DNA from: Dehalococcoidia bacterium
GTDB lineage: Bacteria; Chloroflexota; Dehalococcoidia; Plut-88900
Length of the DNA: 64,000 nucleotides
Reading direction: 5' to 3'
Assembly (NCBI GenBank): GCA_965197645.1
Contig: OZ240219.1
Span: 960,001 to 1,024,000, forward strand
Shown here: positions 1 to 64,000 of the stretch, piece by piece
Layout: every line of letters starts with the position of its first letter
Position numbering within the stretch: position 1 is the stretch's first letter
Position numbers and translations under genes: made by a program
Notes under the pieces: generated by a model
Told to the model about the DNA's origin: nothing
Databases searched by the model: none
The model's input: only the letters and a program-made list of their open reading frames with translations

Positions 1-732
1 ATACAGAAGAGGTGTGGGCAGTATCTTCTTCGAACAAAGATACAGAATGATCAACAAGCGCCCTATTCGTCCGTTGCCATCCAGGTATGGATGAATTGCC
101 TCAAACTGATAGTGAAGGAGCGCACATTGAGCCAATGGGGGCAACACCGAATGCTCTTCATTGGCAAACTTCTCCAAATCAAGAACTAAGCCCCTGACCA
201 TGGCCGGGGGCGGTGGGACAAATCGTGCCTTTTCTATTCGGGCGCCTTCCGGACCTATCCATACCTGTTCGTTACGCAGAGCACCGGGACGTTTGTCTTT
301 GCCTCGCACACCTTCCAACAATTTTGCATGCATTTCGTTCATGAGACGATGAGATATTGGAAGCCGGTCCAACTCCGAAATGCCCAGCTCAAGCGCGAGG
401 ATGTAGTTGACCACCTCTGTGACATCCCGACTAATAACGCCTGAGGCTTCATACGTGAATACGTCCGACAAAGACGCTTGCGTACCTTCAATTCTGGACG
501 AAAGGACTGCCTCTCGGCGCATGAACGGCCTAATCAACAGATGAGGATTAGGGATTGTCTCCCCAACGCCGGCAAGCATCGCAACAGCCCTGGACGCTTC
601 GTCAAGGCGATACACGAGAGCTGGGCTGAGGTCCAGTTGACGAGGTATGCGGTCAGGCACATACGCATGCTCACCACCAATGGTCGGCACAATCTTGCCG
701 ATGGGGCTCTTTCTTAGCTCTTTTACTTTCAT
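1..732 (-). CDS. Fic family protein (class II-like, Fic/DOC N-terminal domain), 3' end runs off window
   Basis: Not in the ORF track. Manual translation of the minus strand from ATG at 732 gives MKVKELRKSPIG...RREAVLSSRIEGTQAS (SxxxEG inhibitory-type motif) ...HYQFEAIHPYLDGNGRIGRLLI (Fic HPFxDGNGR motif). Lower GC than the neighbours. Confidence 0.9.
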   Translation of the reverse strand, partial: MKVKELRKSPIGKIVPTIGGEHAYVPDRIPRQLDLSPALVYRLDEASRAVAMLAGVGETIPNPHLLIRPFMRREAVLSSRIEGTQASLSDVFTYEASGVISRDVTEVVNYILALELGISELDRLPISHRLMNEMHAKLLEGVRGKDKRPGALRNEQVWIGPEGARIEKARFVPPPPAMVRGLVLDLEKFANEEHSVLPPLAQCALLHYQFEAIHPYLDGNGRIGRLLIILYLCSKKILPTPLLY

Positions 733-798
733 CGCAATTGAAACTCCAGTTACGATTTTACACCGAATAGAAACTTTTAGGCCAAATAGTATCAAATG

Positions 799-941
799 GA
801 GCTTGTCTCAAAAGTACAGACGTCTTAGTCCCAACCGCCCGCCCTCGGAAGGTTTTGTAGCTGGGGGAACATCCCCCAGGCCCCCCGCCAGAGGGAAGTT
901 TCCCTCTGGACTCTCTCAAAGCAGGGTTCTGAGACAGACTC
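799..941. mobile_element. 143-bp MITE-like element, copy 1
   Basis: Imperfect terminal inverted repeats GAGCTTGTCTCAAAA / TTCTGAGACAGACTC, flanked by AATG/AATT. Near-identical to 35580-35722. No transposase inside. Confidence 0.85.
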
Positions 942-974
942 AATTACAAAGTATTTGAAAGTTGAGTTTCAAAA

Positions 975-1021
975 CGCAAGTTGTTGAGGGTACCTCTACT
1001 GGATAACACTACATGTAGTGG
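975..1021. promoter_or_regulatory. NrdR-box-like palindrome, with a possible weaker tandem box 32 bp away
   Basis: Perfect palindrome CACTACATGTAGTG at 1007-1020 resembles the NrdR box consensus. Degenerate CGCAAGTTGTTGAG at 975-988. Confidence 0.45.
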
Positions 1022-1120
1022 TCACAACGCATCATTATTCATTGCGCCGTCACATAAGATGCTCCGCAACTTTAACTTTAGAGCTAACGTGGCCACCACA
1101 GTGACCAGCTACCGAACCGC

Positions 1121-1149
1121 TTGACAATCCGTTGCCCAAAGGATATATG
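1121..1149 (+). promoter_or_regulatory. sigma70-type promoter for the dienelactone hydrolase gene
   Basis: TTGACA-17 bp-TATATG upstream of GGAGG RBS and ATG 1201. Confidence 0.55.
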
Positions 1150-1200
1150 GGTACACACAATTGGAGGAAACGATAGTGCGATCTCGGGAGGTACGGAAAG

Positions 1201-1938
1201 ATGGCCGAGGAGATCACCACTTCCACCGTTAGCTTTGCATCCAATGGCGAAAGCGTGGACGCCTACCTGGCGCGCCCATCGAGAGGAGGCCCTCACCCCG
1301 GCCTGATTGTAATCCAGGAGTGGTGGGGAGTGGACGCCCACATCAAGGACGTGACCGATAGGTTCGCCCGCGAGGGATACGCCAGCGCCGCGGTAGACCT
1401 CTACTGCCATTTCGACACCAGGATCACCGAAGACGCCGACGAGGCCGCGGACCTCGCCGGAAGACTGGCCTATGACTCCGCTATGCGAGACCTGGCCGCC
1501 GGCGTGGAGTACCTGAAAAGCTCGGATATAGTGGGGGACAAGCCTGTTGGGGTGGTGGGGTACTGCCTGGGTGGGAGCTATTCGCTGCTTATGGCCTGCA
1601 AGAATCGAGACATAGCCGCTGCCGTGGCCTACTACGGTCAGATAGTCAACGATCAGCTGACTGACGAGAACCCGGTCAACCCCATCGACGAGGTCCCTCA
1701 GATGGGCTGCCCTCTGTTCTTCGTTCACGCCGGCGCCGACGAGTACATCACGCTGGACCATGCCAACCGGCTACGGGACGCCATGCAGGCCGCGAGCAAG
1801 GAAGGAGAGGTCAGGAGCTACCAGGGGGCTCCTCACGCCTTCTTCAACGATGCTCACCCGGAGGTCTACCGCGCCAAGGAGGCCCAGGACACCTGGAAAC
1901 GCACCCTCGCCTTCTTCCAGCGGCACCTGGGAGGCTGA
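1201..1938 (+). CDS. dienelactone hydrolase family protein
   Basis: IQEWWG, GYCLGG nucleophile motif, HAFFND. Confidence 0.93.
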   Translation: MAEEITTSTVSFASNGESVDAYLARPSRGGPHPGLIVIQEWWGVDAHIKDVTDRFAREGYASAAVDLYCHFDTRITEDADEAADLAGRLAYDSAMRDLAAGVEYLKSSDIVGDKPVGVVGYCLGGSYSLLMACKNRDIAAAVAYYGQIVNDQLTDENPVNPIDEVPQMGCPLFFVHAGADEYITLDHANRLRDAMQAASKEGEVRSYQGAPHAFFNDAHPEVYRAKEAQDTWKRTLAFFQRHLGG

Positions 1939-2080
1939 GCCTATCCTCCACTCCTCCACCCCCGCCAAGCCCTATCCTTCGGAGCTACCGCTCGTTACAT
2001 CTAGAGGGCGAAGTGAGTGCACGCCCTGGATTGTGAATCCAGGGACAAAAGCTTGCTATATCAATAGGCCCATGCGATAA

Positions 2081-2455
2081 TTGGCGGCGATTGTCATGAG
2101 ACGACTGCTAGACACCGCGAAAAACATACGGCTGGCTTGGCGCCTGTTCTGGGATTCCAGGGTGCCCCTTTTCCTCAAGCTGGCCGTTCCCCTGGCCATG
2201 AGCTACATAGCGTGGCCCATAGACCTGATACGGGACTTCGTTGGGATACCCCTCCTCGGCAGGATAGACGACCTGGTAATCTTCTCCCTGGCCATAATAA
2301 TATTCGTCAGGCTGGCGCCGCCTCAGATAGTACGGGAGCACCGGGAATCGATCTGGGGCACGAGCCTGGACGAAGGAGACAAGGTCACGGAAGCCGAGTA
2401 TCGCATAGTGGACGAGGAAGAGAAGGAAGAGGCGGAGAACCACAAGGCGGCTTAG
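2081..2455 (+). CDS. YkvA/DUF1232 family membrane protein
   Basis: D.RVP...K...Y...PIDLI.DF..IP.LG.IDDL signature. Confidence 0.85.
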   Translation: MAAIVMRRLLDTAKNIRLAWRLFWDSRVPLFLKLAVPLAMSYIAWPIDLIRDFVGIPLLGRIDDLVIFSLAIIIFVRLAPPQIVREHRESIWGTSLDEGDKVTEAEYRIVDEEEKEEAENHKAA

Positions 2456-2522
2456 CATTACCTCGATGTAACCCGAGGTCGCGTCGACCTCGAATAGCGA
2501 AAACAGATTAGGAGAATAGACC

Positions 2523-3644
2523 ATGGCCCGTAGACCCACCGGCGGTGGCGACTTCGATAGGATGCTCGAGCAATTCGGGCCCGCCGCCCGTAACCTGTCC
2601 AGACGCTTCCGGGGCCTGGGCGGACTCGTAGTAGTTCTTGTTATTGGTCTCATCGTCATCATATGGCTGGCCACGGGCATCTACCAGGTGGACACCGGAC
2701 AGATGGGCGTGGTGCGGAGGTTTGGTAGAGAGGTAGGGACCACGGATCCCGGACTGCACTGGCACTGGCCAACGCCGATAGAGAAAGTAGATAAGGTCAG
2801 GGTAGAAGAGATACGGCGGCTGGAGGTTGGTTTCCGTGTAGTGGACCCAGGCCCTCCCGCCACCATTACTCCCTTCCCCGTCGAATCGTTGATGGTCACG
2901 GGTGACGAGAACCTGGTGGACGTGAAGATGGCGATCCAGGCCAGGATCATCCGCGGCCGGGTGGGAGGCAGCGAGCGGGAAGAAGCGTACGGAGTACCTG
3001 ACAGAAGCCGAGGAGCGTCCGCCTTCCTGTTCAACGTCTTCGATCCCCAGGGTTCGCCCGACCAGGTGACCCTCAGGGACGCCGCCGAGACCGCCCTCAG
3101 GCAGGTGGTAGGCGAGAGCAGTCTGGACGAAGTCTTGACTGAAGAACGTAGCGCCATTGAAGACGAGGTCCGGGCCATACTGACCGAACTTATGACTATA
3201 TACGGCACCGGTCTGGAGATCGTCCAGGTACAGATACAGTCGGTGGACCCGCCCAGCCAGGTACAGGCCGCGTTCGACGACGTGGTTGCGGCAAAAGAGG
3301 ACAGGGTCAGGCTCATCAACCAGGCCAACGCCTATCGGAACGACATCGTCCCGAAGGCCAGGGGTGAAGCCGAACGGATCATCCTGGACGCAGAGGCGAA
3401 GCAGAGACAGAGAATTAACGAGTCCCTGGGTCAGGCGGCCAGTTTCGAGGCCATCCTGATCCAGTACCGCCTGGCGCCCCTGGTGACTCGACAGAGGCTG
3501 TACCTGGAGACCATCGAACAGGTGCTGGCGTCGACCCAGGAGTTCGTACTCGGACAGGGCGCCGGCCAACAGCTACTGCCCATTCTGGACCTGGGGGGAG
3601 ATTCGTCCGACATTCAGACGCAGGCGGCAGCCGGATCCCAGTAG
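2523..3644 (+). CDS. hflK: FtsH protease modulator HflK (SPFH domain)
   Basis: N-terminal TM helix, VVRRFG...PGLHWHWPTPIE, MVTGDENLV, PPSQVQAAFDDV, YRLAPLVTRQRLYLET. Confidence 0.93.
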   Translation: MARRPTGGGDFDRMLEQFGPAARNLSRRFRGLGGLVVVLVIGLIVIIWLATGIYQVDTGQMGVVRRFGREVGTTDPGLHWHWPTPIEKVDKVRVEEIRRLEVGFRVVDPGPPATITPFPVESLMVTGDENLVDVKMAIQARIIRGRVGGSEREEAYGVPDRSRGASAFLFNVFDPQGSPDQVTLRDAAETALRQVVGESSLDEVLTEERSAIEDEVRAILTELMTIYGTGLEIVQVQIQSVDPPSQVQAAFDDVVAAKEDRVRLINQANAYRNDIVPKARGEAERIILDAEAKQRQRINESLGQAASFEAILIQYRLAPLVTRQRLYLETIEQVLASTQEFVLGQGAGQQLLPILDLGGDSSDIQTQAAAGSQ

Positions 3645-3681
3645 ACACAATCCAACAATCTGAGCATAGGAGCGTTAACAG

Positions 3682-5013
3682 ATGCCTGGAGGCATAAAGA
3701 CAGTAATCGGGCTAGTCGTACTGGTGATACTGGCGTTCATTCTCATACCCCAGATATTCTTCACCGTGGACGAGACCAACCAAGCACTGGTCCTTCGGTT
3801 TGGAGAGTTCCAGAGGACCAAGACCTCGCCGGGGCTCAGCGTGAAGGTCCCCTTCATAGAGACCGTGACCAAGTATGACAAGCGGTTGTTGCGTTTCGAT
3901 GCTCCACCGGAGACCCTCATTACCCTGGACAAGAAGAACCTGATCATCGATGCCTATGCCCGGTACAGGATTACCGATGCCAAGGTGTTCTTCGAGACGG
4001 TGCAGGACGAGGCGGGGGCCGACTCCAGGGTTCGTGACATCATCTCCGGTGAGCTGAAGAAGCAGATCGCCTCGTTCAACCAGTCAGAGATAATCTTGAC
4101 TCAACGCGCTACCGGGGAAGTCGATGGCGTGCCCACAATTGTCCAGTCCGTCAGGGACGACAGTCGTGTCAAGGCCAGGGCCCTCGGTGTAGAGATCATC
4201 GATATCAGGATCAAACGCGCCGACTTCACCGACCCGATTCAGCAGAGCATCTTCCAGAGGATGAATGCCGAACGCCAACAGGAGGCCGCCCTGTTCCGAG
4301 CCGAAGGAGCCGAGTTCGATTTCCGAATTCGAGCTACGGCCGACCGGACCCGCACGATCACCATCGCCAACGCCCAGAGGGACGCCGACATCATCAACGG
4401 TTGCGGAGAGTCCGTGGCGGTGAAGATCTTCGCCAGCGCGTTCAACCAAGACCCCGAGTTCTTCAACTTCCTGCGGAGCCTGGAAGCCTATACTGGGGCC
4501 CTGGGTAGCCAGGACACGCTGGTCATACCGGTCAACTCGGAGTTCTTCCGCTATCTGACCGATTTCTCGGGCGTCCTGGATGGAGAGCTTCCGGCGGGCT
4601 CCCCGCTGGGAGACGCGCCGGCTGTCGATATCGGTTCCATCACCGGTAGCGGCGAGTCCATCGTAGCCCAGTACACCCAGGACAGAATCAACGAGTTGAT
4701 TCGCGAGTGCGAAGAGCCCAGCGGCTTCATCAAGCTGTTCAGCGGCATTATCGAAAACGTAGAGGTAATCTCGGTGTTCGAGGCCGGATTGACGACAACC
4801 GACATCGTCTGGACCGTCGGAGGTGAGGAGTTGACTCTAAACGACCTTGAAACGGTCATACTGGGAGACGACGCGCTCAGGACTCTGACACCCAGCGGCA
4901 TCAGGTTGGACGACGTGGAGGGACGTGAGGTGGACGTGGTTGCACGGAGAGAGCCGCAGCTGACCGAGACGGGTCAGCGGATACGGCTGGCAGTGGAGAT
5001 CAACTTCCGCTAA
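3682..5013 (+). CDS. hflC: FtsH protease modulator HflC with an extra ~150-aa C-terminal extension (DUF5666-like tail)
   Basis: VLRFGE, DKRLLRFD, TLDKKNLIIDAYARYRI, RMNAER, DPEFFNFLRSLEAY. Directly follows hflK. Confidence 0.9.
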   Translation: MPGGIKTVIGLVVLVILAFILIPQIFFTVDETNQALVLRFGEFQRTKTSPGLSVKVPFIETVTKYDKRLLRFDAPPETLITLDKKNLIIDAYARYRITDAKVFFETVQDEAGADSRVRDIISGELKKQIASFNQSEIILTQRATGEVDGVPTIVQSVRDDSRVKARALGVEIIDIRIKRADFTDPIQQSIFQRMNAERQQEAALFRAEGAEFDFRIRATADRTRTITIANAQRDADIINGCGESVAVKIFASAFNQDPEFFNFLRSLEAYTGALGSQDTLVIPVNSEFFRYLTDFSGVLDGELPAGSPLGDAPAVDIGSITGSGESIVAQYTQDRINELIRECEEPSGFIKLFSGIIENVEVISVFEAGLTTTDIVWTVGGEELTLNDLETVILGDDALRTLTPSGIRLDDVEGREVDVVARREPQLTETGQRIRLAVEINFR

Positions 5014-5045
5014 GAGCGTAACCCAACAGATTGAGAATGAAAGTA

Positions 5046-5074
5046 GGGGCGGGCCGGTTCAATCGGCCCGCCCC
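5046..5074. terminator. GC-rich hairpin, likely bidirectional terminator
   Basis: GGGGCGGGCCG...CGGCCCGCCCC between the convergent hflC and DUF951 genes. Confidence 0.7.
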
Positions 5075-5101
5075 GGATGCTTTTGTGCCGGCGGCCATCG
5101 C

Positions 5102-5293
5102 TCAACCGATCGCAGTCACGAAGTCCTTGAAACGTTTCTCGAAGACGGATCGCCTCAGCAGTATCCTGTGCTTACAGGTATTGCAGTGCAGGCCTATGTC
5201 CGCTCCAACACGGGAAACGGTCCACTCCCGGCTGCCGCACGGGTGAGGTTTCTTGAGCTGCACTACGTTGCCAATTTTTACGTCGATAGCCAT
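5102..5293 (-). CDS. DUF951 domain protein
   Basis: LKKPHPCGS.EW...RVGADI...C..C...ILL.R..FEK signature. Confidence 0.9.
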   Translation of the reverse strand: MAIDVKIGNVVQLKKPHPCGSREWTVSRVGADIGLHCNTCKHRILLRRSVFEKRFKDFVTAIG

Positions 5294-6103
5294 CTAGCGG
5301 GCCCGTCTATAGACGTTTATCCGATCGCGGAGCTCTTGTGCCGCCTTCCTGGCTGCATCAGCGAAATCGGGACCGCCGGAAGCGTAGATTATGCCCCTGG
5401 ATGCCGAGATGATAGCCCGCTGTCCCTCACTATCAACACCGTTGGCTACGGAGGCCTCCAGATCGCCGCCCTGGGCGCCCACGCCGGGTATGAGGATGGG
5501 CATGCCGGGACAGACGTCCCTTATTTCCTTGAGGTCCCCTGGATACGTGGCGCCGACCACCAGCCCGACGTTGCCCGAGGTGTTCCACTCGTTAGCTTTA
5601 GATGCCACGGCCTGAAAAACGGACCGGTTGTCATCGATGGAGAGGTCCTGGAAGTCCCCAGCTCCGGGGTTGGAGCTGCGACACCAGACCAGCACGCCTC
5701 TATCGGCGTAATCGAGAAACGGTTGCAACGAGTCGTGGCCACCCCAGGCGTTGACAGTGGCGCCATCGAAGCCCCACACGTCGAAGAGGGCCTTGGCGTA
5801 GGCTTGGGCGGTGTTGCCCACGTCTCCCCGCTTGGCATCACCGATGACGATCAGGCCCGGAGCTCTCTCTCGTATGTACTCTACCGTCCCTTCCAGGGCT
5901 TTCAGACCGTCTATCCCCGAAGCCTCGTAGAAGGCCAGGTTGGGCTTGTAGGCGCATACGAGGTCGCGAGTGGCGTCTATGATGGCCCTGTTGAACGCCA
6001 GGATGTCGCGGACCGGCATGCGATCGGGGTCAGGGTCCAGACCAACGCATAGGAGGCTATCGTTTGAGAGGGAGGCGGACAGCAGCTTGTCCAGGAACTT
6101 CAT
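5294..6103 (-). CDS. pyrF: orotidine-5'-phosphate decarboxylase
   Basis: LCVGLDP, YKPNLAFYE, DAKRGDVGNT, VVGAT, PGVGAQGG. Confidence 0.96.
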   Translation of the reverse strand: MKFLDKLLSASLSNDSLLCVGLDPDPDRMPVRDILAFNRAIIDATRDLVCAYKPNLAFYEASGIDGLKALEGTVEYIRERAPGLIVIGDAKRGDVGNTAQAYAKALFDVWGFDGATVNAWGGHDSLQPFLDYADRGVLVWCRSSNPGAGDFQDLSIDDNRSVFQAVASKANEWNTSGNVGLVVGATYPGDLKEIRDVCPGMPILIPGVGAQGGDLEASVANGVDSEGQRAIISASRGIIYASGGPDFADAARKAAQELRDRINVYRRAR

Positions 6104-6145
6104 GGCGCGGTTAGAATATCACAGTAAATGTGGTAGCATTACCCC

Positions 6146-6174
6146 TTGACCGGATAACCGGAATCCAGTATATT
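6146..6174 (+). promoter_or_regulatory. promoter of the antitoxin-toxin pair, with a possible autoregulatory operator
   Basis: TTGACC-17 bp-TATATT. The spacer holds repeated CCGGA / GGAT..ATCC. Confidence 0.6.
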
Positions 6175-6193
6175 GGGAATACGGGAGGATGTG

Positions 6194-6520
6194 ATGGCGA
6201 AGAAAAAGACCCCAAAAAGGACTAAACAGGTAAAAGAGACGGCTACCAGCTACCTGGTCAAGGTCGCCGATAGGGGCGTGGTAACCCTGCCAGCGGCTAT
6301 CCGGCGCGCCACCGACATCGAGAAAGGGGACTTCCTGGAGCTGGTTGTTGAGGGGAGAGAGATACGAGCATTGCCCAAGAAGCTGGTGGATAAGGACCAG
6401 GCCTATTTCTGGAGCCGGGAGTGGCAGGAGGGCGAGCGCGAGGCAGAAGAAGACATCAACCAGGGCCGGGTAGAGGATTTCGACTCCGTCGATGAGCTCC
6501 TCGAAGAGCTGAGCTCCTAG
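6194..6520 (+). CDS. AbrB/MazE/SpoVT family antitoxin
   Basis: RGVVTLPAAIRRATDIEKGD.LE fold and acidic C-terminus DQAYFWSREWQEGEREA. GGAGG RBS upstream. Confidence 0.88.
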   Translation: MAKKKTPKRTKQVKETATSYLVKVADRGVVTLPAAIRRATDIEKGDFLELVVEGREIRALPKKLVDKDQAYFWSREWQEGEREAEEDINQGRVEDFDSVDELLEELSS

Positions 6521-6533
6521 GCGGCGATGTCCG

Positions 6534-6809
6534 GTGGCCGAGGTCGAATGGCGCATCGCCAGGACCAATAGATTCAAAAAAGCCTTCGTGAAGCTGACGG
6601 TTCGAGACCGAGAAGCGGTGGGCAAGGCCCTTCGTCAACTGGTGGCGGACCCAAGGCATCCCGGTCTTCGAGTGAAGAAGATGGAGGGGGCCGAGGGGAT
6701 CTGGGAAGCCAGGGCCGGCCGCTCCATACGCATCACCTTTGAAATCCGAGGTCGGGCCTTCCTCCTGAGAAACGTAGGGGAGCACGATAGAGCGCTGGGT
6801 AGTCCCTGA
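6534..6809 (+). CDS. RelE/ParE superfamily toxin
   Basis: 91 aa, basic. T..FKK.F.KL, HPGLRVKKM.G..GIWEAR...IRITF, RNVG.HD. Follows the antitoxin. Confidence 0.85.
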   Translation: MAEVEWRIARTNRFKKAFVKLTVRDREAVGKALRQLVADPRHPGLRVKKMEGAEGIWEARAGRSIRITFEIRGRAFLLRNVGEHDRALGSP

Positions 6810-6819
6810 CCACAGGGCG

Positions 6820-7509
6820 ATGAAGCTCCCCGCTAATCTAACGCCGGCAACCTTCATGCGGAGACTGAACCGGTTCGCGGCGATGGTGAGCCTGGGTGGG
6901 ACCGAAACCGTGGTGCACGTGGCCAACTCGGGGCGGTTGAGGGAGCTGTTTACCCCAGGTCGAAGGGTGTACTTGGCGCCGAGGCGGGGAGAACACAGGA
7001 AAACGGCATACGATCTAACCCTGGTCGAAGTCGATGACACACTGGTCTCCTGCGATGCCCGGCTCCCCAACCCGTTGACCGAGGAGGCCGTCCGCAACGG
7101 GACCCTGGCCCCTTTAGCAGGCTATCCCACCATCGAGCGGGAGGTCACGTACGGAGAGAGCCGCCTGGACCTGCGGTTGTCCGGGCCCAACGGCGACTGC
7201 TACGTCGAGACCAAGTCGATCACCCTCGTCGAGGACGGCACGGCCCTGTTCCCCGACGCACCCACCACCCGGGGTACGAAGCATGTACGCAGCCTGGTGA
7301 AGGCGCTGGACGAGGGACACCGGGCCGCCGTGGTGTTCGTGGTACAACGGGAAGATGCGACCAGGTTCTCGCCCCACGAGACGGCCGATGAGGTGTTTGC
7401 GGCGGCGTTGCGCAACGCGGCGGAACGGGGAGTGGAGGTGTACGCCTACGGGTGCAGGGTGGATCTGACTGACATCTCTATCGCCCGAAGGCTGCAGGTA
7501 TGTCTATAA
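6820..7509 (+). CDS. sfsA: DNA/RNA nuclease SfsA
   Basis: RRLNRF, HVANSGRLREL, SRLD, YVETKS, FPDAPTTRG.KH. Confidence 0.95.
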   Translation: MKLPANLTPATFMRRLNRFAAMVSLGGTETVVHVANSGRLRELFTPGRRVYLAPRRGEHRKTAYDLTLVEVDDTLVSCDARLPNPLTEEAVRNGTLAPLAGYPTIEREVTYGESRLDLRLSGPNGDCYVETKSITLVEDGTALFPDAPTTRGTKHVRSLVKALDEGHRAAVVFVVQREDATRFSPHETADEVFAAALRNAAERGVEVYAYGCRVDLTDISIARRLQVCL

Positions 7510-7530
7510 TGAGGAGACTCTGACAGGGAG

Positions 7531-8769
7531 GTGTCACCGGAAGCCATGAAGCCTGGGCCGTGGAACAAGATCGCCGATGCGGCGATGAGCGTACTGGCCA
7601 AGCAGATAGCCGTGAAAGTGGTCTCTGCGATGCGGATAGGCCGGCTGTACGTCGATTTCCCCGATGGAAGCGCGTCGACCTTTGGACAACCCGGTACCGG
7701 CCTTTCTGCCCACCTTCGGGTCCTGGACGACAGCTTCTTCTCCAAGGCATTGGTGGGTGGCGAGATCGGGTTCTGCGAAGGGTACGTGGACGGGCTGTGG
7801 ACTTCGAACAACCTGCCCGACCTATTCCACCTCGCCATCCTCAACAGAAGATACGTGAACCTCAACCTGAGCTGGGCGAGCTGGCTGTCCCGTATGCGCA
7901 ACCGCAAGCTGCACCTGGACAATCAGAATACCCCTTCCGGCAGCGAAGACAACATTCACGCTCACTACGACCTTAGCAACGACTTCTTCAAGCTCTTCCT
8001 GGACGAATCGATGACCTACTCCTGCGGGGTCTTCCCGACAGAGCAGAGCGCGCTGACCGAGGCCCAGTACAACAAGTACCGGATGATGTGCGACAAGATA
8101 AACATCTCTTCTGGCGACTCGGTGCTGGAGATCGGTACGGGGTGGGGTGGATTCGCCACCTACGCAGCCAAGAACTACGGGTGCAAGGTGACCAGCATCA
8201 CCATCTCGAAGGAGCAGCACGATCTGGCGAAGGAGCGGGTAGATAGGGAGGGGCTGTCATCGCTGGTAGATGTCGAGCTGTGCGACTACCGGGATGTGAC
8301 GGGCCGATTCGACAAGATCGTATCCATAGAGATGTTCGAGGCGGTGGGCGCCGAGTACTTCGCCACCTTCTTTCGCAAGTGCGATAAGGTCCTGCAGCCG
8401 GGCGGACAGATGTGCATGCAGGTCATCACAATCCCCCACCGGTCGTTCCACGCGCATCGGGACGGCTCCAACTGGTTGCAGAAGTACATCTTCCCAGGCG
8501 GGGTGCTGCCCTCGCTGGCAGCCATGGAGGAGGCGGTGGCCTCTACGAGCCTTCTGGTCAGCCACGTGGAGGAGATCGGCAGCCACTATATCAGGACACT
8601 GGCGACCTGGCGGGACCGTTTCCTGGCCAACCTGCCCGCCGTGCGAGACCTGGGCTTCGACGAGCGTTTCATACGAATCTGGGACTGCTACCTGGCCTCG
8701 TGCCAGGGCGCCTTCCGTGCCCGTAGCATCGGCGACGTTCAGATAGTCTTCGATAAGCCCCTACTATGA
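7531..8769 (+). CDS. cfa: cyclopropane-fatty-acyl-phospholipid synthase family SAM methyltransferase
   Basis: NIHAHYDLSNDFF.LFLD..MTYSC, LEIGTGWG, SIEMFEAVG, KYIFPGG. Confidence 0.9.
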   Translation: MSPEAMKPGPWNKIADAAMSVLAKQIAVKVVSAMRIGRLYVDFPDGSASTFGQPGTGLSAHLRVLDDSFFSKALVGGEIGFCEGYVDGLWTSNNLPDLFHLAILNRRYVNLNLSWASWLSRMRNRKLHLDNQNTPSGSEDNIHAHYDLSNDFFKLFLDESMTYSCGVFPTEQSALTEAQYNKYRMMCDKINISSGDSVLEIGTGWGGFATYAAKNYGCKVTSITISKEQHDLAKERVDREGLSSLVDVELCDYRDVTGRFDKIVSIEMFEAVGAEYFATFFRKCDKVLQPGGQMCMQVITIPHRSFHAHRDGSNWLQKYIFPGGVLPSLAAMEEAVASTSLLVSHVEEIGSHYIRTLATWRDRFLANLPAVRDLGFDERFIRIWDCYLASCQGAFRARSIGDVQIVFDKPLL

Positions 8770-9449
8770 GCGCCGTAGAATCGAAGACTGGGCAGCTGAT
8801 GGAGATCTTCGATCAGCTGTATGAGCGATTCGGGCCCCAGCACTGGTGGCCCGGTGACACCCGGTTCGAGATGATCGTCGGCGCCATCCTGACCCAGTCC
8901 ATCGCTTGGACCGGCGTCGAGGTGGCGATGTCAAAGCTCAGGGAAGCGGGCGCACTGGACCCGGCCTCTCTGAGGGAGATACCCCTGGACGAGCTGGCCG
9001 GGCTTGTGTATGCCTCGGGGTACTACAACGCCAAGGCGAGGAAGATAAAGGCCTTCGTCGAGCACCTCCAGCGTTACGATGACGACCTGGATGCGCTGTT
9101 TTCCCAAGACGCATCGTCACTGCGGGCGGAGCTGCTCTCGATACACGGTGTGGGGGAGGAGACGGCAGACTCCATCATCCTGTATGCGGCCCACAAGCCG
9201 GCCTTCGTCATCGACGCCTATACTCGCCGGATCGTGGACCGGGTGGGCGTGGACGTGAACGGAGAGTCCTACGAGGCCTACCAGAGGCTGTTCACCGACG
9301 AGTTGCCCAGGGACGTCAAGCTGTTCAACGAGTACCACGCCCTCTTCGTGAAGCTGGGCAAGGACTTCTGCAAGACGAAGCCGTTGTGCACGGGGTGTCC
9401 GATTAGCGAGGTCTGCGACTATGGGCGGCGAGCTGCGAGCGGCGGATAG
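8766..9449 (+). CDS. endonuclease III-related HhH-GPD DNA glycosylase
   Basis: GPQHWWP, GAILTQ, GVGEETADSI, VIDAYTRR, C-terminal CxxxxxCxxCxxxxxC Fe-S motif. Confidence 0.9.
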   Translation: MSAVESKTGQLMEIFDQLYERFGPQHWWPGDTRFEMIVGAILTQSIAWTGVEVAMSKLREAGALDPASLREIPLDELAGLVYASGYYNAKARKIKAFVEHLQRYDDDLDALFSQDASSLRAELLSIHGVGEETADSIILYAAHKPAFVIDAYTRRIVDRVGVDVNGESYEAYQRLFTDELPRDVKLFNEYHALFVKLGKDFCKTKPLCTGCPISEVCDYGRRAASGG

Positions 9450-9479
9450 CGGGACGTGCGCCGCAGGGATGCCGACGGC

Positions 9480-10586
9480 TCAGTTGGCCGGTAGACCCAT
9501 CCGTTGGACATCGTAGCCGCCAAGGGCCTCGACCTGGCGACGGGGTGCGGGCAGGCGGAGGAGGTCGATGAAGGACTGTACTGGGGAGAGGTGGAGGAAG
9601 TGGTCCGGGATGACGAGGTCGTATCGCTCCTCGCCCAGGGGTACGAAGTCCAGGCCCTGGGTCTCGGCCGCGGCCCTGACACCGATACCGGCGTCGGCCA
9701 GGCCCGAGGCTACCACACTAGCCACCGCCAGGTGCCCTTGGGCTATCCGATCGTAGCCGTTGATACTCCCAGCCTGAATGCCTGCTTTGGACGCCAACCG
9801 GTCCAGCAAGGCCCTGCTTCCCGATCCCGGTTCCCGGTTGACGAAGGTCAAATCGGGGCGGGCCAGGTGATCGATGCCGGAGATTCCCCTGGGATTGCCA
9901 TGGGCCACCATGAGGCCTTGCTGTCGCACCGCAAAGGTGATGACGGTGCAGCGGAAGGGGACGAGGCGGTCTACCCAGGGCAGGTTGTACTGGCCGGTGG
10001 CCTCGTCGAAGAGGTGGCAGCCGGCGATGTGGGACGAGCCTTCAACCAGGTGGCGGAGGGCGGCATCGCTGCCCAGGCCCAGCCAGACCAGGTCTATCCC
10101 CCTCTTGGACAGGTCTCGACCGAAGAAGGCTATCGATGGCTCGCCCCCCGCTACTACAAGCTGCTTGCCCCCCTCGATGGGTTGCAGAGGCTCGACCGAT
10201 AGGCGATTGCCCTCACCCCAGCTCTGCGCTATCCCGTCTGCGGCGGCGATGAGGTGCACGGTGGACTGACTACCGACCAAGGGTCTTGCCAGCAGACGTT
10301 CGCCGACGGTGAAGAGCTGCACCCGTGCGGGAAAGGGCAGGTCCGTACTGCCGCCCACCAGGTCTGCGGTCTGTCTGCCGGTGGCGCCCGATAAGGAAAA
10401 AAGAGCCTCGACGGTGGTTTCCAGGGCCAAGGCCAGCTTCAGAGCTACCTCCGTCGACGGCACTGACCTGCCCGATTCTATGGCAGCGTAGGCCTGCCGC
10501 GAGATGCCCGCGGCGCTTGCCAAGGCCTCCTGCGAGAGGCCAGCGGCACGCCTGGAGCGGCCAAGGCTGTTGTCAAGGCTAGGCAT
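9480..10586 (-). CDS. XRE-family HTH + PBP-like (molybdate/tungstate-sensing) transcriptional regulator
   Basis: N-terminal HTH (LSQEALASAAGISRQAYAAIESG). C-terminal GS..AL, AGCHL, FVNREPGSGSR, ADAGIG, LDFVPL.EERYDL. Divergent from tupABC. Confidence 0.85.
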   Translation of the reverse strand: MPSLDNSLGRSRRAAGLSQEALASAAGISRQAYAAIESGRSVPSTEVALKLALALETTVEALFSLSGATGRQTADLVGGSTDLPFPARVQLFTVGERLLARPLVGSQSTVHLIAAADGIAQSWGEGNRLSVEPLQPIEGGKQLVVAGGEPSIAFFGRDLSKRGIDLVWLGLGSDAALRHLVEGSSHIAGCHLFDEATGQYNLPWVDRLVPFRCTVITFAVRQQGLMVAHGNPRGISGIDHLARPDLTFVNREPGSGSRALLDRLASKAGIQAGSINGYDRIAQGHLAVASVVASGLADAGIGVRAAAETQGLDFVPLGEERYDLVIPDHFLHLSPVQSFIDLLRLPAPRRQVEALGGYDVQRMGLPAN

Positions 10587-10657
10587 CTTGATCGCTTGAA
10601 GAAAGGACTCGATTTACCTTGAGTGATGGTTTTCCAATATACACTCTACTTTGCATA

Positions 10658-10690
10658 TTGACAAGTATACCTGTCCATTACTAGTATAGT
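10658..10690 (+). promoter_or_regulatory. tupABC promoter overlapped by a palindromic operator
   Basis: TTGACA at 10658. Near-perfect palindrome GACAAGTATACCTGTC at 10660-10675. -10-like TAGTAT at 10682. Confidence 0.6.
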
Positions 10691-10721
10691 CAGGCCGTTT
10701 CACGATGGAGGCGAAGATCGG

Positions 10722-11555
10722 GTGTACCGGAAGCTGGGAAGCCTGTCCGCCGTGTGGGCGCTGGTCGCTGCCCTGGCGTTCGGCGGGTGCGCCCTGTGGC
10801 CCGAACGATCGCTGGTGCTGGCGACCACCACCAGCACCTACGACTCGGGCCTACTCGATGCCGTCCTGCCCGCATTCGAGGAGGAGCATAACGTAAAGGT
10901 CGGTGTAGTCGCCGTTGGGACCGGCCAGGCGCTGGCGTTGGCGGCCCGAGGGGACGCAGACGTGGTCCTGGTTCATGCCCCTGACCGGGAGATCGAATTT
11001 GTAAGTGAGGGATTCGGGGTCGACAGGCGCTACGTCATGTACAACGACTTCGTGATCCTCGGACCGGAGGAGGACCCGGCCGGCATCCGGGGCTTGGACA
11101 ACGCCGTGGAAGCGTTCCGACGGATCTCGGCCACGGAGTCCACTTTCGTGTCCAGAGGGGACGAATCGGGGACGCACATCAAGGAGGTGTCGCTATGGGT
11201 TTCGGCGGGGGTCAGCGACCTCGATAGCCGGGAGTGGCACCTGTCGGTAGGGCAGGGCATGGGAGGTACGCTGACCACGGCAAACGAAAAGGGGGCCTAC
11301 ACCCTCTCGGACCGGGGTACTTTTCTGGCCAGGGAGAATCTGGACCTGGTGATACTGGCCCAGGGAGACGAGGTGCTGTTCAACCCATACCACGTGATGA
11401 TGGTCAACCCGGAGAAGTTCCTCAACGTGCAGTCGGAGCTGGCGACCTTGTTCATCGAGTTCTTGTTAATGCCGGAAACCCAGATGGAGATTGGGGAGTT
11501 CGGTATGGAGGAGTACGGCCAGGGACTGTTTACGCCGGTGAACCTGGAGGAGTGA
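10722..11555 (+). CDS. tupA: tungstate ABC transporter substrate-binding protein
   Basis: LATTTSTYDSGLL (TTTS tungstate-selectivity motif), AVGTGQAL, FVSRGDESGTH. Confidence 0.93.
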   Translation: MYRKLGSLSAVWALVAALAFGGCALWPERSLVLATTTSTYDSGLLDAVLPAFEEEHNVKVGVVAVGTGQALALAARGDADVVLVHAPDREIEFVSEGFGVDRRYVMYNDFVILGPEEDPAGIRGLDNAVEAFRRISATESTFVSRGDESGTHIKEVSLWVSAGVSDLDSREWHLSVGQGMGGTLTTANEKGAYTLSDRGTFLARENLDLVILAQGDEVLFNPYHVMMVNPEKFLNVQSELATLFIEFLLMPETQMEIGEFGMEEYGQGLFTPVNLEE

Positions 11556-11594
11556 TGAAGAAGGTCACGGTGAATAACCCAAGCGGGAAACGCC

Positions 11595-12293
11595 ATGGAT
11601 GAGATAGCGTCCGGGATAGTCCAGGCGTTCAAGCTGATCGGGAATCTGGACCCGGAAGTCAGAAGCATAGCGCTGTTCTCGCTCGAGGTGTCGGGTGTGG
11701 CGTTGGTTCTGGCCGCCTTGGCCGGCATCCCCTACGGAGTTTGGCTGGCCTTCGCCAGGTTTCCCGGCCGCAGGATACTCATCGGGCTCACCTATGCCGG
11801 CATGGCCTTCCCGACGGTGGTAGTCGGCCTGGTGGTCTTCCTCTCCCTCTCCCACAACGGCCCATTGGGGGTCCTGAACTGGCTTTTCACCCCCATGGCG
11901 ATCATCGTGGCCCAGTTCATCATAGCCTTTCCCGTTATCTCCAGCCTGACGGTAACCGCCATACTGGGTATCGATCCCGGGATGCGGCAGCAGCTGCGCA
12001 GCCTGGGCGCTACGAGGTGGCAGACATCCATCGCCCTACTCATGGAGGCCCGCCTGGCGATGATAGTTGCGCTGGCCGCGGCCTTCGGCAGGGTCATTAC
12101 CGAGGTCGGAGCGGTGATAATAGTGGGAGGCAACATCGCCGGGAACACCAGGGTACTCACAACGGCCATAGTGCTGGAGACCCGAAAAGGCGCCTTCGAT
12201 GCCGCCATTGCCCTGGGAATCATCCTGCTGCTGATATCGTTCACCATCAACGTCCTGGCCACCCGCCTCCAGGGAAGGGCGCTGAGCAGATGA
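11595..12293 (+). CDS. tupB: tungstate ABC transporter permease
   Basis: P.VVVGL, FGR.I.EVGA..IVGGNI, TRVLTTAIVLET. Confidence 0.92.
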   Translation: MDEIASGIVQAFKLIGNLDPEVRSIALFSLEVSGVALVLAALAGIPYGVWLAFARFPGRRILIGLTYAGMAFPTVVVGLVVFLSLSHNGPLGVLNWLFTPMAIIVAQFIIAFPVISSLTVTAILGIDPGMRQQLRSLGATRWQTSIALLMEARLAMIVALAAAFGRVITEVGAVIIVGGNIAGNTRVLTTAIVLETRKGAFDAAIALGIILLLISFTINVLATRLQGRALSR

Positions 12294-13021
12294 CCGAGCC
12301 TCTGTTCACCCTGTCCAACCTGGTCAAGCGGTACGGCGAGCGGGAGGCGTGCCACGTAGATAGCCTGGAGATCCGCCGGGGGGAGGTCCTGGGTATCATC
12401 GGCCCCAGCGGCTCGGGAAAGAGCACGCTGCTGAGGATGCTGAACCTGTTGGAAGTCCCCACCTCCGGGAGCCTGGTTTTCGATGGGCGCCGCCTGACCG
12501 ATCCTTCTTCAGCCCCCCTTTCGACTCGAAGAAGGATGACCATGGTGTTTCAAAACCCGGTCCTCTTCAACACATCGGTGCTCGACAACGTGGCCTTCGG
12601 CCTGAAGCTGAGGGGTAAGAAGAACGCCAGAGAGGAGGCGGAATCGCTGCTGGACCGTCTCGGGCTGATGGGCCTCGCCAGAGAGCACGCCTCCACGCTG
12701 TCGTACGGCGAGGCCCAGAGGGTGGCCCTCGCCCGGGCGATGGTACTCCAGACGGAGGTGCTGTTCCTGGACGAGCCCACCGCCAACCTGGACCCCTACA
12801 ACGTCGGCCTGATAGAGGACATGCTGGAATCGGTGAACAGAGAGCTGAACACGACCGTGGTGCTGGTCACCCACAACGTGTTCCAGGCGAGGCGGGTGGC
12901 CCATCGAGTAGCGCTGTTGCTGGATGGCAGGGTTGTGGAGGCGGGACTCACGGAGGAGATATTCACCCGGTCCCGAGACCCCAGAACGGAGGCCTTCATC
13001 CGGGGAGAGATGGTGTACTAG
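12290..13021 (+). CDS. tupC: tungstate ABC transporter ATP-binding protein
   Basis: True start MTEPLF overlaps the tupB stop (ATGA). GPSGSGKS, LSYGEAQR, LDEPT. Confidence 0.9.
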   Translation: MTEPLFTLSNLVKRYGEREACHVDSLEIRRGEVLGIIGPSGSGKSTLLRMLNLLEVPTSGSLVFDGRRLTDPSSAPLSTRRRMTMVFQNPVLFNTSVLDNVAFGLKLRGKKNAREEAESLLDRLGLMGLAREHASTLSYGEAQRVALARAMVLQTEVLFLDEPTANLDPYNVGLIEDMLESVNRELNTTVVLVTHNVFQARRVAHRVALLLDGRVVEAGLTEEIFTRSRDPRTEAFIRGEMVY

Positions 13022-13550
13022 GGTCCCCCTGTCTCGGTGTCAGGTCCTCGTTGGAGACGGTGATGGCGTCGCCCAGGTGGGGTGCAAAGAGGGTCCGGTA
13101 ACGGCTCACCTGATGGTCCGGGTCATCCCTATCGTCCAGCTGCACCTCCACCTCGAATATCCTGCCCACGTCCTGGACCTCATCCAGGTTGAATAGGGTG
13201 TTGCCCTTCCGCCACTGTTCTCTACGCTTTCTGACGATGGTCCTTACTCCCAGGGCGATGTCCAGGACCTGCTTGACGCTTCGATCTCGCACCGGAAAGA
13301 GCTGAAATCTGGAGGTCCTGAGGCCGGACTGGTGCTTATCGTAGTAGTAGACCAGGTAGGTGCTCCGGCGCTCCACCCGCAGTTTCAAACGGCGGGTGCC
13401 GAGGGAGTCGTTCGCCCTGGGTAGATTGTAGAAATAATCGACCTGCTTGCGGCGGCCGAGGCTCTCGGCCCCGATGTCCCTGAGTATCTTGCGGATGGGT
13501 CGGAAATTGGGGCAGAAGTGTTTGATCTCCCTGTTAAGCCTGAAGTCCAT
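12996..13550 (-). CDS. CYTH domain protein (class IV adenylate cyclase-like)
   Basis: REIK, Q.DYFY, RLKLR, KRRE, LDEVQDVG..FEVE. Confidence 0.8.
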   Translation of the reverse strand: MDFRLNREIKHFCPNFRPIRKILRDIGAESLGRRKQVDYFYNLPRANDSLGTRRLKLRVERRSTYLVYYYDKHQSGLRTSRFQLFPVRDRSVKQVLDIALGVRTIVRKRREQWRKGNTLFNLDEVQDVGRIFEVEVQLDDRDDPDHQVSRYRTLFAPHLGDAITVSNEDLTPRQGDPSTPSLPG

Positions 13551-13571
13551 ACGCTCAGTGGGGGTTGGAGG

Positions 13572-14981
13572 CTAGCGGGGGGACCAGAAAGCGAGACGGC
13601 CGGAGGCGATGGCAGTGGGAGGAGCGCTTCCGTCGACGGGCAGCACCCATACCTGGTCCTCGTTGGAGCCGTTGGTACGGACGGACCTGCCGACGTATAC
13701 CAGGTGCTCACTATCGGGTGACCAGATGCGGTTGGACTGGGAGTACTGGTCGAAGAACGCGAAGAGGCTGAGAAGCATCTCGCTGCCGGGTATGAAATTG
13801 GTGAGCTTGGTCGATGACTTGCCATCCCTGTCCACCACGTGCCAGGCCAGGGACAGATCCAACCGGTCCACGGCGACGTAGGCTATCTTCTCCCCGTCCG
13901 GCGACCAGAAGAAGGACACCACCTCCTCCTCGCTGACCCTGCGGGACTCGCCCGTATCGGCATCGAAGATATTCAGGCCGTTGTAGGTGAAAACGCCCAG
14001 GTCGGTGTTGGGTGTGATGGAGGTATAGGCCAGCTCGTTGGCTGTGGGAGACCAGGCAAAGGCCGAGAGGCCCCTCAGGGTTGTAACGGTGACCTCGTTG
14101 CTGCCTCGGAAGTTGGAGATCTGGAGGGTCTCTACGTTGTTCACCTGGTCAGTGAAAGCAATGGTCTGGCTGTCATAGGACCAGGAGGGCGCCCGAAATG
14201 CCAGGGAGTGCACCGGCAGAGGGGACGAGGGTACCTCAAAGCTGCCGTCCACCAGGCCGAGACCTCGTCCCAGGTGGTGCAGTATGTACTTGCTATCGGG
14301 GGACCAGGAGAGATAAGAAGGGGCGCCCACGGCTATGGCGTGGGGCGGTTGGGCGCCTTCCGCATCGATCACCAGCAAGACCAGGGTCTCCAACGTCGGG
14401 GCCAGGAAGGCGATGTTCCGGCTGTCCGGAGACCAGAGGATATAGTGAGGGCTTCGATTGGCGACAAACCGGCCGGCCGCATCCGGCTGGTTCTCAAACA
14501 CCGTCTTGGGTAGGCCCCCCTCTACATCGACGAGGTAGAGGGATCCGATAGGCTCCTCTATGACCTCGAACCCACTGTAGGCGATTTGGGTGCTATCCGG
14601 CGACCAGGTAGGCCAGTTGTAGATCATCTCTCGGTCGGAAGGACCGGTCTCGTCCGCAATGGGGAAGGTCAGCTTCTGCTCATCGGTGCCGTCGGGGCGA
14701 ATAGTGTAGATGTTGGAATCGATTCCTACGTAGGCGATGAGGTCCACCACGTTGCTTACCTCCGGGGCGGCTGTTTCAAGAGTGGGCGCGGGCGCTTCCT
14801 GGGTGGGTTCCGGCGACGGGACAGGGGTGTCTTCGACGGAGTCCCGCCTGCAACCGACGGCCAGCAGAGCTACTATCAGGACTATCGCCGTCCACCGGAC
14901 TATGCTCCGGGTGGAAATGGCTCCGGCCACGTTACCGGTCTTTCTAGCGGCAGACGAGCTAATCGCCGGCCAAATGGACAA
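13572..14981 (-). CDS. TolB-like/PD40 beta-propeller lipoprotein (start uncertain)
   Basis: Lipobox LLAVGC, Pro/Thr linker, repeated WSPD motifs. Confidence 0.8.
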   Translation of the reverse strand: MSIWPAISSSAARKTGNVAGAISTRSIVRWTAIVLIVALLAVGCRRDSVEDTPVPSPEPTQEAPAPTLETAAPEVSNVVDLIAYVGIDSNIYTIRPDGTDEQKLTFPIADETGPSDREMIYNWPTWSPDSTQIAYSGFEVIEEPIGSLYLVDVEGGLPKTVFENQPDAAGRFVANRSPHYILWSPDSRNIAFLAPTLETLVLLVIDAEGAQPPHAIAVGAPSYLSWSPDSKYILHHLGRGLGLVDGSFEVPSSPLPVHSLAFRAPSWSYDSQTIAFTDQVNNVETLQISNFRGSNEVTVTTLRGLSAFAWSPTANELAYTSITPNTDLGVFTYNGLNIFDADTGESRRVSEEEVVSFFWSPDGEKIAYVAVDRLDLSLAWHVVDRDGKSSTKLTNFIPGSEMLLSLFAFFDQYSQSNRIWSPDSEHLVYVGRSVRTNGSNEDQVWVLPVDGSAPPTAIASGRLAFWSPR

Positions 14982-15065
14982 CTACGTCTCTACGGCCTTC
15001 GGGTTTCAGGTTGGGTCTCGCAGTGTCGACCATTTCGATCTGTATAGGAGGGATGTCTCCCAGTC

Positions 15066-15887
15066 CTACAGCGCCTCCCAATCGACCTCGTCCAGCCCGA
15101 ACCTGGGGCCTTCCGTGCATATCTTCTTCATCCCACTCAATGTTGGTATGGAGCACCCGAAGCATATCCCGAATCCACAGGCCATGCGCACCTCGAGAAG
15201 AATCTGCGTCCGGTCTTCGATCTTCGCATCTCTGCAGACGGGCAGGGCCGACTTATACATGGGCACCGGTCCGCACAGGAACAGCTGGTCGGCGTTCTCC
15301 AGGTAGGGCGAAAGGTGCGCGGTGACCAGGCCCTGCTTGCCAACGGAACCGTCTTCGGTTACCGGGACGTACTCCAGCTCGGGCTGGATCAACTCTTCAG
15401 GGTAGAGGGCTGCCTCGTTTCTGCCTGCAGACAGAAGAGTTACGTGGATTTCGGAGGCTAGAGCCTCGTCGGCCAGGGCTATGAGAGGGGCTATACCGGT
15501 GCCGCCCCCGGCCAGCACTATCCGCTTCGTTCCGGGGTGTATCTCGAACCCCTTGCCCAGCGGGCCCAGGACCCGGATGTCCTCGCCCACCTCACGCTCG
15601 CCGAGCCAGCTTCTGGCCAGCCCGTCGGCGTTGAACAACAGAGAGATCGAAGTCGGCGTGACCCACTCCGGGTGTTCCCCGTCCTTCTGCCTTTCGAGGA
15701 CCTTGGGACCGTACTGGCAAACGGTGAAGGCCCGGGGCAGCAGAGGATCCGAGCCGTTACCGCAGGCGATCATGACGAACTCGCCGGCCCAAGCGCTCGC
15801 GGCGATGTGAGGCGCATCGACCCAGAAGCAACAGGTGTTGGGGCCTACCATCTGCTTGGACAGGATTTTGGACTTGCGGTCTTCCAT
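15066..15887 (-). CDS. pyrK: dihydroorotate dehydrogenase electron transfer subunit
   Basis: GPLGKGF, GGGTGIAPL, CGP.PM, MACGFGICFGC...C.EGP 2Fe-2S motif. Confidence 0.88.
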   Translation of the reverse strand: MEDRKSKILSKQMVGPNTCCFWVDAPHIAASAWAGEFVMIACGNGSDPLLPRAFTVCQYGPKVLERQKDGEHPEWVTPTSISLLFNADGLARSWLGEREVGEDIRVLGPLGKGFEIHPGTKRIVLAGGGTGIAPLIALADEALASEIHVTLLSAGRNEAALYPEELIQPELEYVPVTEDGSVGKQGLVTAHLSPYLENADQLFLCGPVPMYKSALPVCRDAKIEDRTQILLEVRMACGFGICFGCSIPTLSGMKKICTEGPRFGLDEVDWEAL

Positions 15888-16104
15888 GAGTGCTCGGCAC
15901 TGAGTTACATCGCGAGACTGACTGATTATATCGCGAGAACGCAGGACGCGCTCGGAACCGGGAAACTGGCGGTGCTTGGGTAGGCCTGCTCAGATGCTCG
16001 CCACCAAGGGGACCGGTCACCGTAGACCGGATTCCCGGATGAGCTATAGGACCCCGGAGCCTGTCCCCGCTCCCGTCATCGAGCGGGTGAATAGACGGAT
16101 CGGA

Positions 16105-19100
16105 TTACCTGGACAGGTACTCCTTCATGGTCATGACGTTGTAGTTCTGTGGACCGTGGGTAAGGGACTCCACGGCTGCCCGAGCCGTATCAAGGGATGT
16201 GAAGCAGGGGATGCGTCGCTCGGCGGCGGCCCTGCGGATCTCGAACCCGTCTCGCAGGGGAGTCCTGTGGCCGGTCATGGTGTTTATCACGGCGTTCACC
16301 ACGCCCTGCTCTATCACCTCTACAACGTCGGGATGGCCCTTGCCTACCTTGGCGACGGTAGTTACTGGCACGTCCAGCGCCCGCAGCATGTCGGCGGTGC
16401 CCTCGGTGGCGTAGAGCTTGTAAGGGAGAGAGGCCAGGTTGCGGATGATCCTCACACCTTCCGCCTTGTCCCTATCGGCGATGCTTACGAGGATGGCGCC
16501 CTCGGACGGAAGCGTCATCCCGCCGGCGAGGAGGGCCTTGGCGAGGGCGGAGTTGAAATCGTGATCGATGCCCATGACCTCGCCGGTGGACTTCATCTCC
16601 GGGCCCAGGTAGGTATCGACGCCCGCCAGCTTGGACATCGAGAACACGGGGGCTTTGATACCCACTATGTTTCTACTGGGCCACAGCCCCGATTTGTATC
16701 CCAGCGCCTCCAGGCTGGCGCCCATCATTACCCGGGTGGCCAGCTGGACCATGGGAACCCCGGTAATCTTGGAGAGGAAAGGAACGGTGCGGCTGGCTCT
16801 GGGGTTCACCTCCAGGACGTAGACCTGCGAATCTCTGTCCACCGAAGGCTCCGTCTCCATCTCAGGCACGGTGTCCAATACGACGTACTGGATGTTCATC
16901 AGGCCCCGTACGTCGAGGGCAAGGCCCATCTGTATGGTGTAATCGATGATGGCCTCGGTCTGTGCGTCGGTGAGGCTGATGCCTGGATATACGGCCATCG
17001 AGTCTCCGCTGTGGACCCCGGCCCGTTCGATGTGCTCCATGATGCCGGGAACAAACACCCGTTCGCCGTCGCAAATGGCGTCCACCTCCACCTCTTTACC
17101 TTCCAGGTACTTGTCTATGAGGATGGGCCGTCCCCGGCCCACCTCCGCGGCGCCGGAGATGTAGCGGATCAGCTCCGTAGCGTTGTGCACTATCTCCATG
17201 GCCCGGCCGCCGAGGACGTAGCTGGGCCGCACCAAGACGGGATAGCCGATGGTCTGGGCCACGTTCAGCCCCTCCTCCACCGTGGTCACGGTGCCGCCGG
17301 GTGGCTGGGGAATGCCGAGACGGTTGAGAAAGTCCTCGAAGCGGTGGCGGTCCTCGGCGATGTCGATGGCCTCAGCGGTGGAGCCGAGAATCGGCGTCCC
17401 GCCGCGATGCAGTGGCCCGGCCAGATTGATGGCCGTTTGGCCGCCGAACTGGACCACGGCGGCCGCGGGAGTGGCCCCGTTCTCATTCTCGTTGTCCAGG
17501 ATATCTCTGATGCTCTCTTCATCCAGCGGCTCGAAGTAGAGGCGATCGCTCATATCAAAGTCGGTGGAGACGGTCTCGGGATTGGAGTTGACCATGACGC
17601 TGCTCGCGCCCTCTCTCTGGAGGGCCCAGGCTGCATGAACGCTGCAGTAGTCAAACTCGATGCCCTGGCCAATGCGGATCGGCCCGCTTCCGATGACCAG
17701 GGCCCGGTTGCCGGGTACCGGTTCGGCTTCGTTTTCCTGCTCGTAGGAGCTGTAGAAATAGGGTGTCTCGGCGGCGAACTCGGCAGCGCAGGTGTCTACC
17801 ATTTTGTAGACGGGCCTGATGTTCCAGCTGTGTCTGAGATCGCGGACCTGTTCCGGCAACCTATCGGCCAGGGTGCCGATGTCCTCGTCGGAGAAGCCCA
17901 TCCGCTTGGCCTGCCGAAGGAGCTCGGGGGTCAACGGGTCAGCCAGCAGTCTTCTCTCCATCTGGACCAGGTTCAAGAGCTTGGAGGTGAACCATGGGTC
18001 GACGCCTGTACGACAGGACAGCTGCTCAGGAGAGTCGCCTCGTCGAAGCATGGCCATGAGGGCCCATATACGCAGGTCGTTGGGCTCTAGGGGGAGACCG
18101 TCAGCGTCCGGGCCGTCCCGAGAGGGCCAGCTCTTGTCCTCCCACAGCAGCGGTCTGACGCCCACCTCCAGGGAGCGGACCGCCTTCTGCAGAGCGGCCT
18201 CGAAGGAGCGGTCTATCGCCATCACCTCGCCGGTGGCCTTCATCTGGGTGCCGATGGACCGGTCGCCGGAGGCGAACTTGTCGAAGGGCCATCGGGGGAT
18301 CTTGACGACACAGTAGTCCAGGGCCGGCTCGAAGGCGGCGGCGGTCTGTCCGGTGACGGCGTTGGGTATCTGGTCCAGGGTGCGTCCGACGGCGATTTTG
18401 GCCGCGACTCGCGCTATGGGGTAGCCGGTGGCCTTGCTGGCAAGGGCGGAGCTGCGGCTGACGCGGGGGTTTACCTCTATGACGTAGTAGTCGGATGGGG
18501 TGACGCCGTCCTGATGGAAAGCTTCGGCCACCGTCGGGCCCGGGGCCAGGGCGAACTGAACGTTGCACCCGCCCTCTATGCCCAGGGCACGGATGATCCT
18601 GAGGGAGGCAGAGCGGAGCATCTGGTAGTCTTTGTCGGAGAGGGTCTGGCTGGGCGCCACGACGATGCTATCGCCGGTATGGACTCCCATAGGGTCAAGG
18701 TTCTCCATGTTGCAGACGGTGATGCAGTTGTCTCCCGAGTCTCGCATCACCTCGTACTCGATCTCTTTCCAGCCCTCCAGGTAGCGCTCGAGAAGGACCT
18801 GGTTGATGGGGCTGGCGGCCAGACCTCCCTTGGCTATGGTCTTCAGCTGTTCAACGGTCCGGGCCACGCCGCCTCCTGTTCCTCCCAGGGTGTAGGCGGG
18901 CCGGACCACCAGGGGCAGGCCCAGGTCGTCTCCGACTTCCAGAGCCTCGTCCAGGGAGCTGACGGTGGCATTGGCGGGGACCGGCTCATCGAGGCCTTCG
19001 AGAAGCTGCCGGAACAGCTCCCGGTCCTCGGCCTTGCGTATGGTCTCGAGAGGCGTGCCCAGCATGCGGACGTTGTACTTGTCCAGGACCCCGGCATCGG

Positions 19101-19398
19101 CCAGGTCCACGGCGAGGTTGAGGCCCGTCTGGCCGCCCAGGGTGGGAAGGAAGCCGTCGGGGCGTTCCCGCTCGATGATCCTGGACACGACGTCCACGGT
19201 CAGCGGCTCGATGTAGACGACGTCGGCGATATCCTCGTCGGTCATGATAGTGGCGGGGTTGGAGTTGACCAGGACGGAAACTACTCCCTCTTCCCGAAGG
19301 GCTTTGCAGGCCTGGGTTCCGGCGTAGTCGAACTCTGCCGCCTGCCCGATGACTATGGGCCCCGAGCCTATGACGAGGACTTTTTCGAGTTCAGGCAT
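16105..19398 (-). CDS. carB: carbamoyl-phosphate synthase large subunit
   Basis: [15 protein letters not shown], duplicated ATP-grasp halves, EVNPR, C-terminal MGS domain. Confidence 0.98.
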
Positions 19399-19419
19399 AT
19401 AGCTAGTTTAGCCTCCGTC

Positions 19420-19818
19420 TCAGGACTGTGCCTCTTGATCGATTTCGTACAGCCTCAGGCCCGCTATCCGCTGAAAGTGCCGGTCCAGGGTGTAGATTTC
19501 GTGGTCCCCTTCGATGGCCTGTGCGGCTATGACCAGATCAGTCAACGGGATGGGTGCTCCCAGCCGGCGGAGGTCCATACCCAGTCTGCCGGCCTCTACC
19601 CACATATCCTGGCTGGCATTCAGAAATGGCAGTGAGTCAATCGTGAGGCGAAGCTCGTCGAATTCTCTCCGGCTTCTGGATCCCTGCAATAACTCCGACA
19701 GAACTACACCCACCATGACTATTTGATTTCCGCGGAGCAGACGCCCAAGTTCATATGCAATCATGCTGCCGGGCACACGAATGGAGTTGATCCAGACGTT
19801 TGTATCAGCTATCACCAT
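19420..19818 (-). CDS. vapC: VapC/PIN-domain toxin
   Basis: ADTNVW, ELLQG, DLVIAAQA, TLDRHF. Confidence 0.92.
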   Translation of the reverse strand: MVIADTNVWINSIRVPGSMIAYELGRLLRGNQIVMVGVVLSELLQGSRSRREFDELRLTIDSLPFLNASQDMWVEAGRLGMDLRRLGAPIPLTDLVIAAQAIEGDHEIYTLDRHFQRIAGLRLYEIDQEAQS

Positions 19819-20035
19819 ATAGCTGTCTGTACTCCTCCAACTCCAACTCTTCCAGTTCGTCCAGATTGTCTATCACGTCCACCTTTCCGAACATGCCGAT
19901 AAGCTGTTCGACTCGCTGACGGCGAACATACTCTTCCAGGGCTTTATTGACCGCTTTGCCCTTGCTCTTCTCCCCTGTAAGCTCTGCCACCGCCTCGAGG
20001 AGTTTGGCATCCAGGTTTAACGTGGTGCGCATCAC
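19805..20035 (-). CDS. vapB: VapB antitoxin (ribbon-helix-helix)
   Basis: MRTTLNLD..LL.....TG.KSK..AVN.ALEEY. Overlaps vapC. Confidence 0.9.
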   Translation of the reverse strand: MMRTTLNLDAKLLEAVAELTGEKSKGKAVNKALEEYVRRQRVEQLIGMFGKVDVIDNLDELEELELEEYRQLYGDS

Positions 20036-20073
20036 TCTACCTCATCTATAATTGGCATCAATATTATACATCA

Positions 20074-21168
20074 CTACTGGGCGTCTTTCACCAGCCCCAG
20101 AAAGCGGTCGAAGAGGTAGACGTTGTCACGGGGGCCGGGTGAGGCCTCCGAGTGGTACTGGATGGACAGGACGGGATATTCCCGGTGGGTGATGCCCTCG
20201 ACGGTGTCGTCGTTGGTGTTGATATGGCTTATTTCAACGGCGGCCGGCAGACCGGCGGCGTCCAGGGCGTAGCCGTGGTTCTGGGCGGTGATGTGGACCC
20301 GGTTCGTCGATAGGTCCTTAACGGGATGGTTGCCTCCCCGATGTCCGAACTTGAGCTTGAAGGTGTTGCCTCCCAAGGCCCGGCCCAGCATCTGATGGCC
20401 CAGGCATATCCCCATGACTGGCTTGACTCCTATGAGGGCCTTCACCGTGTCCGAAATTCTTCCCAAGAGGGCCGGATCGCCGGGGCCGGGAGAAAGCAGG
20501 AACCCGTCCGGGTCCAGGGCCAGGATGTCCTCGGCGGGTGTGGATGCTGGGACCACCTTCACCCTACAGCCCTTGCTCCTCAGGATGCGCAGGATGTTGA
20601 ACTTCAGCCCGTAGTCCAGAGCTACGATATCGCACCAGGGATCGGTCTCTTGGCGTGAGGAGTTCCAGTCGTAAAGCGAGGGAGTGGAAACGGTGGAGAC
20701 GAAGTCGTTGTCGTCATAGCGGGGCAGCTTGCCGAGCTGCTCGAGGGCGGCCTCGGCCGAATCGTCCAGCGTTATGATGCCCATCATCACACCGGAGGAG
20801 CGGAGACGCCGCGTTATGGCCCGGGTGTCCACCCCGCCCAACCCCACTATGTTTTGAGAGGCCAGGAACTCCGAGAGAGTACCGGTGCTGTTCCAGTGGC
20901 TGGGAACGTGGCAGTCCTCCCGCACGATTAGTCCCCGGACTTGGATACGCTTCGATTCCATGTCCTGTTCGCTGATGCCGTAGTTGCCCACGAGGGGGTA
21001 GGTGAGAACGACTATCTGGCCGGCGTAGGAGGGATCGGTAAGCACCTCCTGGTAGCCGGTCATAGTGGTGTTGAACACTACCTCGCCGTAGGAGGCGATG
21101 TCCGCTCCGAAGGTGTACCCCTCGAAGGCGGCGCCGTCCTCGAGTACCAGGCGGGCTGCCCTGCTCAT
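20074..21168 (-). CDS. carA: carbamoyl-phosphate synthase small subunit
   Basis: GEVVFNT.MTGYQE.LTDPSY, GICLGHQ, QNHGY, QYHSEASPGP. Confidence 0.98.
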   Translation of the reverse strand: MSRAARLVLEDGAAFEGYTFGADIASYGEVVFNTTMTGYQEVLTDPSYAGQIVVLTYPLVGNYGISEQDMESKRIQVRGLIVREDCHVPSHWNSTGTLSEFLASQNIVGLGGVDTRAITRRLRSSGVMMGIITLDDSAEAALEQLGKLPRYDDNDFVSTVSTPSLYDWNSSRQETDPWCDIVALDYGLKFNILRILRSKGCRVKVVPASTPAEDILALDPDGFLLSPGPGDPALLGRISDTVKALIGVKPVMGICLGHQMLGRALGGNTFKLKFGHRGGNHPVKDLSTNRVHITAQNHGYALDAAGLPAAVEISHINTNDDTVEGITHREYPVLSIQYHSEASPGPRDNVYLFDRFLGLVKDAQ

Positions 21169-22550
21169 TCCGCGCTCGATCTCCTTGACTCCTTGTAACC
21201 GGGTCGGAAGCCCCTATCGAGAGCCTGCTCGGGGGATTCGAAGAACACGATGTTGTTCTTGACCAGTCTTCGAGCGGTAAATCGGTCTGCCCGGTGAAAC
21301 ACCCTGGTCTTCGAGCTGCCAGCGGATTCGGGACGGCTCCCCCAGCTGCAGTAGACACATCTCAGAACGGCCGGCTTGTCCGAGGTCAGCAGGAACTCGG
21401 GGGTCGCGTAGGTGGTCTCGTGGTTGGTGACGCAGTTTTGGTTGGTGCAGCGGATGCCCTCCGCGTTCTTGTAGACGGGATACTCCACCGGCTTGACGAA
21501 CCGGTTCGGCGTTTCCTTTATACTCGGGTTCTGGGTACCGAGGGTGAGTGCCAACAGGGCCATCCTTATGGGTACGCCGTAAGCGGCCTGCTTGAAGTAC
21601 ATGCTGCGGGGGTCCTCGTCCAGCTCGTGGGCGATCTCATCGACACGCGGAAGGGGGTGCATGACGAGGGTGTTCTTGAACTCGGGCCTCGTCATCATCT
21701 TGCGATCGAGCTTGAAGTAGGAGTCCTCGGACTGTTCGTTTTCGCCGTGCCGCTCCCTTTGCAGTCTCGTTGCGTAGAGCGCATCGGTACCGGCCAGTTT
21801 GACCTCGATGTTGACCTCAGGGAGCATCGCCAGCGTGTGGGACCTGTCCGGGGTCTGATAGATGGCGTCGAGGCCACCCAGCTCCGCTTCTTCGAGAGAG
21901 TTCGAGGCGATGTCCGCACCCTCTTCTATCGTGCCGATGTACTCCCGGCGAAGTTTCTCCTTTACGTATTCGGGCAGCTCATAGCCTTTGGTGGAGATGA
22001 AGACTATGTTGGCCCCGAAACGGGCCAGGGCGTATATCAGCGAGTGAGCGGCCCGGCCGCTCTTCAGGTCTCCGCATACGGCGACAGTGAGGTCTTCGAT
22101 CCTGCCCTTCTCCCTTCGAAGGGTGTAGAGGTCGCAGAGGGTCTGGGTGGGGTGCTCGTGGCTGCCGTCGCCGGCATTGATGACGGGCACGCCGGCGTAG
22201 TTGGACATTGCCCGGGCCGCACCCTCCCAGGGGTGGCGTACCACGATAAGGTCCACGTAGCTGCCGACTATCCTGGCCGTGTCCGCCAGGCTCTCCCCCT
22301 TGACGATGGAAGAGGAGCTGACGTCGGCTGCCGTTACCACGCTGCCGCCCAGCTTGTGCATAGCGGTCTCGAAGGAGAGGCGGGTCCGGGTGCTGGGCTC
22401 GTAGAAGAGGCTGGCCATAACCAGGCCCTTGCACAGCTCGGAGTAGGCCCGGGACCCGGATTCCATCTCGTCGGCCAGGGAAAAGACGGCTTCCGTCTCC
22501 GAAGTGGAGAGGTCATCCGTGGTCAGGAAGCTTCGCTCCTTCAACGACAT
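21165..22550 (-). CDS. pyrB: aspartate carbamoyltransferase fused to a PyrI-type Zn domain and an Ada-like C-terminal domain
   Basis: FYEPSTRTR, HPTQ, MHPLPR. C-terminal RCTNQNCVT...LRCVYC, then FHRAD...NIVFFESPEQALDRGFRP. Confidence 0.93.
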   Translation of the reverse strand: MSLKERSFLTTDDLSTSETEAVFSLADEMESGSRAYSELCKGLVMASLFYEPSTRTRLSFETAMHKLGGSVVTAADVSSSSIVKGESLADTARIVGSYVDLIVVRHPWEGAARAMSNYAGVPVINAGDGSHEHPTQTLCDLYTLRREKGRIEDLTVAVCGDLKSGRAAHSLIYALARFGANIVFISTKGYELPEYVKEKLRREYIGTIEEGADIASNSLEEAELGGLDAIYQTPDRSHTLAMLPEVNIEVKLAGTDALYATRLQRERHGENEQSEDSYFKLDRKMMTRPEFKNTLVMHPLPRVDEIAHELDEDPRSMYFKQAAYGVPIRMALLALTLGTQNPSIKETPNRFVKPVEYPVYKNAEGIRCTNQNCVTNHETTYATPEFLLTSDKPAVLRCVYCSWGSRPESAGSSKTRVFHRADRFTARRLVKNNIVFFESPEQALDRGFRPGYKESRRSSAE

Positions 22551-23113
22551 CAGATGGTGGTGCCCGCTACGGATTCAGGGGCCTTTTGCGTGAGTAGGAC
22601 TTCTTCGGTTTGATCGGTCTCCATCAGCTTCACCTTGATGATTTCGGACAGGGAGGTCGGCACGTTTCGACCGACGTAGTCAGCCCGAATGGGAAGCTCT
22701 CTGTGCCCCCTGTCGACCAGCACCGCCAGTTGCACCCGCTTGGGCCTGCCCAGGCGGGTAAGGGCATCCAGGGCCGCTCGTATAGTGCGTCCCGTGAACA
22801 GCACGTCGTCGAAGAGGACCACGTTCCTATCGGCTACGCCAACGGGAATCTCGGTATTCATCACCAGCGGCCACTGAGCGATGGTGGAGAGGTCATCCCT
22901 GTACAGCTGGATGTCCAGGACCCCTACGGGTACCTTGACGCCGTTCAGCCGGCTGAGGATGTCCGCTACCCGATTTGCCAGGGGCACACCTCGGGTCCTG
23001 ATTCCGACCAAAAGCAGATCGCTGAGGTCCTTGTGCTGCTCGACTAGCTCGTGAGATATGCGGCGCAGAGACCGGTCTATCTCCTCCGCCGACATTACTA
23101 CCTGGTCCGCCAT
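22550..23113 (-). CDS. pyrR: pyrimidine operon attenuation protein / uracil phosphoribosyltransferase
   Basis: GIRTRG.PLA, LDI.LYRDDL, DDVLFTGRT, DRGHRELPIRADYVG. Start MADQVV at 23113. Confidence 0.96.
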   Translation of the reverse strand: MADQVVMSAEEIDRSLRRISHELVEQHKDLSDLLLVGIRTRGVPLANRVADILSRLNGVKVPVGVLDIQLYRDDLSTIAQWPLVMNTEIPVGVADRNVVLFDDVLFTGRTIRAALDALTRLGRPKRVQLAVLVDRGHRELPIRADYVGRNVPTSLSEIIKVKLMETDQTEEVLLTQKAPESVAGTTI

Positions 23114-23145
23114 AAAAAGAACCCCTAGCCCGAGGCGGCAAGGGG
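23114..23145 (-). terminator. attenuator hairpin + U-tract directly before pyrR
   Basis: Minus strand CCCCTTGCC...GGCTAGGGG followed by TTCTTTTT and then ATG. Confidence 0.7.
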
Positions 23146-23173
23146 TCAAGAATCGACTGGGAGCGGGGGGCTA

Positions 23174-23204
23174 CCTTGCCAGCCTCACTGGACTGATTTA
23201 AAGG
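23174..23204 (-). promoter_or_regulatory. PyrR-binding RNA element
   Basis: Minus strand CCTTTAAATC-AGTCCAGTGAGGCT-GGCAAGG matches the UUUAA plus ARUCCNGNGAGGYU consensus. Confidence 0.9.
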
Positions 23205-23236
23205 CTACCTGTGGCCGTGCTTTTGAATTTGAGGAG

Positions 23237-23265
23237 ATATTAACAGGTTCGGACCTTCGCATCAA
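23237..23265 (-). promoter_or_regulatory. pyr operon promoter
   Basis: Minus strand TTGATG-17 bp-TAATAT. Confidence 0.6.
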
Positions 23266-23318
23266 GCCGGATTTGAAGTCTTGAGAGAGTGAATCTACGA
23301 ATCCTACAGCGGCGTCTG

Positions 23319-23347
23319 TTGACCCTGCTACAACGTCTTTCTATACT
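23319..23347 (+). promoter_or_regulatory. promoter of the RidA-family gene
   Basis: TTGACC-17 bp-TATACT, AGGAGG RBS. Confidence 0.7.
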
Positions 23348-23388
23348 CGGCCCGTCCTTGCAAGGGAAAGCTAAGAAGGAGGGGTTAC

Positions 23389-23805
23389 ATGGAAAAGCAG
23401 CGGATCATGCCCGAGGGACACTGGGACTGGCCCATACCCACGCCCTTTTCCCAGGGTTGGCGGGTTGGCAACACGATATGGGTCGGGGGGCAGATCTCGG
23501 CCGACCCGAATGGAAAAGCGATAGGCGCGGGCGACATCGAGACCCAGACCCGTAACGTGTTCGAGAACATCAAGACCATACTGAACCAGGGCGGCGCCGA
23601 GATGAAGGACATCGTCAAGCTGAACACCTTCTACGTGTGCAACGAGACGGGCGAGGCCCAGCGGCTGTTCTGGGAGAAGATGACCAAGGTGAGGTTGGAG
23701 TACATCGCCGACCCGGGCCCGGCCGCCACGGCCATTCCCGTACCCTCCCTGGCCATCAAAGACCTGCTCATAGAGGTGGACGCCGTAGCAATAGTGAACG
23801 AGTAA
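23389..23805 (+). CDS. RidA/YjgF family protein
   Basis: FSQG.RVG..IWVGGQ, QT..VFENI..IL..GG, IEVDAVA. Confidence 0.9.
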   Translation: MEKQRIMPEGHWDWPIPTPFSQGWRVGNTIWVGGQISADPNGKAIGAGDIETQTRNVFENIKTILNQGGAEMKDIVKLNTFYVCNETGEAQRLFWEKMTKVRLEYIADPGPAATAIPVPSLAIKDLLIEVDAVAIVNE

Positions 23806-23815
23806 AACGGACCTG

Positions 23816-24087
23816 CAGGGTGCTCGAAAACCCTTTCGACCATCCTCCTAGCCACTTCCTGGTGAGGAGGGGGAAAAGAGATAGGTTCTGAAAGACACCC
23901 CTTCGGCGGGCTCAAAGCAGTCCCTCAGACTCCAAGCAAAGGGTCTTCGCCCCTCTGCACACCCCGCATTCCACCAGCCCTTGTTAATCGTCTCGGGGAG
24001 TCCAGAGGGCTTCCCTCTGGCAGGGGGTCTGGGGGACGTGCCCCCAGATATAAAACGTCCCAGGGCGGGTGGGAGGGAAGAACCACC
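23816..24087. repeat. composite intergenic repeat: degenerate MITE-like unit plus an inverted copy of the MITE core
   Basis: 23995-24047 reverse-complements to CTGGGGGCACGTCCCCCAGACCCCCTGCCAGAGGGAAGCCCTCTGGACTCCCC, matching 861-915. 23887-23967 matches 31792-31840 and 33451-33518. Confidence 0.7.
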
Positions 24088-24260
24088 TTGACACTGGGAA
24101 GGCGATTTTTGTATTCTAGGCTTGTTATGGTCCCCGAGAGCTAGACGCCAGTCTCTCCAGGGGATTTTTTGTGGCAGCGGTGGCGGAGCTGCCCTCAGGC
24201 GTCATTACCTCTGGTGTTAAGACGGCTACCACCCCATACGAGGCGCGAGGAGGAGATGTT

Positions 24261-25439
24261 ATGAAAATGACCCTATCCTGCATCAAGGCGGACGTCGGCT
24301 CCATCGGCGGGCACACCAAGCCTTCTCCTAAGATGATCGCCTCGGTGGAGTCCGAGGTGCAGAAAGCCATCGGCTCGGGCCTGATCATCGATGGGTACAC
24401 CTCCCATACAGGGGACGATATCGCCATGGTGATGACCCACACCAGAGGCGCCGACGACACTGACGTGCACCAGTTCGCTTGGGACACGTTCATCGGCGCC
24501 ACGGGGATCGCCCAGGAGACGGGGTTATACGGAGCCGGGCAGGACCTTCTGGTGGACGCACCCTCGGGGAACGTGCGGGGGGCTGGGCCGGCGGTGGCGG
24601 AGATGGAGTTCGAGCACAACCCCATCAAGACCAACAAGGCACGTCCGGCGGAGTCCTTCTGCTTCTTCGCAGCGGACAAGTGCGGGCCCGGGGCGTACAA
24701 TCTACCCTTGTTCCTCGCCTTTGCCGACCCGATGTACTGCGCCGGCCTGATGCTGCCCAAGATGATCAAGGGGTTCAGGTTCGACATCATCGACATGGAC
24801 AACACCGATGGGGACAGCATCATCGAGCTGAACCTCCCGGAGGACTACTACAAGGCCGCCATACTGCTGCGTGACAACGAGCGATTCGCCATCGAGTCTA
24901 TCCACTCCCGCACGGAAGATGAGGTAGCGGTATCGATCTCCGCCCAACGGCTGCACAACATCGCCGGGACCTACACCGGCAAGGACGACCCCGTGGCCCT
25001 GGTGCGGAACCAGGGCATATTCCCGGCGCCGGAGGAGCTGCTGTCGCCCTTCGCCAAGGCCCACTACATCGGCGGCGACGCCCGGGGCTCCCACGTCATG
25101 CCGCTGATGCCGGTGGCCATCAACACCGCGGTGACCGGCATCTACTGCCTGCCGCTGGTCTCGTGCATCGGCTTCTCGATGGACGCTGACGGCCGGTTCT
25201 CCGAATCGACGGTGGACTTCTTCGATAACGTGGCATGGGACAACGTGCGGATCAAGGCCCAGGAGAAGGGGATGGCGATGCGAGACCAGGGTTGGTCGGG
25301 CGCCGCCATGCTGCCCTACACCGAGCTGGAGTACAGCGGGTTCCGGAACGTGGTGGAAGACCTGGTAGGCAGGTTCGAGATCCGGGACGGCCACCTGACC
25401 TCCGAAGAAGCTGCGGCAGCCGTCGAGCAGCCTGGCTAG
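24261..25439 (+). CDS. fbp: bifunctional fructose-1,6-bisphosphate aldolase/phosphatase (class V FBPase)
   Basis: SCIKADVGSIGGH, GDDI, GLYGAGQDLL, GNVRG.GP, YTGKDDP (catalytic Tyr/Lys loop), RGSH. GGAGGAG RBS before ATG 24261. Confidence 0.94.
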   Translation: MKMTLSCIKADVGSIGGHTKPSPKMIASVESEVQKAIGSGLIIDGYTSHTGDDIAMVMTHTRGADDTDVHQFAWDTFIGATGIAQETGLYGAGQDLLVDAPSGNVRGAGPAVAEMEFEHNPIKTNKARPAESFCFFAADKCGPGAYNLPLFLAFADPMYCAGLMLPKMIKGFRFDIIDMDNTDGDSIIELNLPEDYYKAAILLRDNERFAIESIHSRTEDEVAVSISAQRLHNIAGTYTGKDDPVALVRNQGIFPAPEELLSPFAKAHYIGGDARGSHVMPLMPVAINTAVTGIYCLPLVSCIGFSMDADGRFSESTVDFFDNVAWDNVRIKAQEKGMAMRDQGWSGAAMLPYTELEYSGFRNVVEDLVGRFEIRDGHLTSEEAAAAVEQPG

Positions 25440-25469
25440 ACCGGGGCCGGCATCCAATTCGGGCCCACT

Positions 25470-26090
25470 TTGAGCCAGAGGTTGAAGCTTCTGCTGGGCA
25501 CCCAGAACCGGGGCAAGATACGGGAGCTCGAAGAGCTTATCGGCGACGGGGATGTCCGCATTACCACCCCGTTCGAAGAGGGCGTCGATCTGCCCGTGGA
25601 AGAGACGGGAGCGACTTTTCACGAGAACGCCTCCATAAAGGCTAAGACCTATGCGGCGCGCTCGGGCCTCGTTACGCTGGCTGATGACTCCGGACTGGTG
25701 GTAGACGCCCTGGACGGCGCGCCGGGCGTGTACTCGGCGAGGTACGCAGGCCTCCAAGTCAGTGATAGAGATCACTACGAGCTCCTGTTGGAAAACCTGG
25801 CGGGCGTGCCTGATGACAGACGATCCGCTCGTTTCGTCAGCGTGGTGGCCATCGCAACTCCCGCCGGAAACATAGAGCTATGCGAAGGGACCTGCGAAGG
25901 TATAGTGGGTACCCGTCCGGAAGGCGAAGGCGGCTTCGGCTACGACCCCGTCTTCTACATCCCGGAGCTGGAGAAGACCATGGCACAGCTGACCCTCGAA
26001 GAGAAGAACCGGATAAGCCACAGGTCTCGAGCGTTTCGCAAGGCAGCGCCTGTGGTGGAGCGAGTCCTCCGAGAGTGGGACGCTCGGTGA
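25470..26090 (+). CDS. rdgB: non-canonical purine NTP pyrophosphatase
   Basis: T.N.GK..E, ADDSGL, PGVYSARYAG, GFGYDP.F, KNRISHR. Confidence 0.95.
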   Translation: MSQRLKLLLGTQNRGKIRELEELIGDGDVRITTPFEEGVDLPVEETGATFHENASIKAKTYAARSGLVTLADDSGLVVDALDGAPGVYSARYAGLQVSDRDHYELLLENLAGVPDDRRSARFVSVVAIATPAGNIELCEGTCEGIVGTRPEGEGGFGYDPVFYIPELEKTMAQLTLEEKNRISHRSRAFRKAAPVVERVLREWDAR

Positions 26091-26187
26091 TCCCCCGGAT
26101 ACGGGCCGTATCGACCTTTCCGGCATCCAAATAAGACTACAGCTTCGACGCTAAAGGCCAAACGCAGAGACAATGGAAGGGATGACC

Positions 26188-26667
26188 ATGGATGCGCGGC
26201 TGAGCCACATAGATGAGCAGGGCCAGGCCAAGATGGTGGATGTCTCCTCCAAGCCCGATACGGAGCGGGTGGCGCTGGCAAAGGGTGTAGTGACGATGAA
26301 GCCATCGACGCTCCAGCTTATCGAAGAAGGGGGCATTTCCAAGGGAGACGTGCTCTCGGTAGCCAGGGTGGCTGGGATCATGGCGGCCAAGAACACCCCC
26401 TACCTGATACCCATGTGCCATCCCCTTCTCCTTACCGATATATCGGTGGAGTTCCATCCGGACCGGGAGAACAGCACCATCGAGATCTCCGCCACCGTCA
26501 AGACGACGGGCAAGACCGGCGTCGAGATGGAGGCCCTGACCGCCGTTACCGGAAGCGCTCTGACCATCTACGACATGTGCAAGGCCGTCGATCGGGGTAT
26601 GAAGGTCCAGAACGTGCGGCTCGTGCGGAAGAGCGGCGGCAAGAGTGGCGCCATCGAGCTGGAGTAA
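26188..26667 (+). CDS. moaC: cyclic pyranopterin monophosphate synthase
   Basis: LSHID..G.AKMVDVS.K, LIPMCHPL, TGVEMEAL, YDMCKAVD, KSGGKSG. Confidence 0.96.
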   Translation: MDARLSHIDEQGQAKMVDVSSKPDTERVALAKGVVTMKPSTLQLIEEGGISKGDVLSVARVAGIMAAKNTPYLIPMCHPLLLTDISVEFHPDRENSTIEISATVKTTGKTGVEMEALTAVTGSALTIYDMCKAVDRGMKVQNVRLVRKSGGKSGAIELE

Positions 26668-26958
26668 TCGATACCTCCAGTCCACCCCCTCCCCGGTCCC
26701 CTTGTGATCTTCTCCAAGTATCTTCTCGCGGCCTGGAGACAACGGTTAGGGGCGGCTTGTGAGAGAAACGGGCATCCAACCGACCATCCGCAAGACACGG
26801 CGCGATCTGCGCCCTCTTGCAATATGCAAGGCGTGAGAGACCACTATCTTTACGGCCGTGTCGGGGTTACTACTTTGACAGCGATGCTGGTATCCTTGGA
26901 TGGCTCATTAAGTACAACCAACCTGCATGAAACTGCACGCTAGCAGAGGTGAGACTCT

Positions 26959-28299
26959 ATGACCAGGTACCTTGGCAAGAGATGGCTGGCTATCATAGCC
27001 GTCGTGGCACTGGTGGGCTTAGCGTGTGGCGCCTCCGCCACGCCTACTCCTGAACCATCCACTCCCACGTCGACGCCTGAACCGACCCTGGAGCCGGCCA
27101 GTACCCCCGATCCAACGCCTACTCCTGAACCAACAGCCGCCCCGTCCCCCGATCCTACCGCCACGCCGGTTCCCGAGCCGGAAACCCCGAAGACGTACCA
27201 ATGGGAGTTCTTCGACATCGGCGAAGGGGCCAAGCCCGCCCTGGCGGTGAACAGCAAGGACGAGCCCGGCATTGTGTACATGCAGGAGAGCAAGAAGCAC
27301 GGATACGTCAAATACGCCGCGTGGAACGGCAACGGGTTCGACGTCTCCGACGTTGCCGACGGGTACTTCTACGGTCCGCCAGGTATGGACTTCGGCCTGG
27401 ACGACGAGCCCCACGTCACCTGGCACGATCACCAGGACCTGACCAGCTTCAGGCCGGACCTGGGGGACGCCGTCCAGGCAGTGCTGGTGGACGGCGAGTG
27501 GAAGCTCGAGCCGGTGTTCGACGTGGGCCACGATGGCTGGGACAACTCGATCAAAGTGGACGATCAGGGCAGGGTGCACATGACCGCTACGGACCCGGCC
27601 CAGTTCCGCAGCACCCAGGGGATCCAGTACTACCTGAAGGAGGACGGCGAATGGACGGTGGAGTCCATCGGCAGTGTGCCCCTCAACTACGAATGGGGCA
27701 ACTCGCTCCAGATAGACTCGAACGGAACGCCGCACGTCACCTATCACGATCACAACGACGCCGACCTGTACTACGCAACCAAGGCGGAGGAAGGTTGGCA
27801 GATCGAACTGGTTGATTTCCTGGGCGACGTGGGCAAGTTCTCGTCGATGCAGCTGACCAGCCAGGACAAACCCAGGGTCTCTTATCTGAAGCTGGACGGA
27901 CCCACCAGCGGCGACGCCTCCGGCACCGTCAGGTACGCCTGGTTCGAGCCTGCGCCCGAAGGCTGGCCCAGCTGGAACGTAGAGGACGTGGATACCCTGG
28001 ACAACATCTTCACCGGGTTTTTCGGCGCCCGCCTGATCACCTCCATCGCACTGGACGATGATGATAACCCGATAATCGTCTACTCGGACCAGAGCGTGAT
28101 CAAGCTGGCGTACCAGGTACAGTTCCAGTGGCATATCGAGACCATCGTGGAGGCCGGTGACCTGCCCTTCGGACAGCTGGTGGCCATGGAGAGAGGCTCG
28201 GACGGGACGATACACCTGAGCTATACGGAGATTACAGCAAGAGAGCCGCCGGGGATCACGGGGATGGTGAAGTATGCCCGGGGAACGCCTCTGAACTAG
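26959..28299 (+). CDS. lipoprotein with a Pro/Thr-rich linker and a beta-propeller-like repeat domain
   Basis: Lipobox VGLAC, (P/T)n linker, repeats of W..E.V....G...S...D..G.PH..Y. Confidence 0.75.
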   Translation: MTRYLGKRWLAIIAVVALVGLACGASATPTPEPSTPTSTPEPTLEPASTPDPTPTPEPTAAPSPDPTATPVPEPETPKTYQWEFFDIGEGAKPALAVNSKDEPGIVYMQESKKHGYVKYAAWNGNGFDVSDVADGYFYGPPGMDFGLDDEPHVTWHDHQDLTSFRPDLGDAVQAVLVDGEWKLEPVFDVGHDGWDNSIKVDDQGRVHMTATDPAQFRSTQGIQYYLKEDGEWTVESIGSVPLNYEWGNSLQIDSNGTPHVTYHDHNDADLYYATKAEEGWQIELVDFLGDVGKFSSMQLTSQDKPRVSYLKLDGPTSGDASGTVRYAWFEPAPEGWPSWNVEDVDTLDNIFTGFFGARLITSIALDDDDNPIIVYSDQSVIKLAYQVQFQWHIETIVEAGDLPFGQLVAMERGSDGTIHLSYTEITAREPPGITGMVKYARGTPLN

Positions 28300-28321
28300 T
28301 ACAGACTAGCCAGACCTGGAG

Positions 28322-28370
28322 AGGCCCGCCGTGTTGCGTTCTTCGAAACGCAGGCGGGCCTTTTCTTTCT
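28322..28370 (+). terminator. rho-independent terminator
   Basis: AGGCCCGCC...GGCGGGCCT followed by TTTCTTTCT. Confidence 0.75.
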
Positions 28371-28449
28371 GGGGATTGCATCCGCATGCTCGCCTATTCC
28401 TGGGTTAGGTGCGCCAGGGGGACTCCGATAGGATGATGGCGCTAAGGCC

Positions 28450-29280
28450 CTATACGGTCACGTTATCTATAAGCCGGGTTTCGCCTATCCATACGGCCAG
28501 AGACACCAGGACCCGTCGGTCTATGGTGATCAGCTCGTCCAGTGTCTCGGAGTCGGCAACGCTCACATAGTCCAGCCTCGCCAGGGGTTCCGAGCCGATC
28601 AGGCCGGTGACGGCGTCCTTGACGGCCTGTACCCGGGTCTCGCCTTCGCCAATCATATCTCGAGCCTTGCTCAAGGACCGATAGAGTACGACGGCGGCCT
28701 TCCGCTCGTCGGGGCCCAGATAGACGTTGCGGCTGCTTATGGCCAGCCCGTCAGGCTCCCGCACCGTCGGCACCCCCACGATCTCCATGTCCATGTTCAG
28801 ATCGGCCACCATCTTCCTGATCACCCTGATCTGTTGAGCGTCTTTGTCGCCGAAGTAGGCCCGGTGAGGCTGCACGACGTTGAACAGCTTTGCCACAACG
28901 GTGGCTACACCGAGAAAATGCCGGGGCCTGGACTCCGCTTCGAGGCCCCGGGTGAGGGCGCCCACCTCGATCCAGGTATCGAAGGTCACCGGATACATCT
29001 GCTCCTCCGACGGCGCCAGTACCAGGTCGACCTCCTCCCTCTCAAGCATCTCCAGGTCTCGTTCCAGGTCTCGTGGATAGGTCTTCAGGTCCTCGGTAGG
29101 GCTGAACTGGGTGGGGTTGACGAAGATGGAGACCGCTACGCAATCGTTCCCAGCCCTGGCGTAACGCACCAGGGCGAGGTGACCTTCGTGGAGGTAGCCC
29201 ATGGTCGGCACCAGGCCAAGGGCGCCGGTTACCTTACTTCGGGAGCGACGAAATTGGGCTATGGTCTCGATGATTTCCAT
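28450..29280 (-). CDS. panC: pantoate--beta-alanine ligase
   Basis: VPTMGYLHEGH, SIFVNPTQF, RP.HF.GV, SSRN, RLIDN. Start MEIIET at 29280. Confidence 0.96.
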   Translation of the reverse strand: MEIIETIAQFRRSRSKVTGALGLVPTMGYLHEGHLALVRYARAGNDCVAVSIFVNPTQFSPTEDLKTYPRDLERDLEMLEREEVDLVLAPSEEQMYPVTFDTWIEVGALTRGLEAESRPRHFLGVATVVAKLFNVVQPHRAYFGDKDAQQIRVIRKMVADLNMDMEIVGVPTVREPDGLAISSRNVYLGPDERKAAVVLYRSLSKARDMIGEGETRVQAVKDAVTGLIGSEPLARLDYVSVADSETLDELITIDRRVLVSLAVWIGETRLIDNVTV

Positions 29281-29297
29281 AGGACGAGGGTGAGGTG

Positions 29298-30134
29298 TTA
29301 GGCGTACTGGGCTATTTCGGCGAGGACTTCCTCGTTCATGCGAAAGCTCTCCTTCTCGGTGGGGAAGGAGGCCGACCTCACCTCTCGCACGTACTGGGCC
29401 ACGGCCGCCGAGGTCAGGTCGCCGAGGCTGGCGTACCTCTTGGCATGCTTGGGGCTGAAGCCCGAGAACATGCCCAGCATGTCGTGGATCACCTGTACCT
29501 GTCCGTCGCATCCTACACCGGCTCCGATCCCAATGGTCGGCACCGAAAGCCTGTTAGTTATCAGCTCCGCCAATGACGCCGGCACCGATTCCAGCACGAT
29601 GGAGAACACCCCCGCATCTTCCAGGGCCTTGGCGTCCCTCAACAGCTGGGCGGCCTTCTCGGGGGTCTTGCCCTGGCACCGGTACCCACCCAGCTGGTTC
29701 ACCGATTGCGGGGTCAGCCCGATGTGGCCCATGACCGGTATCCCGTTATCGACGATGTGCTCGACGACGTCGGCGACCACCTCACCCCCCTCCAGCTTGA
29801 CGGTCTGAGCCCCACCTTCCTGCAATAGTCGAGCTGCGTTGTTCAGCGCTTCGGTCTTGCCTGTGCGATAGCTCATGAACGGCATGTCACCCACGATGAG
29901 GGAGCTCTTGGCGCCCCGGGCCACAGCCTTGATGTGGTGCAACATGTCCTCCATGGTTACGAACACGGTGGACTCGTAGCCCAGGACCACCATGCCCAGG
30001 CTGTCCCCCACCAGAATCATCGGCACGCCCAGTTCGTCCAGGGTCCTGGCTGTGCCGTAATCGTAGGCGGTGAGCATGGGAATCTTCTCGCCGGTGCGCT
30101 TCATCTTCATCACGTCGGCTACGGTTACTCTCAT
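29298..30134 (-). CDS. panB: 3-methyl-2-oxobutanoate hydroxymethyltransferase
   Basis: MLTAYD, ILVGDSLG, DMPFMSY, KLEGG, GHIGLTPQ, GIGAG..CDGQV. Confidence 0.97.
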   Translation of the reverse strand: MRVTVADVMKMKRTGEKIPMLTAYDYGTARTLDELGVPMILVGDSLGMVVLGYESTVFVTMEDMLHHIKAVARGAKSSLIVGDMPFMSYRTGKTEALNNAARLLQEGGAQTVKLEGGEVVADVVEHIVDNGIPVMGHIGLTPQSVNQLGGYRCQGKTPEKAAQLLRDAKALEDAGVFSIVLESVPASLAELITNRLSVPTIGIGAGVGCDGQVQVIHDMLGMFSGFSPKHAKRYASLGDLTSAAVAQYVREVRSASFPTEKESFRMNEEVLAEIAQYA

Positions 30135-30175
30135 CTGCTCCCTCCTCTAGCGCTGTACCCGTCCTGAAACATTCC

Positions 30176-31138
30176 TCACTGAAGCTCGTTTACCGAAGGT
30201 ATGCCAGCCAGCCCCGCCGCCCGGGTCACTCCTCTTACTATCGCTTCGCCGACCACCAACGCGGCCAACGAGCCGACCGCCGTGGTGTCTCGAAACGGCT
30301 CTCCTCGACCGGTGGACAGGGCAAAGACGATGTCTCCGTCGTACATGGTGTGGGAGGGCCGCACCGCTCTAGCCATCCCATCGTGGGCCATCTGCGCAAC
30401 CTTGTTGGCCTGCTCCTTGTTTAGCGGGGCATCGGTAGCTACGATGGCGAGGGTCGTGTTTTGAGCGAAGGTGGCGGCCTGTTGCACTCCACCCGTCGCG
30501 GCCTCCACAGAATCGAGATAGCGGCCGTCCTCACTTCGCGGGCCTGCCACCAATTGCCCGGTCTCCGGGTCTACGACCGAGCCCCAGGCATTGACCGCCG
30601 CCAATGCTCCTACCACGTGTCCTTCGCCCAGCCGGCGGCTCGCCGAGCCCACCCCACCCTTGACCGCTCGCTGCATACCCAACGCCTTGCCGACCGTCGC
30701 CCCGGTCCCCGCTCCTACGCTGCCCTCCTCGACGGCGGAATCGGTCGCTTGGACACAGGCCTGGTGGCCCTCGCTGGGGCCGGGTCTAACGTCGGGCCTG
30801 CCCAGACCCAAGTCGAACAGGATGGCTGCCGGCACTATCGGCACAACGCCCACCTGCACGTCGAAACCGACGTTCCGTTCCTCCAGGTATCTCATGACCC
30901 CACCGGCCGCATCCAGTCCATAGGCGCTTCCACCGCTCAGCAACACCCCGTGGACCCTCTCCACCAGGTTTCCTGTCTTGAGGAGGTCCGTCTCCCGGGT
31001 CCCGGGCGCCGAGCCGCGCACATCCACCCCTCCAACGGCGCCTCCTTCGCACAGCAGGACGGTGCAACCGGTTACACCTTCAGTATCGGTGTAGTGGCCC
31101 ACCTTTATGCCCGGTACGTCGGTGATGCAGCCGTTCAC
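30176..31138 (-). CDS. peptidase S58/P1 (DmpA/NylC-like) Ntn-type hydrolase
   Basis: ITDVPGIKVGH, DVRGSAPGTRETD, GGSAYGL, G.VGAGTGA, N|TT autoproteolysis site, H.MYDGD. GTG start at 31138. Confidence 0.9.
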   Translation of the reverse strand: MNGCITDVPGIKVGHYTDTEGVTGCTVLLCEGGAVGGVDVRGSAPGTRETDLLKTGNLVERVHGVLLSGGSAYGLDAAGGVMRYLEERNVGFDVQVGVVPIVPAAILFDLGLGRPDVRPGPSEGHQACVQATDSAVEEGSVGAGTGATVGKALGMQRAVKGGVGSASRRLGEGHVVGALAAVNAWGSVVDPETGQLVAGPRSEDGRYLDSVEAATGGVQQAATFAQNTTLAIVATDAPLNKEQANKVAQMAHDGMARAVRPSHTMYDGDIVFALSTGRGEPFRDTTAVGSLAALVVGEAIVRGVTRAAGLAGIPSVNELQ

Positions 31139-31141
31139 GAC

Positions 31142-31230
31142 AAAAATAAAGCCTCCGCAGCCCGACCGCGAAGGCTTGAGACTCGATCTATGTTGCGTCC
31201 GGGTCATCGGAGGATCCCGGCGCTCTGACG
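31142..31230 (-). ncRNA. pan RNA motif-like leader followed by an intrinsic terminator
   Basis: Minus strand GCGCCGGGATCCTCCGATGACCCGGACGCAACATAGATCGAGTCTC, then hairpin AAGCCTTCGCGG..CTGCGGAGGCTT-TATTTTT. Lies upstream of the peptidase-panB-panC operon. Confidence 0.65.
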
Positions 31231-31395
31231 ACTATTAGTGACTAGACGGCTCACCGCCGCTCGCGGTCGATGGCGCATCTCAACGATATAGCAGCCCATG
31301 GTATTTTGCAAGGGCATGTATGCCGAACGTCTTGTACCCCGGTCTTTCCTTACTTATAATTTCAGAGCGTAGTTGCCTTCGGAGACGACGACACC

Positions 31396-31785
31396 ATGGC
31401 GAGCCAACCACTGACCCCGAACGAGATAAAGGACCGGGCCGACGAGGCGATTCAGGAGAACGTGGACCGGTTGCGAGAGCTGCTGGTCGCCGCCGCCGGT
31501 CAGCTGGACCCTTTCCCCCAGTTCTTCGGCAGCGTGGACGTGCAGGCCGTGGAGGTAGATCCACCCACCGGCTCGGGGCCCGACCGGGGATGCGTAGTCA
31601 TCTGCCCCGACGGAGAGCTCTACGAGCTAACGGTCAACTTTGGCGCCCATCCCCTTGCGGGTATCGGTGGGTTGGAAAGGGAGGAGAAGGTCAAGAAGCT
31701 GGACCTGCCTCCCGTCGAGTACATAGCTTACGCCCACAATGCCGTCTCCGAGCTCACCAAGCTCCTCTCCCGCCTGCACCGCTAG
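31396..31785 (+). CDS. hypothetical protein
   Basis: 129 aa ORF with typical codon usage and GGAG RBS. Contains GCVVICPDGELYEL. Confidence 0.75.
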   Translation: MASQPLTPNEIKDRADEAIQENVDRLRELLVAAAGQLDPFPQFFGSVDVQAVEVDPPTGSGPDRGCVVICPDGELYELTVNFGAHPLAGIGGLEREEKVKKLDLPPVEYIAYAHNAVSELTKLLSRLHR

Positions 31786-31791
31786 TCAGTC

Positions 31792-31951
31792 GCCCCTTCG
31801 GTTGGTTCAGGGCAGGCTCTCAGGCTCCTGGCAAAGAGGATTCCTCGATGGACTGGTAATGCCCTGACTAGGGGGCAGCCTCAGACTCTCTGCCTCGCCA
31901 GCTGGCAGGTCGGACAGGCAGGCCGGGGGGTCTGGGGGATGTTCCCCCTGG
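31792..31951. repeat. REP/MITE-derived short repeat fragments
   Basis: 31792-31840 matches 23897-23945. 31925-31951 is the reverse complement of MITE core GGGGGAACATCCCCCAG(A/G)CCCCCC. Confidence 0.6.
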
Positions 31952-32013
31952 CGGCATCTCGTGGCTGCCTATGCTAAACTGGACTGAACCCTCAAATCTT
32001 CGGTAGGCCCGAA

Positions 32014-32793
32014 ATCAGCTTCAAGATACTGGTAACCAACGACGATGGAATAGCCGCGCCCGGCCTTCGGATTCTGGCCGAAAGCTTGACCGAAGTCGGA
32101 GACGTGGTGGTCGTGGCACCGGACCGGGAGCAGAGCGGGGTAGGCGCCTCGGTGACACTGCATCACCCCCTGAGGGTCGCCTCTTCGCCACCCGTGATGA
32201 ACGGGATCGAGGCCTATGCCGTCGAGGGGACCCCCGGTGACAGTGTGATCCTGGCCACCTCTACCCTGGTGAAGAAACCGGTGGACCTGCTGGTGAGTGG
32301 GATCAATCCCGGCGCTAACTTGGGGAACGACGTGTTCGTTTCGGGTACGGTGGGAGCGGCCTTCCACGGCTACTTTCGAGGTATTCCGTCCATCGCCGTA
32401 TCCATTACCGCACTGGACGATCTTCGATACGAGGCTGCAGCCAAGCTGGCGAGGCTGCTGGCGATTCGGGTGAGAAACGGCGCCCTACCGAAGGAGCTGT
32501 TGTTGAACGTGAACCTGCCCAACGAGCCGATAGAAAAGCTAAAGGGCGTGAAGGTTACCCGCTCAGGTAATACCAGCTACACCGAGTTCCTCAAGGAGGG
32601 GTACGACGCTCGCAGGAAGTACTACTGGCTGGAACCGGGTGACCGCACCTGGAAGATGGAAGAAGGCACGGATATCTGGGCCGTGCAGAACGATTACGTC
32701 TCCATCACTCCCCTTCGCAACGATGTTACGGCGCACCCACAGATGCCCTATCTGGAGGAGCTTCACCAGCTGCTGGAGGAGGTCTCCGATTGA
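32014..32793 (+). CDS. surE: 5'/3'-nucleotidase SurE (start codon non-canonical or damaged)
   Basis: In-frame KILVTNDDGI.APG upstream of the ORF-track start, VVAPDREQSG, GTPGD, SGIN.G.NLG, SGTVGAA. Confidence 0.92.
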   Translation: MSFKILVTNDDGIAAPGLRILAESLTEVGDVVVVAPDREQSGVGASVTLHHPLRVASSPPVMNGIEAYAVEGTPGDSVILATSTLVKKPVDLLVSGINPGANLGNDVFVSGTVGAAFHGYFRGIPSIAVSITALDDLRYEAAAKLARLLAIRVRNGALPKELLLNVNLPNEPIEKLKGVKVTRSGNTSYTEFLKEGYDARRKYYWLEPGDRTWKMEEGTDIWAVQNDYVSITPLRNDVTAHPQMPYLEELHQLLEEVSD

Positions 32794-33275
32794 ACAGCGA
32801 AATACAAGAGTACTCTGACCTTCTCAACATACTGATTTCGAAGACGAGGAAGCACGTCGAAGGCGCTACCACCGAGGCGCTGAACTGGAGACCTCCGGCG
32901 GAGGGCGCCAACTCCGTGGCGGTGATATCGGTGCACATGTGCGGCGTAGTCCGTGGGTGGACCCTGAAGGGAATGACGGGGGACAAGCGAGAGCGGGACC
33001 GTCCCAGCGAGTTTCTCGCAGTGGCGGATGACGAGGGCTACGTGGAGTTCTGGGGCAGACGGGTAAGGCTGCTTTCGTTGATCGACGATACCCTGGCTGA
33101 TGTCAACCGGGTCTTGGGCGGAATGTCGCTCGAGGACCTGGATGAGACCTTCGTAGCGCACAACGGCGAGACCACCAACAGGCGTTACGCCATTGTGCAT
33201 ACCATCGATGAGTTGGCCCAGCACGTCGGCCACCTGGAGCTTACCTTGCAGATGTGGGCCTCCCGACAGGCGTGA
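32790..33275 (+). CDS. DinB/DUF664 family protein
   Basis: LNWRP...NS.AV...H, R.R.SEF, H..DE.AQHVGH. Confidence 0.85.
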   Translation: MNSEIQEYSDLLNILISKTRKHVEGATTEALNWRPPAEGANSVAVISVHMCGVVRGWTLKGMTGDKRERDRPSEFLAVADDEGYVEFWGRRVRLLSLIDDTLADVNRVLGGMSLEDLDETFVAHNGETTNRRYAIVHTIDELAQHVGHLELTLQMWASRQA

Positions 33276-33297
33276 GCATCGCCCATCGTGGACTGGT

Positions 33298-33326
33298 TTG
33301 ACAGGGCAAACCCCCTGTGATAATTT
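33298..33326 (+). promoter_or_regulatory. tRNA cluster promoter
   Basis: TTGACA followed by TGTGATAATTT (-10 region). Confidence 0.65.
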
Positions 33327-33355
33327 GCAACTTAGGGAGGGAACCATCTTCGATC

Positions 33356-33430
33356 GCCAACGTAGCTCAGCGGCAGAGCGGGGTCTTCATAAGGCCTAGG
33401 TCGTAGGTTCGAATCCTACCGTTGGCACCA
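33356..33430 (+). tRNA. tRNA-Met(CAT), elongator type (Ile2 not excluded)
   Basis: GCCAACG/CGTTGGC acceptor stem, TTCATAA anticodon loop, GTTCGAATC T-arm, encoded CCA. Confidence 0.9.
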
Positions 33431-33450
33431 CTATCGGTGGGTACAGACTA

Positions 33451-33518
33451 CGAGGTGGGCACAGGGACGAAGCCCCTTTGCGAGAGCCTCAGAGCCTGCC
33501 GAAGGGGTGTTCCTCAGA
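33451..33518 (-). repeat. short palindromic repeat (same family as 23887-23967)
   Basis: Minus strand TCTGAGGAACACCCCTTCGGCAGGCTC...GCAAAGGGGCTTCGTCCCTGTGC. Confidence 0.55.
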
Positions 33519-33589
33519 TACAAACTCAACGGAGAGGCGAGGTAGAAGAGGCACAGGCCACGATATCAGAGTAATGTACAGTCCCTCCG

Positions 33590-33666
33590 GGGCGGTTAGC
33601 TCAGTTGGTGAGAGCGCGCGCCTCACACGCGCGAGGTCGCAGGTTCAAGTCCTGCACCGCCCACCA
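33590..33666 (+). tRNA. tRNA-Val(CAC)
   Basis: GGGCGGT/ACCGCCC acceptor, CGCGC-CT-CAC-AC-GCGCG, GTTCAAGTC, CCA. Confidence 0.96.
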
Positions 33667-33701
33667 TTGACAATGGAGCATTAGCAGAGACATTAGATAG
33701 C

Positions 33702-33788
33702 GCCGAAGTGGCGGAACGGCAGACGCGCTACGTTCAGGGCGTAGTGCCCCTTGCGGGCGTGTGGGTTCAAATCCCACCTTCGGCACCA
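33702..33788 (+). tRNA. tRNA-Leu(CAG)
   Basis: GCCGAAG/CTTCGGC acceptor, CTACG-TT-CAG-GG-CGTAG, long variable arm, CCA. Confidence 0.96.
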
Positions 33789-33862
33789 GCTCGAAAAAAG
33801 CATAGACGCTTCTGAAAATCACAAGATAGAGACAGTATCAAAGCAGTCATCGATTTCTTTAC

Positions 33863-33939
33863 GCGCTTGTAGCTCAGATGGATAGAGCGCGGCCCTGCGG
33901 AGGCCGAGGTCGTGGGTTCGAGCCCCGCCAAGCGCGCCA
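33863..33939 (+). tRNA. tRNA-Arg(GCG)
   Basis: GCGCTTG/CAAGCGC acceptor, CGGCC-CT-GCG-GA-GGCCG, CCA. Confidence 0.95.
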
Positions 33940-33957
33940 CCTTGACAAACGGACTCC

Positions 33958-34035
33958 GGGCGGTTAGCTCAGTTGGTTTAGAGCGCCTGCTTTACACGCA
34001 GGAAGTCGGGGGTTCGAGTCCCTCACCGCCCACCA
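33958..34035 (+). tRNA. tRNA-Val(TAC)
   Basis: GGGCGGT/ACCGCCC acceptor, CCTGC-TT-TAC-AC-GCAGG, CCA. Confidence 0.96.
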
Positions 34036-34344
34036 GCCTTAGTTATGCGGGCTCCACGGCTTCATGGGTTGATTCCTGACGGTTCGGCCCACTTTGCCTT
34101 TCGACCAGCCATTCGTTCGATCACAGAGATGATGAAGAATGAGTGACCATCAAGTAGAGCGCCTCGCCAAGCTCATCGGTCTCCAGAAGGTTTCGTCAAC
34201 TAGAGGAAATATGACAGCCAGTTTGATTGCCAGTACCGGGTGGCCCTGCGGGCTGCGTGGAAATGGCAAGGGATACTGGCTCTTCGCCACCGCGGGCGGG
34301 CATATCATCTTCATCCAATAGTCGCTATTTCGAAAGGGGGGTTC

Positions 34345-35382
34345 ATGCAACTCCGCAAACTATCCAACGGGCTGAAGGCCGCGTACCGTGGGTCGGACGT
34401 CGCCAGTCGTGTGCAACACTTCGATGGATGGACCGACAGAGCGCTCGCGCGGGATGTCGGCGCGACAGGCTACGATCACACCGAAACCGTCAAGGAATAC
34501 TACGACCTTTGCGGCGAGTTCATGGTGTTCGGCTGGGGCGAATCTCTGCACTTCGCCCCGCTATCGCCTCAGGAGAGCTTGGAGGAGTCCAAGACCCGGC
34601 ATCAGCGACTGATGATCGCCAAGCTGGAGTTGCGCGAGGGCATGAGGGTGGTAGATATCGGGTGCGGGATCGGCGGGCCGATGCGGCGTGTCGTCCGGGA
34701 CGCCGGTGTGAGGGTCGTAGGGGTCAACAGCAATGAAATCCAGCTGGACAAGGCGAAATCGTTGAACGCCGAGGCGGGGCTCGACCACATGGTCGACTAC
34801 CTCGCGTGCAGCTTCATGGACATGGGTGCCATCGCGGACGGCACGTTCGACCGGGGCTACGCGATCGAATCGACGTGTCACGCGCCGGATAAGGCTGGCG
34901 CGTTCGCCGAGATTTACCGCGTGCTGAAACCCGGAGCCCTTTTCTGGTGTCAGGAAATGTGCATGACGGACAAGTTCGATTCCAACTACAATCGGCACCG
35001 GGCAATCAAGCAGGACCTGATGCGCGGCATCGCGCTCCAGGATATCGCAAGGATGGGAGAGGTGAACCGGGCGCTCGAAACGGCCGGATTTCAGCTCATC
35101 GAGGGAATGAACCGGGCGGTCGGGGAGAACGGTCCGACCACGCCGTGGTATCGGCCCATGGAGACCCGGCGCAGAACGCTGGCCAATAGCCTGCACAGGG
35201 TGCCGATGGGCCGCAAGGCGTTCATCTGGGCATCCAAGCTGGCCGAGGTGTTCAGGGTGTTCCCGAAGGGCTCCGCGGACGTCGTTAGGCTGATGGACCA
35301 GACTGCCAACGCCTTGGTCGCGGGCGGCAGGGCCGGGATCTTCACGCCGTTGTACTGTTGCCTGGCTCGCAAACCGCTCTGA
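34345..35382 (+). CDS. sterol 24-C-methyltransferase (SMT/Erg6-like) homolog
   Basis: YYD...F..FGWGESLHFA (region I), VDIGCGIGGP (II), IESTCHAP (III), EIYRVLKPG (IV), C-terminal PWY.P...P.G.....L..GG..GIFTP.Y...ARKP sterol-MT tail. Confidence 0.85.
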   Translation: MQLRKLSNGLKAAYRGSDVASRVQHFDGWTDRALARDVGATGYDHTETVKEYYDLCGEFMVFGWGESLHFAPLSPQESLEESKTRHQRLMIAKLELREGMRVVDIGCGIGGPMRRVVRDAGVRVVGVNSNEIQLDKAKSLNAEAGLDHMVDYLACSFMDMGAIADGTFDRGYAIESTCHAPDKAGAFAEIYRVLKPGALFWCQEMCMTDKFDSNYNRHRAIKQDLMRGIALQDIARMGEVNRALETAGFQLIEGMNRAVGENGPTTPWYRPMETRRRTLANSLHRVPMGRKAFIWASKLAEVFRVFPKGSADVVRLMDQTANALVAGGRAGIFTPLYCCLARKPL

Positions 35383-35579
35383 CAGGCTGCGGAAGAGAGG
35401 GTTTTCCCGGTGACCAGACCCGTCTTCTCGAATGCGCAACGGCAAATATTGAGGCCGGACTGCATCTCCCCGCTGGTTAAAGGAAGTGCGCCCGCCACGC
35501 TTGAGAGATTACTTGCGCCTATTTAGGGTGGCGTGTCCATTTCCTTACATTTGGACTTCCAACCGAAAAGTTCGCAATT

Positions 35580-35722
35580 GAGCTTGTCTCAAAAGTACGG
35601 ACGTCTTAATCCCAACCACCCGCCCTCGGAAGGTTTTGTAGCTGGGGGAACATCCCCCAGGCCCCTTGCCAGAGGGAAGTTTCCCTCTGGACTCCCTCAA
35701 AGCAGGGTTCTGAGACAGGCTC
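35580..35722. mobile_element. 143-bp MITE-like element, copy 2
   Basis: GAGCTTGTCTCAAAA...TTCTGAGACAGGCTC flanked by AATT on both sides. A few mismatches to copy 1. Confidence 0.88.
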
Positions 35723-36147
35723 AATTCGGTGCGCCCCGGCCCACCAGTTCATGCATACACCGGCATCGTCGGTCATGCCCGCATATCAATCGTGCACAGG
35801 TGCTCTCTCTATAGCCGGCAATTTCCAGAAAAGGCGAGAGTGACTGCCTCGCTACCACCGGTGAACCGGGAGAGGGTAAGGTAATCTCCTAAGGATGCAG
35901 CAGAGTCGGCCAGTCACCTCTTCCCATCCCCGCGATCCCTTGCCGATTAGCGGAAATTCCTGGTGGTTGATGAAGCCGGACAGGGGACGGCACTGTTCCA
36001 GAGAGAGTCGTTGCATCCCGGACGCACAGGCCAGCCTGTGCCGGATGAGCACAACTCCTAGCGGCTCAAAAAGAGGAACACATTGAGCCGGGTCTTTATT
36101 CTAGGAGCCGACTACCTCCAATGCTTGAGAAGCACGGTTGACAGGGT

Positions 36148-36642
36148 CTAGAGGCAGTCTGCGTCGGCGAGGATTTCTCGGGTAGCGGGAGACAGCTCAT
36201 CCTCAGTACGGTTAACTTCTTCCTCTAATGCCGCCAGCTCGTCCTCCATCTCCGCTATTTCGTCTTCGAGTTCCGCCATTTTGCTCATCAACTCTAGTAA
36301 CTTAGCCTCGTCTTCTGCGTCGGATTTTTCAAAGTCCTGCATCAGGTCCACGAGTCCCGTGTCTTCCAGAGCGTCTAGTGTTGTTTGAAGGGACCTGACT
36401 CTAACCTCGTGGAATTCCTCTAACTCCTCCGGTGGGTTCCACCCCTTTATCTCGGCGAGAGCGTCCTCCGCGGCGTCGAATCCAGCAGAGAATTCTTCAT
36501 CCGAGATTTCCAAGGCCTCCATGCGGGTACCTAGTGTTTGACAGGCGTCTGCATATTCCTCGACAGTCATTCTAGGGGCCCCTCCACACGCGACCATTGT
36601 TGTAACAAACACCAGCGCCAAAGCGATCAAAACTTTGGACAT
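36148..36642 (-). CDS. acidic helical lipoprotein of unknown function
   Basis: Signal MSKVLIALALVFVTTMVAC lipobox, PPEELEEFH motif, very acidic coiled coil. Confidence 0.75.
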   Translation of the reverse strand: MSKVLIALALVFVTTMVACGGAPRMTVEEYADACQTLGTRMEALEISDEEFSAGFDAAEDALAEIKGWNPPEELEEFHEVRVRSLQTTLDALEDTGLVDLMQDFEKSDAEDEAKLLELMSKMAELEDEIAEMEDELAALEEEVNRTEDELSPATREILADADCL

Positions 36643-37033
36643 GGTTGTCTCCTTCTCCACGGGACTTGGGTAAGGCTTGAGAGAAGCATCCAGAACGACT
36701 AGAACGGCGAGGCTATACTACACTGATGTAATAGTAGTGTGAACCAACGGTGATAATCATCCCCTCTACCGCATGACTTACTGTGATTGCTTGGTGTCCG
36801 CTCAGATAGGCAGCAAGTCCGCAGGGGCCTACCCAGCGCGGCCCACCCTCTTCCTGATATCGGGGCTTCCTCTGCGAAAAAGTCGCCAATCGGTGCGCCT
36901 TGGCCAACCATGCGACCCCAGTGTTCGGTCTCGTCCGGGGTTCAAGCGTAACAATCAGGTGCTTCCCATGACCCGGACTGTGACGATGTCCACGCCGTGA
37001 AACTTTTGGTGACGCACTGCGGAAGCAAGGACT

Positions 37034-37115
37034 TGAAGGCGTCGGAGATGTACTTAAGGAAGATGAGACCGAGGACGACATGCTTGTACTCGGCGGCGTC
37101 CAAGCACCCCCGCAT
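37034..37115 (-). pseudogene. hsdM: remnant of a type I R-M HsdM N-terminal domain
   Basis: [27 protein letters not shown] is a characteristic HsdM N-terminal segment. Flanking sequence is non-homologous. Confidence 0.8.
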
Positions 37116-37307
37116 GGGAGGTTCCGAACGACCATCTCGCCGTTCACACTGGAAGGAGGACGCCGAAACACGACGGCTCCGACGACCGCACGGTTGGCGT
37201 CGCGAGCCACGGCGGGGAGCAGAGTGAGAAGGGCCAACGGACGGAAGCCATCGAGAGACCAGGGGGCGGAATGGCAAGTCTAGCGATGAACCGTTCTAGG
37301 GACGGCT

Positions 37308-40300
37308 CTAGCCTCGATTGCCATCGTCTGTAATGACTAGCATGTTTGCTCGCAAGGACAGCCGCCTCGCCTTCCGAAGCCGTTCGATGCCCTCGCTCAA
37401 TCCACGGTCGATTTGCTGTCCTGTCCGCCGCCAGCCGAATTGACGGGCCGTCTCGCGAATGAGGTCACCTTGCTCTATGCCAAACGACGCTTTGGCGACG
37501 ATCAGCAAGCCCTCATCGATCTCGGATGATGCCACGCGGTCAATCGGGCGTTTGGCGTCACGCCTTGGCCGAAGCTGCTCAACACTTTGGGCCTGAACCA
37601 GGAAATGTCCAGTCTTGTCGCGCGGCTGATTGAGGAGGCGTTCAATCGCTTGCTCGACCCGCTCACGGATTCGTTTCCCTGCTTTAGCGGCTCCATACGT
37701 GGTGCGCACCCGATCAATGATTGTGTCTATGTGAACGGGTTGCTCAACGGAAATGACGGCCCGCACCAAGGCTGATAGTTCACTCAACGGGACATAGAGC
37801 AGGTCGCCTGTACGAGCCTGCTCTTCGAATTGGCGGTACTCATCGAAGAGCAGGGCCGGGGTCGGCGATGCTGGCGGGCCGTCTGGTTCTGTTGATGCAG
37901 AGGCGATGGGAGGCAACTTATCGAAACCGGGATTGGCGGGTGCAGGTGGAGGCTCCGACCGATGAGAGCGCGCCCGTTGGAGCGCCTGTTCAATGGCGAC
38001 AATCTCCGTCTCAGGATCTCGGACCCACGCTGTCGACCACACGCGGTGAATGCGCCAACCGAGCCCTTCTAGCACTTGCTGGCGCAACCAATCACGGTCG
38101 CGCGCAGTAGTCGAACTGTGGTATGTAGCCCCATCGCACTCAATGCCGAGATCGTATCGCTCGCCGTCCTCAGACCCGATTGCGAGGTCTATACGGTAAC
38201 CCGAGATGCCGACTTGCGCGTCAACCCTGTGCCCGCGTTGCCTTAGTGCGGCAAACACCGCCTCCTCGAACGGGCTCTCCGGCTCACCTACTCCGGTGAC
38301 CTCAGACTCGAAGGCACGCTCGGGGTTGCGCACGTATTCGAGATAGCGGCGTAGCTGGCGGGCGCCAGGCTGCTGCGACCTGATGTCCTCAGCGCGCAGC
38401 GAGTGTACAACCGTCATTGACCTGCGCGCCCGGGTCACCGCAACATTGAGCCTCCGTTCGCCTCCATCTCTGTTGATTGGACCGAAGTGGTTAGGCACGG
38501 CGCCTGCCGGGGTCGGCCCATAACAGATGGAAAGTACCATGTGATCCCGTTCGTCACCCTGGACGTTCTCCAGGTTCTTGACGAAGAAGCGCTCAGCCCC
38601 TTCTTCGCTGAACCGTTGGTCCAAATGACGATAGAGCAAACGACGCTCCTCGATGAGGGCCTCTATCAGGTCTGCCTGGGGGCGCGACAGCGCGACAACG
38701 CCAATGCTTTCGTCGGCAGGGTGGGTTTCCATGAGTTCGAACACGATGTCGGTGACACGCTCGGCCTCTTCCCGGTTGGTTTTTGTGCGGCCCATGTCGT
38801 AGGTCGCGTTCGGAAGGTACACGTCGCGGACCGCGACGTCCGCCGGGTCGGGGCCGGGAAAGGTAAGCAACCGGTTTTCGTAGAAGGCGTGGTTGGAGAA
38901 TCGGATGAGGCTCTCCGAGCGGCTTCTATAGTGTACGGAGAGGTATCGCTCGGCGAAGCCGGCCCCAACTTGCCCAACCATGACGTCGAGAATGCTCTCG
39001 CGGCCTCTGAAGCTGTCGTCATTATCGTCATCGTCATCCCAGTCATCGTCACTGTCGAGACCGGTCCTGAAGAACGTGGTAGGTGGGAGCTGCAATCGAT
39101 CACCGACGACGATCGCTTGACCCGCCCGGTCGATGGCGGGGAGCGCGTCCTCAGGCAATACCTGGGAGGCCTCATCGAAAATCACAACGTTGAACTCTAG
39201 ATGATCGCTCGCCAGTGGACCTGCTGGCAGATACTGGCTGACAGCGATCGGACTCATCAGGAAACACGGCTTCAGCGTTTGTAACAAATTTGGGATGCGT
39301 GCGATGAGCTTCCGTACGGGCATCTGCCTGCGCCGCTTCGAGAGCTCGCCGTAGAGAATGCCCAGTTGACCTGCTTGTAGAAGAGTGGAGTATGGGTCCG
39401 GATACTTTGCAAAGACACGTTCTCGCACGCGCTGGCGCGCAGCAAAGGGGAAACGCTCATCGAGTTCCCGGAACTGGGCGCCCACACCCTCGTGGTCAAT
39501 CCTGCTGAACCCGCGTAATTCCGTCTCGGCTTCGTAGAGCTCCTCCAGCCATGCAATGTAGATTCGACGGAGGACAATCCCGGGTACATCCTCCGCCTGA
39601 TCGGTCGCGGCGCGGAGTGCTCCGGCTGATCCAGGGCCGAGCCGCTCGTCGAGTTCTCGCACTGCATCGCGGTATTCGACCCACCCGGACGCGTCGCTCG
39701 CGTGTTCGTGGAGGTCTGTCCTCCATGCCTCCAGGTCGGCTAAGGGTGGCGCTTGCCAGGAGTCCCAACTCGTAGTCGCGACATTGAACCGCTCATCAAG
39801 GACACTGAGTCTCTGCGAGTATGCGGCGTTCTCCGTGCTAAGGGACTCCGCACGTTCTTCGTACTCCGCGCTTGTTCGCGGGTCGACAGCATGACCCGCT
39901 AGCATGTCGCCGACCGGAACGTCTGCCTCGTCGAGGAAGTTAGCAGTCCAGTCGAGGGCATACGAGACGGCATCCCAATCGGTTGCCTCGCGCTCGAAGA
40001 AGGCGCCAAAGTCCTCGACAAGCGCAGGCGCGAGCCGTTCATCCTCTTCCGTCACGGCCATGAGCCGAAGGCCGTCCTCAATGAGTTGAGTCAGCGCATC
40101 GAAGTCAGCGGGCGGTGTGACGAGGATGCGGTATATCTCTGCCGTGGCGTCCCGTATACGGCGTAATGGCACAATCGCACGCCGTGCGGCATCACCTGCT
40201 CTGGCGACTTCCAGATTCGACGCCACCAGAGGCTCATGGTCGAGTGCACTCGCCGCGCGCTTGTACCGCATCAGCGCATCCTCTAATGGCTGGCTCGCGG

Positions 40301-41336
40301 ACTCAAGCACGAGACGGCGGTCGCCAATAACCTCCTCGGCAAGTAACTCCCGCAGGACAGCGTCATCGCTGCGCCATTCACCGAGGATGCCCCTCAGCGC
40401 CATGAGGTCAGAGAGCACACGCTCCCACTCGGTTTCCAGGCCGCCGAAGCGTGTACCCAGTAACTCTCGCAGTCGTGGCTCCATCTCATGCCATCGCTCG
40501 CGCCTCCGCTTCACGCCCATAGCCAACTCGACGACAGCGAGGGATTCATCAAGTGAGAGCTTGCGGGGCGATTTGAGCTGTCCACGGACTGTGCGTTGGT
40601 CGCGTCGATATGTTCTTCGGATATGGCGCAGGAAGCTCTGGTGGTCGGTTCGGTAGCGAATGAGCATCTCCTCGTCCACTCGCTCTACAAGCCCGTCGGA
40701 GAAGTCCTCACCAAGCCTGTCTTCGTCGTCGTCGAGGTGTCCAAGCAATGCTCGTGCATCCTCCGAATCGCGCTCCAACTCCTCAGTCGCCGGGACCGTG
40801 AGCCATTGCGCCGGAATCGGTTCGAGGTCTAGGATGCTAGCTGTCAACGCCGATGCCTGATCGAGTTGGCCCAGTGTGCGAAGCTGCGAGTCCGCGAGAG
40901 CGGCACCGATGGCTTCCGCGCTCGCCTTCAACAGATCGAGCGCCGCTTCGAGTTCATTGGCCTTCGCCAAGAACTCGCTGGGATTCTTGCCCAGCGCGGT
41001 TCGCCAGCCCATTCCGGCCAACTCTTCTATCGCTTCTCGTTCGTCTGGCGAGAGCACCAGCGCGCTGGCGATAGCTCGATAGTCGATTGTTGGGGGCGAA
41101 GCTCCCAACCAACCGTCCAGTGTCTGCTCTAGGCGACGTCGCTCGCGCTGCTGCTTTGCTTGATCTCGCGCCAACTGACGCAACCTCGCTACAGCGTCGT
41201 AGTTGAGCCACATGCGAGGAACAGCCGGCGCTAGGCTGAGCGCGGCGCCCTGTAGTCCGACCGCCAGTACGGTGGACGGAGGACAGGCTTCCTCGGGTTC
41301 AAGACGGATGGGCTGGTCGGTGCTCCCGGCGCTCAA
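37308..41336 (-). pseudogene. N-terminally truncated SF1 helicase-Vsr-like nuclease-DUF3320 protein (DUF4011/Hhe-like family)
   Basis: KPCFLMSP, IFDEASQV, VGD..QLPPT, HYRS, VQGDERD, RLNVAVTRAR, ESPFE...YRIDL...IECDGATYHS...RDRD, DUF3320 tail. No Walker A or DUF4011 in the ORF. Confidence 0.75.
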
Positions 41337-41714
41337 CGTTCAGCCATTCTCCAGACACCTCCCTGGAAGCGAAGGTTTCCGGGGATGCTTGCCGGCAATT
41401 GCCCTGGAGGGCAAGGCCTTTTCGAACCTTACTGATTCGGGCTGGATGCGTCAATAGTCGGCCGGGGTCATCAACCACATCTCGAAAACGGTTCTGTCTG
41501 CATTGAGTATAGTCCCATCATTTTAGGTGGTAGCCAATGCCGTAGCATCAGACCTGATAATCGCAATAGCTCGGCTAGACGAGGTCAGAGTCTTCACCCA
41601 TCTCTTCTACAAGCTCCAGCCTCTACGATCCCAGGAGGGGATACGGGCTGATATACTGAGCCCGGAGCAGGAGACAGAGGGGTTGTCGACGGGGATTATG
41701 TGGGGTGTTCAGGA

Positions 41715-43166
41715 ATGAGCGAAGAAATCAAAGCTCAAATCGATCCACGAGATTCCTTAGTACTGAAGTTGCCCGAACTGGATGTTTCTTCGGAGGAACC
41801 TTGGGGTGATGATGTGCTGGACCGGCAACAGATTGCTGGCAGGCTAACAAATCTCGTTCGGGATCAGTCAACTCCTTTGACATCAAGCATCCACGGTCAC
41901 TGGGGGACCGGCAAGACGTTTATGCTCAAGCGTTGGCAGAAAGACTTGGAGGGGCAGGGATTCAAAGCCATCTACTTCAACGCGTGGGAAGACGATTTCT
42001 GCGATGACCCGTTCTTAGCTATGATTGGCCAGCTGGCTGAACACTTCAAGGGCGACAGGTTTAAGGAATTGACTCGCAAGGCAGTTGAAACTGCAATTCC
42101 GTTGATCAGAGAGAATCTCTTAGGCGTTCTGAGGGCTACGACGGGAGTGACGGTTAGACTAGACGACCAGCAGCAGGGAAACAAGACCCCGCTGGACGCG
42201 TATCTCGAACAGAGGGCTACGAAGGATAGCTTCAAGAACCAACTTGGACAACTGGCCGCGGAGGTGGCCCGTGAAACCGGTCATCCATTGGTGTTCATCG
42301 TTGACGAGCTAGACAGGTGCCGACCTACGTTCGCCATTGAACTACTTGAGAGGGTCAAGCACTTATTCGACGTTCCTAATTTGGTGTTCGTCTTTGGAAT
42401 AAATCGAGACGAGCTTTGCAAATCGCTTCAATCAATCTACGGAGAGATCGACGCCGGTGTGTACCTTCGCCGCTTCTTCGATATGGAGTTTACACTACCG
42501 GAGGTAGATTCAGTAACCTTCGGTAACCATTTGGTGCAGAAGTATGGGCTAGATGAATTCTTTGGTGCGCTAAGCAAGAATACCACTCCATGGTTACCCA
42601 CCAACGAAATCTGGGTGTTGGCCCAATATTTCCCTGCCCTCTGGGGCCGTTTGGGTTTATCCCTGCGAGATATCGATTACTGTGTGAGGTCAATCGCTCT
42701 GGTTAGTAGGAACTTGGACCAACGCTATCACATGCATCCTTGGCTGCTCGGCCTGCTTATAACCCTGAAGCTCAAGAACCCAACGCTATACAAGCAGTTC
42801 ATCCAGGGCAACTGTCTTGTAAGCGAAGTCATAAATTACATTGACAGAACAGCCGCGATTAAGGAAATAGATCGTACGTCGGCACACGCACTGCTTGCAA
42901 TCGAAGCGTACCTATATCGAACAGAGGCCGGATTTGATGGTTTCGCATCCAAGGTACCAACTGCGTTGGGTCAGTTGCAGCTTCTCACAGATGGGAAGAC
43001 GTTGACACATCCGGGGTATCTATCGGAAAAGACCCAAAAAGAGGGTCTCCTAAGAGCAGGTCAATTGGTTCAAATGATTAAATCTTGGGCAAGCTTGGAT
43101 TTTATCGACGTCGTTGGCAATCTGGCGGCTCTAATTGACCTGCATCAGAATATGGTGAGAGATTAG
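41715..43166 (+). CDS. KAP family P-loop NTPase
   Basis: GHWGTGKT Walker A, YFNAWEDD, FIVDELDRCRP Walker B, LERVKHLF, YLRRFFD. Lower GC. Confidence 0.93.
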   Translation: MSEEIKAQIDPRDSLVLKLPELDVSSEEPWGDDVLDRQQIAGRLTNLVRDQSTPLTSSIHGHWGTGKTFMLKRWQKDLEGQGFKAIYFNAWEDDFCDDPFLAMIGQLAEHFKGDRFKELTRKAVETAIPLIRENLLGVLRATTGVTVRLDDQQQGNKTPLDAYLEQRATKDSFKNQLGQLAAEVARETGHPLVFIVDELDRCRPTFAIELLERVKHLFDVPNLVFVFGINRDELCKSLQSIYGEIDAGVYLRRFFDMEFTLPEVDSVTFGNHLVQKYGLDEFFGALSKNTTPWLPTNEIWVLAQYFPALWGRLGLSLRDIDYCVRSIALVSRNLDQRYHMHPWLLGLLITLKLKNPTLYKQFIQGNCLVSEVINYIDRTAAIKEIDRTSAHALLAIEAYLYRTEAGFDGFASKVPTALGQLQLLTDGKTLTHPGYLSEKTQKEGLLRAGQLVQMIKSWASLDFIDVVGNLAALIDLHQNMVRD

Positions 43167-43521
43167 GTTATGGCCCTCCGGTGTCCCCTGGCTGGGCAGG
43201 CTGTTCGACGTGATCCCGGGTACAGTGGACACCGGTCGATTCCTCCGCACCCTCTGATATACTGCTCGACATGATCCACTCCATGCAGAGGTCATTGAGG
43301 ATCATCCGAACGGCGCCTGGGCCCTGGTACGTTCGTCTGTGGCAGGTGTTCCAGAACCTGGCGATTAAGGTTCGTTGAGCCAGCCGCTGCTGCGGGCCTC
43401 CCGGGCGGCCGGGATGCTGAGCAGAGTCTCCTGAAGCTCCCAGCGGGAGCCATCCACATCACGGGCACTAGTCCCGAGGCGTATGGTCTTTGGCGCCGAA
43501 GCGCGAGTTGGAGCGAACGCG

Positions 43522-43987
43522 ATGGATGACAAAACACCCAAAAGCCCAACTGAGACCGCCGAGAACGTTGGCGAAGAGGTGGTCCTTCTCTCAGGGGGCA
43601 ACCCTCAGATAGCCAAGGCCAACGGTTATGTTCCCGTGCAGGCCTACATATCGGCGATGCCGGGATGGAAAAGCGATGTTGGGAGACGCCTCGACGACTT
43701 GATCGTGCGGACGGTGCCCAATGTGCGCAAGTCAGTGAGGTGGAACTCTCCCTGGTACGGCGTCGAGGGCCAAGGGTGGTTCCTGAGCTACCACGTCTTC
43801 AGCCGCTACGTGAAGGTGACTTTCCTCAATGGGGCATCGCTGGAACCCGTCCCCATCCGGCTCAGGCAAGGACCCGGACTCGCGCTGGGTCGACATCTAC
43901 GAAGGGGAGCTCGAGGAGGAACAGATGGCGACATGGGTCGGGCAGTCGGCCGCCCTGCCCCGCTGGCACGGTATTGACACACTGTGA
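43522..43987 (+). pseudogene. DUF1801 (YdhG-like) gene with a frameshift near 43855
   Basis: LLSGGNPQIAK...VRWNSPWYG...GASLEPVP, continuing in another frame as PSGSGKDPDSRWVDIYEGELEEEQMATWV.QSAALP.W. Confidence 0.8.
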
Positions 43988-44036
43988 AGCTCAATGATAA
44001 TAGTTCGAAACGTTATCAAACAGGATCGGGAGACTC

Positions 44037-44897
44037 ATGACTCTCCGCTTAGCGCCGCTCGATGAAAACTTCGCCTTCGAGGTGTCGGGAGTAGAGACTT
44101 GGTCAGGACTCGACGATGAGCAAGTGCGGTCGTTCGATGACGCCTGGGCCAATCAAGGGGTGCTGGTGTTCCGCCGGCAGGCGCTCACGGAGCAAGAGCT
44201 GGTGACTTTCAGCGGGCGTTTCGGCACGCCCGACGTCATCGTTCGTACCGATTGGGCCTCCCAGGACCACCCGGAAATCACGCAAATCTCTAATATGCGG
44301 AACGCCGACGGAGCTAATATCGGAGGGCTCGGGTCGGGCGAGCTGGATTGGCACACCGATCAGTCATACATGGCAGCGCCGGCGACGGGCGCCATCCTCT
44401 ATGGTGTCGAGGTGCCGGAGGACGGACCGCAGACCTACTGGGCCAACCTGCACCTCGCTTACGAAGCGCTGCCGCAAGAGACCAAGGTGAGGCTCGACGG
44501 ACGGCGTGCTATCTTCAGCTACGCCCAACGGTACAAGGACTACGAAGACGAGAATGTGCCCAGCGAAGAGATCTTGGCGCAGACGCCCGACGTGACCCAC
44601 GCACTGGTGCAGACCCATCCGACATCCGGCGCCAAGAGCCTTTACCTGGACCCGTCGACCATGATCGGGATTGAAGGCATGGACGAGGCGGAAGGCCGGG
44701 CGTTACTCGGCGAACTGACCGAACACGCCACCCAACCCGAGTTCGTCTATCGTCATCACTGGCAGCCGGGCGATCTGATCATGTGGGACAACGGCTTCCT
44801 GCTGCATCGCCGGGACGCCTTCCGCACCGATCAGAACCGCCTGCTCAAGCGCACCACCCTCCGGCTTTCATCCGAGCGACACATCGTCCCAAGCTAA
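44037..44897 (+). CDS. TauD/TfdA family Fe(II)/2-oxoglutarate dioxygenase
   Basis: WHTD.S, H.LV.THP, H.WQPGDL.MWDN...LHR, R. Confidence 0.93.
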   Translation: MTLRLAPLDENFAFEVSGVETWSGLDDEQVRSFDDAWANQGVLVFRRQALTEQELVTFSGRFGTPDVIVRTDWASQDHPEITQISNMRNADGANIGGLGSGELDWHTDQSYMAAPATGAILYGVEVPEDGPQTYWANLHLAYEALPQETKVRLDGRRAIFSYAQRYKDYEDENVPSEEILAQTPDVTHALVQTHPTSGAKSLYLDPSTMIGIEGMDEAEGRALLGELTEHATQPEFVYRHHWQPGDLIMWDNGFLLHRRDAFRTDQNRLLKRTTLRLSSERHIVPS

Positions 44898-44949
44898 CAG
44901 ATGATTCCCTGCTACCTACGAGAACACGTGCTGAAAGCAAAGCCGCCCG

Positions 44950-47900
44950 TCATAGCAACAGCTCCCCGACCGCCTCCTCCACGGTTTTGCCCTCCTTTGA
45001 CTCCCGCAGCCATTTCCGTATCTCCCGCCGGGCGACGGTAACCGACACGTCATCCCGGGCCTGGCGCAGCAGGGCCAGCTGCTTGGCCGCGCCCTGGGAG
45101 GCCGCTTCTCCTGCCTGGGATATCCGGACATGGAGAGCGTTGCCCGAGTCAAACTCCGGGATGGGAAGCTTCCACAAGTGCTTGTGCAGGTGCCGCTCGC
45201 CAAACTGGCCCTTGGGCATTAGCGAACGCACCGCGCCATAGAGAATCTCGCTGTTGATTATTGCTAGTAAATAGTTGGCTTCGTTGGCATCCCTGCAAGC
45301 AACCCAGAACAGGAGGTTTTCAACCAGATCAGCACCATTTGACAGGATGGCGGCAGTTGGCTGGCCGGAGCTCGTATATGCCAACCTAACTGGGCGATCA
45401 TTAGAGTTTACCTGCCATTCCAATTGCGACGACAGCTTCCCGTAAAAGTCCAACTGTCCCAGCAGGTCCAGTTTGTTGGCCGCCGCCTTGTGCTCCTCCC
45501 ACAGGCGACTAACAATTCGCCAGCGGTCACGCATTCGCTGTCCCAATGCCCCTAGTTTGAGGCCTCCCACCCCCTCGGTATCGGCGGGTAGGCGGGCATC
45601 GCCGCGCTTGAAAGGCAGGACCGCTTTCAACGGGTCCAGGGTCGCGTAGGGGACGACGGTCTCGCCCAAGTGGACGTCGTGGACGTGCTGGGTGCCGATA
45701 GTCTGTGTGGTGATGGAGGTTAGGTCCAGACTATTCCACGGTTTCTTGTCATGAACCCCTCGGCGCGGGTTCATGGTAACGGTCTGACCGGCCTGAACGA
45801 TGGCGGAACTCTCCGTCTCATTTACGAAAAACAACACCCTTGGGAATATCGTGGCCCCGTTCCGGGATAGCGCCCCGTAGGGTGAGCCACCGCCAACCGA
45901 CGTATCGATGATAGGAGCGAGCTCCCGGCGCACGTCGTCCGAGCCCGTCTCCCCCAGCCACCGTTCTACCTTGCCTTTCAGGGGAGTCGCCTTACCGACC
46001 AGGCCCTGGTACTCGGCAAAAACCACCGACGCCGGGACGGGGAAGAAGTTGTTGGGATCCAGCTTCTCCAGGTCCCACGCCGTCTTGTAGCGGAAGTCCA
46101 CCGTCAGCGTTCGGAGTCTTGAAGACCATGTGCCGGTGCGCCACTTGGAATGTTGACCCGTCTGAAGGGCGCTGTGGGGCATCACCATGCCTATCGCTCC
46201 GCCGTCCTTCAGGTACAGATCGACGCTTCGGGCAAAGAACAGCCCGGCCACGTCCTGATGGGTAGCGTACTTGCCTCCGTTCCATATGTCATAGGTGCCC
46301 TTACTCAACCTCTCCAACTGGGTGCGCAGCGTACTGACGGTCTGGTTGTAGTTGATCCACGGCGGGTTGCCGATAATCACGTCCACCTTGCTTAGAGAGA
46401 GGGCCACGGGGCGCACGAGGTTGCGGGTGTAGTAGGCCCAGATGTGGTTGCGGCCCTGAGCATGCAACCGCTGTATGGCGTCGATGGTCTCCCGCAGGGT
46501 TTGCCGCTCTCCGGGTTCGGTGATCTGGTGGTCGTCTAGGGCCAGGTGGGGGTCGGCGCCCCTCTCGATGGCCTCGGCCACGTCGCTCATCAGCGCGTCG
46601 AAATCCTCGGTCCGATTCACCAGGCTCACGGGAAAGACCAGCTCCGTGTTCTCCTCGTCTTCGACCTCTACGGTGACGTTGTGCTCGGCGAACAGGTCGC
46701 CGGTGCGGAACCGGAGCTGGAGGGCGTCTCCCAGGTAGACGGGAACGGTGATGTTGCCAGCGAAGCCGTCCTCGACGGCTGCCTGTATAGCGGGCTGGGC
46801 CGCCAGCACCCAGGCGGCGCGGGCGAGGTGCACCGCCACCGGGTGAACGTCGATGCCGGAAACGGAGATGCGAAGCCACTCCAACACTTGTGTAGGGTTA
46901 AGGTCGATTTCCTTGGCGGCCTCGATGAGGTGGGTGACCGCCTCAGCCAGGAAGGTCCCCGAGCCGCAGGCCGGGTCCAGGACGGACTGGCCCACCGGGG
47001 CTGTCACCACCTCCCGCACGATGGCACGCGCCAGCCAGTCCGGTGTGTTGTACTCTCCCAGCTGGCGCCGTTCGTCGGGCGGTATCACCGTCTCGTAGAG
47101 GATGGAGGCAACGTCGGTGGAGGCCTTCTGCCAGTCGAACCTGGCTACGCGCCTGGCGACCGTTTTCATGAGCGGCAGACCTCCTTCGACCTCGGTGGGC
47201 CAGGCAAAGAAGTCCGACTCAACGACCCCTTGAAGGCCGGTCTTGCTTTGGAAGTAGCGCCCGCGGAGCAAGTCAGCGGGATCGGTTTCCGCCAGGCCCT
47301 TGATGTCGCCCCCGAAGGAGGCCTGCACCACCATGCCTATGACGGCGGTCAGGTAGGTGTGCCGGACGAACAGGTCGTCCAGTTCGGGGCTGGACCTAGC
47401 GATCTCGCCCAGAGCGGCCTTGAGCAGGTTCTCCCACAGCTGTCTCTTGACCTTGACGGTGCCGGAGCTTGCGTACTGGTCGTAGATGGCACTGAGGGCT
47501 GTTATGTCCCGCTCATAGGACGGGGCCGTAGAGCCGAAGTTCTGTTCGATAGCGGAGCGGGATGGCTGTTTGGCCGGCTCTGCGGAGAGGGCATGGTCGC
47601 GGAGCCACTCGAAGAGGGTGATCCAACGGTCCGCATCCTCCAGCGTGAAGGCGTAGGGAGGGGTCGTCCTGATTGCACCGGCATTGGGCCAGCGCAGGAG
47701 CCAGTGCCTGCCGTCGGTGAGTATGCCCATGCGCACCCGGCCCTGCTTCTCCGACTGCTCCAGGTAGTCGTCGAGCTGCCGGACGTAGTTTGGGTTGGGG
47801 TTGAAGCCTCCCGCAGTGCCGATCCTGCGCTTGAACTCTATGAACGTGTCGAGGGCGGTGAGATCCACGGCGCTGCGCGAACCCTCGGCGGGCGGATTCT

Positions 47901-48135
47901 CCTGACGGATATCATCGCTGCTTGCCAGCCCGGTAGCAATGAGGAAATCACGCACCGCGCTGGCAATGTCTGCCTCCCGCACGCCATTGTCGTACCGCCG
48001 TAGAATGTTGGCAGCAGCCTGAGCGTACCGGGGGTTGTTGTAGTCTATCTGAGTGGACACTTCGGCTCTCTGGTTAGTTTGGGTATTTCCGAGACGGGGG
48101 AGGCCATCATATAGCGCCAGATTATCGAAGTCCAT
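44950..48135 (-). CDS. type IIG/IIL-like fused restriction endonuclease-N6-adenine methyltransferase
   Basis: N-terminal D...IEFK nuclease motif and GILTDG..W, GEYNTPDWLA, LDPACGSGTF, GNPPW, C-terminal TRD. Confidence 0.88.
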   Translation of the reverse strand: MDFDNLALYDGLPRLGNTQTNQRAEVSTQIDYNNPRYAQAAANILRRYDNGVREADIASAVRDFLIATGLASSDDIRQENPPAEGSRSAVDLTALDTFIEFKRRIGTAGGFNPNPNYVRQLDDYLEQSEKQGRVRMGILTDGRHWLLRWPNAGAIRTTPPYAFTLEDADRWITLFEWLRDHALSAEPAKQPSRSAIEQNFGSTAPSYERDITALSAIYDQYASSGTVKVKRQLWENLLKAALGEIARSSPELDDLFVRHTYLTAVIGMVVQASFGGDIKGLAETDPADLLRGRYFQSKTGLQGVVESDFFAWPTEVEGGLPLMKTVARRVARFDWQKASTDVASILYETVIPPDERRQLGEYNTPDWLARAIVREVVTAPVGQSVLDPACGSGTFLAEAVTHLIEAAKEIDLNPTQVLEWLRISVSGIDVHPVAVHLARAAWVLAAQPAIQAAVEDGFAGNITVPVYLGDALQLRFRTGDLFAEHNVTVEVEDEENTELVFPVSLVNRTEDFDALMSDVAEAIERGADPHLALDDHQITEPGERQTLRETIDAIQRLHAQGRNHIWAYYTRNLVRPVALSLSKVDVIIGNPPWINYNQTVSTLRTQLERLSKGTYDIWNGGKYATHQDVAGLFFARSVDLYLKDGGAIGMVMPHSALQTGQHSKWRTGTWSSRLRTLTVDFRYKTAWDLEKLDPNNFFPVPASVVFAEYQGLVGKATPLKGKVERWLGETGSDDVRRELAPIIDTSVGGGSPYGALSRNGATIFPRVLFFVNETESSAIVQAGQTVTMNPRRGVHDKKPWNSLDLTSITTQTIGTQHVHDVHLGETVVPYATLDPLKAVLPFKRGDARLPADTEGVGGLKLGALGQRMRDRWRIVSRLWEEHKAAANKLDLLGQLDFYGKLSSQLEWQVNSNDRPVRLAYTSSGQPTAAILSNGADLVENLLFWVACRDANEANYLLAIINSEILYGAVRSLMPKGQFGERHLHKHLWKLPIPEFDSGNALHVRISQAGEAASQGAAKQLALLRQARDDVSVTVARREIRKWLRESKEGKTVEEAVGELLL

Positions 48136-48488
48136 TGATTGACAATAACTACCCTACGCTTTAGCCTAAGAAACCTGGATCACAGGGGGAGGAGTGGTAG
48201 AGCGCAGGACCATCTCGGCGCATTCCCACGCAGGTCGTCCGGATAACCTGCACTATAGGTTTCCGCCGGCATATTGCGACAGGAGGCCCAGGGTCGAGAA
48301 GATAGACTCCACCGACCGGTCCATCATCGACAGTCAGCCGGCTGGGCCCGTCTAGACGTTGAACAGAGCCGTTCCGATACTATCGGGACGGCTCTCGCAG
48401 TTTTGCGCCGAAATCGTGGCTTACCGCAAGTACGATGATCCTTCTTAGTTGAACGTGACCTGCTCCTGACCGATAACGGGAAAGAGAA

Positions 48489-50435
48489 ATGGGCCGATAT
48501 ACGGTTAGACGGATCCTGCTCATTGTTCCCACCCTCTTCGTGGCCTCGCTCTTTCTTGCCCTCATGCTGAGGGTCCTGCCCGGAGATGCCATCGCCGCGG
48601 CCGGCAGCAGCGGGCGAGGCGCGGGTACCGGGGGCGATGAGGTTGGCGCCAGCATCGCCAGGGCCAGGCTGGGCCTGGATAAGCCCTTCTACGTCCAGTA
48701 CATTCGGTGGATCGTGGGGTGGCCCGGGAGGGAAGGGGTGGTCTACCACACCGCCGATGATGGGTCATCGTGGCGCGGCATAGGCGGACAGTCGGTAAAG
48801 CCTATCGCCGAGGCCGAGTTCTTGACTCCCACCCTCGGTTGGGGGCTTAGAGAAAACGTAATCTCCTTTACCAAAGACGGGGGCCGGCAGTGGCTCAACC
48901 AGCACGTAGTAGGCAACAACCTGAACGATCTCTTCATACTGGACGAGAGTAATGTCTGGGTCGTAGGCGATGGCGGGACCCTCTTCCGTACTACCGAGGG
49001 GGGCAAGCGCAAGATGACCGCCGGGGGAGTGGGGCTTGCTACATGGCTGCCCCAGGACAGCGACGCCACTACCAATCTCAGGGGCGTGGCCTTCGTAGAC
49101 CTCGATTACGGGTGGGTAGTCGGCGATGGGGGCACGATCATCCACACCGTCGACGGCGGCGAGACCTGGCAGCCCCAGAGCTCAAACACCGATGTCCGGC
49201 TATCATCGGTAGTCTTTGCCGATGCCAACCGTGGGTGGGCGATAGGAGACGGAGGGACCGTTCTTCGCACCTCGGATGGGGGAGTGAACTGGCAATTACA
49301 CACAGGCCTCTCCGAGAAGAACCTTCACGCTCTGGCCCTGGTCGATACGCGCACTCTCTGGGCCGTGGGAGACGGCGGCGCCGTGCTTCAGACCACGGAT
49401 GGGGGCTCTACATGGGTGCCCAGGACCATCCGGGAAGGCCTTCAGGAGAGTCTCACGGGAGTGGCCTTCGGAGACGTCTCCAACGGGGTGATCGTAAGTG
49501 CCGGGGGTACCGTGTACACCACGATGGACGGCGGTAACACGTGGGCCGAGCAGGAGATCCTCATAACTCGCCAGGAGGAAGATGTCACCATAACCGAAGG
49601 CCCTATCACTACGCCCCTCCAGGACGTGAGCATGGTCGTCAGCGGCACCGGTACAGTCCGCATCTGGGCGCCGGCGGTCGAGACCGACTGGGAATGGGGT
49701 CTGTTGGGTGGAAATCTGGGGGAACGTTTCCGGCCAGCCGGCAGGATGGTCGCCAGCGAGATAAAGAGGACCCTGGGCCCCAGTCTGCAGCTGATGATCA
49801 TGAGTATGATCATTGCCATGGTTGTGGCAGTGCCCATCGGGATCTTATCGGCCATACGTCAGGACACATGGGGCGATTACGCAGGCCGGACCGTGGCGAT
49901 CAGTGGCCTTGCCGTCCCGACTTTCTGGGTCGGGATGATGGTGATACTGCTGCCCAGCTACTATCTCGACTGGGTCCCTCCTCTTATCTACGTTTCCTTC
50001 TTCGACGATCCCGCCGGAAATCTGTATTTCTACATGCTCCCCTCTATAGTAGCCGGCATTCCCATAATGGCGGAGATCATGCGCATGACCCGGAGCATGA
50101 TGCTGGAGGTGCTGCGTCAAGACTACATCCGGACGGCCTATTCGAAAGGGCTCAGAGAGCGGCTCGTGATCTACCGGCACTCCCTGAAGAATGCCATGAT
50201 ACCTGTGGTTACCATGGTGGGGGTCACCGCTGCGTACCAGCTGGGGGGCCTGGTGATCATAGAGCAGATATTCACCATCCCGGGCACGGGCAAGTTGATG
50301 CTGGGCGCCATCGAAAACAGGGACTATCCGATGATACAGGGAGGCGTCCTGTTCCTGGGCTTCGTGGTTATCGTCATGAACCTGGCCGTGGACCTGGTGT
50401 ACACCTGGTTGGACCCGAGGATTCGCTACGAGTGA
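48489..50435 (+). CDS. DppB/OppB-type ABC permease with an inserted BNR/Ycf48-like beta-propeller
   Basis: RRILL..PTL...LPGD, LGLDKP..VQY..W, then 7 T.DGG..W repeats, then LGGNLG..., P.FW, RMTRS.MLEVL.QDYIRTA.SKGL, H.LKNA, LDPRIR. Confidence 0.88.
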   Translation: MGRYTVRRILLIVPTLFVASLFLALMLRVLPGDAIAAAGSSGRGAGTGGDEVGASIARARLGLDKPFYVQYIRWIVGWPGREGVVYHTADDGSSWRGIGGQSVKPIAEAEFLTPTLGWGLRENVISFTKDGGRQWLNQHVVGNNLNDLFILDESNVWVVGDGGTLFRTTEGGKRKMTAGGVGLATWLPQDSDATTNLRGVAFVDLDYGWVVGDGGTIIHTVDGGETWQPQSSNTDVRLSSVVFADANRGWAIGDGGTVLRTSDGGVNWQLHTGLSEKNLHALALVDTRTLWAVGDGGAVLQTTDGGSTWVPRTIREGLQESLTGVAFGDVSNGVIVSAGGTVYTTMDGGNTWAEQEILITRQEEDVTITEGPITTPLQDVSMVVSGTGTVRIWAPAVETDWEWGLLGGNLGERFRPAGRMVASEIKRTLGPSLQLMIMSMIIAMVVAVPIGILSAIRQDTWGDYAGRTVAISGLAVPTFWVGMMVILLPSYYLDWVPPLIYVSFFDDPAGNLYFYMLPSIVAGIPIMAEIMRMTRSMMLEVLRQDYIRTAYSKGLRERLVIYRHSLKNAMIPVVTMVGVTAAYQLGGLVIIEQIFTIPGTGKLMLGAIENRDYPMIQGGVLFLGFVVIVMNLAVDLVYTWLDPRIRYE

Positions 50436-50484
50436 TGACTCTAGCGTTGTCACTGCACTGAAGGAATAGAGTCTCGAGGAAGCG

Positions 50485-51489
50485 ATGAAGAAGCCCGCAG
50501 TCAGGATGACCGAGGTTGAGTGGCGGCTCCCCAGGCGTCGCAACTGGCCCATATGGATCACGGTGTGGGGACGCATGGTCAGGGAGAAGCGTCTGGCCAC
50601 CGTGGGCCTGGCAATCATCGTGGTGTTCTTGCTCGCCGGTATCTTCTCGGGTCTCATTGCCCCCGAGGGTTACGATGAGCAGCACACGGACAGGTTGAGG
50701 GTGGTCGAGGAGGAGGGCATCGAGATCCTGGAGTTGGTGGGCCCCTCCCTCAACCCCTTCCATCCCTTGGGGCTGGACCACCGAGGTCGGGACGTGCTCA
50801 GCCTGATAATTCACGGAGCCCGGATATCGATGTTCGTTGGCCTGGGCACGGCGGTCCTCGGCATCAGCTTGGCCACCGTTGTCGGCATGGTATCGGCGTG
50901 GCTGGGCGGCAAGTACGATACGATCATTCAGAGGGTGGTGGACGGTGTGATGATATTCCCCTGGCTGGTCCTCCTCCTGGTGATCGTCACCACGATTCCC
51001 GCTAAGTCGCCCATAGGATGGGTGGACACGGAGCAGTGGGGGCTGGCGAAGGTGATCTTCACCCTCGGTGTCCTGAATGTAGCGTGGGTGTCCAGGATCA
51101 TAAGGTCCTCGACGCTGGCGGCTAGAGAAAACCAGTATGTGGACGCAGCCCGTGCCCTGGGAGCTCCGGGACATCGCATCATACTTCGACATTTGCTGCC
51201 CAACATCATGGCGCCCATCATCACGATGGCTACTTTATCCCTGGGCTACGCCATCCTGGCAGAGGCGGCGCTGAGCTTTCTGGGCTACGGTATTCCGCCG
51301 CCCAATCCATCCTGGGGCAACATGATGAACTTCGCCGGTGGGTTGTACCTCTTCAGGGCGCCCTGGTTGATCGTAGCGCCGGGCGTGGCCATCAGCCTGG
51401 TGGTCTTCGCCATAAACGTTCTTGGAGACGGCCTGAGAGACCTCCTGGACCCTCGATTGAGGGGCAGTGCAGGCCACATTACGTTGTAG
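50485..51489 (+). CDS. DppC/OppC-type ABC permease
   Basis: HPLG.D..GRD.LS..I.GARIS, YVDAARALGA, RHLLPN, EAALSFLG.G, PSWG, GDGLRDLLDP. Confidence 0.93.
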   Translation: MKKPAVRMTEVEWRLPRRRNWPIWITVWGRMVREKRLATVGLAIIVVFLLAGIFSGLIAPEGYDEQHTDRLRVVEEEGIEILELVGPSLNPFHPLGLDHRGRDVLSLIIHGARISMFVGLGTAVLGISLATVVGMVSAWLGGKYDTIIQRVVDGVMIFPWLVLLLVIVTTIPAKSPIGWVDTEQWGLAKVIFTLGVLNVAWVSRIIRSSTLAARENQYVDAARALGAPGHRIILRHLLPNIMAPIITMATLSLGYAILAEAALSFLGYGIPPPNPSWGNMMNFAGGLYLFRAPWLIVAPGVAISLVVFAINVLGDGLRDLLDPRLRGSAGHITL

Positions 51490-51582
51490 CTAGCAGCGTG
51501 TCTCTGCCTGACCAATACGGTATAGCGAACCTGTACATTGGTGAAGTAAGATGCGTGAAAGCTGGGAGCCGCATGGCGAACG

Positions 51583-52155
51583 TTACGCGGTCGCGCTATT
51601 GGTCGTCCTTTGAAGGTCTTTCACCCACCTCTCGAAAAGAGTGGCTCCTCCTGGGAATCTGATGTTCAATAGCGTACCTACATCAGCACCCGGCATTCCC
51701 TCAGCTGCTGCGACTTCCCGATATTTTGACTCAGTTCGGCTACCAGGGTGAACTATGTAGTTGCGGACGTAAGTGACACGGACGGATGATGAGTTCGCGC
51801 CCAAATGGGGCTCAATCCGATCCATGTTAGTCAAAGTGAGATGCTTGGCTACTCGTACTACGAACTCCGGCTTGTGCCATACAGGATGGATTAGTCCCAT
51901 GTCGCGAGCAATAGACTTGGCAGCTCGATCGACGCAGCGAGCGTTGTTTGATGCAGAGGTGTGAATGAGGTTGTAGCAGAAATCTGCCCATAAGTTTTGC
52001 AATCTCACGACCAAGAGTGCCTGGCCGTCTTGGTGAATCACGGGACAGGTGGAATTAAATGGATGATAGCCTGGTACAGGAACGTCGAAACGCTGAACCA
52101 TGGCGTTCGTGGAATCCACAAAACCCCTGTGCAGTTCAGAAAATGCGGTTGACAT
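51583..52155 (-). CDS. putative HEPN-domain RNase
   Basis: RNYIVH (Rx4H) motif in an all-helical 190-aa protein. Lies 4 bp downstream of the DUF262 gene. Confidence 0.6.
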   Translation of the reverse strand: MSTAFSELHRGFVDSTNAMVQRFDVPVPGYHPFNSTCPVIHQDGQALLVVRLQNLWADFCYNLIHTSASNNARCVDRAAKSIARDMGLIHPVWHKPEFVVRVAKHLTLTNMDRIEPHLGANSSSVRVTYVRNYIVHPGSRTESKYREVAAAEGMPGADVGTLLNIRFPGGATLFERWVKDLQRTTNSATA

Positions 52156-52159
52156 GCCT

Positions 52160-53227
52160 CTATAGTGGGTCGGGGAGAAGCGCCTCGTAGAGCATTACGA
52201 ACCTTATCCCCCTACTTCGTATGCGGTGAGTCGTTCTTGATGAGACTAGCTTAAATTGAACAAATCTCGGGGAGACTTCATTCTCAGGAGCTTCCAACAT
52301 TTCCACCAGGGTCTCCAAGTTTTGGACGGCCATGGATAGGTCGGATAGTGCTCTCCCATCTCTATCGGGCAACGGAGAATCGCCGCCCATGTTGCCCTTA
52401 GGTATGGTAAACAACACATGGGCCACCGCCGCGAACAGCATGAGGAAGTTGGGCGGATTGCCTATTCTCGAGTTCAAGACCTCTGACAGATTGCTAACTA
52501 TGTAATCCATGGTCTTGTCTAGCTTGTCGATGGCGCCGTTGGGGATGCCTTCGTCGTAGTTGTTGTACAACCTGTTTATCGTTGGCTGTCCGCCGTCCTG
52601 GACGCCTTCAAGTATCACACCCATCATCTGCGCCATCAATTCGTCGTCCGCCATGCGAACCCTGGCGCGTACACTTACCACCTTGTATTTATCCCAGAGG
52701 ACGCCCCAACGCTTGGAGGCATCAATCACCGCTCGCCGAAAGACCCCCTTGTATCTTCCGCCTTGGTATTTACCATGCCGCAGTTCCTGTGAATTGAGTG
52801 ACAGGCCGTAGGCGTTCAGCCGGTTGAAGATGTCCAGCACCTTGTCATCTGTGGCTTCGAATAGCTGGACGACGCCGATTTGATAGGCTAGGAGGCGCCT
52901 CTGGTCACACTCGTCGAGGTCGTCGTATTTCATCCCCTCGAACGTGTTGGCGTTCGAACCGAGCCGGCTCCGATTCTCGACGAAATCCCAGATGGTTCTC
53001 AACCTCTGCTGTCCATCGACCACTTCCCGATAAGTGCGCATATCCTTAGGATCGGTAACGCTGCGCATGTAGATGTTTGGGATGGGCAGCCCTTCCAAGA
53101 GAGTGTCGATGAAGTATGACTTGGCAGGTTCAGGCCAGATGCTCCTACGCTGGAACTCCGGATTCAGTACAAGAGTCTTCTCTTTCATCCACTGCACGAG
53201 GTCGGAGATTGGATAAGATTGCAGCAT
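52160..53227 (-). CDS. DUF262 (ParB/Srx-like, GmrSD N-terminal type) protein
   Basis: L.PEFQRR..W, I.T.L.G.PIP, VVDGQQRL, F.RLN..G..L..QE.R. Confidence 0.92.
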   Translation of the reverse strand: MLQSYPISDLVQWMKEKTLVLNPEFQRRSIWPEPAKSYFIDTLLEGLPIPNIYMRSVTDPKDMRTYREVVDGQQRLRTIWDFVENRSRLGSNANTFEGMKYDDLDECDQRRLLAYQIGVVQLFEATDDKVLDIFNRLNAYGLSLNSQELRHGKYQGGRYKGVFRRAVIDASKRWGVLWDKYKVVSVRARVRMADDELMAQMMGVILEGVQDGGQPTINRLYNNYDEGIPNGAIDKLDKTMDYIVSNLSEVLNSRIGNPPNFLMLFAAVAHVLFTIPKGNMGGDSPLPDRDGRALSDLSMAVQNLETLVEMLEAPENEVSPRFVQFKLVSSRTTHRIRSRGIRFVMLYEALLPDPL

Positions 53228-53328
53228 CGCTCTCTAGACCTCCTATATCAACCAACTGACGTCCTAGGTTCAATTCTATCACGACACGGGCGTGTGCTCC
53301 GCAGCGAAAGCTAAGGGGTCATTTCTCC

Positions 53329-53354
53329 AGTCAGATTGAGTCAGGTAGAGTCAG
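53329..53354. repeat. three AGTCAG direct repeats with 10-bp period
   Basis: AGTCAG at 53329, 53339 and 53349, upstream of an extended -10 (TGATAGAAT, minus strand, 53273-53281) of the DUF262 gene. Confidence 0.45.
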
Positions 53355-53509
53355 AGCTGACGCCGAATCCGAGGACTGCTATCGAGGCCCTTCATCGACT
53401 TGGTAACCGTCTGCTCGGCCTTCGTGAACTACTTGGTAGTGAAGAGCAGCGAGGGAAATGACCAGTAACAGCCGTGGAAATGCCAGACCTGAACGCCCCC
53501 ACGCTAAGC

Positions 53510-53950
53510 CTAGTCCCCAAACAGCATTTGGCGCACCTCTTTGGGCGCGTCGCGGGAGACTGCCTCGTGGAACAGGATGATCTTCCACTGGCCGTCGACG
53601 TTCCGGAGAACGAAGGTGTTGTTGTCCCGGAAGCTCATGGCGTTCCCTTCAAACTCGGCCTCGATGGACACGTAGCAGTGAACGAAGGCCGCTTCGCCCA
53701 GCACGTCCGCCACAACGTCGCTCAGCGTCCACTGTGAGCCTGCCATGCCCTCGGTCTGCTCGACGTAGACCTGCCTGATGGCCGTGAAGTCCGCCAGGGC
53801 GTGGCTGAAGTCCGGTGCCATGTACACCGGTTGTTCATAGGACAGGTCCCACAGAGATACCGCCTTTTCTGCATCGCCGGCCGCCATCGCCGCTCTCCAG
53901 TCCTCGATCACCGCCAGGACCCGCTCCTTTTCCCCTTCTGATGCTGCCAT
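53510..53950 (-). CDS. NTF2/SnoaL-like family protein
   Basis: W..AM.AGD......L.D, G..A.V, R.TFVL...DGQWKI..FH. Start MAASEG at 53950. Confidence 0.85.
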   Translation of the reverse strand: MAASEGEKERVLAVIEDWRAAMAAGDAEKAVSLWDLSYEQPVYMAPDFSHALADFTAIRQVYVEQTEGMAGSQWTLSDVVADVLGEAAFVHCYVSIEAEFEGNAMSFRDNNTFVLRNVDGQWKIILFHEAVSRDAPKEVRQMLFGD

Positions 53951-54243
53951 GATTGTCCTCTCAATAGCGCTTGGCGTCCCTGCGCACCGATACATCCGAC
54001 TCGCTCCCTGCACCCCGACCCGTCGGTCCTGAAACGGCGGACCGTTCGCCTTTGGGTTCTCCATTATACCCACGCCTGTTGATATAAGAGCACACGTGTT
54101 CACCGGCCGATTCTCCTGGCATTTGGCGCCGATTTCGCCGATAATACCTCTGGCTACGGAGCCCCCCAGTCCGCTGCGCCTCTATGCAGTCGAGGGGGCC
54201 ATCGACCCAGCAGTCCTACACCAGGCCGGAGGAGTAACGCCAG

Positions 54244-55461
54244 GTGAGCAGCACAAAGGAAAAGTACAGCATCGTTGGTGTGGGTGAGACCGAGTACAGC
54301 CGCGGCTCGGGCAGGACCACTCGCGCACTGGGCGCCGAGGCGATAAGCAACGCCATGACCGACGCCGGGCTAACCTCCCAGGACGTGGACGGCATGTTGA
54401 GCTATCACGGTGGAGACTCCACCCCCTCCACCACCATCATGTACGACCTGGGCATCCGGCCCAACTTCTACATGGACTGCTCCGGCGGAGGCTCCAGCAC
54501 CGAGGCCCTGATTGGACTGGCGATAGGAGCGATAGAGGTCGGTATGTGTCATACCGTCGCCATCTTTCGGGCGATGAACGGCTACTCCCAGGTACGCATT
54601 GGGGGTACCGGCGCGCACGCTGCGGCGCCCGTATCGGGTCCGGGACTGTTCCAGCGGCCCTACGGCCTCGCCAGCGCCATTCAGAGCTTCGCATTTTCGT
54701 TCACTCGACACATGCATGAGTACGGCGTCACCAACGAGGACCTGGCCCACATCAAGGTGGCACATAGCAACCACGCCAGCAACAATCCGAAAGCTCTCAT
54801 GAAGAAGAGGGTCACCGTGGATGACGTGGTCAACTCCCGGTGGATCGTCAAGCCCTGCGCCCATCTCCTCGATTGTTGCCTGGAGACGGACAACGCCACC
54901 TGCATAATCGTGACCTCGGCGGAGCGAGCGCGGGACCTCAAGCAGCCGCCTACCTACATCATGGGAATCCAGGGGCGGGGGGTCAAACCCGGCGGCGATT
55001 TCCACTACCAGAAAGGCCCCATCACCCGGGTCGCCGGCCACTACATCGGGCCGCGGGTGTTCGAGCTGGCCGGCGTTTCTCATGACGACATCTCATTGAC
55101 CGGTTGCTACGATGCCTTTACCTACACCACGCTGCTCCAGTTCGAGGACTACGGATTCTGCAAGAAGGGCGAGGGGAAGGACTACGTCACCAGCGGGATC
55201 ATCGACCTGGGCGGCGGCAGGCCCAACAACACCAGCGGCGGTCACCTCTGTGAGGGGTACACCCATGGCATGAACATGGTCATCGAGAACGTGCGTCAGC
55301 TTCGAGGCACCGTCGACGATTACTGTCCCCAGTGGCAGGAAGGGATCCACACCTACGATTACTCGGAGGGAAAGTGCCGCCAGGTGAAGGATGTGGAGAT
55401 CACGATGAACATGGGTTGGGGCACGCCGGCCGTCGGCAGCGCCATGATAATGAGGAGATGA
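54244..55461 (+). CDS. SCPx-type thiolase-fold protein (Ltp2-like aldolase candidate)
   Basis: IVGVGET, N..NPKA, LLDCCLETD, YDAFT, EDYGFC.KGEG, NTSGGHL.EGY.HG. Confidence 0.85.
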   Translation: MSSTKEKYSIVGVGETEYSRGSGRTTRALGAEAISNAMTDAGLTSQDVDGMLSYHGGDSTPSTTIMYDLGIRPNFYMDCSGGGSSTEALIGLAIGAIEVGMCHTVAIFRAMNGYSQVRIGGTGAHAAAPVSGPGLFQRPYGLASAIQSFAFSFTRHMHEYGVTNEDLAHIKVAHSNHASNNPKALMKKRVTVDDVVNSRWIVKPCAHLLDCCLETDNATCIIVTSAERARDLKQPPTYIMGIQGRGVKPGGDFHYQKGPITRVAGHYIGPRVFELAGVSHDDISLTGCYDAFTYTTLLQFEDYGFCKKGEGKDYVTSGIIDLGGGRPNNTSGGHLCEGYTHGMNMVIENVRQLRGTVDDYCPQWQEGIHTYDYSEGKCRQVKDVEITMNMGWGTPAVGSAMIMRR

Positions 55462-55465
55462 GCCG

Positions 55466-55939
55466 ATGCCGGTCTACGAATACCGGGGGCTGAACATCAG
55501 CATACCGGAAACCGATACCGAGTACGGTGGCTACTTCGAGGCGGCGAAGGAGCATCGCCTGGCAGTGAAAGCCTGCCTCGACTGCGACCTGATGCGAGGT
55601 GAGCCGGGACCGGGATGCCCGTGGTGCCGGTCGCTCCGGTGGGAGTGGCGTCGGGTAAGCGGTATTGGTAGAATATACAGCTACCAGATCGTGGAGCACA
55701 GTGTGCTGCCCGGCTTCCGCGACTGGACACCCTATCCCGCCATCCTGGTGGAGCTGGACGAGCAGCGAGGGCACCCGACCGAGGACGACGGCCTTCGCAT
55801 CATCGCCAACCTGCTGGATGAGAGTATGGCCCCCGAGAGGGAGGAGAACGTGGCCATAGGGAGCAGGGTGGAGGTGGTCTTTCAGGACCTGGAGAGCGGT
55901 CTGACCTTGCCTCAGTTCAAGCTCTCCGCCGAACCCTAA
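55466..55939 (+). CDS. DUF35 Zn-ribbon/OB-fold protein
   Basis: C..C...C..C ribbon, SG.G.IYSY, VELDEQ, IG.RVEVVF. Coupled to the thiolase-like gene. Confidence 0.9.
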   Translation: MPVYEYRGLNISIPETDTEYGGYFEAAKEHRLAVKACLDCDLMRGEPGPGCPWCRSLRWEWRRVSGIGRIYSYQIVEHSVLPGFRDWTPYPAILVELDEQRGHPTEDDGLRIIANLLDESMAPEREENVAIGSRVEVVFQDLESGLTLPQFKLSAEP

Positions 55940-56135
55940 CAATGTCCAAGGGGAACGGCGCCTAAGGATGTAATCAGGGGCGTTACTGCCCAATCTAATC
56001 AACGCCAGCTCGCATCGTGGTATAGGTGGTGCCCGATGCAACGAGCAGTCTCATCGACTTGGCGGGAGCCAGGCCGTCATCACACGAGCCTGGTTCCAGG
56101 CGATGAGATGCGTTTCGCTGAGGAGGAGTAGGGGA

Positions 56136-57299
56136 ATGCGTATCGGATTTATGTGTCACGCCAGCTTCGGCGGCAGCGCGCGCGTCGCCATCGACCTGGC
56201 CGTGGCGTTGGCCCGACGTGGGCACAGAGTTCACGTGTTTACGGGGCCCGGTCCCTTGGTAGACGGGCGTCGGGAGCCGAACATGGTGTTTCACACCGTG
56301 GCGCAGGACGGGTCGGACCGCCTCCATCCTACGACGCTCCATACCCGTTGGTCGGACGAGGACTTTCAGAGGTACACCACGCGAATATTGCAGGTCATAG
56401 CCACTGAGGGACTGGACGTGCTCCACTTCCACTACGCCGTTCCCTTCGCATTTGTGGCGCGAACGTTGCGGGACGTACTCGCCGGTGGGGCGCCGCTGCT
56501 GATAGGAACCCTGCACGGCACCGACGTGACCAACTTCGGCAGGGACCCGGTCATGGGGCCACAGCTATCCGAAGCCCTGCAGGCCAACGACGTGCTGACT
56601 ACCGTATCCAACAGTCACGCCCGGCTGTCGGCCCAGGTGCTTGGCCTGCCCAGCTACCCTCAAGTGATCCCCAACTTCATCGACGTGCAGCGATTCCGAC
56701 CGGATGACAGGCAGTCCTTCCCGAGCGGACGCCGGCCTCGAATCGCGCACATCTCCAACTTCAGGCCCGTCAAGGATGCCCGGAGCATGGCGCGCATCTT
56801 CCTAGGTATCCGCACTCGCTTGGATGCCGAGCTGTGGCTCATAGGCAGTGGTGAAGAGATGGGCGCCGTGCGGTCGATTTTCGATAGCAGCACCTTCGCC
56901 GGCGACGTGATCTACATGGGCCTGCAAAATGACGTAGCGCCCCTGCTGAGGCAGGTGGACCTCCTGCTCGTGACCAGCCGCCACGAAAGCTTCAGCCTGG
57001 TAGCCCTGGAAGCCATGGCCACCGGCGTGCCCGTGTTGGCTACGGAGGTGGGTGGGTTGCCGGAGGTGGTCCTGCACGGCCGTACCGGCATGCTGTTCCC
57101 CCCGCGCGATCACGCGCTGGCCGTGGACATGGCCGTGGATTTGCTGTCCGACCCGGAGAGGCGCAGGAATATGCGGGAGTCCGCAGTGCGACACGCCCGC
57201 CAGTTCACAGTCGAGCGGGCTGTACGATCCTACGAAGAGATCTACCAGCACGGGGCCCCGACGCCGACCATGGACCCGGTCTCTACCTTTGGCGGGTAG
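56136..57299 (+). CDS. bshA: BshA-like GT4 glycosyltransferase (GlcNAc-malate synthase family, divergent)
   Basis: IG..C...FGGS..VA..LA..LA.RGH, H.HYA.P, TLHGTD.T, HISNFRPVK, ESF.LVALEAM. Confidence 0.82.
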   Translation: MRIGFMCHASFGGSARVAIDLAVALARRGHRVHVFTGPGPLVDGRREPNMVFHTVAQDGSDRLHPTTLHTRWSDEDFQRYTTRILQVIATEGLDVLHFHYAVPFAFVARTLRDVLAGGAPLLIGTLHGTDVTNFGRDPVMGPQLSEALQANDVLTTVSNSHARLSAQVLGLPSYPQVIPNFIDVQRFRPDDRQSFPSGRRPRIAHISNFRPVKDARSMARIFLGIRTRLDAELWLIGSGEEMGAVRSIFDSSTFAGDVIYMGLQNDVAPLLRQVDLLLVTSRHESFSLVALEAMATGVPVLATEVGGLPEVVLHGRTGMLFPPRDHALAVDMAVDLLSDPERRRNMRESAVRHARQFTVERAVRSYEEIYQHGAPTPTMDPVSTFGG

Positions 57300-57308
57300 G
57301 ACCCGGGA

Positions 57309-58031
57309 TCACGACAGAGGGTTGTCCTCGTTTCGCAGCCCTGGGAAGTCCAAAGCCCCCAACGGCGATGCATCCAGGAACGGCTCACCGTAGGCCGCCT
57401 GGATTTGCCACCCGTACCAGATAGCCCTCGCCTCCAGCGCGCGCAGGAAGCCGGGAGTGGTCAGACTCCCGCCGGCGTCACTGGTTGGCGAGCCAAACTG
57501 GCTCCCGTATGCCCACACCGTCTCCATTCGGCGCTCCCATACGGACGAGACGTCCATGATGAAGGACGGGGCTATGGGTAGACGGAGCATGTAGTGGACC
57601 AGCCGCTCCGGGCGATGAGGCTCTCCGTCCCCATACTTGCGAATGCCGGAGAGGTGGCACGCCTCCTGCACCAGCCTGCCGGCCCGAGCGTGGTCGGGGT
57701 GGCGGTCCTCCCAGTAGGGCGCTATCACGATGCGGGGCCTGGTCTCGCGAATAATATCGATGACCGGAAGACGGTGGTCGGGGTGGGTGCCGACGAGGCC
57801 GTCGGGTATGCCGGCGTTCAACCGGACCTTGATGCCCAGAAGCTCGGTGGCCTTGGCCTTCTCTTTAAGCCGCAGCTCAGGGTTGCCTCGACTCGACTTT
57901 TCTCCCTCCGTCAAGTCCGCCAACCCCACGCGCCAGCCTCTGTCCGAGGCCAGGATGAGGCTTCCGCTGCAGGCCAGCTCCACGTCATCGGGATGGGGTG
58001 CAAACGCCAACACGTCCAGGGGTTCGTCCAT
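57309..58031 (-). CDS. bshB1: bacillithiol biosynthesis deacetylase BshB1 (PIG-L family)
   Basis: LDVLAFAPHPDDVEL, DLTEGE.SSRG, IRE.RP, DRHPDH, AY.SQF, YGEPF. Start MDEPLD at 58031. Confidence 0.88.
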   Translation of the reverse strand: MDEPLDVLAFAPHPDDVELACSGSLILASDRGWRVGLADLTEGEKSSRGNPELRLKEKAKATELLGIKVRLNAGIPDGLVGTHPDHRLPVIDIIRETRPRIVIAPYWEDRHPDHARAGRLVQEACHLSGIRKYGDGEPHRPERLVHYMLRLPIAPSFIMDVSSVWERRMETVWAYGSQFGSPTSDAGGSLTTPGFLRALEARAIWYGWQIQAAYGEPFLDASPLGALDFPGLRNEDNPLS

Positions 58032-59202
58032 GCTGTTCTCCGGTGGAATTCGTAAGATATCGGTAGAGCAGACTGTCAAAGGGCGCCGGGTCGTCGGTAG
58101 CCGGAGCTGGCTGCGGCAACAGTATGGGCACGCGGCGCTTCTGGAGGACCTTCTCCAGCACCTCTTTCATGACCAAGCCGTAGTATATCCCTGAGCTTCC
58201 ACCTCCCACGTAGCCGCTGACGTAGTCGTTCATGAACAGGGTCAGCGATACGTCGGGGCTCCAGGGGCCGGCCTCCACAATCTGGTTTATCGAAAGCCGG
58301 TCGGCGCCCAGGTGAAACCGGGACCGGTTCCCGCACTTGCAGCCGGCGACAGCGAAGGTATCCGGGCCTTCCACCTGGCGATGCAACCGCAGCCTGCGAC
58401 GGCAGCCCGGACAGGTGTAGTTAAGGGGCAAATAGTCCTCGGCCAGAGGTTTGACCTTGGGATCGATATTCCGGGAGTGAAGGTGGTCGACGGCTTCGTT
58501 GAAAACGCGAGTTACGTCATCGATGTTGTTCAGGTAGAGGTTGACCTCTCCGGTGATCACCTCCCGGTCCAGAAGATCGGAAACCAGGACGGAGTAAGGG
58601 TCCATGCCGGCGTACCGATTGAGCAGGAAATAGGTGACGTCGTGGTTCAGCTGGCTGAGGACGCCGCCCTCGTGCTGCAGGAATACCGATCTCAGCTGTT
58701 CATAACGTTCCCTGGCCCGTGCTCTGGTGAGCTTCTTTCGCCCCGTGAAGGACTGGCTGAGATAGGTGTTCAGCTTATCGAGGCCCTGTTCGATGGTGGA
58801 CGTTTCCACCGGCACGAATCGCAGTTCCAACTGGGCGTTGGCCCCGGCGCTGACCCGGACCGAAGCCTTCTTGCCGAACACTGGCCAGAAGAACCGCTGC
58901 ATAAGGGCATCGGTGCCGGCGAGATCGGTATCGATCCACAGGAAGAAGGGACAGCATTCGCCGGTCCCGTCCAGCTGGTCCAAAAGGGCCATCCGGTCGA
59001 GCATCGATTGGGTGCAGTCCAGGTATATCTGTTGGAGGGCGTACACGGGCCTCGGATGCTTGGCGCCGTAGATTTCCATTAACGAGGGGTGTACCGGGTC
59101 ACGCAGCCGCGCCAGGAACTCATCCTTGTCGACGAAGATGTCCTGGGAGTCCAGGAACGAACGGCCATCGGGCGAGGCCAGCAGATCGTTCAGGTCCCGC
59201 AT
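57985..59202 (-). CDS. divergent BshC-like ligase with an inserted Zn ribbon
   Basis: Segments parallel BshC motifs: VYALQQ, FLWIDTD, P.V...LPL.Y, WSPDV, YVGGG...Y, VP.L.P. Contains CPGC...CKC. Lies between the isochorismatase gene and bshB1. Confidence 0.55.
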   Translation of the reverse strand: MRDLNDLLASPDGRSFLDSQDIFVDKDEFLARLRDPVHPSLMEIYGAKHPRPVYALQQIYLDCTQSMLDRMALLDQLDGTGECCPFFLWIDTDLAGTDALMQRFFWPVFGKKASVRVSAGANAQLELRFVPVETSTIEQGLDKLNTYLSQSFTGRKKLTRARARERYEQLRSVFLQHEGGVLSQLNHDVTYFLLNRYAGMDPYSVLVSDLLDREVITGEVNLYLNNIDDVTRVFNEAVDHLHSRNIDPKVKPLAEDYLPLNYTCPGCRRRLRLHRQVEGPDTFAVAGCKCGNRSRFHLGADRLSINQIVEAGPWSPDVSLTLFMNDYVSGYVGGGSSGIYYGLVMKEVLEKVLQKRRVPILLPQPAPATDDPAPFDSLLYRYLTNSTGEQHGRTPGRVGVCTPSR

Positions 59203-59207
59203 GGACG

Positions 59208-59885
59208 TTACGAGCGGCTCTTCCAGGCGGCGATAAGGTCCGTGGAGGGCCGGGTGATGCCCCACATGCTCAGGAACTTCATCGCCACTTCCTGCCACTC
59301 CGGGTCGTTGGATATCATACAGTCCTCAGGCGCGGCCACGAAGTATCCCTTATTCACGCCGTTGCTGACCGTGGGGACGATGCCAACCTGGACGCCGATG
59401 CCCACGATGATGAAGGTCCTGATGCCGTTCCACTGCAGTATCGATTCCAGGCTGGTGCCGGCGAAGGCGTCTCTCTTGTACTTGTTGAGTACCAAGTCAC
59501 CCTCCTGGGGTTTGAGCTCGTCGATGACGTCATGGCCCCAGGTGCCTTCGAACAGGCACTTCTGCATGATGTAGGTGCCGTCCTCGATGCTCTGGTAGCT
59601 GGCCTGGATCTCAGGGTCCGAACGGGAGCTGTTGTCCCGATAGTTGGTCCACCCGACGTAGATGACCTTGACCCCGGCCTGCCGGGCCTCGTTCACCAGG
59701 TTGACCGTCGGGCCGATCTGGCGAGATACGTCCTGGGGAAGGGTGCTGCCGGGGATGGATGCGCTGTATGCGCCGTCCTTGTGGCAGAAGTCGTTGAGCA
59801 TCTCGTGGACAACGAGAGCCGTATGCTTCGGGTCCACTATCTCCTCGAAGGTGTCGGGAATCTGCCGTCCCTTGAAGGTAATCAT
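59208..59885 (-). CDS. isochorismatase family hydrolase lacking the catalytic Cys
   Basis: TALVVHEMLNDF, AR.AGV.VI, GTWG, K.KRDAF.GT.L, GIGVQVGI..T. Confidence 0.88.
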   Translation of the reverse strand: MITFKGRQIPDTFEEIVDPKHTALVVHEMLNDFCHKDGAYSASIPGSTLPQDVSRQIGPTVNLVNEARQAGVKVIYVGWTNYRDNSSRSDPEIQASYQSIEDGTYIMQKCLFEGTWGHDVIDELKPQEGDLVLNKYKRDAFAGTSLESILQWNGIRTFIIVGIGVQVGIVPTVSNGVNKGYFVAAPEDCMISNDPEWQEVAMKFLSMWGITRPSTDLIAAWKSRS

Positions 59886-60943
59886 GGTGTCTCCCCCTCT
59901 GCGAAAGCCAGTATTCGTGCCGGATTCTCGACCAGCAGCTTATCGATGACCTCTTCTCGGAAGCCTCTACGCCGCATGTGAGGCGTGATGTTTTCCAGGG
60001 TATGGGCGTAGCCGTGGCCCCCGTAGCGGACCAGCCGGTTCTTGCCCGACATATCGTGGGAGGTCAGCACCTGGTCTCCATGTCCCTCGTCGACCAGCCA
60101 GGCGATCAGGCGCAGTCTCTCCGCATCGTTCATCAGGTCCTTGAGAGGGTTCCAGAAGTAGAAGGAGTCCTCGACGCCAAACAGATCGTACTCCAGGTAG
60201 CAGCCGGTGTCGGCCAGAGCCTTCAGGGTGTCCCGGTCCTCTATGGTGCGGTCCAGGTGGCCCATGATGGTACGGGAGATATCGGCGCTCGCGCCGCGGA
60301 GAACATCGATGATCTCCAACGGCGAGTCGTTGTGGCGGCCGGGATGGATGAGAATCGGAGCTCCTGTGATGCGTTGGGCGCGGGCGGAGGCCCTGAGCAC
60401 CTTCCGTTCGTTGTCCTCGAGAGGCCAGGTGCAACCCACCTCGCCGATGATTCCCGACTTTACGCCCGTATCTCCCACACCGTGACTGATATCTCGAACT
60501 ATCTCGTCGACTATTTCGCCCTCGGTCTTATCGCCCATGCCAGCGGGGTGTGCGGCCCCGACGTAGTAGGATGCGCCCATAACGATGTTGATGCCGCTGC
60601 CTCGCGCCACTTGGGCGAGGCCCTCGGGATTCCTGCCCAGTCCTACCGAGGTGGCCTCCACGATGGTGCCGCCGCCCGCCTGTTTGAAGATGCGGGTCTC
60701 GTCGATCATCATGTCGACGTTATCGAGCCGGGAGTTGTCCAGGTTTACGCCGTGCTTGTATCTGACCCACCCCAGGATCTCCATGGACAACGGTTGATGA
60801 AACCGCTCGCGTAGCTCGGGGTCATCGGGCTCCGGGAAGAGGGCCGATATGTCCATCAGGATATGCTCGTGGGTGTGGGTTACGCCCAGGTCGCCGGGGT
60901 CTACCTCCCCGAGAACAGTCTGTACCTTTCCTGCCGTTACCAT
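59882..60943 (-). CDS. phosphotriesterase-related (PTER/Php-like) amidohydrolase
   Basis: VQTVLG, HTHEH, GG.TIVE.T, GIIGEVG, IHPG, GHLDR, SHD, NPAR. Confidence 0.92.
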   Translation of the reverse strand: MVTAGKVQTVLGEVDPGDLGVTHTHEHILMDISALFPEPDDPELRERFHQPLSMEILGWVRYKHGVNLDNSRLDNVDMMIDETRIFKQAGGGTIVEATSVGLGRNPEGLAQVARGSGINIVMGASYYVGAAHPAGMGDKTEGEIVDEIVRDISHGVGDTGVKSGIIGEVGCTWPLEDNERKVLRASARAQRITGAPILIHPGRHNDSPLEIIDVLRGASADISRTIMGHLDRTIEDRDTLKALADTGCYLEYDLFGVEDSFYFWNPLKDLMNDAERLRLIAWLVDEGHGDQVLTSHDMSGKNRLVRYGGHGYAHTLENITPHMRRRGFREEVIDKLLVENPARILAFAEGETP

Positions 60944-60956
60944 TTGCTGGGCTTCC

Positions 60957-62105
60957 TTACACGTAGGGGAGTACCTTGGTCATGAAGAGATCGAGGCTGG
61001 ACATCACCTTGTCGTGGGGAAGGCCTCCCGTCTCCGACCAGACCATGATGTACTTGATCCCGCTCAGCTCCTTCAGCTCCTGGATCTGCTCGACCACCTG
61101 CTCGGGAGATCCGGCCAGGATCAGCAGCTGTTGCCGGAAGAACTCCCAGCCCAGCTCGTAATTCGTGTTTGGCTTCTCATCCTCGTCCGTCCAGTAGCTG
61201 GCGGGCCGGGTGCGGGCGGAGACCTCGTAGTAGGGGGTGAAGAAGTGGTCGGCGTCCCGTTTCGCCTCCTCGTAGGAGGGCGCCACGTGTACCGAGCGTA
61301 AGGCCGCTATCTCCTCGCCGATTTCATACTTGCGTCCCTCCCTGGAGCCCCGGGTCTCGGCGTAGATGCTCATCCTCTGCTTGAGCCTGCGAGGTGGTTG
61401 TATCCAGACCAGGCCATTCATGCCCAGCTGGGCGGCCTCTGTGAAGGAGGGCTCGGAGGTCATGAGCATCCAGAGGGGAGGGTGGGGCTTCTGGTACGGT
61501 TTGGGGCCGAGGCGCATCTTCACGATCTTGCCGTCTTTCACGGCATCGATGTCGGACGGAGGCGCGGAGGAGCCCCAGGAGAAACCGTCCTGGGGGTACT
61601 TGAAGTAGGTGCCTTGATGGGAGAAGAACTCTTCCACCCAGGCCTTTCTCAGTATCTCGATCACCTCAGCGAAGTGCTCCCGGGAGGCGGTCTGCTGTTT
61701 CGGGTCGAACCGGACGGCCTCGTCGGGCCACACGCCTTTGAGCTGGGGGTTCAGGTTGGCGACGTCGAAGGGGCTGATGCCGCGGCCCAACCCCACCTCG
61801 ACCCGGCCCCTCGTCATGTGGTCCAGGAGCGCGATGTCCTCGGCCAAGCGGAGGGGCTGCCAGCAGCCGGCGACGTTGGTCTGGCCGATGTGAATACGAT
61901 CGGTGTGCGCCGCCAGCATGGCACCGGTCATCAAAGGGTTAGTAGAACAATCGTAGTCCGCGTTAAAGTGGTGCTCATCGACCCAAGCGCAGTGGAACCC
62001 GGCCTCCTCGCAGATGGCCACCTCCTCGCGCAACTCGTCCAACAGGTCTGCGTAGACCCTGTCCAGGGTGGGCTCCATCATTGAGCTGTACAGACCGAAC
62101 TTCAT
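60957..62105 (-). CDS. LLM class flavin-dependent oxidoreductase
   Basis: MKFGL, E..GF...W..EHHF, P.RLAED.A.LD..T.GR...GLGRG, PKPYQKPHPP. Confidence 0.92.
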   Translation of the reverse strand: MKFGLYSSMMEPTLDRVYADLLDELREEVAICEEAGFHCAWVDEHHFNADYDCSTNPLMTGAMLAAHTDRIHIGQTNVAGCWQPLRLAEDIALLDHMTRGRVEVGLGRGISPFDVANLNPQLKGVWPDEAVRFDPKQQTASREHFAEVIEILRKAWVEEFFSHQGTYFKYPQDGFSWGSSAPPSDIDAVKDGKIVKMRLGPKPYQKPHPPLWMLMTSEPSFTEAAQLGMNGLVWIQPPRRLKQRMSIYAETRGSREGRKYEIGEEIAALRSVHVAPSYEEAKRDADHFFTPYYEVSARTRPASYWTDEDEKPNTNYELGWEFFRQQLLILAGSPEQVVEQIQELKELSGIKYIMVWSETGGLPHDKVMSSLDLFMTKVLPYV

Positions 62106-62202
62106 GGGACAGCCACCTCCCTTTTCGATACTCCTACACCGGCCCTCCGAGGGGACGCCGCGCAGCTAGCCTAGCACCACCGGTTCGGAGGGTCAAACAG
62201 GG

Positions 62203-63366
62203 CTAGTAGAACAGTCCTTTGGGGTCCATGCCCAGGAAGAACTGGCCGGCGGTCTCGTAGTGGGCCATGCGTCCCTGTATCTGCTGGGTGATGGTGTGAA
62301 CGTCCTGGAAACGCCGCTGGATGGGATTGTACTGGAAGATGCTGCTGGAGCCGCAGACCTCGTAGGCGATGTCCACCACGTCTGCGGCAGTGCGGATGGC
62401 GTGGGTGGCGGCCACTCGCAACCGGATCCGGTCCTCGAGGGTCAACGAGCGGGTTTCGCAGGCGCTGCGCCAGACCATCTCAGCCGACTGGAACAGAAAG
62501 GCCCTGGCCGAGCCCCACAGCGCCTCCGCACGACCGATGCTCCTCTGGGTGGTGGGCTTGTCCCGAAGCAGGTTCTCCTCGAACTGGGCCTTCTTGCCGC
62601 CCGCCATCTCGATGGCCGAGTCCACAGCACCACGAGCGACCCCCAGCGCCACACAGGCGAACCCCGCCGGAAATAGGAGGTTGGTCGTGATCGCGTACAG
62701 AGGGCCATCCACACGAGGCTTGTCATCGGAGTCGTAGACCCTGCTGGCTGGAACGAACAGGTCCTGCACCTGGAAAGTGAAGCTGCCCGTGCCCCGGAGC
62801 CCTCCGACCTGCCAGACGTCGACGAACTCCACCTGGTCTTTGGGAACCAGCATCGTCAGGCCCTCTCTGTGCGCCTTTCTCGGGTCCAGGTTCCCGTCGG
62901 ATGGGTCGGCCGGCGTGGCAGCGATCATCCAGGTGGCGTGTTGGCAGCCGCTGCTGAAATTCCAGCGGCCCGTGAGGCGGTATCCACCCTCCACGGGGAC
63001 AGCTTTGGCGGAAATGATGGGCCCGTTGGCGAGGACGGCACGCTGGTCGCTCCATATCTCCCTGACCAGCTCTTCCGGCATGGTGGCCGCGGTGCTGGCC
63101 AGTACCGTGTTCTGGTTGAGGCACCAGCCCACGCTGCCGTCGGCCTCGGCGAAGGTCTGGACGATCTCCAGGTAGTCGAGAAGATCGATCTCGAAGCCGC
63201 CCAGGGACCGGGGGATCAGAAGGCGGAAAAAGCCACGGTCTATCATCTCGTTGGCCAGCTCCTCCGGCAGCCGCCGCTCTCTATCGATCAGGTCCGCGGC
63301 GGCCGAGACCCGGGGGACCAGCTCCCGAGCGGAGTCCAGGAAGGAGACTTTTTCCGTCTGCGTCAT
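62203..63366 (-). CDS. acyl-CoA dehydrogenase-fold flavin-dependent monooxygenase (HsaA/C2-like)
   Basis: R.RRLP, P..LGG, ADGSVGW, G.W.FSSGC.HA.W, W.V.GLRGTGS, IQRRFQD. Start MTQTEK at 63366. Confidence 0.88.
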   Translation of the reverse strand: MTQTEKVSFLDSARELVPRVSAAADLIDRERRLPEELANEMIDRGFFRLLIPRSLGGFEIDLLDYLEIVQTFAEADGSVGWCLNQNTVLASTAATMPEELVREIWSDQRAVLANGPIISAKAVPVEGGYRLTGRWNFSSGCQHATWMIAATPADPSDGNLDPRKAHREGLTMLVPKDQVEFVDVWQVGGLRGTGSFTFQVQDLFVPASRVYDSDDKPRVDGPLYAITTNLLFPAGFACVALGVARGAVDSAIEMAGGKKAQFEENLLRDKPTTQRSIGRAEALWGSARAFLFQSAEMVWRSACETRSLTLEDRIRLRVAATHAIRTAADVVDIAYEVCGSSSIFQYNPIQRRFQDVHTITQQIQGRMAHYETAGQFFLGMDPKGLFY

Positions 63367-63386
63367 CGGCTTGAACCTCTTTGGTA

Positions 63387-64000
63387 TCAGCTGCGGAAGT
63401 GGGGCATTATCTTGCTGCCGACCTCCTCCAGCATCCACTTCTTATCGATGATGGTGTAGGTGGCCGTGGAGACGGTGGTGACCCCAGCCTCGACAAACTT
63501 TTCGATCCCTTCGCAGATCTCATCCACGGAACCGACCAGGTGAATGCAGTCGATCATGCGCTGTGTCATGAACTGGGAATAGGGGGCGTCGATCTTCTCG
63601 AACCAGGGGTCGTATCCGTCGGGCCGGGTGAACTCGGCGCGGGCGGAATCGTACCGTTTCATCTCGTCGACTATTCCCGGGCTCTGCCTGTCCAGGTCTT
63701 CGAAGAGCTTGACTATCTCCGGTTCCTTCTTGTTTCGCTCCAGCACGTGAAGGCCAAAGGGCACGAAGCCGGACAGCTCCCTACGAGCGCTTTCCTTGTC
63801 ATCGGTGACGTAGATATAGGAGCGGACGCAGATGTCTATCTTGGTGGGGTCTCGGCCGGCCTTCTCGGCGCCCCGATAGATGTTGTCCACCTTCCATTTG
63901 ACCATGTCCGGCGGCCCGCCCATGAAGTAGACCCCGTCGGCCACCTCGCCGGCCAGCTCCAGGGACCGCGGGTTGTCGGCCGCCAGATACAGGGGCACGG
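63387..64000 (-). CDS. LLM class oxidoreductase (F420-dependent-like), 5' end outside window
   Basis: P.Y.AA..PR.LELAGEVADGV, GAEKAGRDP, VGS.DE....I..F.EAGV. Confidence 0.85.
   Translation of the reverse strand, partial: VPLYLAADNPRSLELAGEVADGVYFMGGPPDMVKWKVDNIYRGAEKAGRDPTKIDICVRSYIYVTDDKESARRELSGFVPFGLHVLERNKKEPEIVKLFEDLDRQSPGIVDEMKRYDSARAEFTRPDGYDPWFEKIDAPYSQFMTQRMIDCIHLVGSVDEICEGIEKFVEAGVTTVSTATYTIIDKKWMLEEVGSKIMPHFRS

Follow-up and report, generated by a model that had tools for sequence, protein, structure and literature searches.

A solitary, horizontally shared gene of the sterol methyltransferase family with a remodelled Region I in a Dehalococcoidia genome

Gene locus and protein family

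The window, i.e. the whole stretch of 64,000 nucleotides that was analysed, stems from a genome that forms a single contig of 3.2 Mb (hereafter the source genome). On its forward strand, at 34345..35382, the open-reading-frame list, the translation and Pfam agree on a coding sequence for a 345-aa methyltransferase of the sterol methyltransferase (SMT) family (P0001). The frame is intact and runs from an ATG at 34345 to a stop codon at 35380-35382. A G-rich run, AAGGGGGG, at 34334..34341 (+ strand, read off the sequence) ends 3 nt 5' of the ATG and may act as a Shine-Dalgarno-like element. Homologues, for the most part 343-354 aa in length, do not use the longer frame that starts from a GTG at 34240.

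Directly upstream, ARAGORN predicted five tRNA genes on the + strand (Met-CAT, Val-CAC, Leu-CAG, Arg-GCG and Val-TAC; 33356..34035). The last of these, tRNA-Val(TAC) (33958-34035, + strand), ends 310 nt before the ATG. The gene is tRNA-linked, as the first-pass annotation had stated, and the stretch around it is variable and rich in defence genes.

Pfam detected a Methyltransf_11 domain on residues 103-201 (62.3 bits) and a Sterol_MT_C domain (PF08498) on residues 288-344 (35206..35376, + strand; 56.5 bits at a cut-off of 21.7). When the whole source genome was searched with PF08498, the same protein was returned again at 57.8 bits. The protein therefore consists of a class I SAM methyltransferase core followed by a Sterol_MT_C tail, which confirms its place in the SMT family. 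Over the full length it shares 40% identity with a rice SMT1-like protein and 33% with a fungal Erg6 from Cladosporium (208 bits, E 1e-68); judged by the latter match, the likeness to the family is far above chance. The assignment made by the first-pass annotation thus holds, and all four SMT signature regions and the C-terminal tail that it had listed were recovered in the translation and by Pfam. Among the best 120 homologues listed, identity to the window protein was 78-91%.

Phylogenetic position and distribution

A phylogeny had been proposed as a check of the annotation. In the resulting tree of 131 rows the gene fell into a separate, long-stemmed bacterial clade apart from the eukaryotic SMTs. 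The clade comprised 28 rows (SH-aLRT 99); including three sister rows it formed a group of 31 rows with a support of 100 and a stem of 0.58. The label "eukaryote-type" does not apply if taken to mean a recent eukaryotic origin, since the gene belongs to a bacterial clade of sponge-symbiont lineages.

The clade has members in sponge metagenomes and in MAGs whose labels cover at least six phyla. By label, 80 genome loci divide into Chloroflexota (68), Actinomycetota (6), unlabelled genomes (2) and one each of Nitrospirota, Verrucomicrobiota, Latescibacterota and Pseudomonadota. A further 22 loci lie on metagenome contigs with the prefixes LXNI, LXNJ and JGIcombinedJ30088, which denote sponge metagenomes in the Brown papers (PMC10070321; 10.64898/2025.12.19.695621); none of the 22 is on a contig named there. 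An identity of 78% or more to the window protein is shared by over 120 protein clusters, and a relative is encoded in 170 genome stretches. No other SMT-like gene appears to be as common as this clade in the sponge-type genomes sampled. Judging from these relatives and from the labels of the sequencing runs, the source organism would also live in sponges.

Remodelling of the sterol-binding Region I

ERG6 numbering, used below unless residues of the window protein are specified, was anchored on 84GWGxxFHF91, a motif given in the preprint 10.64898/2025.12.19.695621. According to translation and alignment, Region I of the window protein (residues 57-70, 34513..34554, + strand) reads G-E-F-M-V-F-G-W-G-E-S-L-H-F, within the context EFMVFGWGESLHF, and represents a remodelled sterol-binding signature. 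Relative to ERG6 it carries the changes T78G, Y81M, E82V, Y83F and F89L, with W85, H90 and F91 retained. Eukaryotic SMTs (fungal Erg6, plant SMT1/SMT2; EC 2.1.1.41 / 2.1.1.143) have Regions II-IV, H90 and E195 in common with the window protein but show Y-E-Y-G-W-G-x-S-F-H-F where the latter has M-V-F-G-W-G-E-S-L-H-F. This difference, already pointed out from the first reading of the sequence, extends over the entire clade: In an alignment of 98 clade rows, L89 was present in 98, M81 in 97, V82 in 93 and F83 in 88 rows, while T78 was found in just 8.

The SAM-binding motif of Region II (D-I-G-C-G-I-G-G-P, residues 104-112, 34654..34680, + strand, by translation and alignment) is intact and embedded in VVDIGCGIGGP. 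Its D, G, G and P occur in all 98 rows and its fourth G in 97. Region III reads YAIESTCHAP, including the IESTCHAP quoted by the first-pass annotation, and Region IV reads LKPGALF. Residues D104, G106, G108, G111, P112, E175 (E195) and G197 (G217) of the window protein are present and are kept in 97-98 of the 98 clade rows. D125, G127, G129, P133, Q154, D189, E195, G217 and W286 are invariant throughout the alignment, and H90 is found in 97 rows. Compared to reference SMTs, the window protein also exhibits a D-to-S change at its residue 156, a W-to-M change at its residue 205 and one inserted residue.

The preprint 10.64898/2025.12.19.695621 names 25 residues that all functional SMTs share, F89 and T78 among them. 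With 20 of these positions mapped via quoted motifs and the alignment, and the five C-terminal ones placed by deduction at a constant offset of 24 from F-x-P, the window protein agrees at 22/25, the exceptions being T78 (G), F89 (L) and L341 (M). The sequence Y81EYGWG86, given as the C-24 SMT signature in an excerpt of PMC6997595, is replaced by M-V-F-G-W-G. By alignment, residues linked to C-24 SMT activity in the literature are lost through the Region I changes. Bacterial SMTs shown to be active have all 25 conserved residues, including F89 and T78, whereas the clade has L89, M81 and V82 and has usually lost T78. Since the preprint reports F89 in every SMT shown to be active and all clade rows have L89, no assayed-active SMT belongs to the clade. 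We know of no clade enzyme with a positive assay result.

According to a published rule, Gly at ERG6 position 249 is necessary for C30 (isopropyl) products, and in the same paper mutants carrying I, L, M, F, V or C there yielded only C28 sterols. The corresponding column, taken to be the one aligned to the Asp of fungal G-D-G on the grounds that yeast has Asp there, holds Ile in the window protein; Gly does not occur there in the clade, where 92 of 98 rows have Ile and 6 have Val. Under the published rule, no C30 products are to be expected. The suggestion that the Region I changes alter the product stands as far as the substitutions themselves are concerned; a changed acceptor, or inactivity on standard sterols, has the same likelihood.

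The same data bear on the possibility, corresponding to the reading of the first-pass annotation, that the enzyme is a canonical C-24 SMT which converts Delta24 sterols of the host or the diet into 24-methyl, 24-ethyl or 24-isopropyl sterols. It has the full-length SMT architecture with the SAM site, H90 and E195 intact, and bacterial C-24 SMTs are among its closest known systems: They belong to the same family, combine the methyltransferase core with Sterol_MT_C and come from sponge metagenome contigs of the same prefixes (PMC10070321; 10.64898/2025.12.19.695621). In an excerpt of PMC10070321, 8 of 10 tested SMTs from sponge-metagenome bacteria methylated desmosterol in vitro. Some bacterial SMTs likewise occur in genomes without sterol synthesis, e.g. 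the Chlamydiae SMT, which is active although its MAG lacks this pathway. Phenylalanine at position 83, as in the window, raises sequential methylation in one bacterial SMT (preprint 10.64898/2025.12.19.695621). These points are set against the replacement of F89, T78, Y81 and E82 and the I/V at column 249. In addition, many bacterial SMTs are clustered with oxidosqualene cyclase (OSC), CYP51, ERG24 and sdmAB, whereas none of these genes was ever seen beside a clade gene, and the Rieske protein that accompanies clade genes (see below) scored 31 bits against the 600-bit cut-off of the SdmA model. A canonical C-24 activity thus appears unlikely to us.

Sterol and triterpenoid synthesis in carrier genomes

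In agreement with the first-pass annotation, no sterol-synthesis gene was found in the window among the 37 of 53 ORFs of at least 110 aa that were scanned by Pfam. The genome-wide check it had proposed gave the same picture, as profile searches of the source genome returned neither an OSC nor a squalene-epoxidase domain. With 242 bits, the sole cyclase of this genome falls short of the OSC cut-off (851), while it reached 841.9 bits with the hopene-cyclase model. It carries the DxDD motif and adjoins HpnC, which identifies it as a squalene-hopene cyclase. On the cyclase and epoxidase results, the source genome cannot make sterols. A search for ERG4/ERG24 gave no match in it, but none in the control genomes either, and so carries no information. 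In 40 carrier genomes no match exceeded the OSC cut-off: 25 had a cyclase-type match, every one below it, and 15, mostly chromosome-level records, had no cyclase match at all. Near the clade gene itself no cyclase was found in 102 loci.

Instead of a sterol, the acceptor could be a triterpenoid from the bacterium's own synthesis (squalene, a hopanoid or another squalene product), as for the SMT-like enzymes of Botryococcus that act on squalene. In line with this, HpnC and a squalene-hopene cyclase are encoded in the source genome, most carriers have a cyclase-type match, and the pump of the partner module described below weakly resembles HpnN-family proteins (116.7 bits, cut-off 751). The Botryococcus triterpene methyltransferases, likened here by description only, are eukaryotic SMT-like enzymes with variant sterol-binding domains and other substrates; squalene and botryococcene are methylated by such enzymes according to an excerpt of PMC3533583. 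SQS_PSY-family genes, mostly in tandem pairs, were found in 39/40 carrier genomes, but also in 8/14 control genomes; as they are common in bacteria generally, their presence in carriers says little and does not discriminate. Since 15/40 carriers are without a cyclase match, hopanoids cannot be the general substrate, and linkage of the SMT to hpn genes was seen in 0/102 loci. Furthermore, the clade and its GPP34-P450 partner are apparently confined to sponge symbionts, with which a host-derived cue or substrate fits better. We therefore regard a self-made acceptor as improbable.

The partner module and its remnant

For 71 of 97 clade genes, the locus contains at least one of four partners: a GPP34-P450, an MMPL/SSD protein, a KshA-type Rieske protein and an FAD amine oxidase. 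The closest solved relative is KshA for the Rieske partner (3.5e-27) and CYP51 for the P450 partner (7e-21). The GPP34-P450 lies within 6-8 kb of the clade SMT in 65/97 relatives. This fusion ('GPP34_L') is described as occurring in sponge symbionts only in an excerpt of PMC11706023, the main text of which contains neither 'sterol' nor 'methyltransferase'.

None of the module partners was found within the window. A relaxed tblastn search of the cassette flanks for MMPL and P450 remnants yielded noise only, without any protein-level trace. At another site, the source genome holds a decayed module of its own: At C1:15.5-18.2 kb, next to intact LppX and MFS genes, pieces of the Rieske protein (aa 10-47), the MMPL protein (aa 603-685) and the FAD oxidase (aa 335-376) are left. 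A module-type GPP34-P450, KshA-like Rieske protein or FAD oxidase was not found elsewhere in this genome; an orphan MMPL/SSD gene and, 1.58 Mb from the window gene, a short GPP34 gene of 235 aa that lacks the P450 part were the sole finds. The window adds the point that mobility and persistence of the gene do not require its module.

A mobile single-gene cassette behind a tRNA gene

Blastn delimited a horizontally shared single-gene cassette at 34002..35594 (+ strand), which comprises the gene with up to ~340 nt on its 5' and ~200 nt on its 3' side and abuts tRNA-Val(TAC). The window DNA matches locus L005 at 97.5% over 34002-35582, L006 and L007 at 93.4% over 34164-35594, and L008 at 90.9% over 34346-35575. 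Homology is confined to these 1.4-1.6 kb, with unrelated flanks beyond, and contigs from DNA runs part from the window at about 35596. A non-coding tail (35383..35594, + strand) moves with the solitary cassette and is common to L005-L008 only; homology to the cluster-embedded copy L009 ends at the stop codon. At the protein level, the SMT is 98, 91, 86 and 84% identical to that of L005, L006, L008 and L009, compared to 60, 60, 54 and 51% for PanB of the same genomes. An SMT identity far above that of PanB, together with the narrow limits of the homology, indicates horizontal transfer. The clade thus spreads horizontally among sponge-associated bacteria.

Homology to L005 begins within the T-arm of tRNA-Val(TAC), at 34002, where L005 has a tRNA-Ala(CGC). 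A tRNA gene within 1 kb upstream was found for the window, L005 and L007 only (0/95 other clade genes), with tRNA-Ala genes located 310 nt (L005) and 487 nt (L007) upstream of the SMT. L006 and L007 represent a duplication of the cassette within one contig. Integrase or transposase families were absent from the 37 of 53 window ORFs scanned and from 28 flanking ORFs of L005-L008. The 31-nt 3' end of the tRNA gene, considered as a far att site, occurred once in the window when up to 3 mismatches were allowed, and no terminal or flanking repeats, promoter or terminator-like site of the cassette were found beyond chance. Of the tRNA-linked "island" initially described, the insertion directly 3' of a tRNA gene remains; its extent reduces to a single-gene cassette, with no integrase found among the ORFs scanned and no tRNA-end repeat in the window.

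Constraint and expression

The reading frame is open in all copies compared, including five solitary ones. Measured against the embedded copy L012, dN/dS was 0.21-0.26. Inside the solitary sub-clade it was 0.30-0.67, staying below 1 in every pair, where short divergences inflate the values. Stretches with at least 99% identity to parts of the ORF were present in contigs of three RNA libraries that are labelled sponge metagenome and belong to one study; being assembled contigs with a depth of 2-5, they are no proof of transcription. These contigs leave 34212-34325 and 35808-36700 uncovered, gaps that are evidence of nothing. The window copy is presumed to be active.

A different fate of the cassette would be that of a passenger drifting towards loss, with an intact gene that has no useful work left because its partner genes are gone. 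The fragmented module and the lack of module-type P450, Rieske and FAD oxidase genes would fit this, as would the higher dN/dS among solitary copies. In L005, the nearest relative, the start ATG is replaced by ATC. Moreover, the window copy deviates at 6/156 positions that are at least 95% conserved among cluster-embedded copies. One of these changes is D256N (about ERG6 276), at which all seven reference SMTs have Asp and for whose role the literature offered nothing usable; the Asn recurs in 7/98 clade rows. However, none of the five solitary copies has lost its frame, no dN/dS value reaches 1, near-identical pieces occur in RNA libraries, and both the recent spread between distant genomes and the duplication in L006 and L007 speak for retention. 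Decay of the window gene therefore has little probability in our view.

Proposed function

We favour, with a probability of roughly 0.55, that the gene encodes an intact C-methyltransferase of a mobile, divergent SMT clade with a rebuilt pocket, which likely modifies a sterol-type lipid of the host and is present here as a solitary, recent cassette. By homology, such an enzyme would methylate an olefinic bond of a polycyclic or isoprenoid lipid with SAM as the donor, after which a proton would be lost. H90, E195 and the SAM site are kept, and the acceptor pocket (Region I) is rebuilt clade-wide. Because Region I is rebuilt across the clade, the preferred acceptor probably differs from the Delta24 sterols of canonical SMTs, such as desmosterol and 24-methylenecholesterol. 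The lack of an OSC in carriers, combined with the usual partners, steroid-type oxygenases and a sterol-sensing-domain pump, points to a sterol-type lipid of the sponge host that would be modified rather than made. An exogenous sterol is thus a reasonable substrate: the class (most likely a sterol-type lipid) and its origin (probably the sponge host) are suggested by homology and by neighbours that are absent in the source genome. In the source genome the gene is a recent arrival, as the 1.4-1.6-kb solitary cassette inserted behind a tRNA gene.

A bolder variant, more doubtful still than the alternatives above, holds that the clade is an SMT with an acceptor site unlike that of all characterised SMTs, the window gene being a mobile stand-alone copy of it. 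A compatible example would be the long-sought C-26 methyltransferase, which would turn Delta25(27) sterols, e.g. (epi)codisterol, into 26-methyl sterols of the aplysterol type, from which 26-methylstigmastane derives; authors in the bacterial-SMT literature remark that 26-SMTs are still undiscovered. Another example would be an enzyme that methylates the ring system of 3-ketosteroids (C-4-type), by analogy with nematode STRM-1, a eukaryotic, SMT-like sterol C-4 methyltransferase with a deviating Region I and another acceptor site, which is likened here by description only, from an excerpt of PMC6997595. The loss of Y81, E82 and F89 with the core kept, the steroid-type partner oxygenases and the absence of an OSC from carriers are compatible with a different acceptor.

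Steranes alkylated in the side chain, e.g. 24-isopropylcholestane and 26-methylstigmastane, serve as evidence of the earliest animals, a reading already complicated by SMTs of bacterial sponge symbionts. Should the clade act at a different position of host sterols, it would represent a new tailoring enzyme with a direct bearing on biomarkers, and if its acceptor site is unlike that of any characterised SMT, 'sponge' biomarkers would arise from host sterols tailored by symbionts. The clade deviates from the published C-24 sequence criteria and never lies beside a cyclase; if it were counted as 'ERG6/SMT1' in metagenome surveys, the bacterial potential for 24-alkyl sterols would be overstated.

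Relatives and tree placement of the methyltransferase gene

The open frame around 34345-35382 (+) runs from a GTG at 34240 to the stop codon at 35382. Starting at ATG 34345, which is preceded by the Shine-Dalgarno-like run AAGGGGGG, it encodes a 345-aa protein similar to sterol methyltransferases (SMTs), in agreement with the homologue lengths of mostly 343-354 aa among the matches listed. Pfam detected Methyltransf_11, i.e. the class I methyltransferase core (62.3 bits), and Sterol_MT_C at residues 288-344 (56.5 bits versus a cut-off of 21.7). No NCBIfam equivalog reached its cut-off. In the PDB no true SMT was found among solved structures, and the best solved relatives span the core only (RebM-like 3bus, 82.6 bits, residues 47-200). 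The first-pass annotation had called the gene an SMT homologue, and every motif it quoted was found in the protein.

A word-indexed search gave 2283 matches, the best 120 clusters being 78-91% identical at 99-100% coverage. When 50%-identity representatives were searched exhaustively, 9200 matches reached E <= 0.001 and 250 of them <= 1e-30. Named anchors among the matches were a rice cycloartenol-C24-methyltransferase-like protein (40% identical), Erg6 of Penicillium and Cladosporium (the latter with 33% identity across 333 residues by BLASTP, E 1e-68) and Mesostigma; further bacterial SMT groups came from Acidimicrobiia/Poriferisocius, Dadabacteria and Polyangiaceae. An unrooted maximum likelihood tree ('quick' method) was built from 131 rows: the window protein, 106 of 150 listed representatives (44 were left out for lengths outside 300-480 aa) and 24 of 80 genome loci spanning the labels. 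The window protein falls into a 28-row clade with an SH-aLRT support of 99; adding three unnamed sister rows yields a 31-row clade with a support of 100 and a stem of 0.58 substitutions/site. The rows from rice, fungi and algae lie outside this clade. Grouping with non-sterol methyltransferases, named in the annotation as one result that would count against it, was not seen, and the gene is firmly within the SMT family.

Relatives are encoded by 170 stretches in contigs from one genome per species. Among the best 80, 68 bear the label Chloroflexota and 6 Actinomycetota (Candidatus Poriferisocius among them); Nitrospirota, Verrucomicrobiota, Latescibacterota and Pseudomonadota have one each, and 2 are unlabelled. 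A metagenome scan returned 22 loci on contigs with the prefixes LXNI, LXNJ and JGIcombinedJ30088, which Brown and Welander used for Sarcotragus, Petrosia and Aplysina metagenomes. Within the class of the window, 13 of 61 genomes carry a member of the clade. They are the window's own genome, 9 of 11 others in its family, both of family f6 and the single one of f22; the clade was not found in the remaining families among these 61 genomes. Identity within the clade across phylum labels is far above that of housekeeping proteins. For an Acidimicrobiales copy (L009) the SMT is 84% identical to that of the window and PanB of the same genome 51%.

Region I and the sterol pocket

We compared 98 clade sequences with 100 non-clade SMT representatives and seven named references, using ERG6 residue numbers assigned through the motifs quoted in a 2025 preprint of Brown and Welander (10.64898/2025.12.19.695621). 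Kept in 96-98 of the 98 clade rows are Y74, W85, H90, F91, D125, G127, G129, G132, P133, G147, Q154, D189, E195, G217, G268 and W286. Substitutions typical of the clade are Y81 to M (97/98), E82 to V (93/98), Y83 to F (88/98) and F89 to L (98/98), while T78 is retained in just 8 of 98 rows and is G in the window. In addition, Ser replaces a near-universal Asp at window residue 156, Met replaces a Trp at 205, and one residue is inserted. According to PMC6997595, C-24 catalysis requires the aromatic residues of Y81EYGWG86, which are missing from the nematode C-4 methylase STRM-1.

The preprint lists 25 residues common to all active SMTs, including T78, 84GWGxxFHF91 and L341, and 7 of 11 inactive SMTs deviate among them. 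The window protein matches 22 of the 25, with T78, F89 and L341 as the exceptions, five C-terminal positions being placed through an inferred constant offset. As F89 occurs in every active SMT of the preprint and L89 in all 98 clade rows, no protein shown there to be active belongs to the clade. In the column that we aligned to ERG6 position 249 all 98 clade rows carry Ile or Val, residues with which mutagenized enzymes in the preprint yielded C28 products only. A canonical C-24 SMT working on host sterols would fit the retained residues and is, given the Region I substitutions, an unlikely description of the gene.

A steroid-enzyme-like module around the gene in relatives

After clustering of ORFs from the loci, 97 full-length clade genes in 102 loci were scored for four partners: a fusion of GPP34 and cytochrome P450, an MMPL/HAE3 pump that carries a sterol-sensing-type domain, a Rieske oxygenase bearing KshA as its C-terminal domain and an amine-oxidase-type flavoprotein. 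All four accompany 28 of the 97 genes, P450, MMPL and Rieske 17, and one or two partners or another trio 26; zero partners were seen for 26, four of which lie on contigs <3 kb and are uninformative in this respect. MFS transporter and LppX-like lipoprotein genes are frequent further partners. Neither a cyclase nor a second SMT was found in any of the 102 loci.

The best solved relatives of the Rieske protein and the P450 are steroid enzymes (KshA, 3.5e-27, and CYP51, 7e-21, respectively). The partners differ from the known genes of bacterial sterol synthesis: on the SdmA model, which has a cut-off of 600, the Rieske protein scored 31 bits, and no NCBIfam CYP51 model matched the P450. PMC11706023 reports the GPP34-P450 fusion as exclusive to sponge symbionts; the words 'sterol' and 'methyltransferase' are absent from its main text.

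A Pfam scan of 37 of the 53 window ORFs detected no module partner. Elsewhere on the same contig, at 15.5-18.2 kb (15229-18192), LppX-like and MFS genes are intact, with 55% and 83% identity to their counterparts in L042, a clade locus in another genome. Behind these two genes lie fragments of the Rieske protein (aa 10-47 of 358), the MMPL pump (aa 603-685 of 827) and the flavoprotein (aa 335-376), crossed by a 164-aa ORF with no Pfam match; SMT and P450 are absent there. This locus is what decay has left of the sponge-symbiont module. In other parts of the genome, among unrelated neighbours, are an orphan MMPL/SSD gene that shares 49% identity with the module pump and a short GPP34 gene.

A solitary, recently moved cassette

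Upstream of the gene stand the housekeeping genes carAB, pyrB, FBPase, panCB, surE and a DinB-like one, followed by five tRNA genes. Directly downstream, 36148-36660 (-) encodes a predicted 170-aa lipoprotein without a Pfam match, whose body is very acidic, Glu/Asp/Leu-rich and coiled-coil-like. Then, at 37308-53227, defence-type genes lie among TauD and ABC permease genes: a 1342-aa helicase-nuclease (AAA_11/AAA_12, MTES_1575, DUF3320), a KAP-family NTPase, a 1061-aa type IIG-like restriction-modification gene (Eco57I/MmeI-like methylase-endonuclease) and a GmrSD-type nuclease.

At the DNA level the nearest copies in other genomes resemble the window over the gene and short flanks only: 34002-35582 for L005 (97.5% identity), 34164-35594 for L006 and L007 (93.4%) and 34346-35575 for L008 (90.9%). 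The surrounding genes of these loci and the window have no family in common, and the PanB proteins encoded by the L005 and L006 genomes share 60% identity with that of the window. It follows that the cassette recently moved between genomes far apart. L006 and L007 are themselves near-identical copies (dS 0.02) about 110 kb apart on one contig in different contexts, one sitting behind seryl-tRNA synthetase and tRNA-Ala(GGC). A tRNA gene lies 310-487 nt upstream in the window (Val-TAC), L005 (Ala-CGC) and L007 (Ala-GGC), and within 1 kb of none of the remaining 95 clade genes; in L005 the homology starts within the tRNA T-arm. Integrase and transposase families were detected neither in the 37 of 53 window ORFs that the scan covered nor in 28 ORFs beside the L005-L008 copies. 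A second copy of the tRNA end in the window and terminal repeats of the cassette were likewise looked for and not found.

The frame is open in all copies compared. Nei-Gojobori dN/dS was 0.30 between the window and L005 (12 differences), 0.35-0.67 for the remaining pairings within the group of the window, L005-L008 and the cluster-embedded L009, and 0.21-0.26 for these six copies versus the module-embedded L012. Of 156 positions with at least 95% conservation across 61 embedded copies, the window deviates at 6 (E119D, G202C, T236R, D256N, Y324L, F339C). Among the five nearest copies, five of the six occur in L005 only; N256 is found again in 7 of 98 clade rows. In L005, which is closest to the window (98% aa identity), ATC (6001-6003) stands in place of the ATG start, and a conserved in-frame GTG 105 nt upstream might be its alternative start. 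Pieces of the ORF (0-2 differences per 92-218 nt, depth 2-5) occur in contigs from three 'sponge metagenome' RNA libraries of a single study, which shows that near-identical sequence is present in such libraries, short of proof of transcription. A passenger gene that merely drifts would accommodate the deviations and the changed L005 start; considering the open frames and the dN/dS values, we regard it as improbable.

Sterol and triterpene capacity of the carriers

The window occupies positions 960001-1024000 of a single 3,211,320-bp contig with an estimated completeness of 94.5% and contamination of 6.35%. A whole-genome profile search found one Sterol_MT_C gene. The sole triterpene cyclase, which adjoins HpnC and has a D-I-D-D motif, reached 841.9 bits with the squalene-hopene cyclase model, whose cut-off is 431, and only 242 bits with the oxidosqualene cyclase (OSC) model, whose cut-off is 851. 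The genome domain search found no squalene-epoxidase domain. The annotation had noted an absence of sterol synthesis genes within the window and proposed looking for the epoxidase and OSC genome-wide; the absence thus extends to the genome for these two. Neither of the two P450 genes resembles the module P450 at E 1e-5, and an ERG4/ERG24 search gave no match here or in the control genomes, so that this negative carries no weight. Sterol synthesis by the known route is beyond this bacterium; it can make squalene and hopanoids.

Among 40 carrier genomes, picked from the 80 as chromosome-level or large, none passed the OSC cut-off. Cyclase-type matches of 82-279 bits on this model were present in 25 and no cyclase match at all in 15. 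SQS_PSY genes occur in 39 of the 40, mostly as tandem pairs. Tandem HpnC/HpnD-like pairs without any cyclase match are present in the chromosome-level carriers G017, G018, G020, G021, G023, G025, G027, G033 and G036, which suggests squalene-type products without hopanoids in these carriers.

Methylation of self-made squalene or hopanoid would suit this capacity and has a precedent in the Botryococcus TMTs (PMC3533583); we give it little credence. The reading that we favour, with a probability of roughly 55%, is that the gene is an intact, horizontally acquired member of the divergent SMT clade which putatively methylates a sterol-type lipid that the cell does not make. It overlaps in part with the alternatives and is not fully exclusive of them.

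Other genes in the window

A second lipid-olefin methyltransferase of the window, the 412-aa product of 7531-8769 (+), is of the cyclopropane-fatty-acid/mycolic-acid-synthase type (Pfam CMAS, 313.5 bits) and stands in a context unrelated to the SMT-like gene. The 648-aa ORF at 48489-50435 (+) joins a YCF48/BNR-like beta-propeller (PSII_BNR, 87.9 bits) to an ABC permease domain (BPD_transp_1), which makes it an unusual fusion unless the ORF was called too long.
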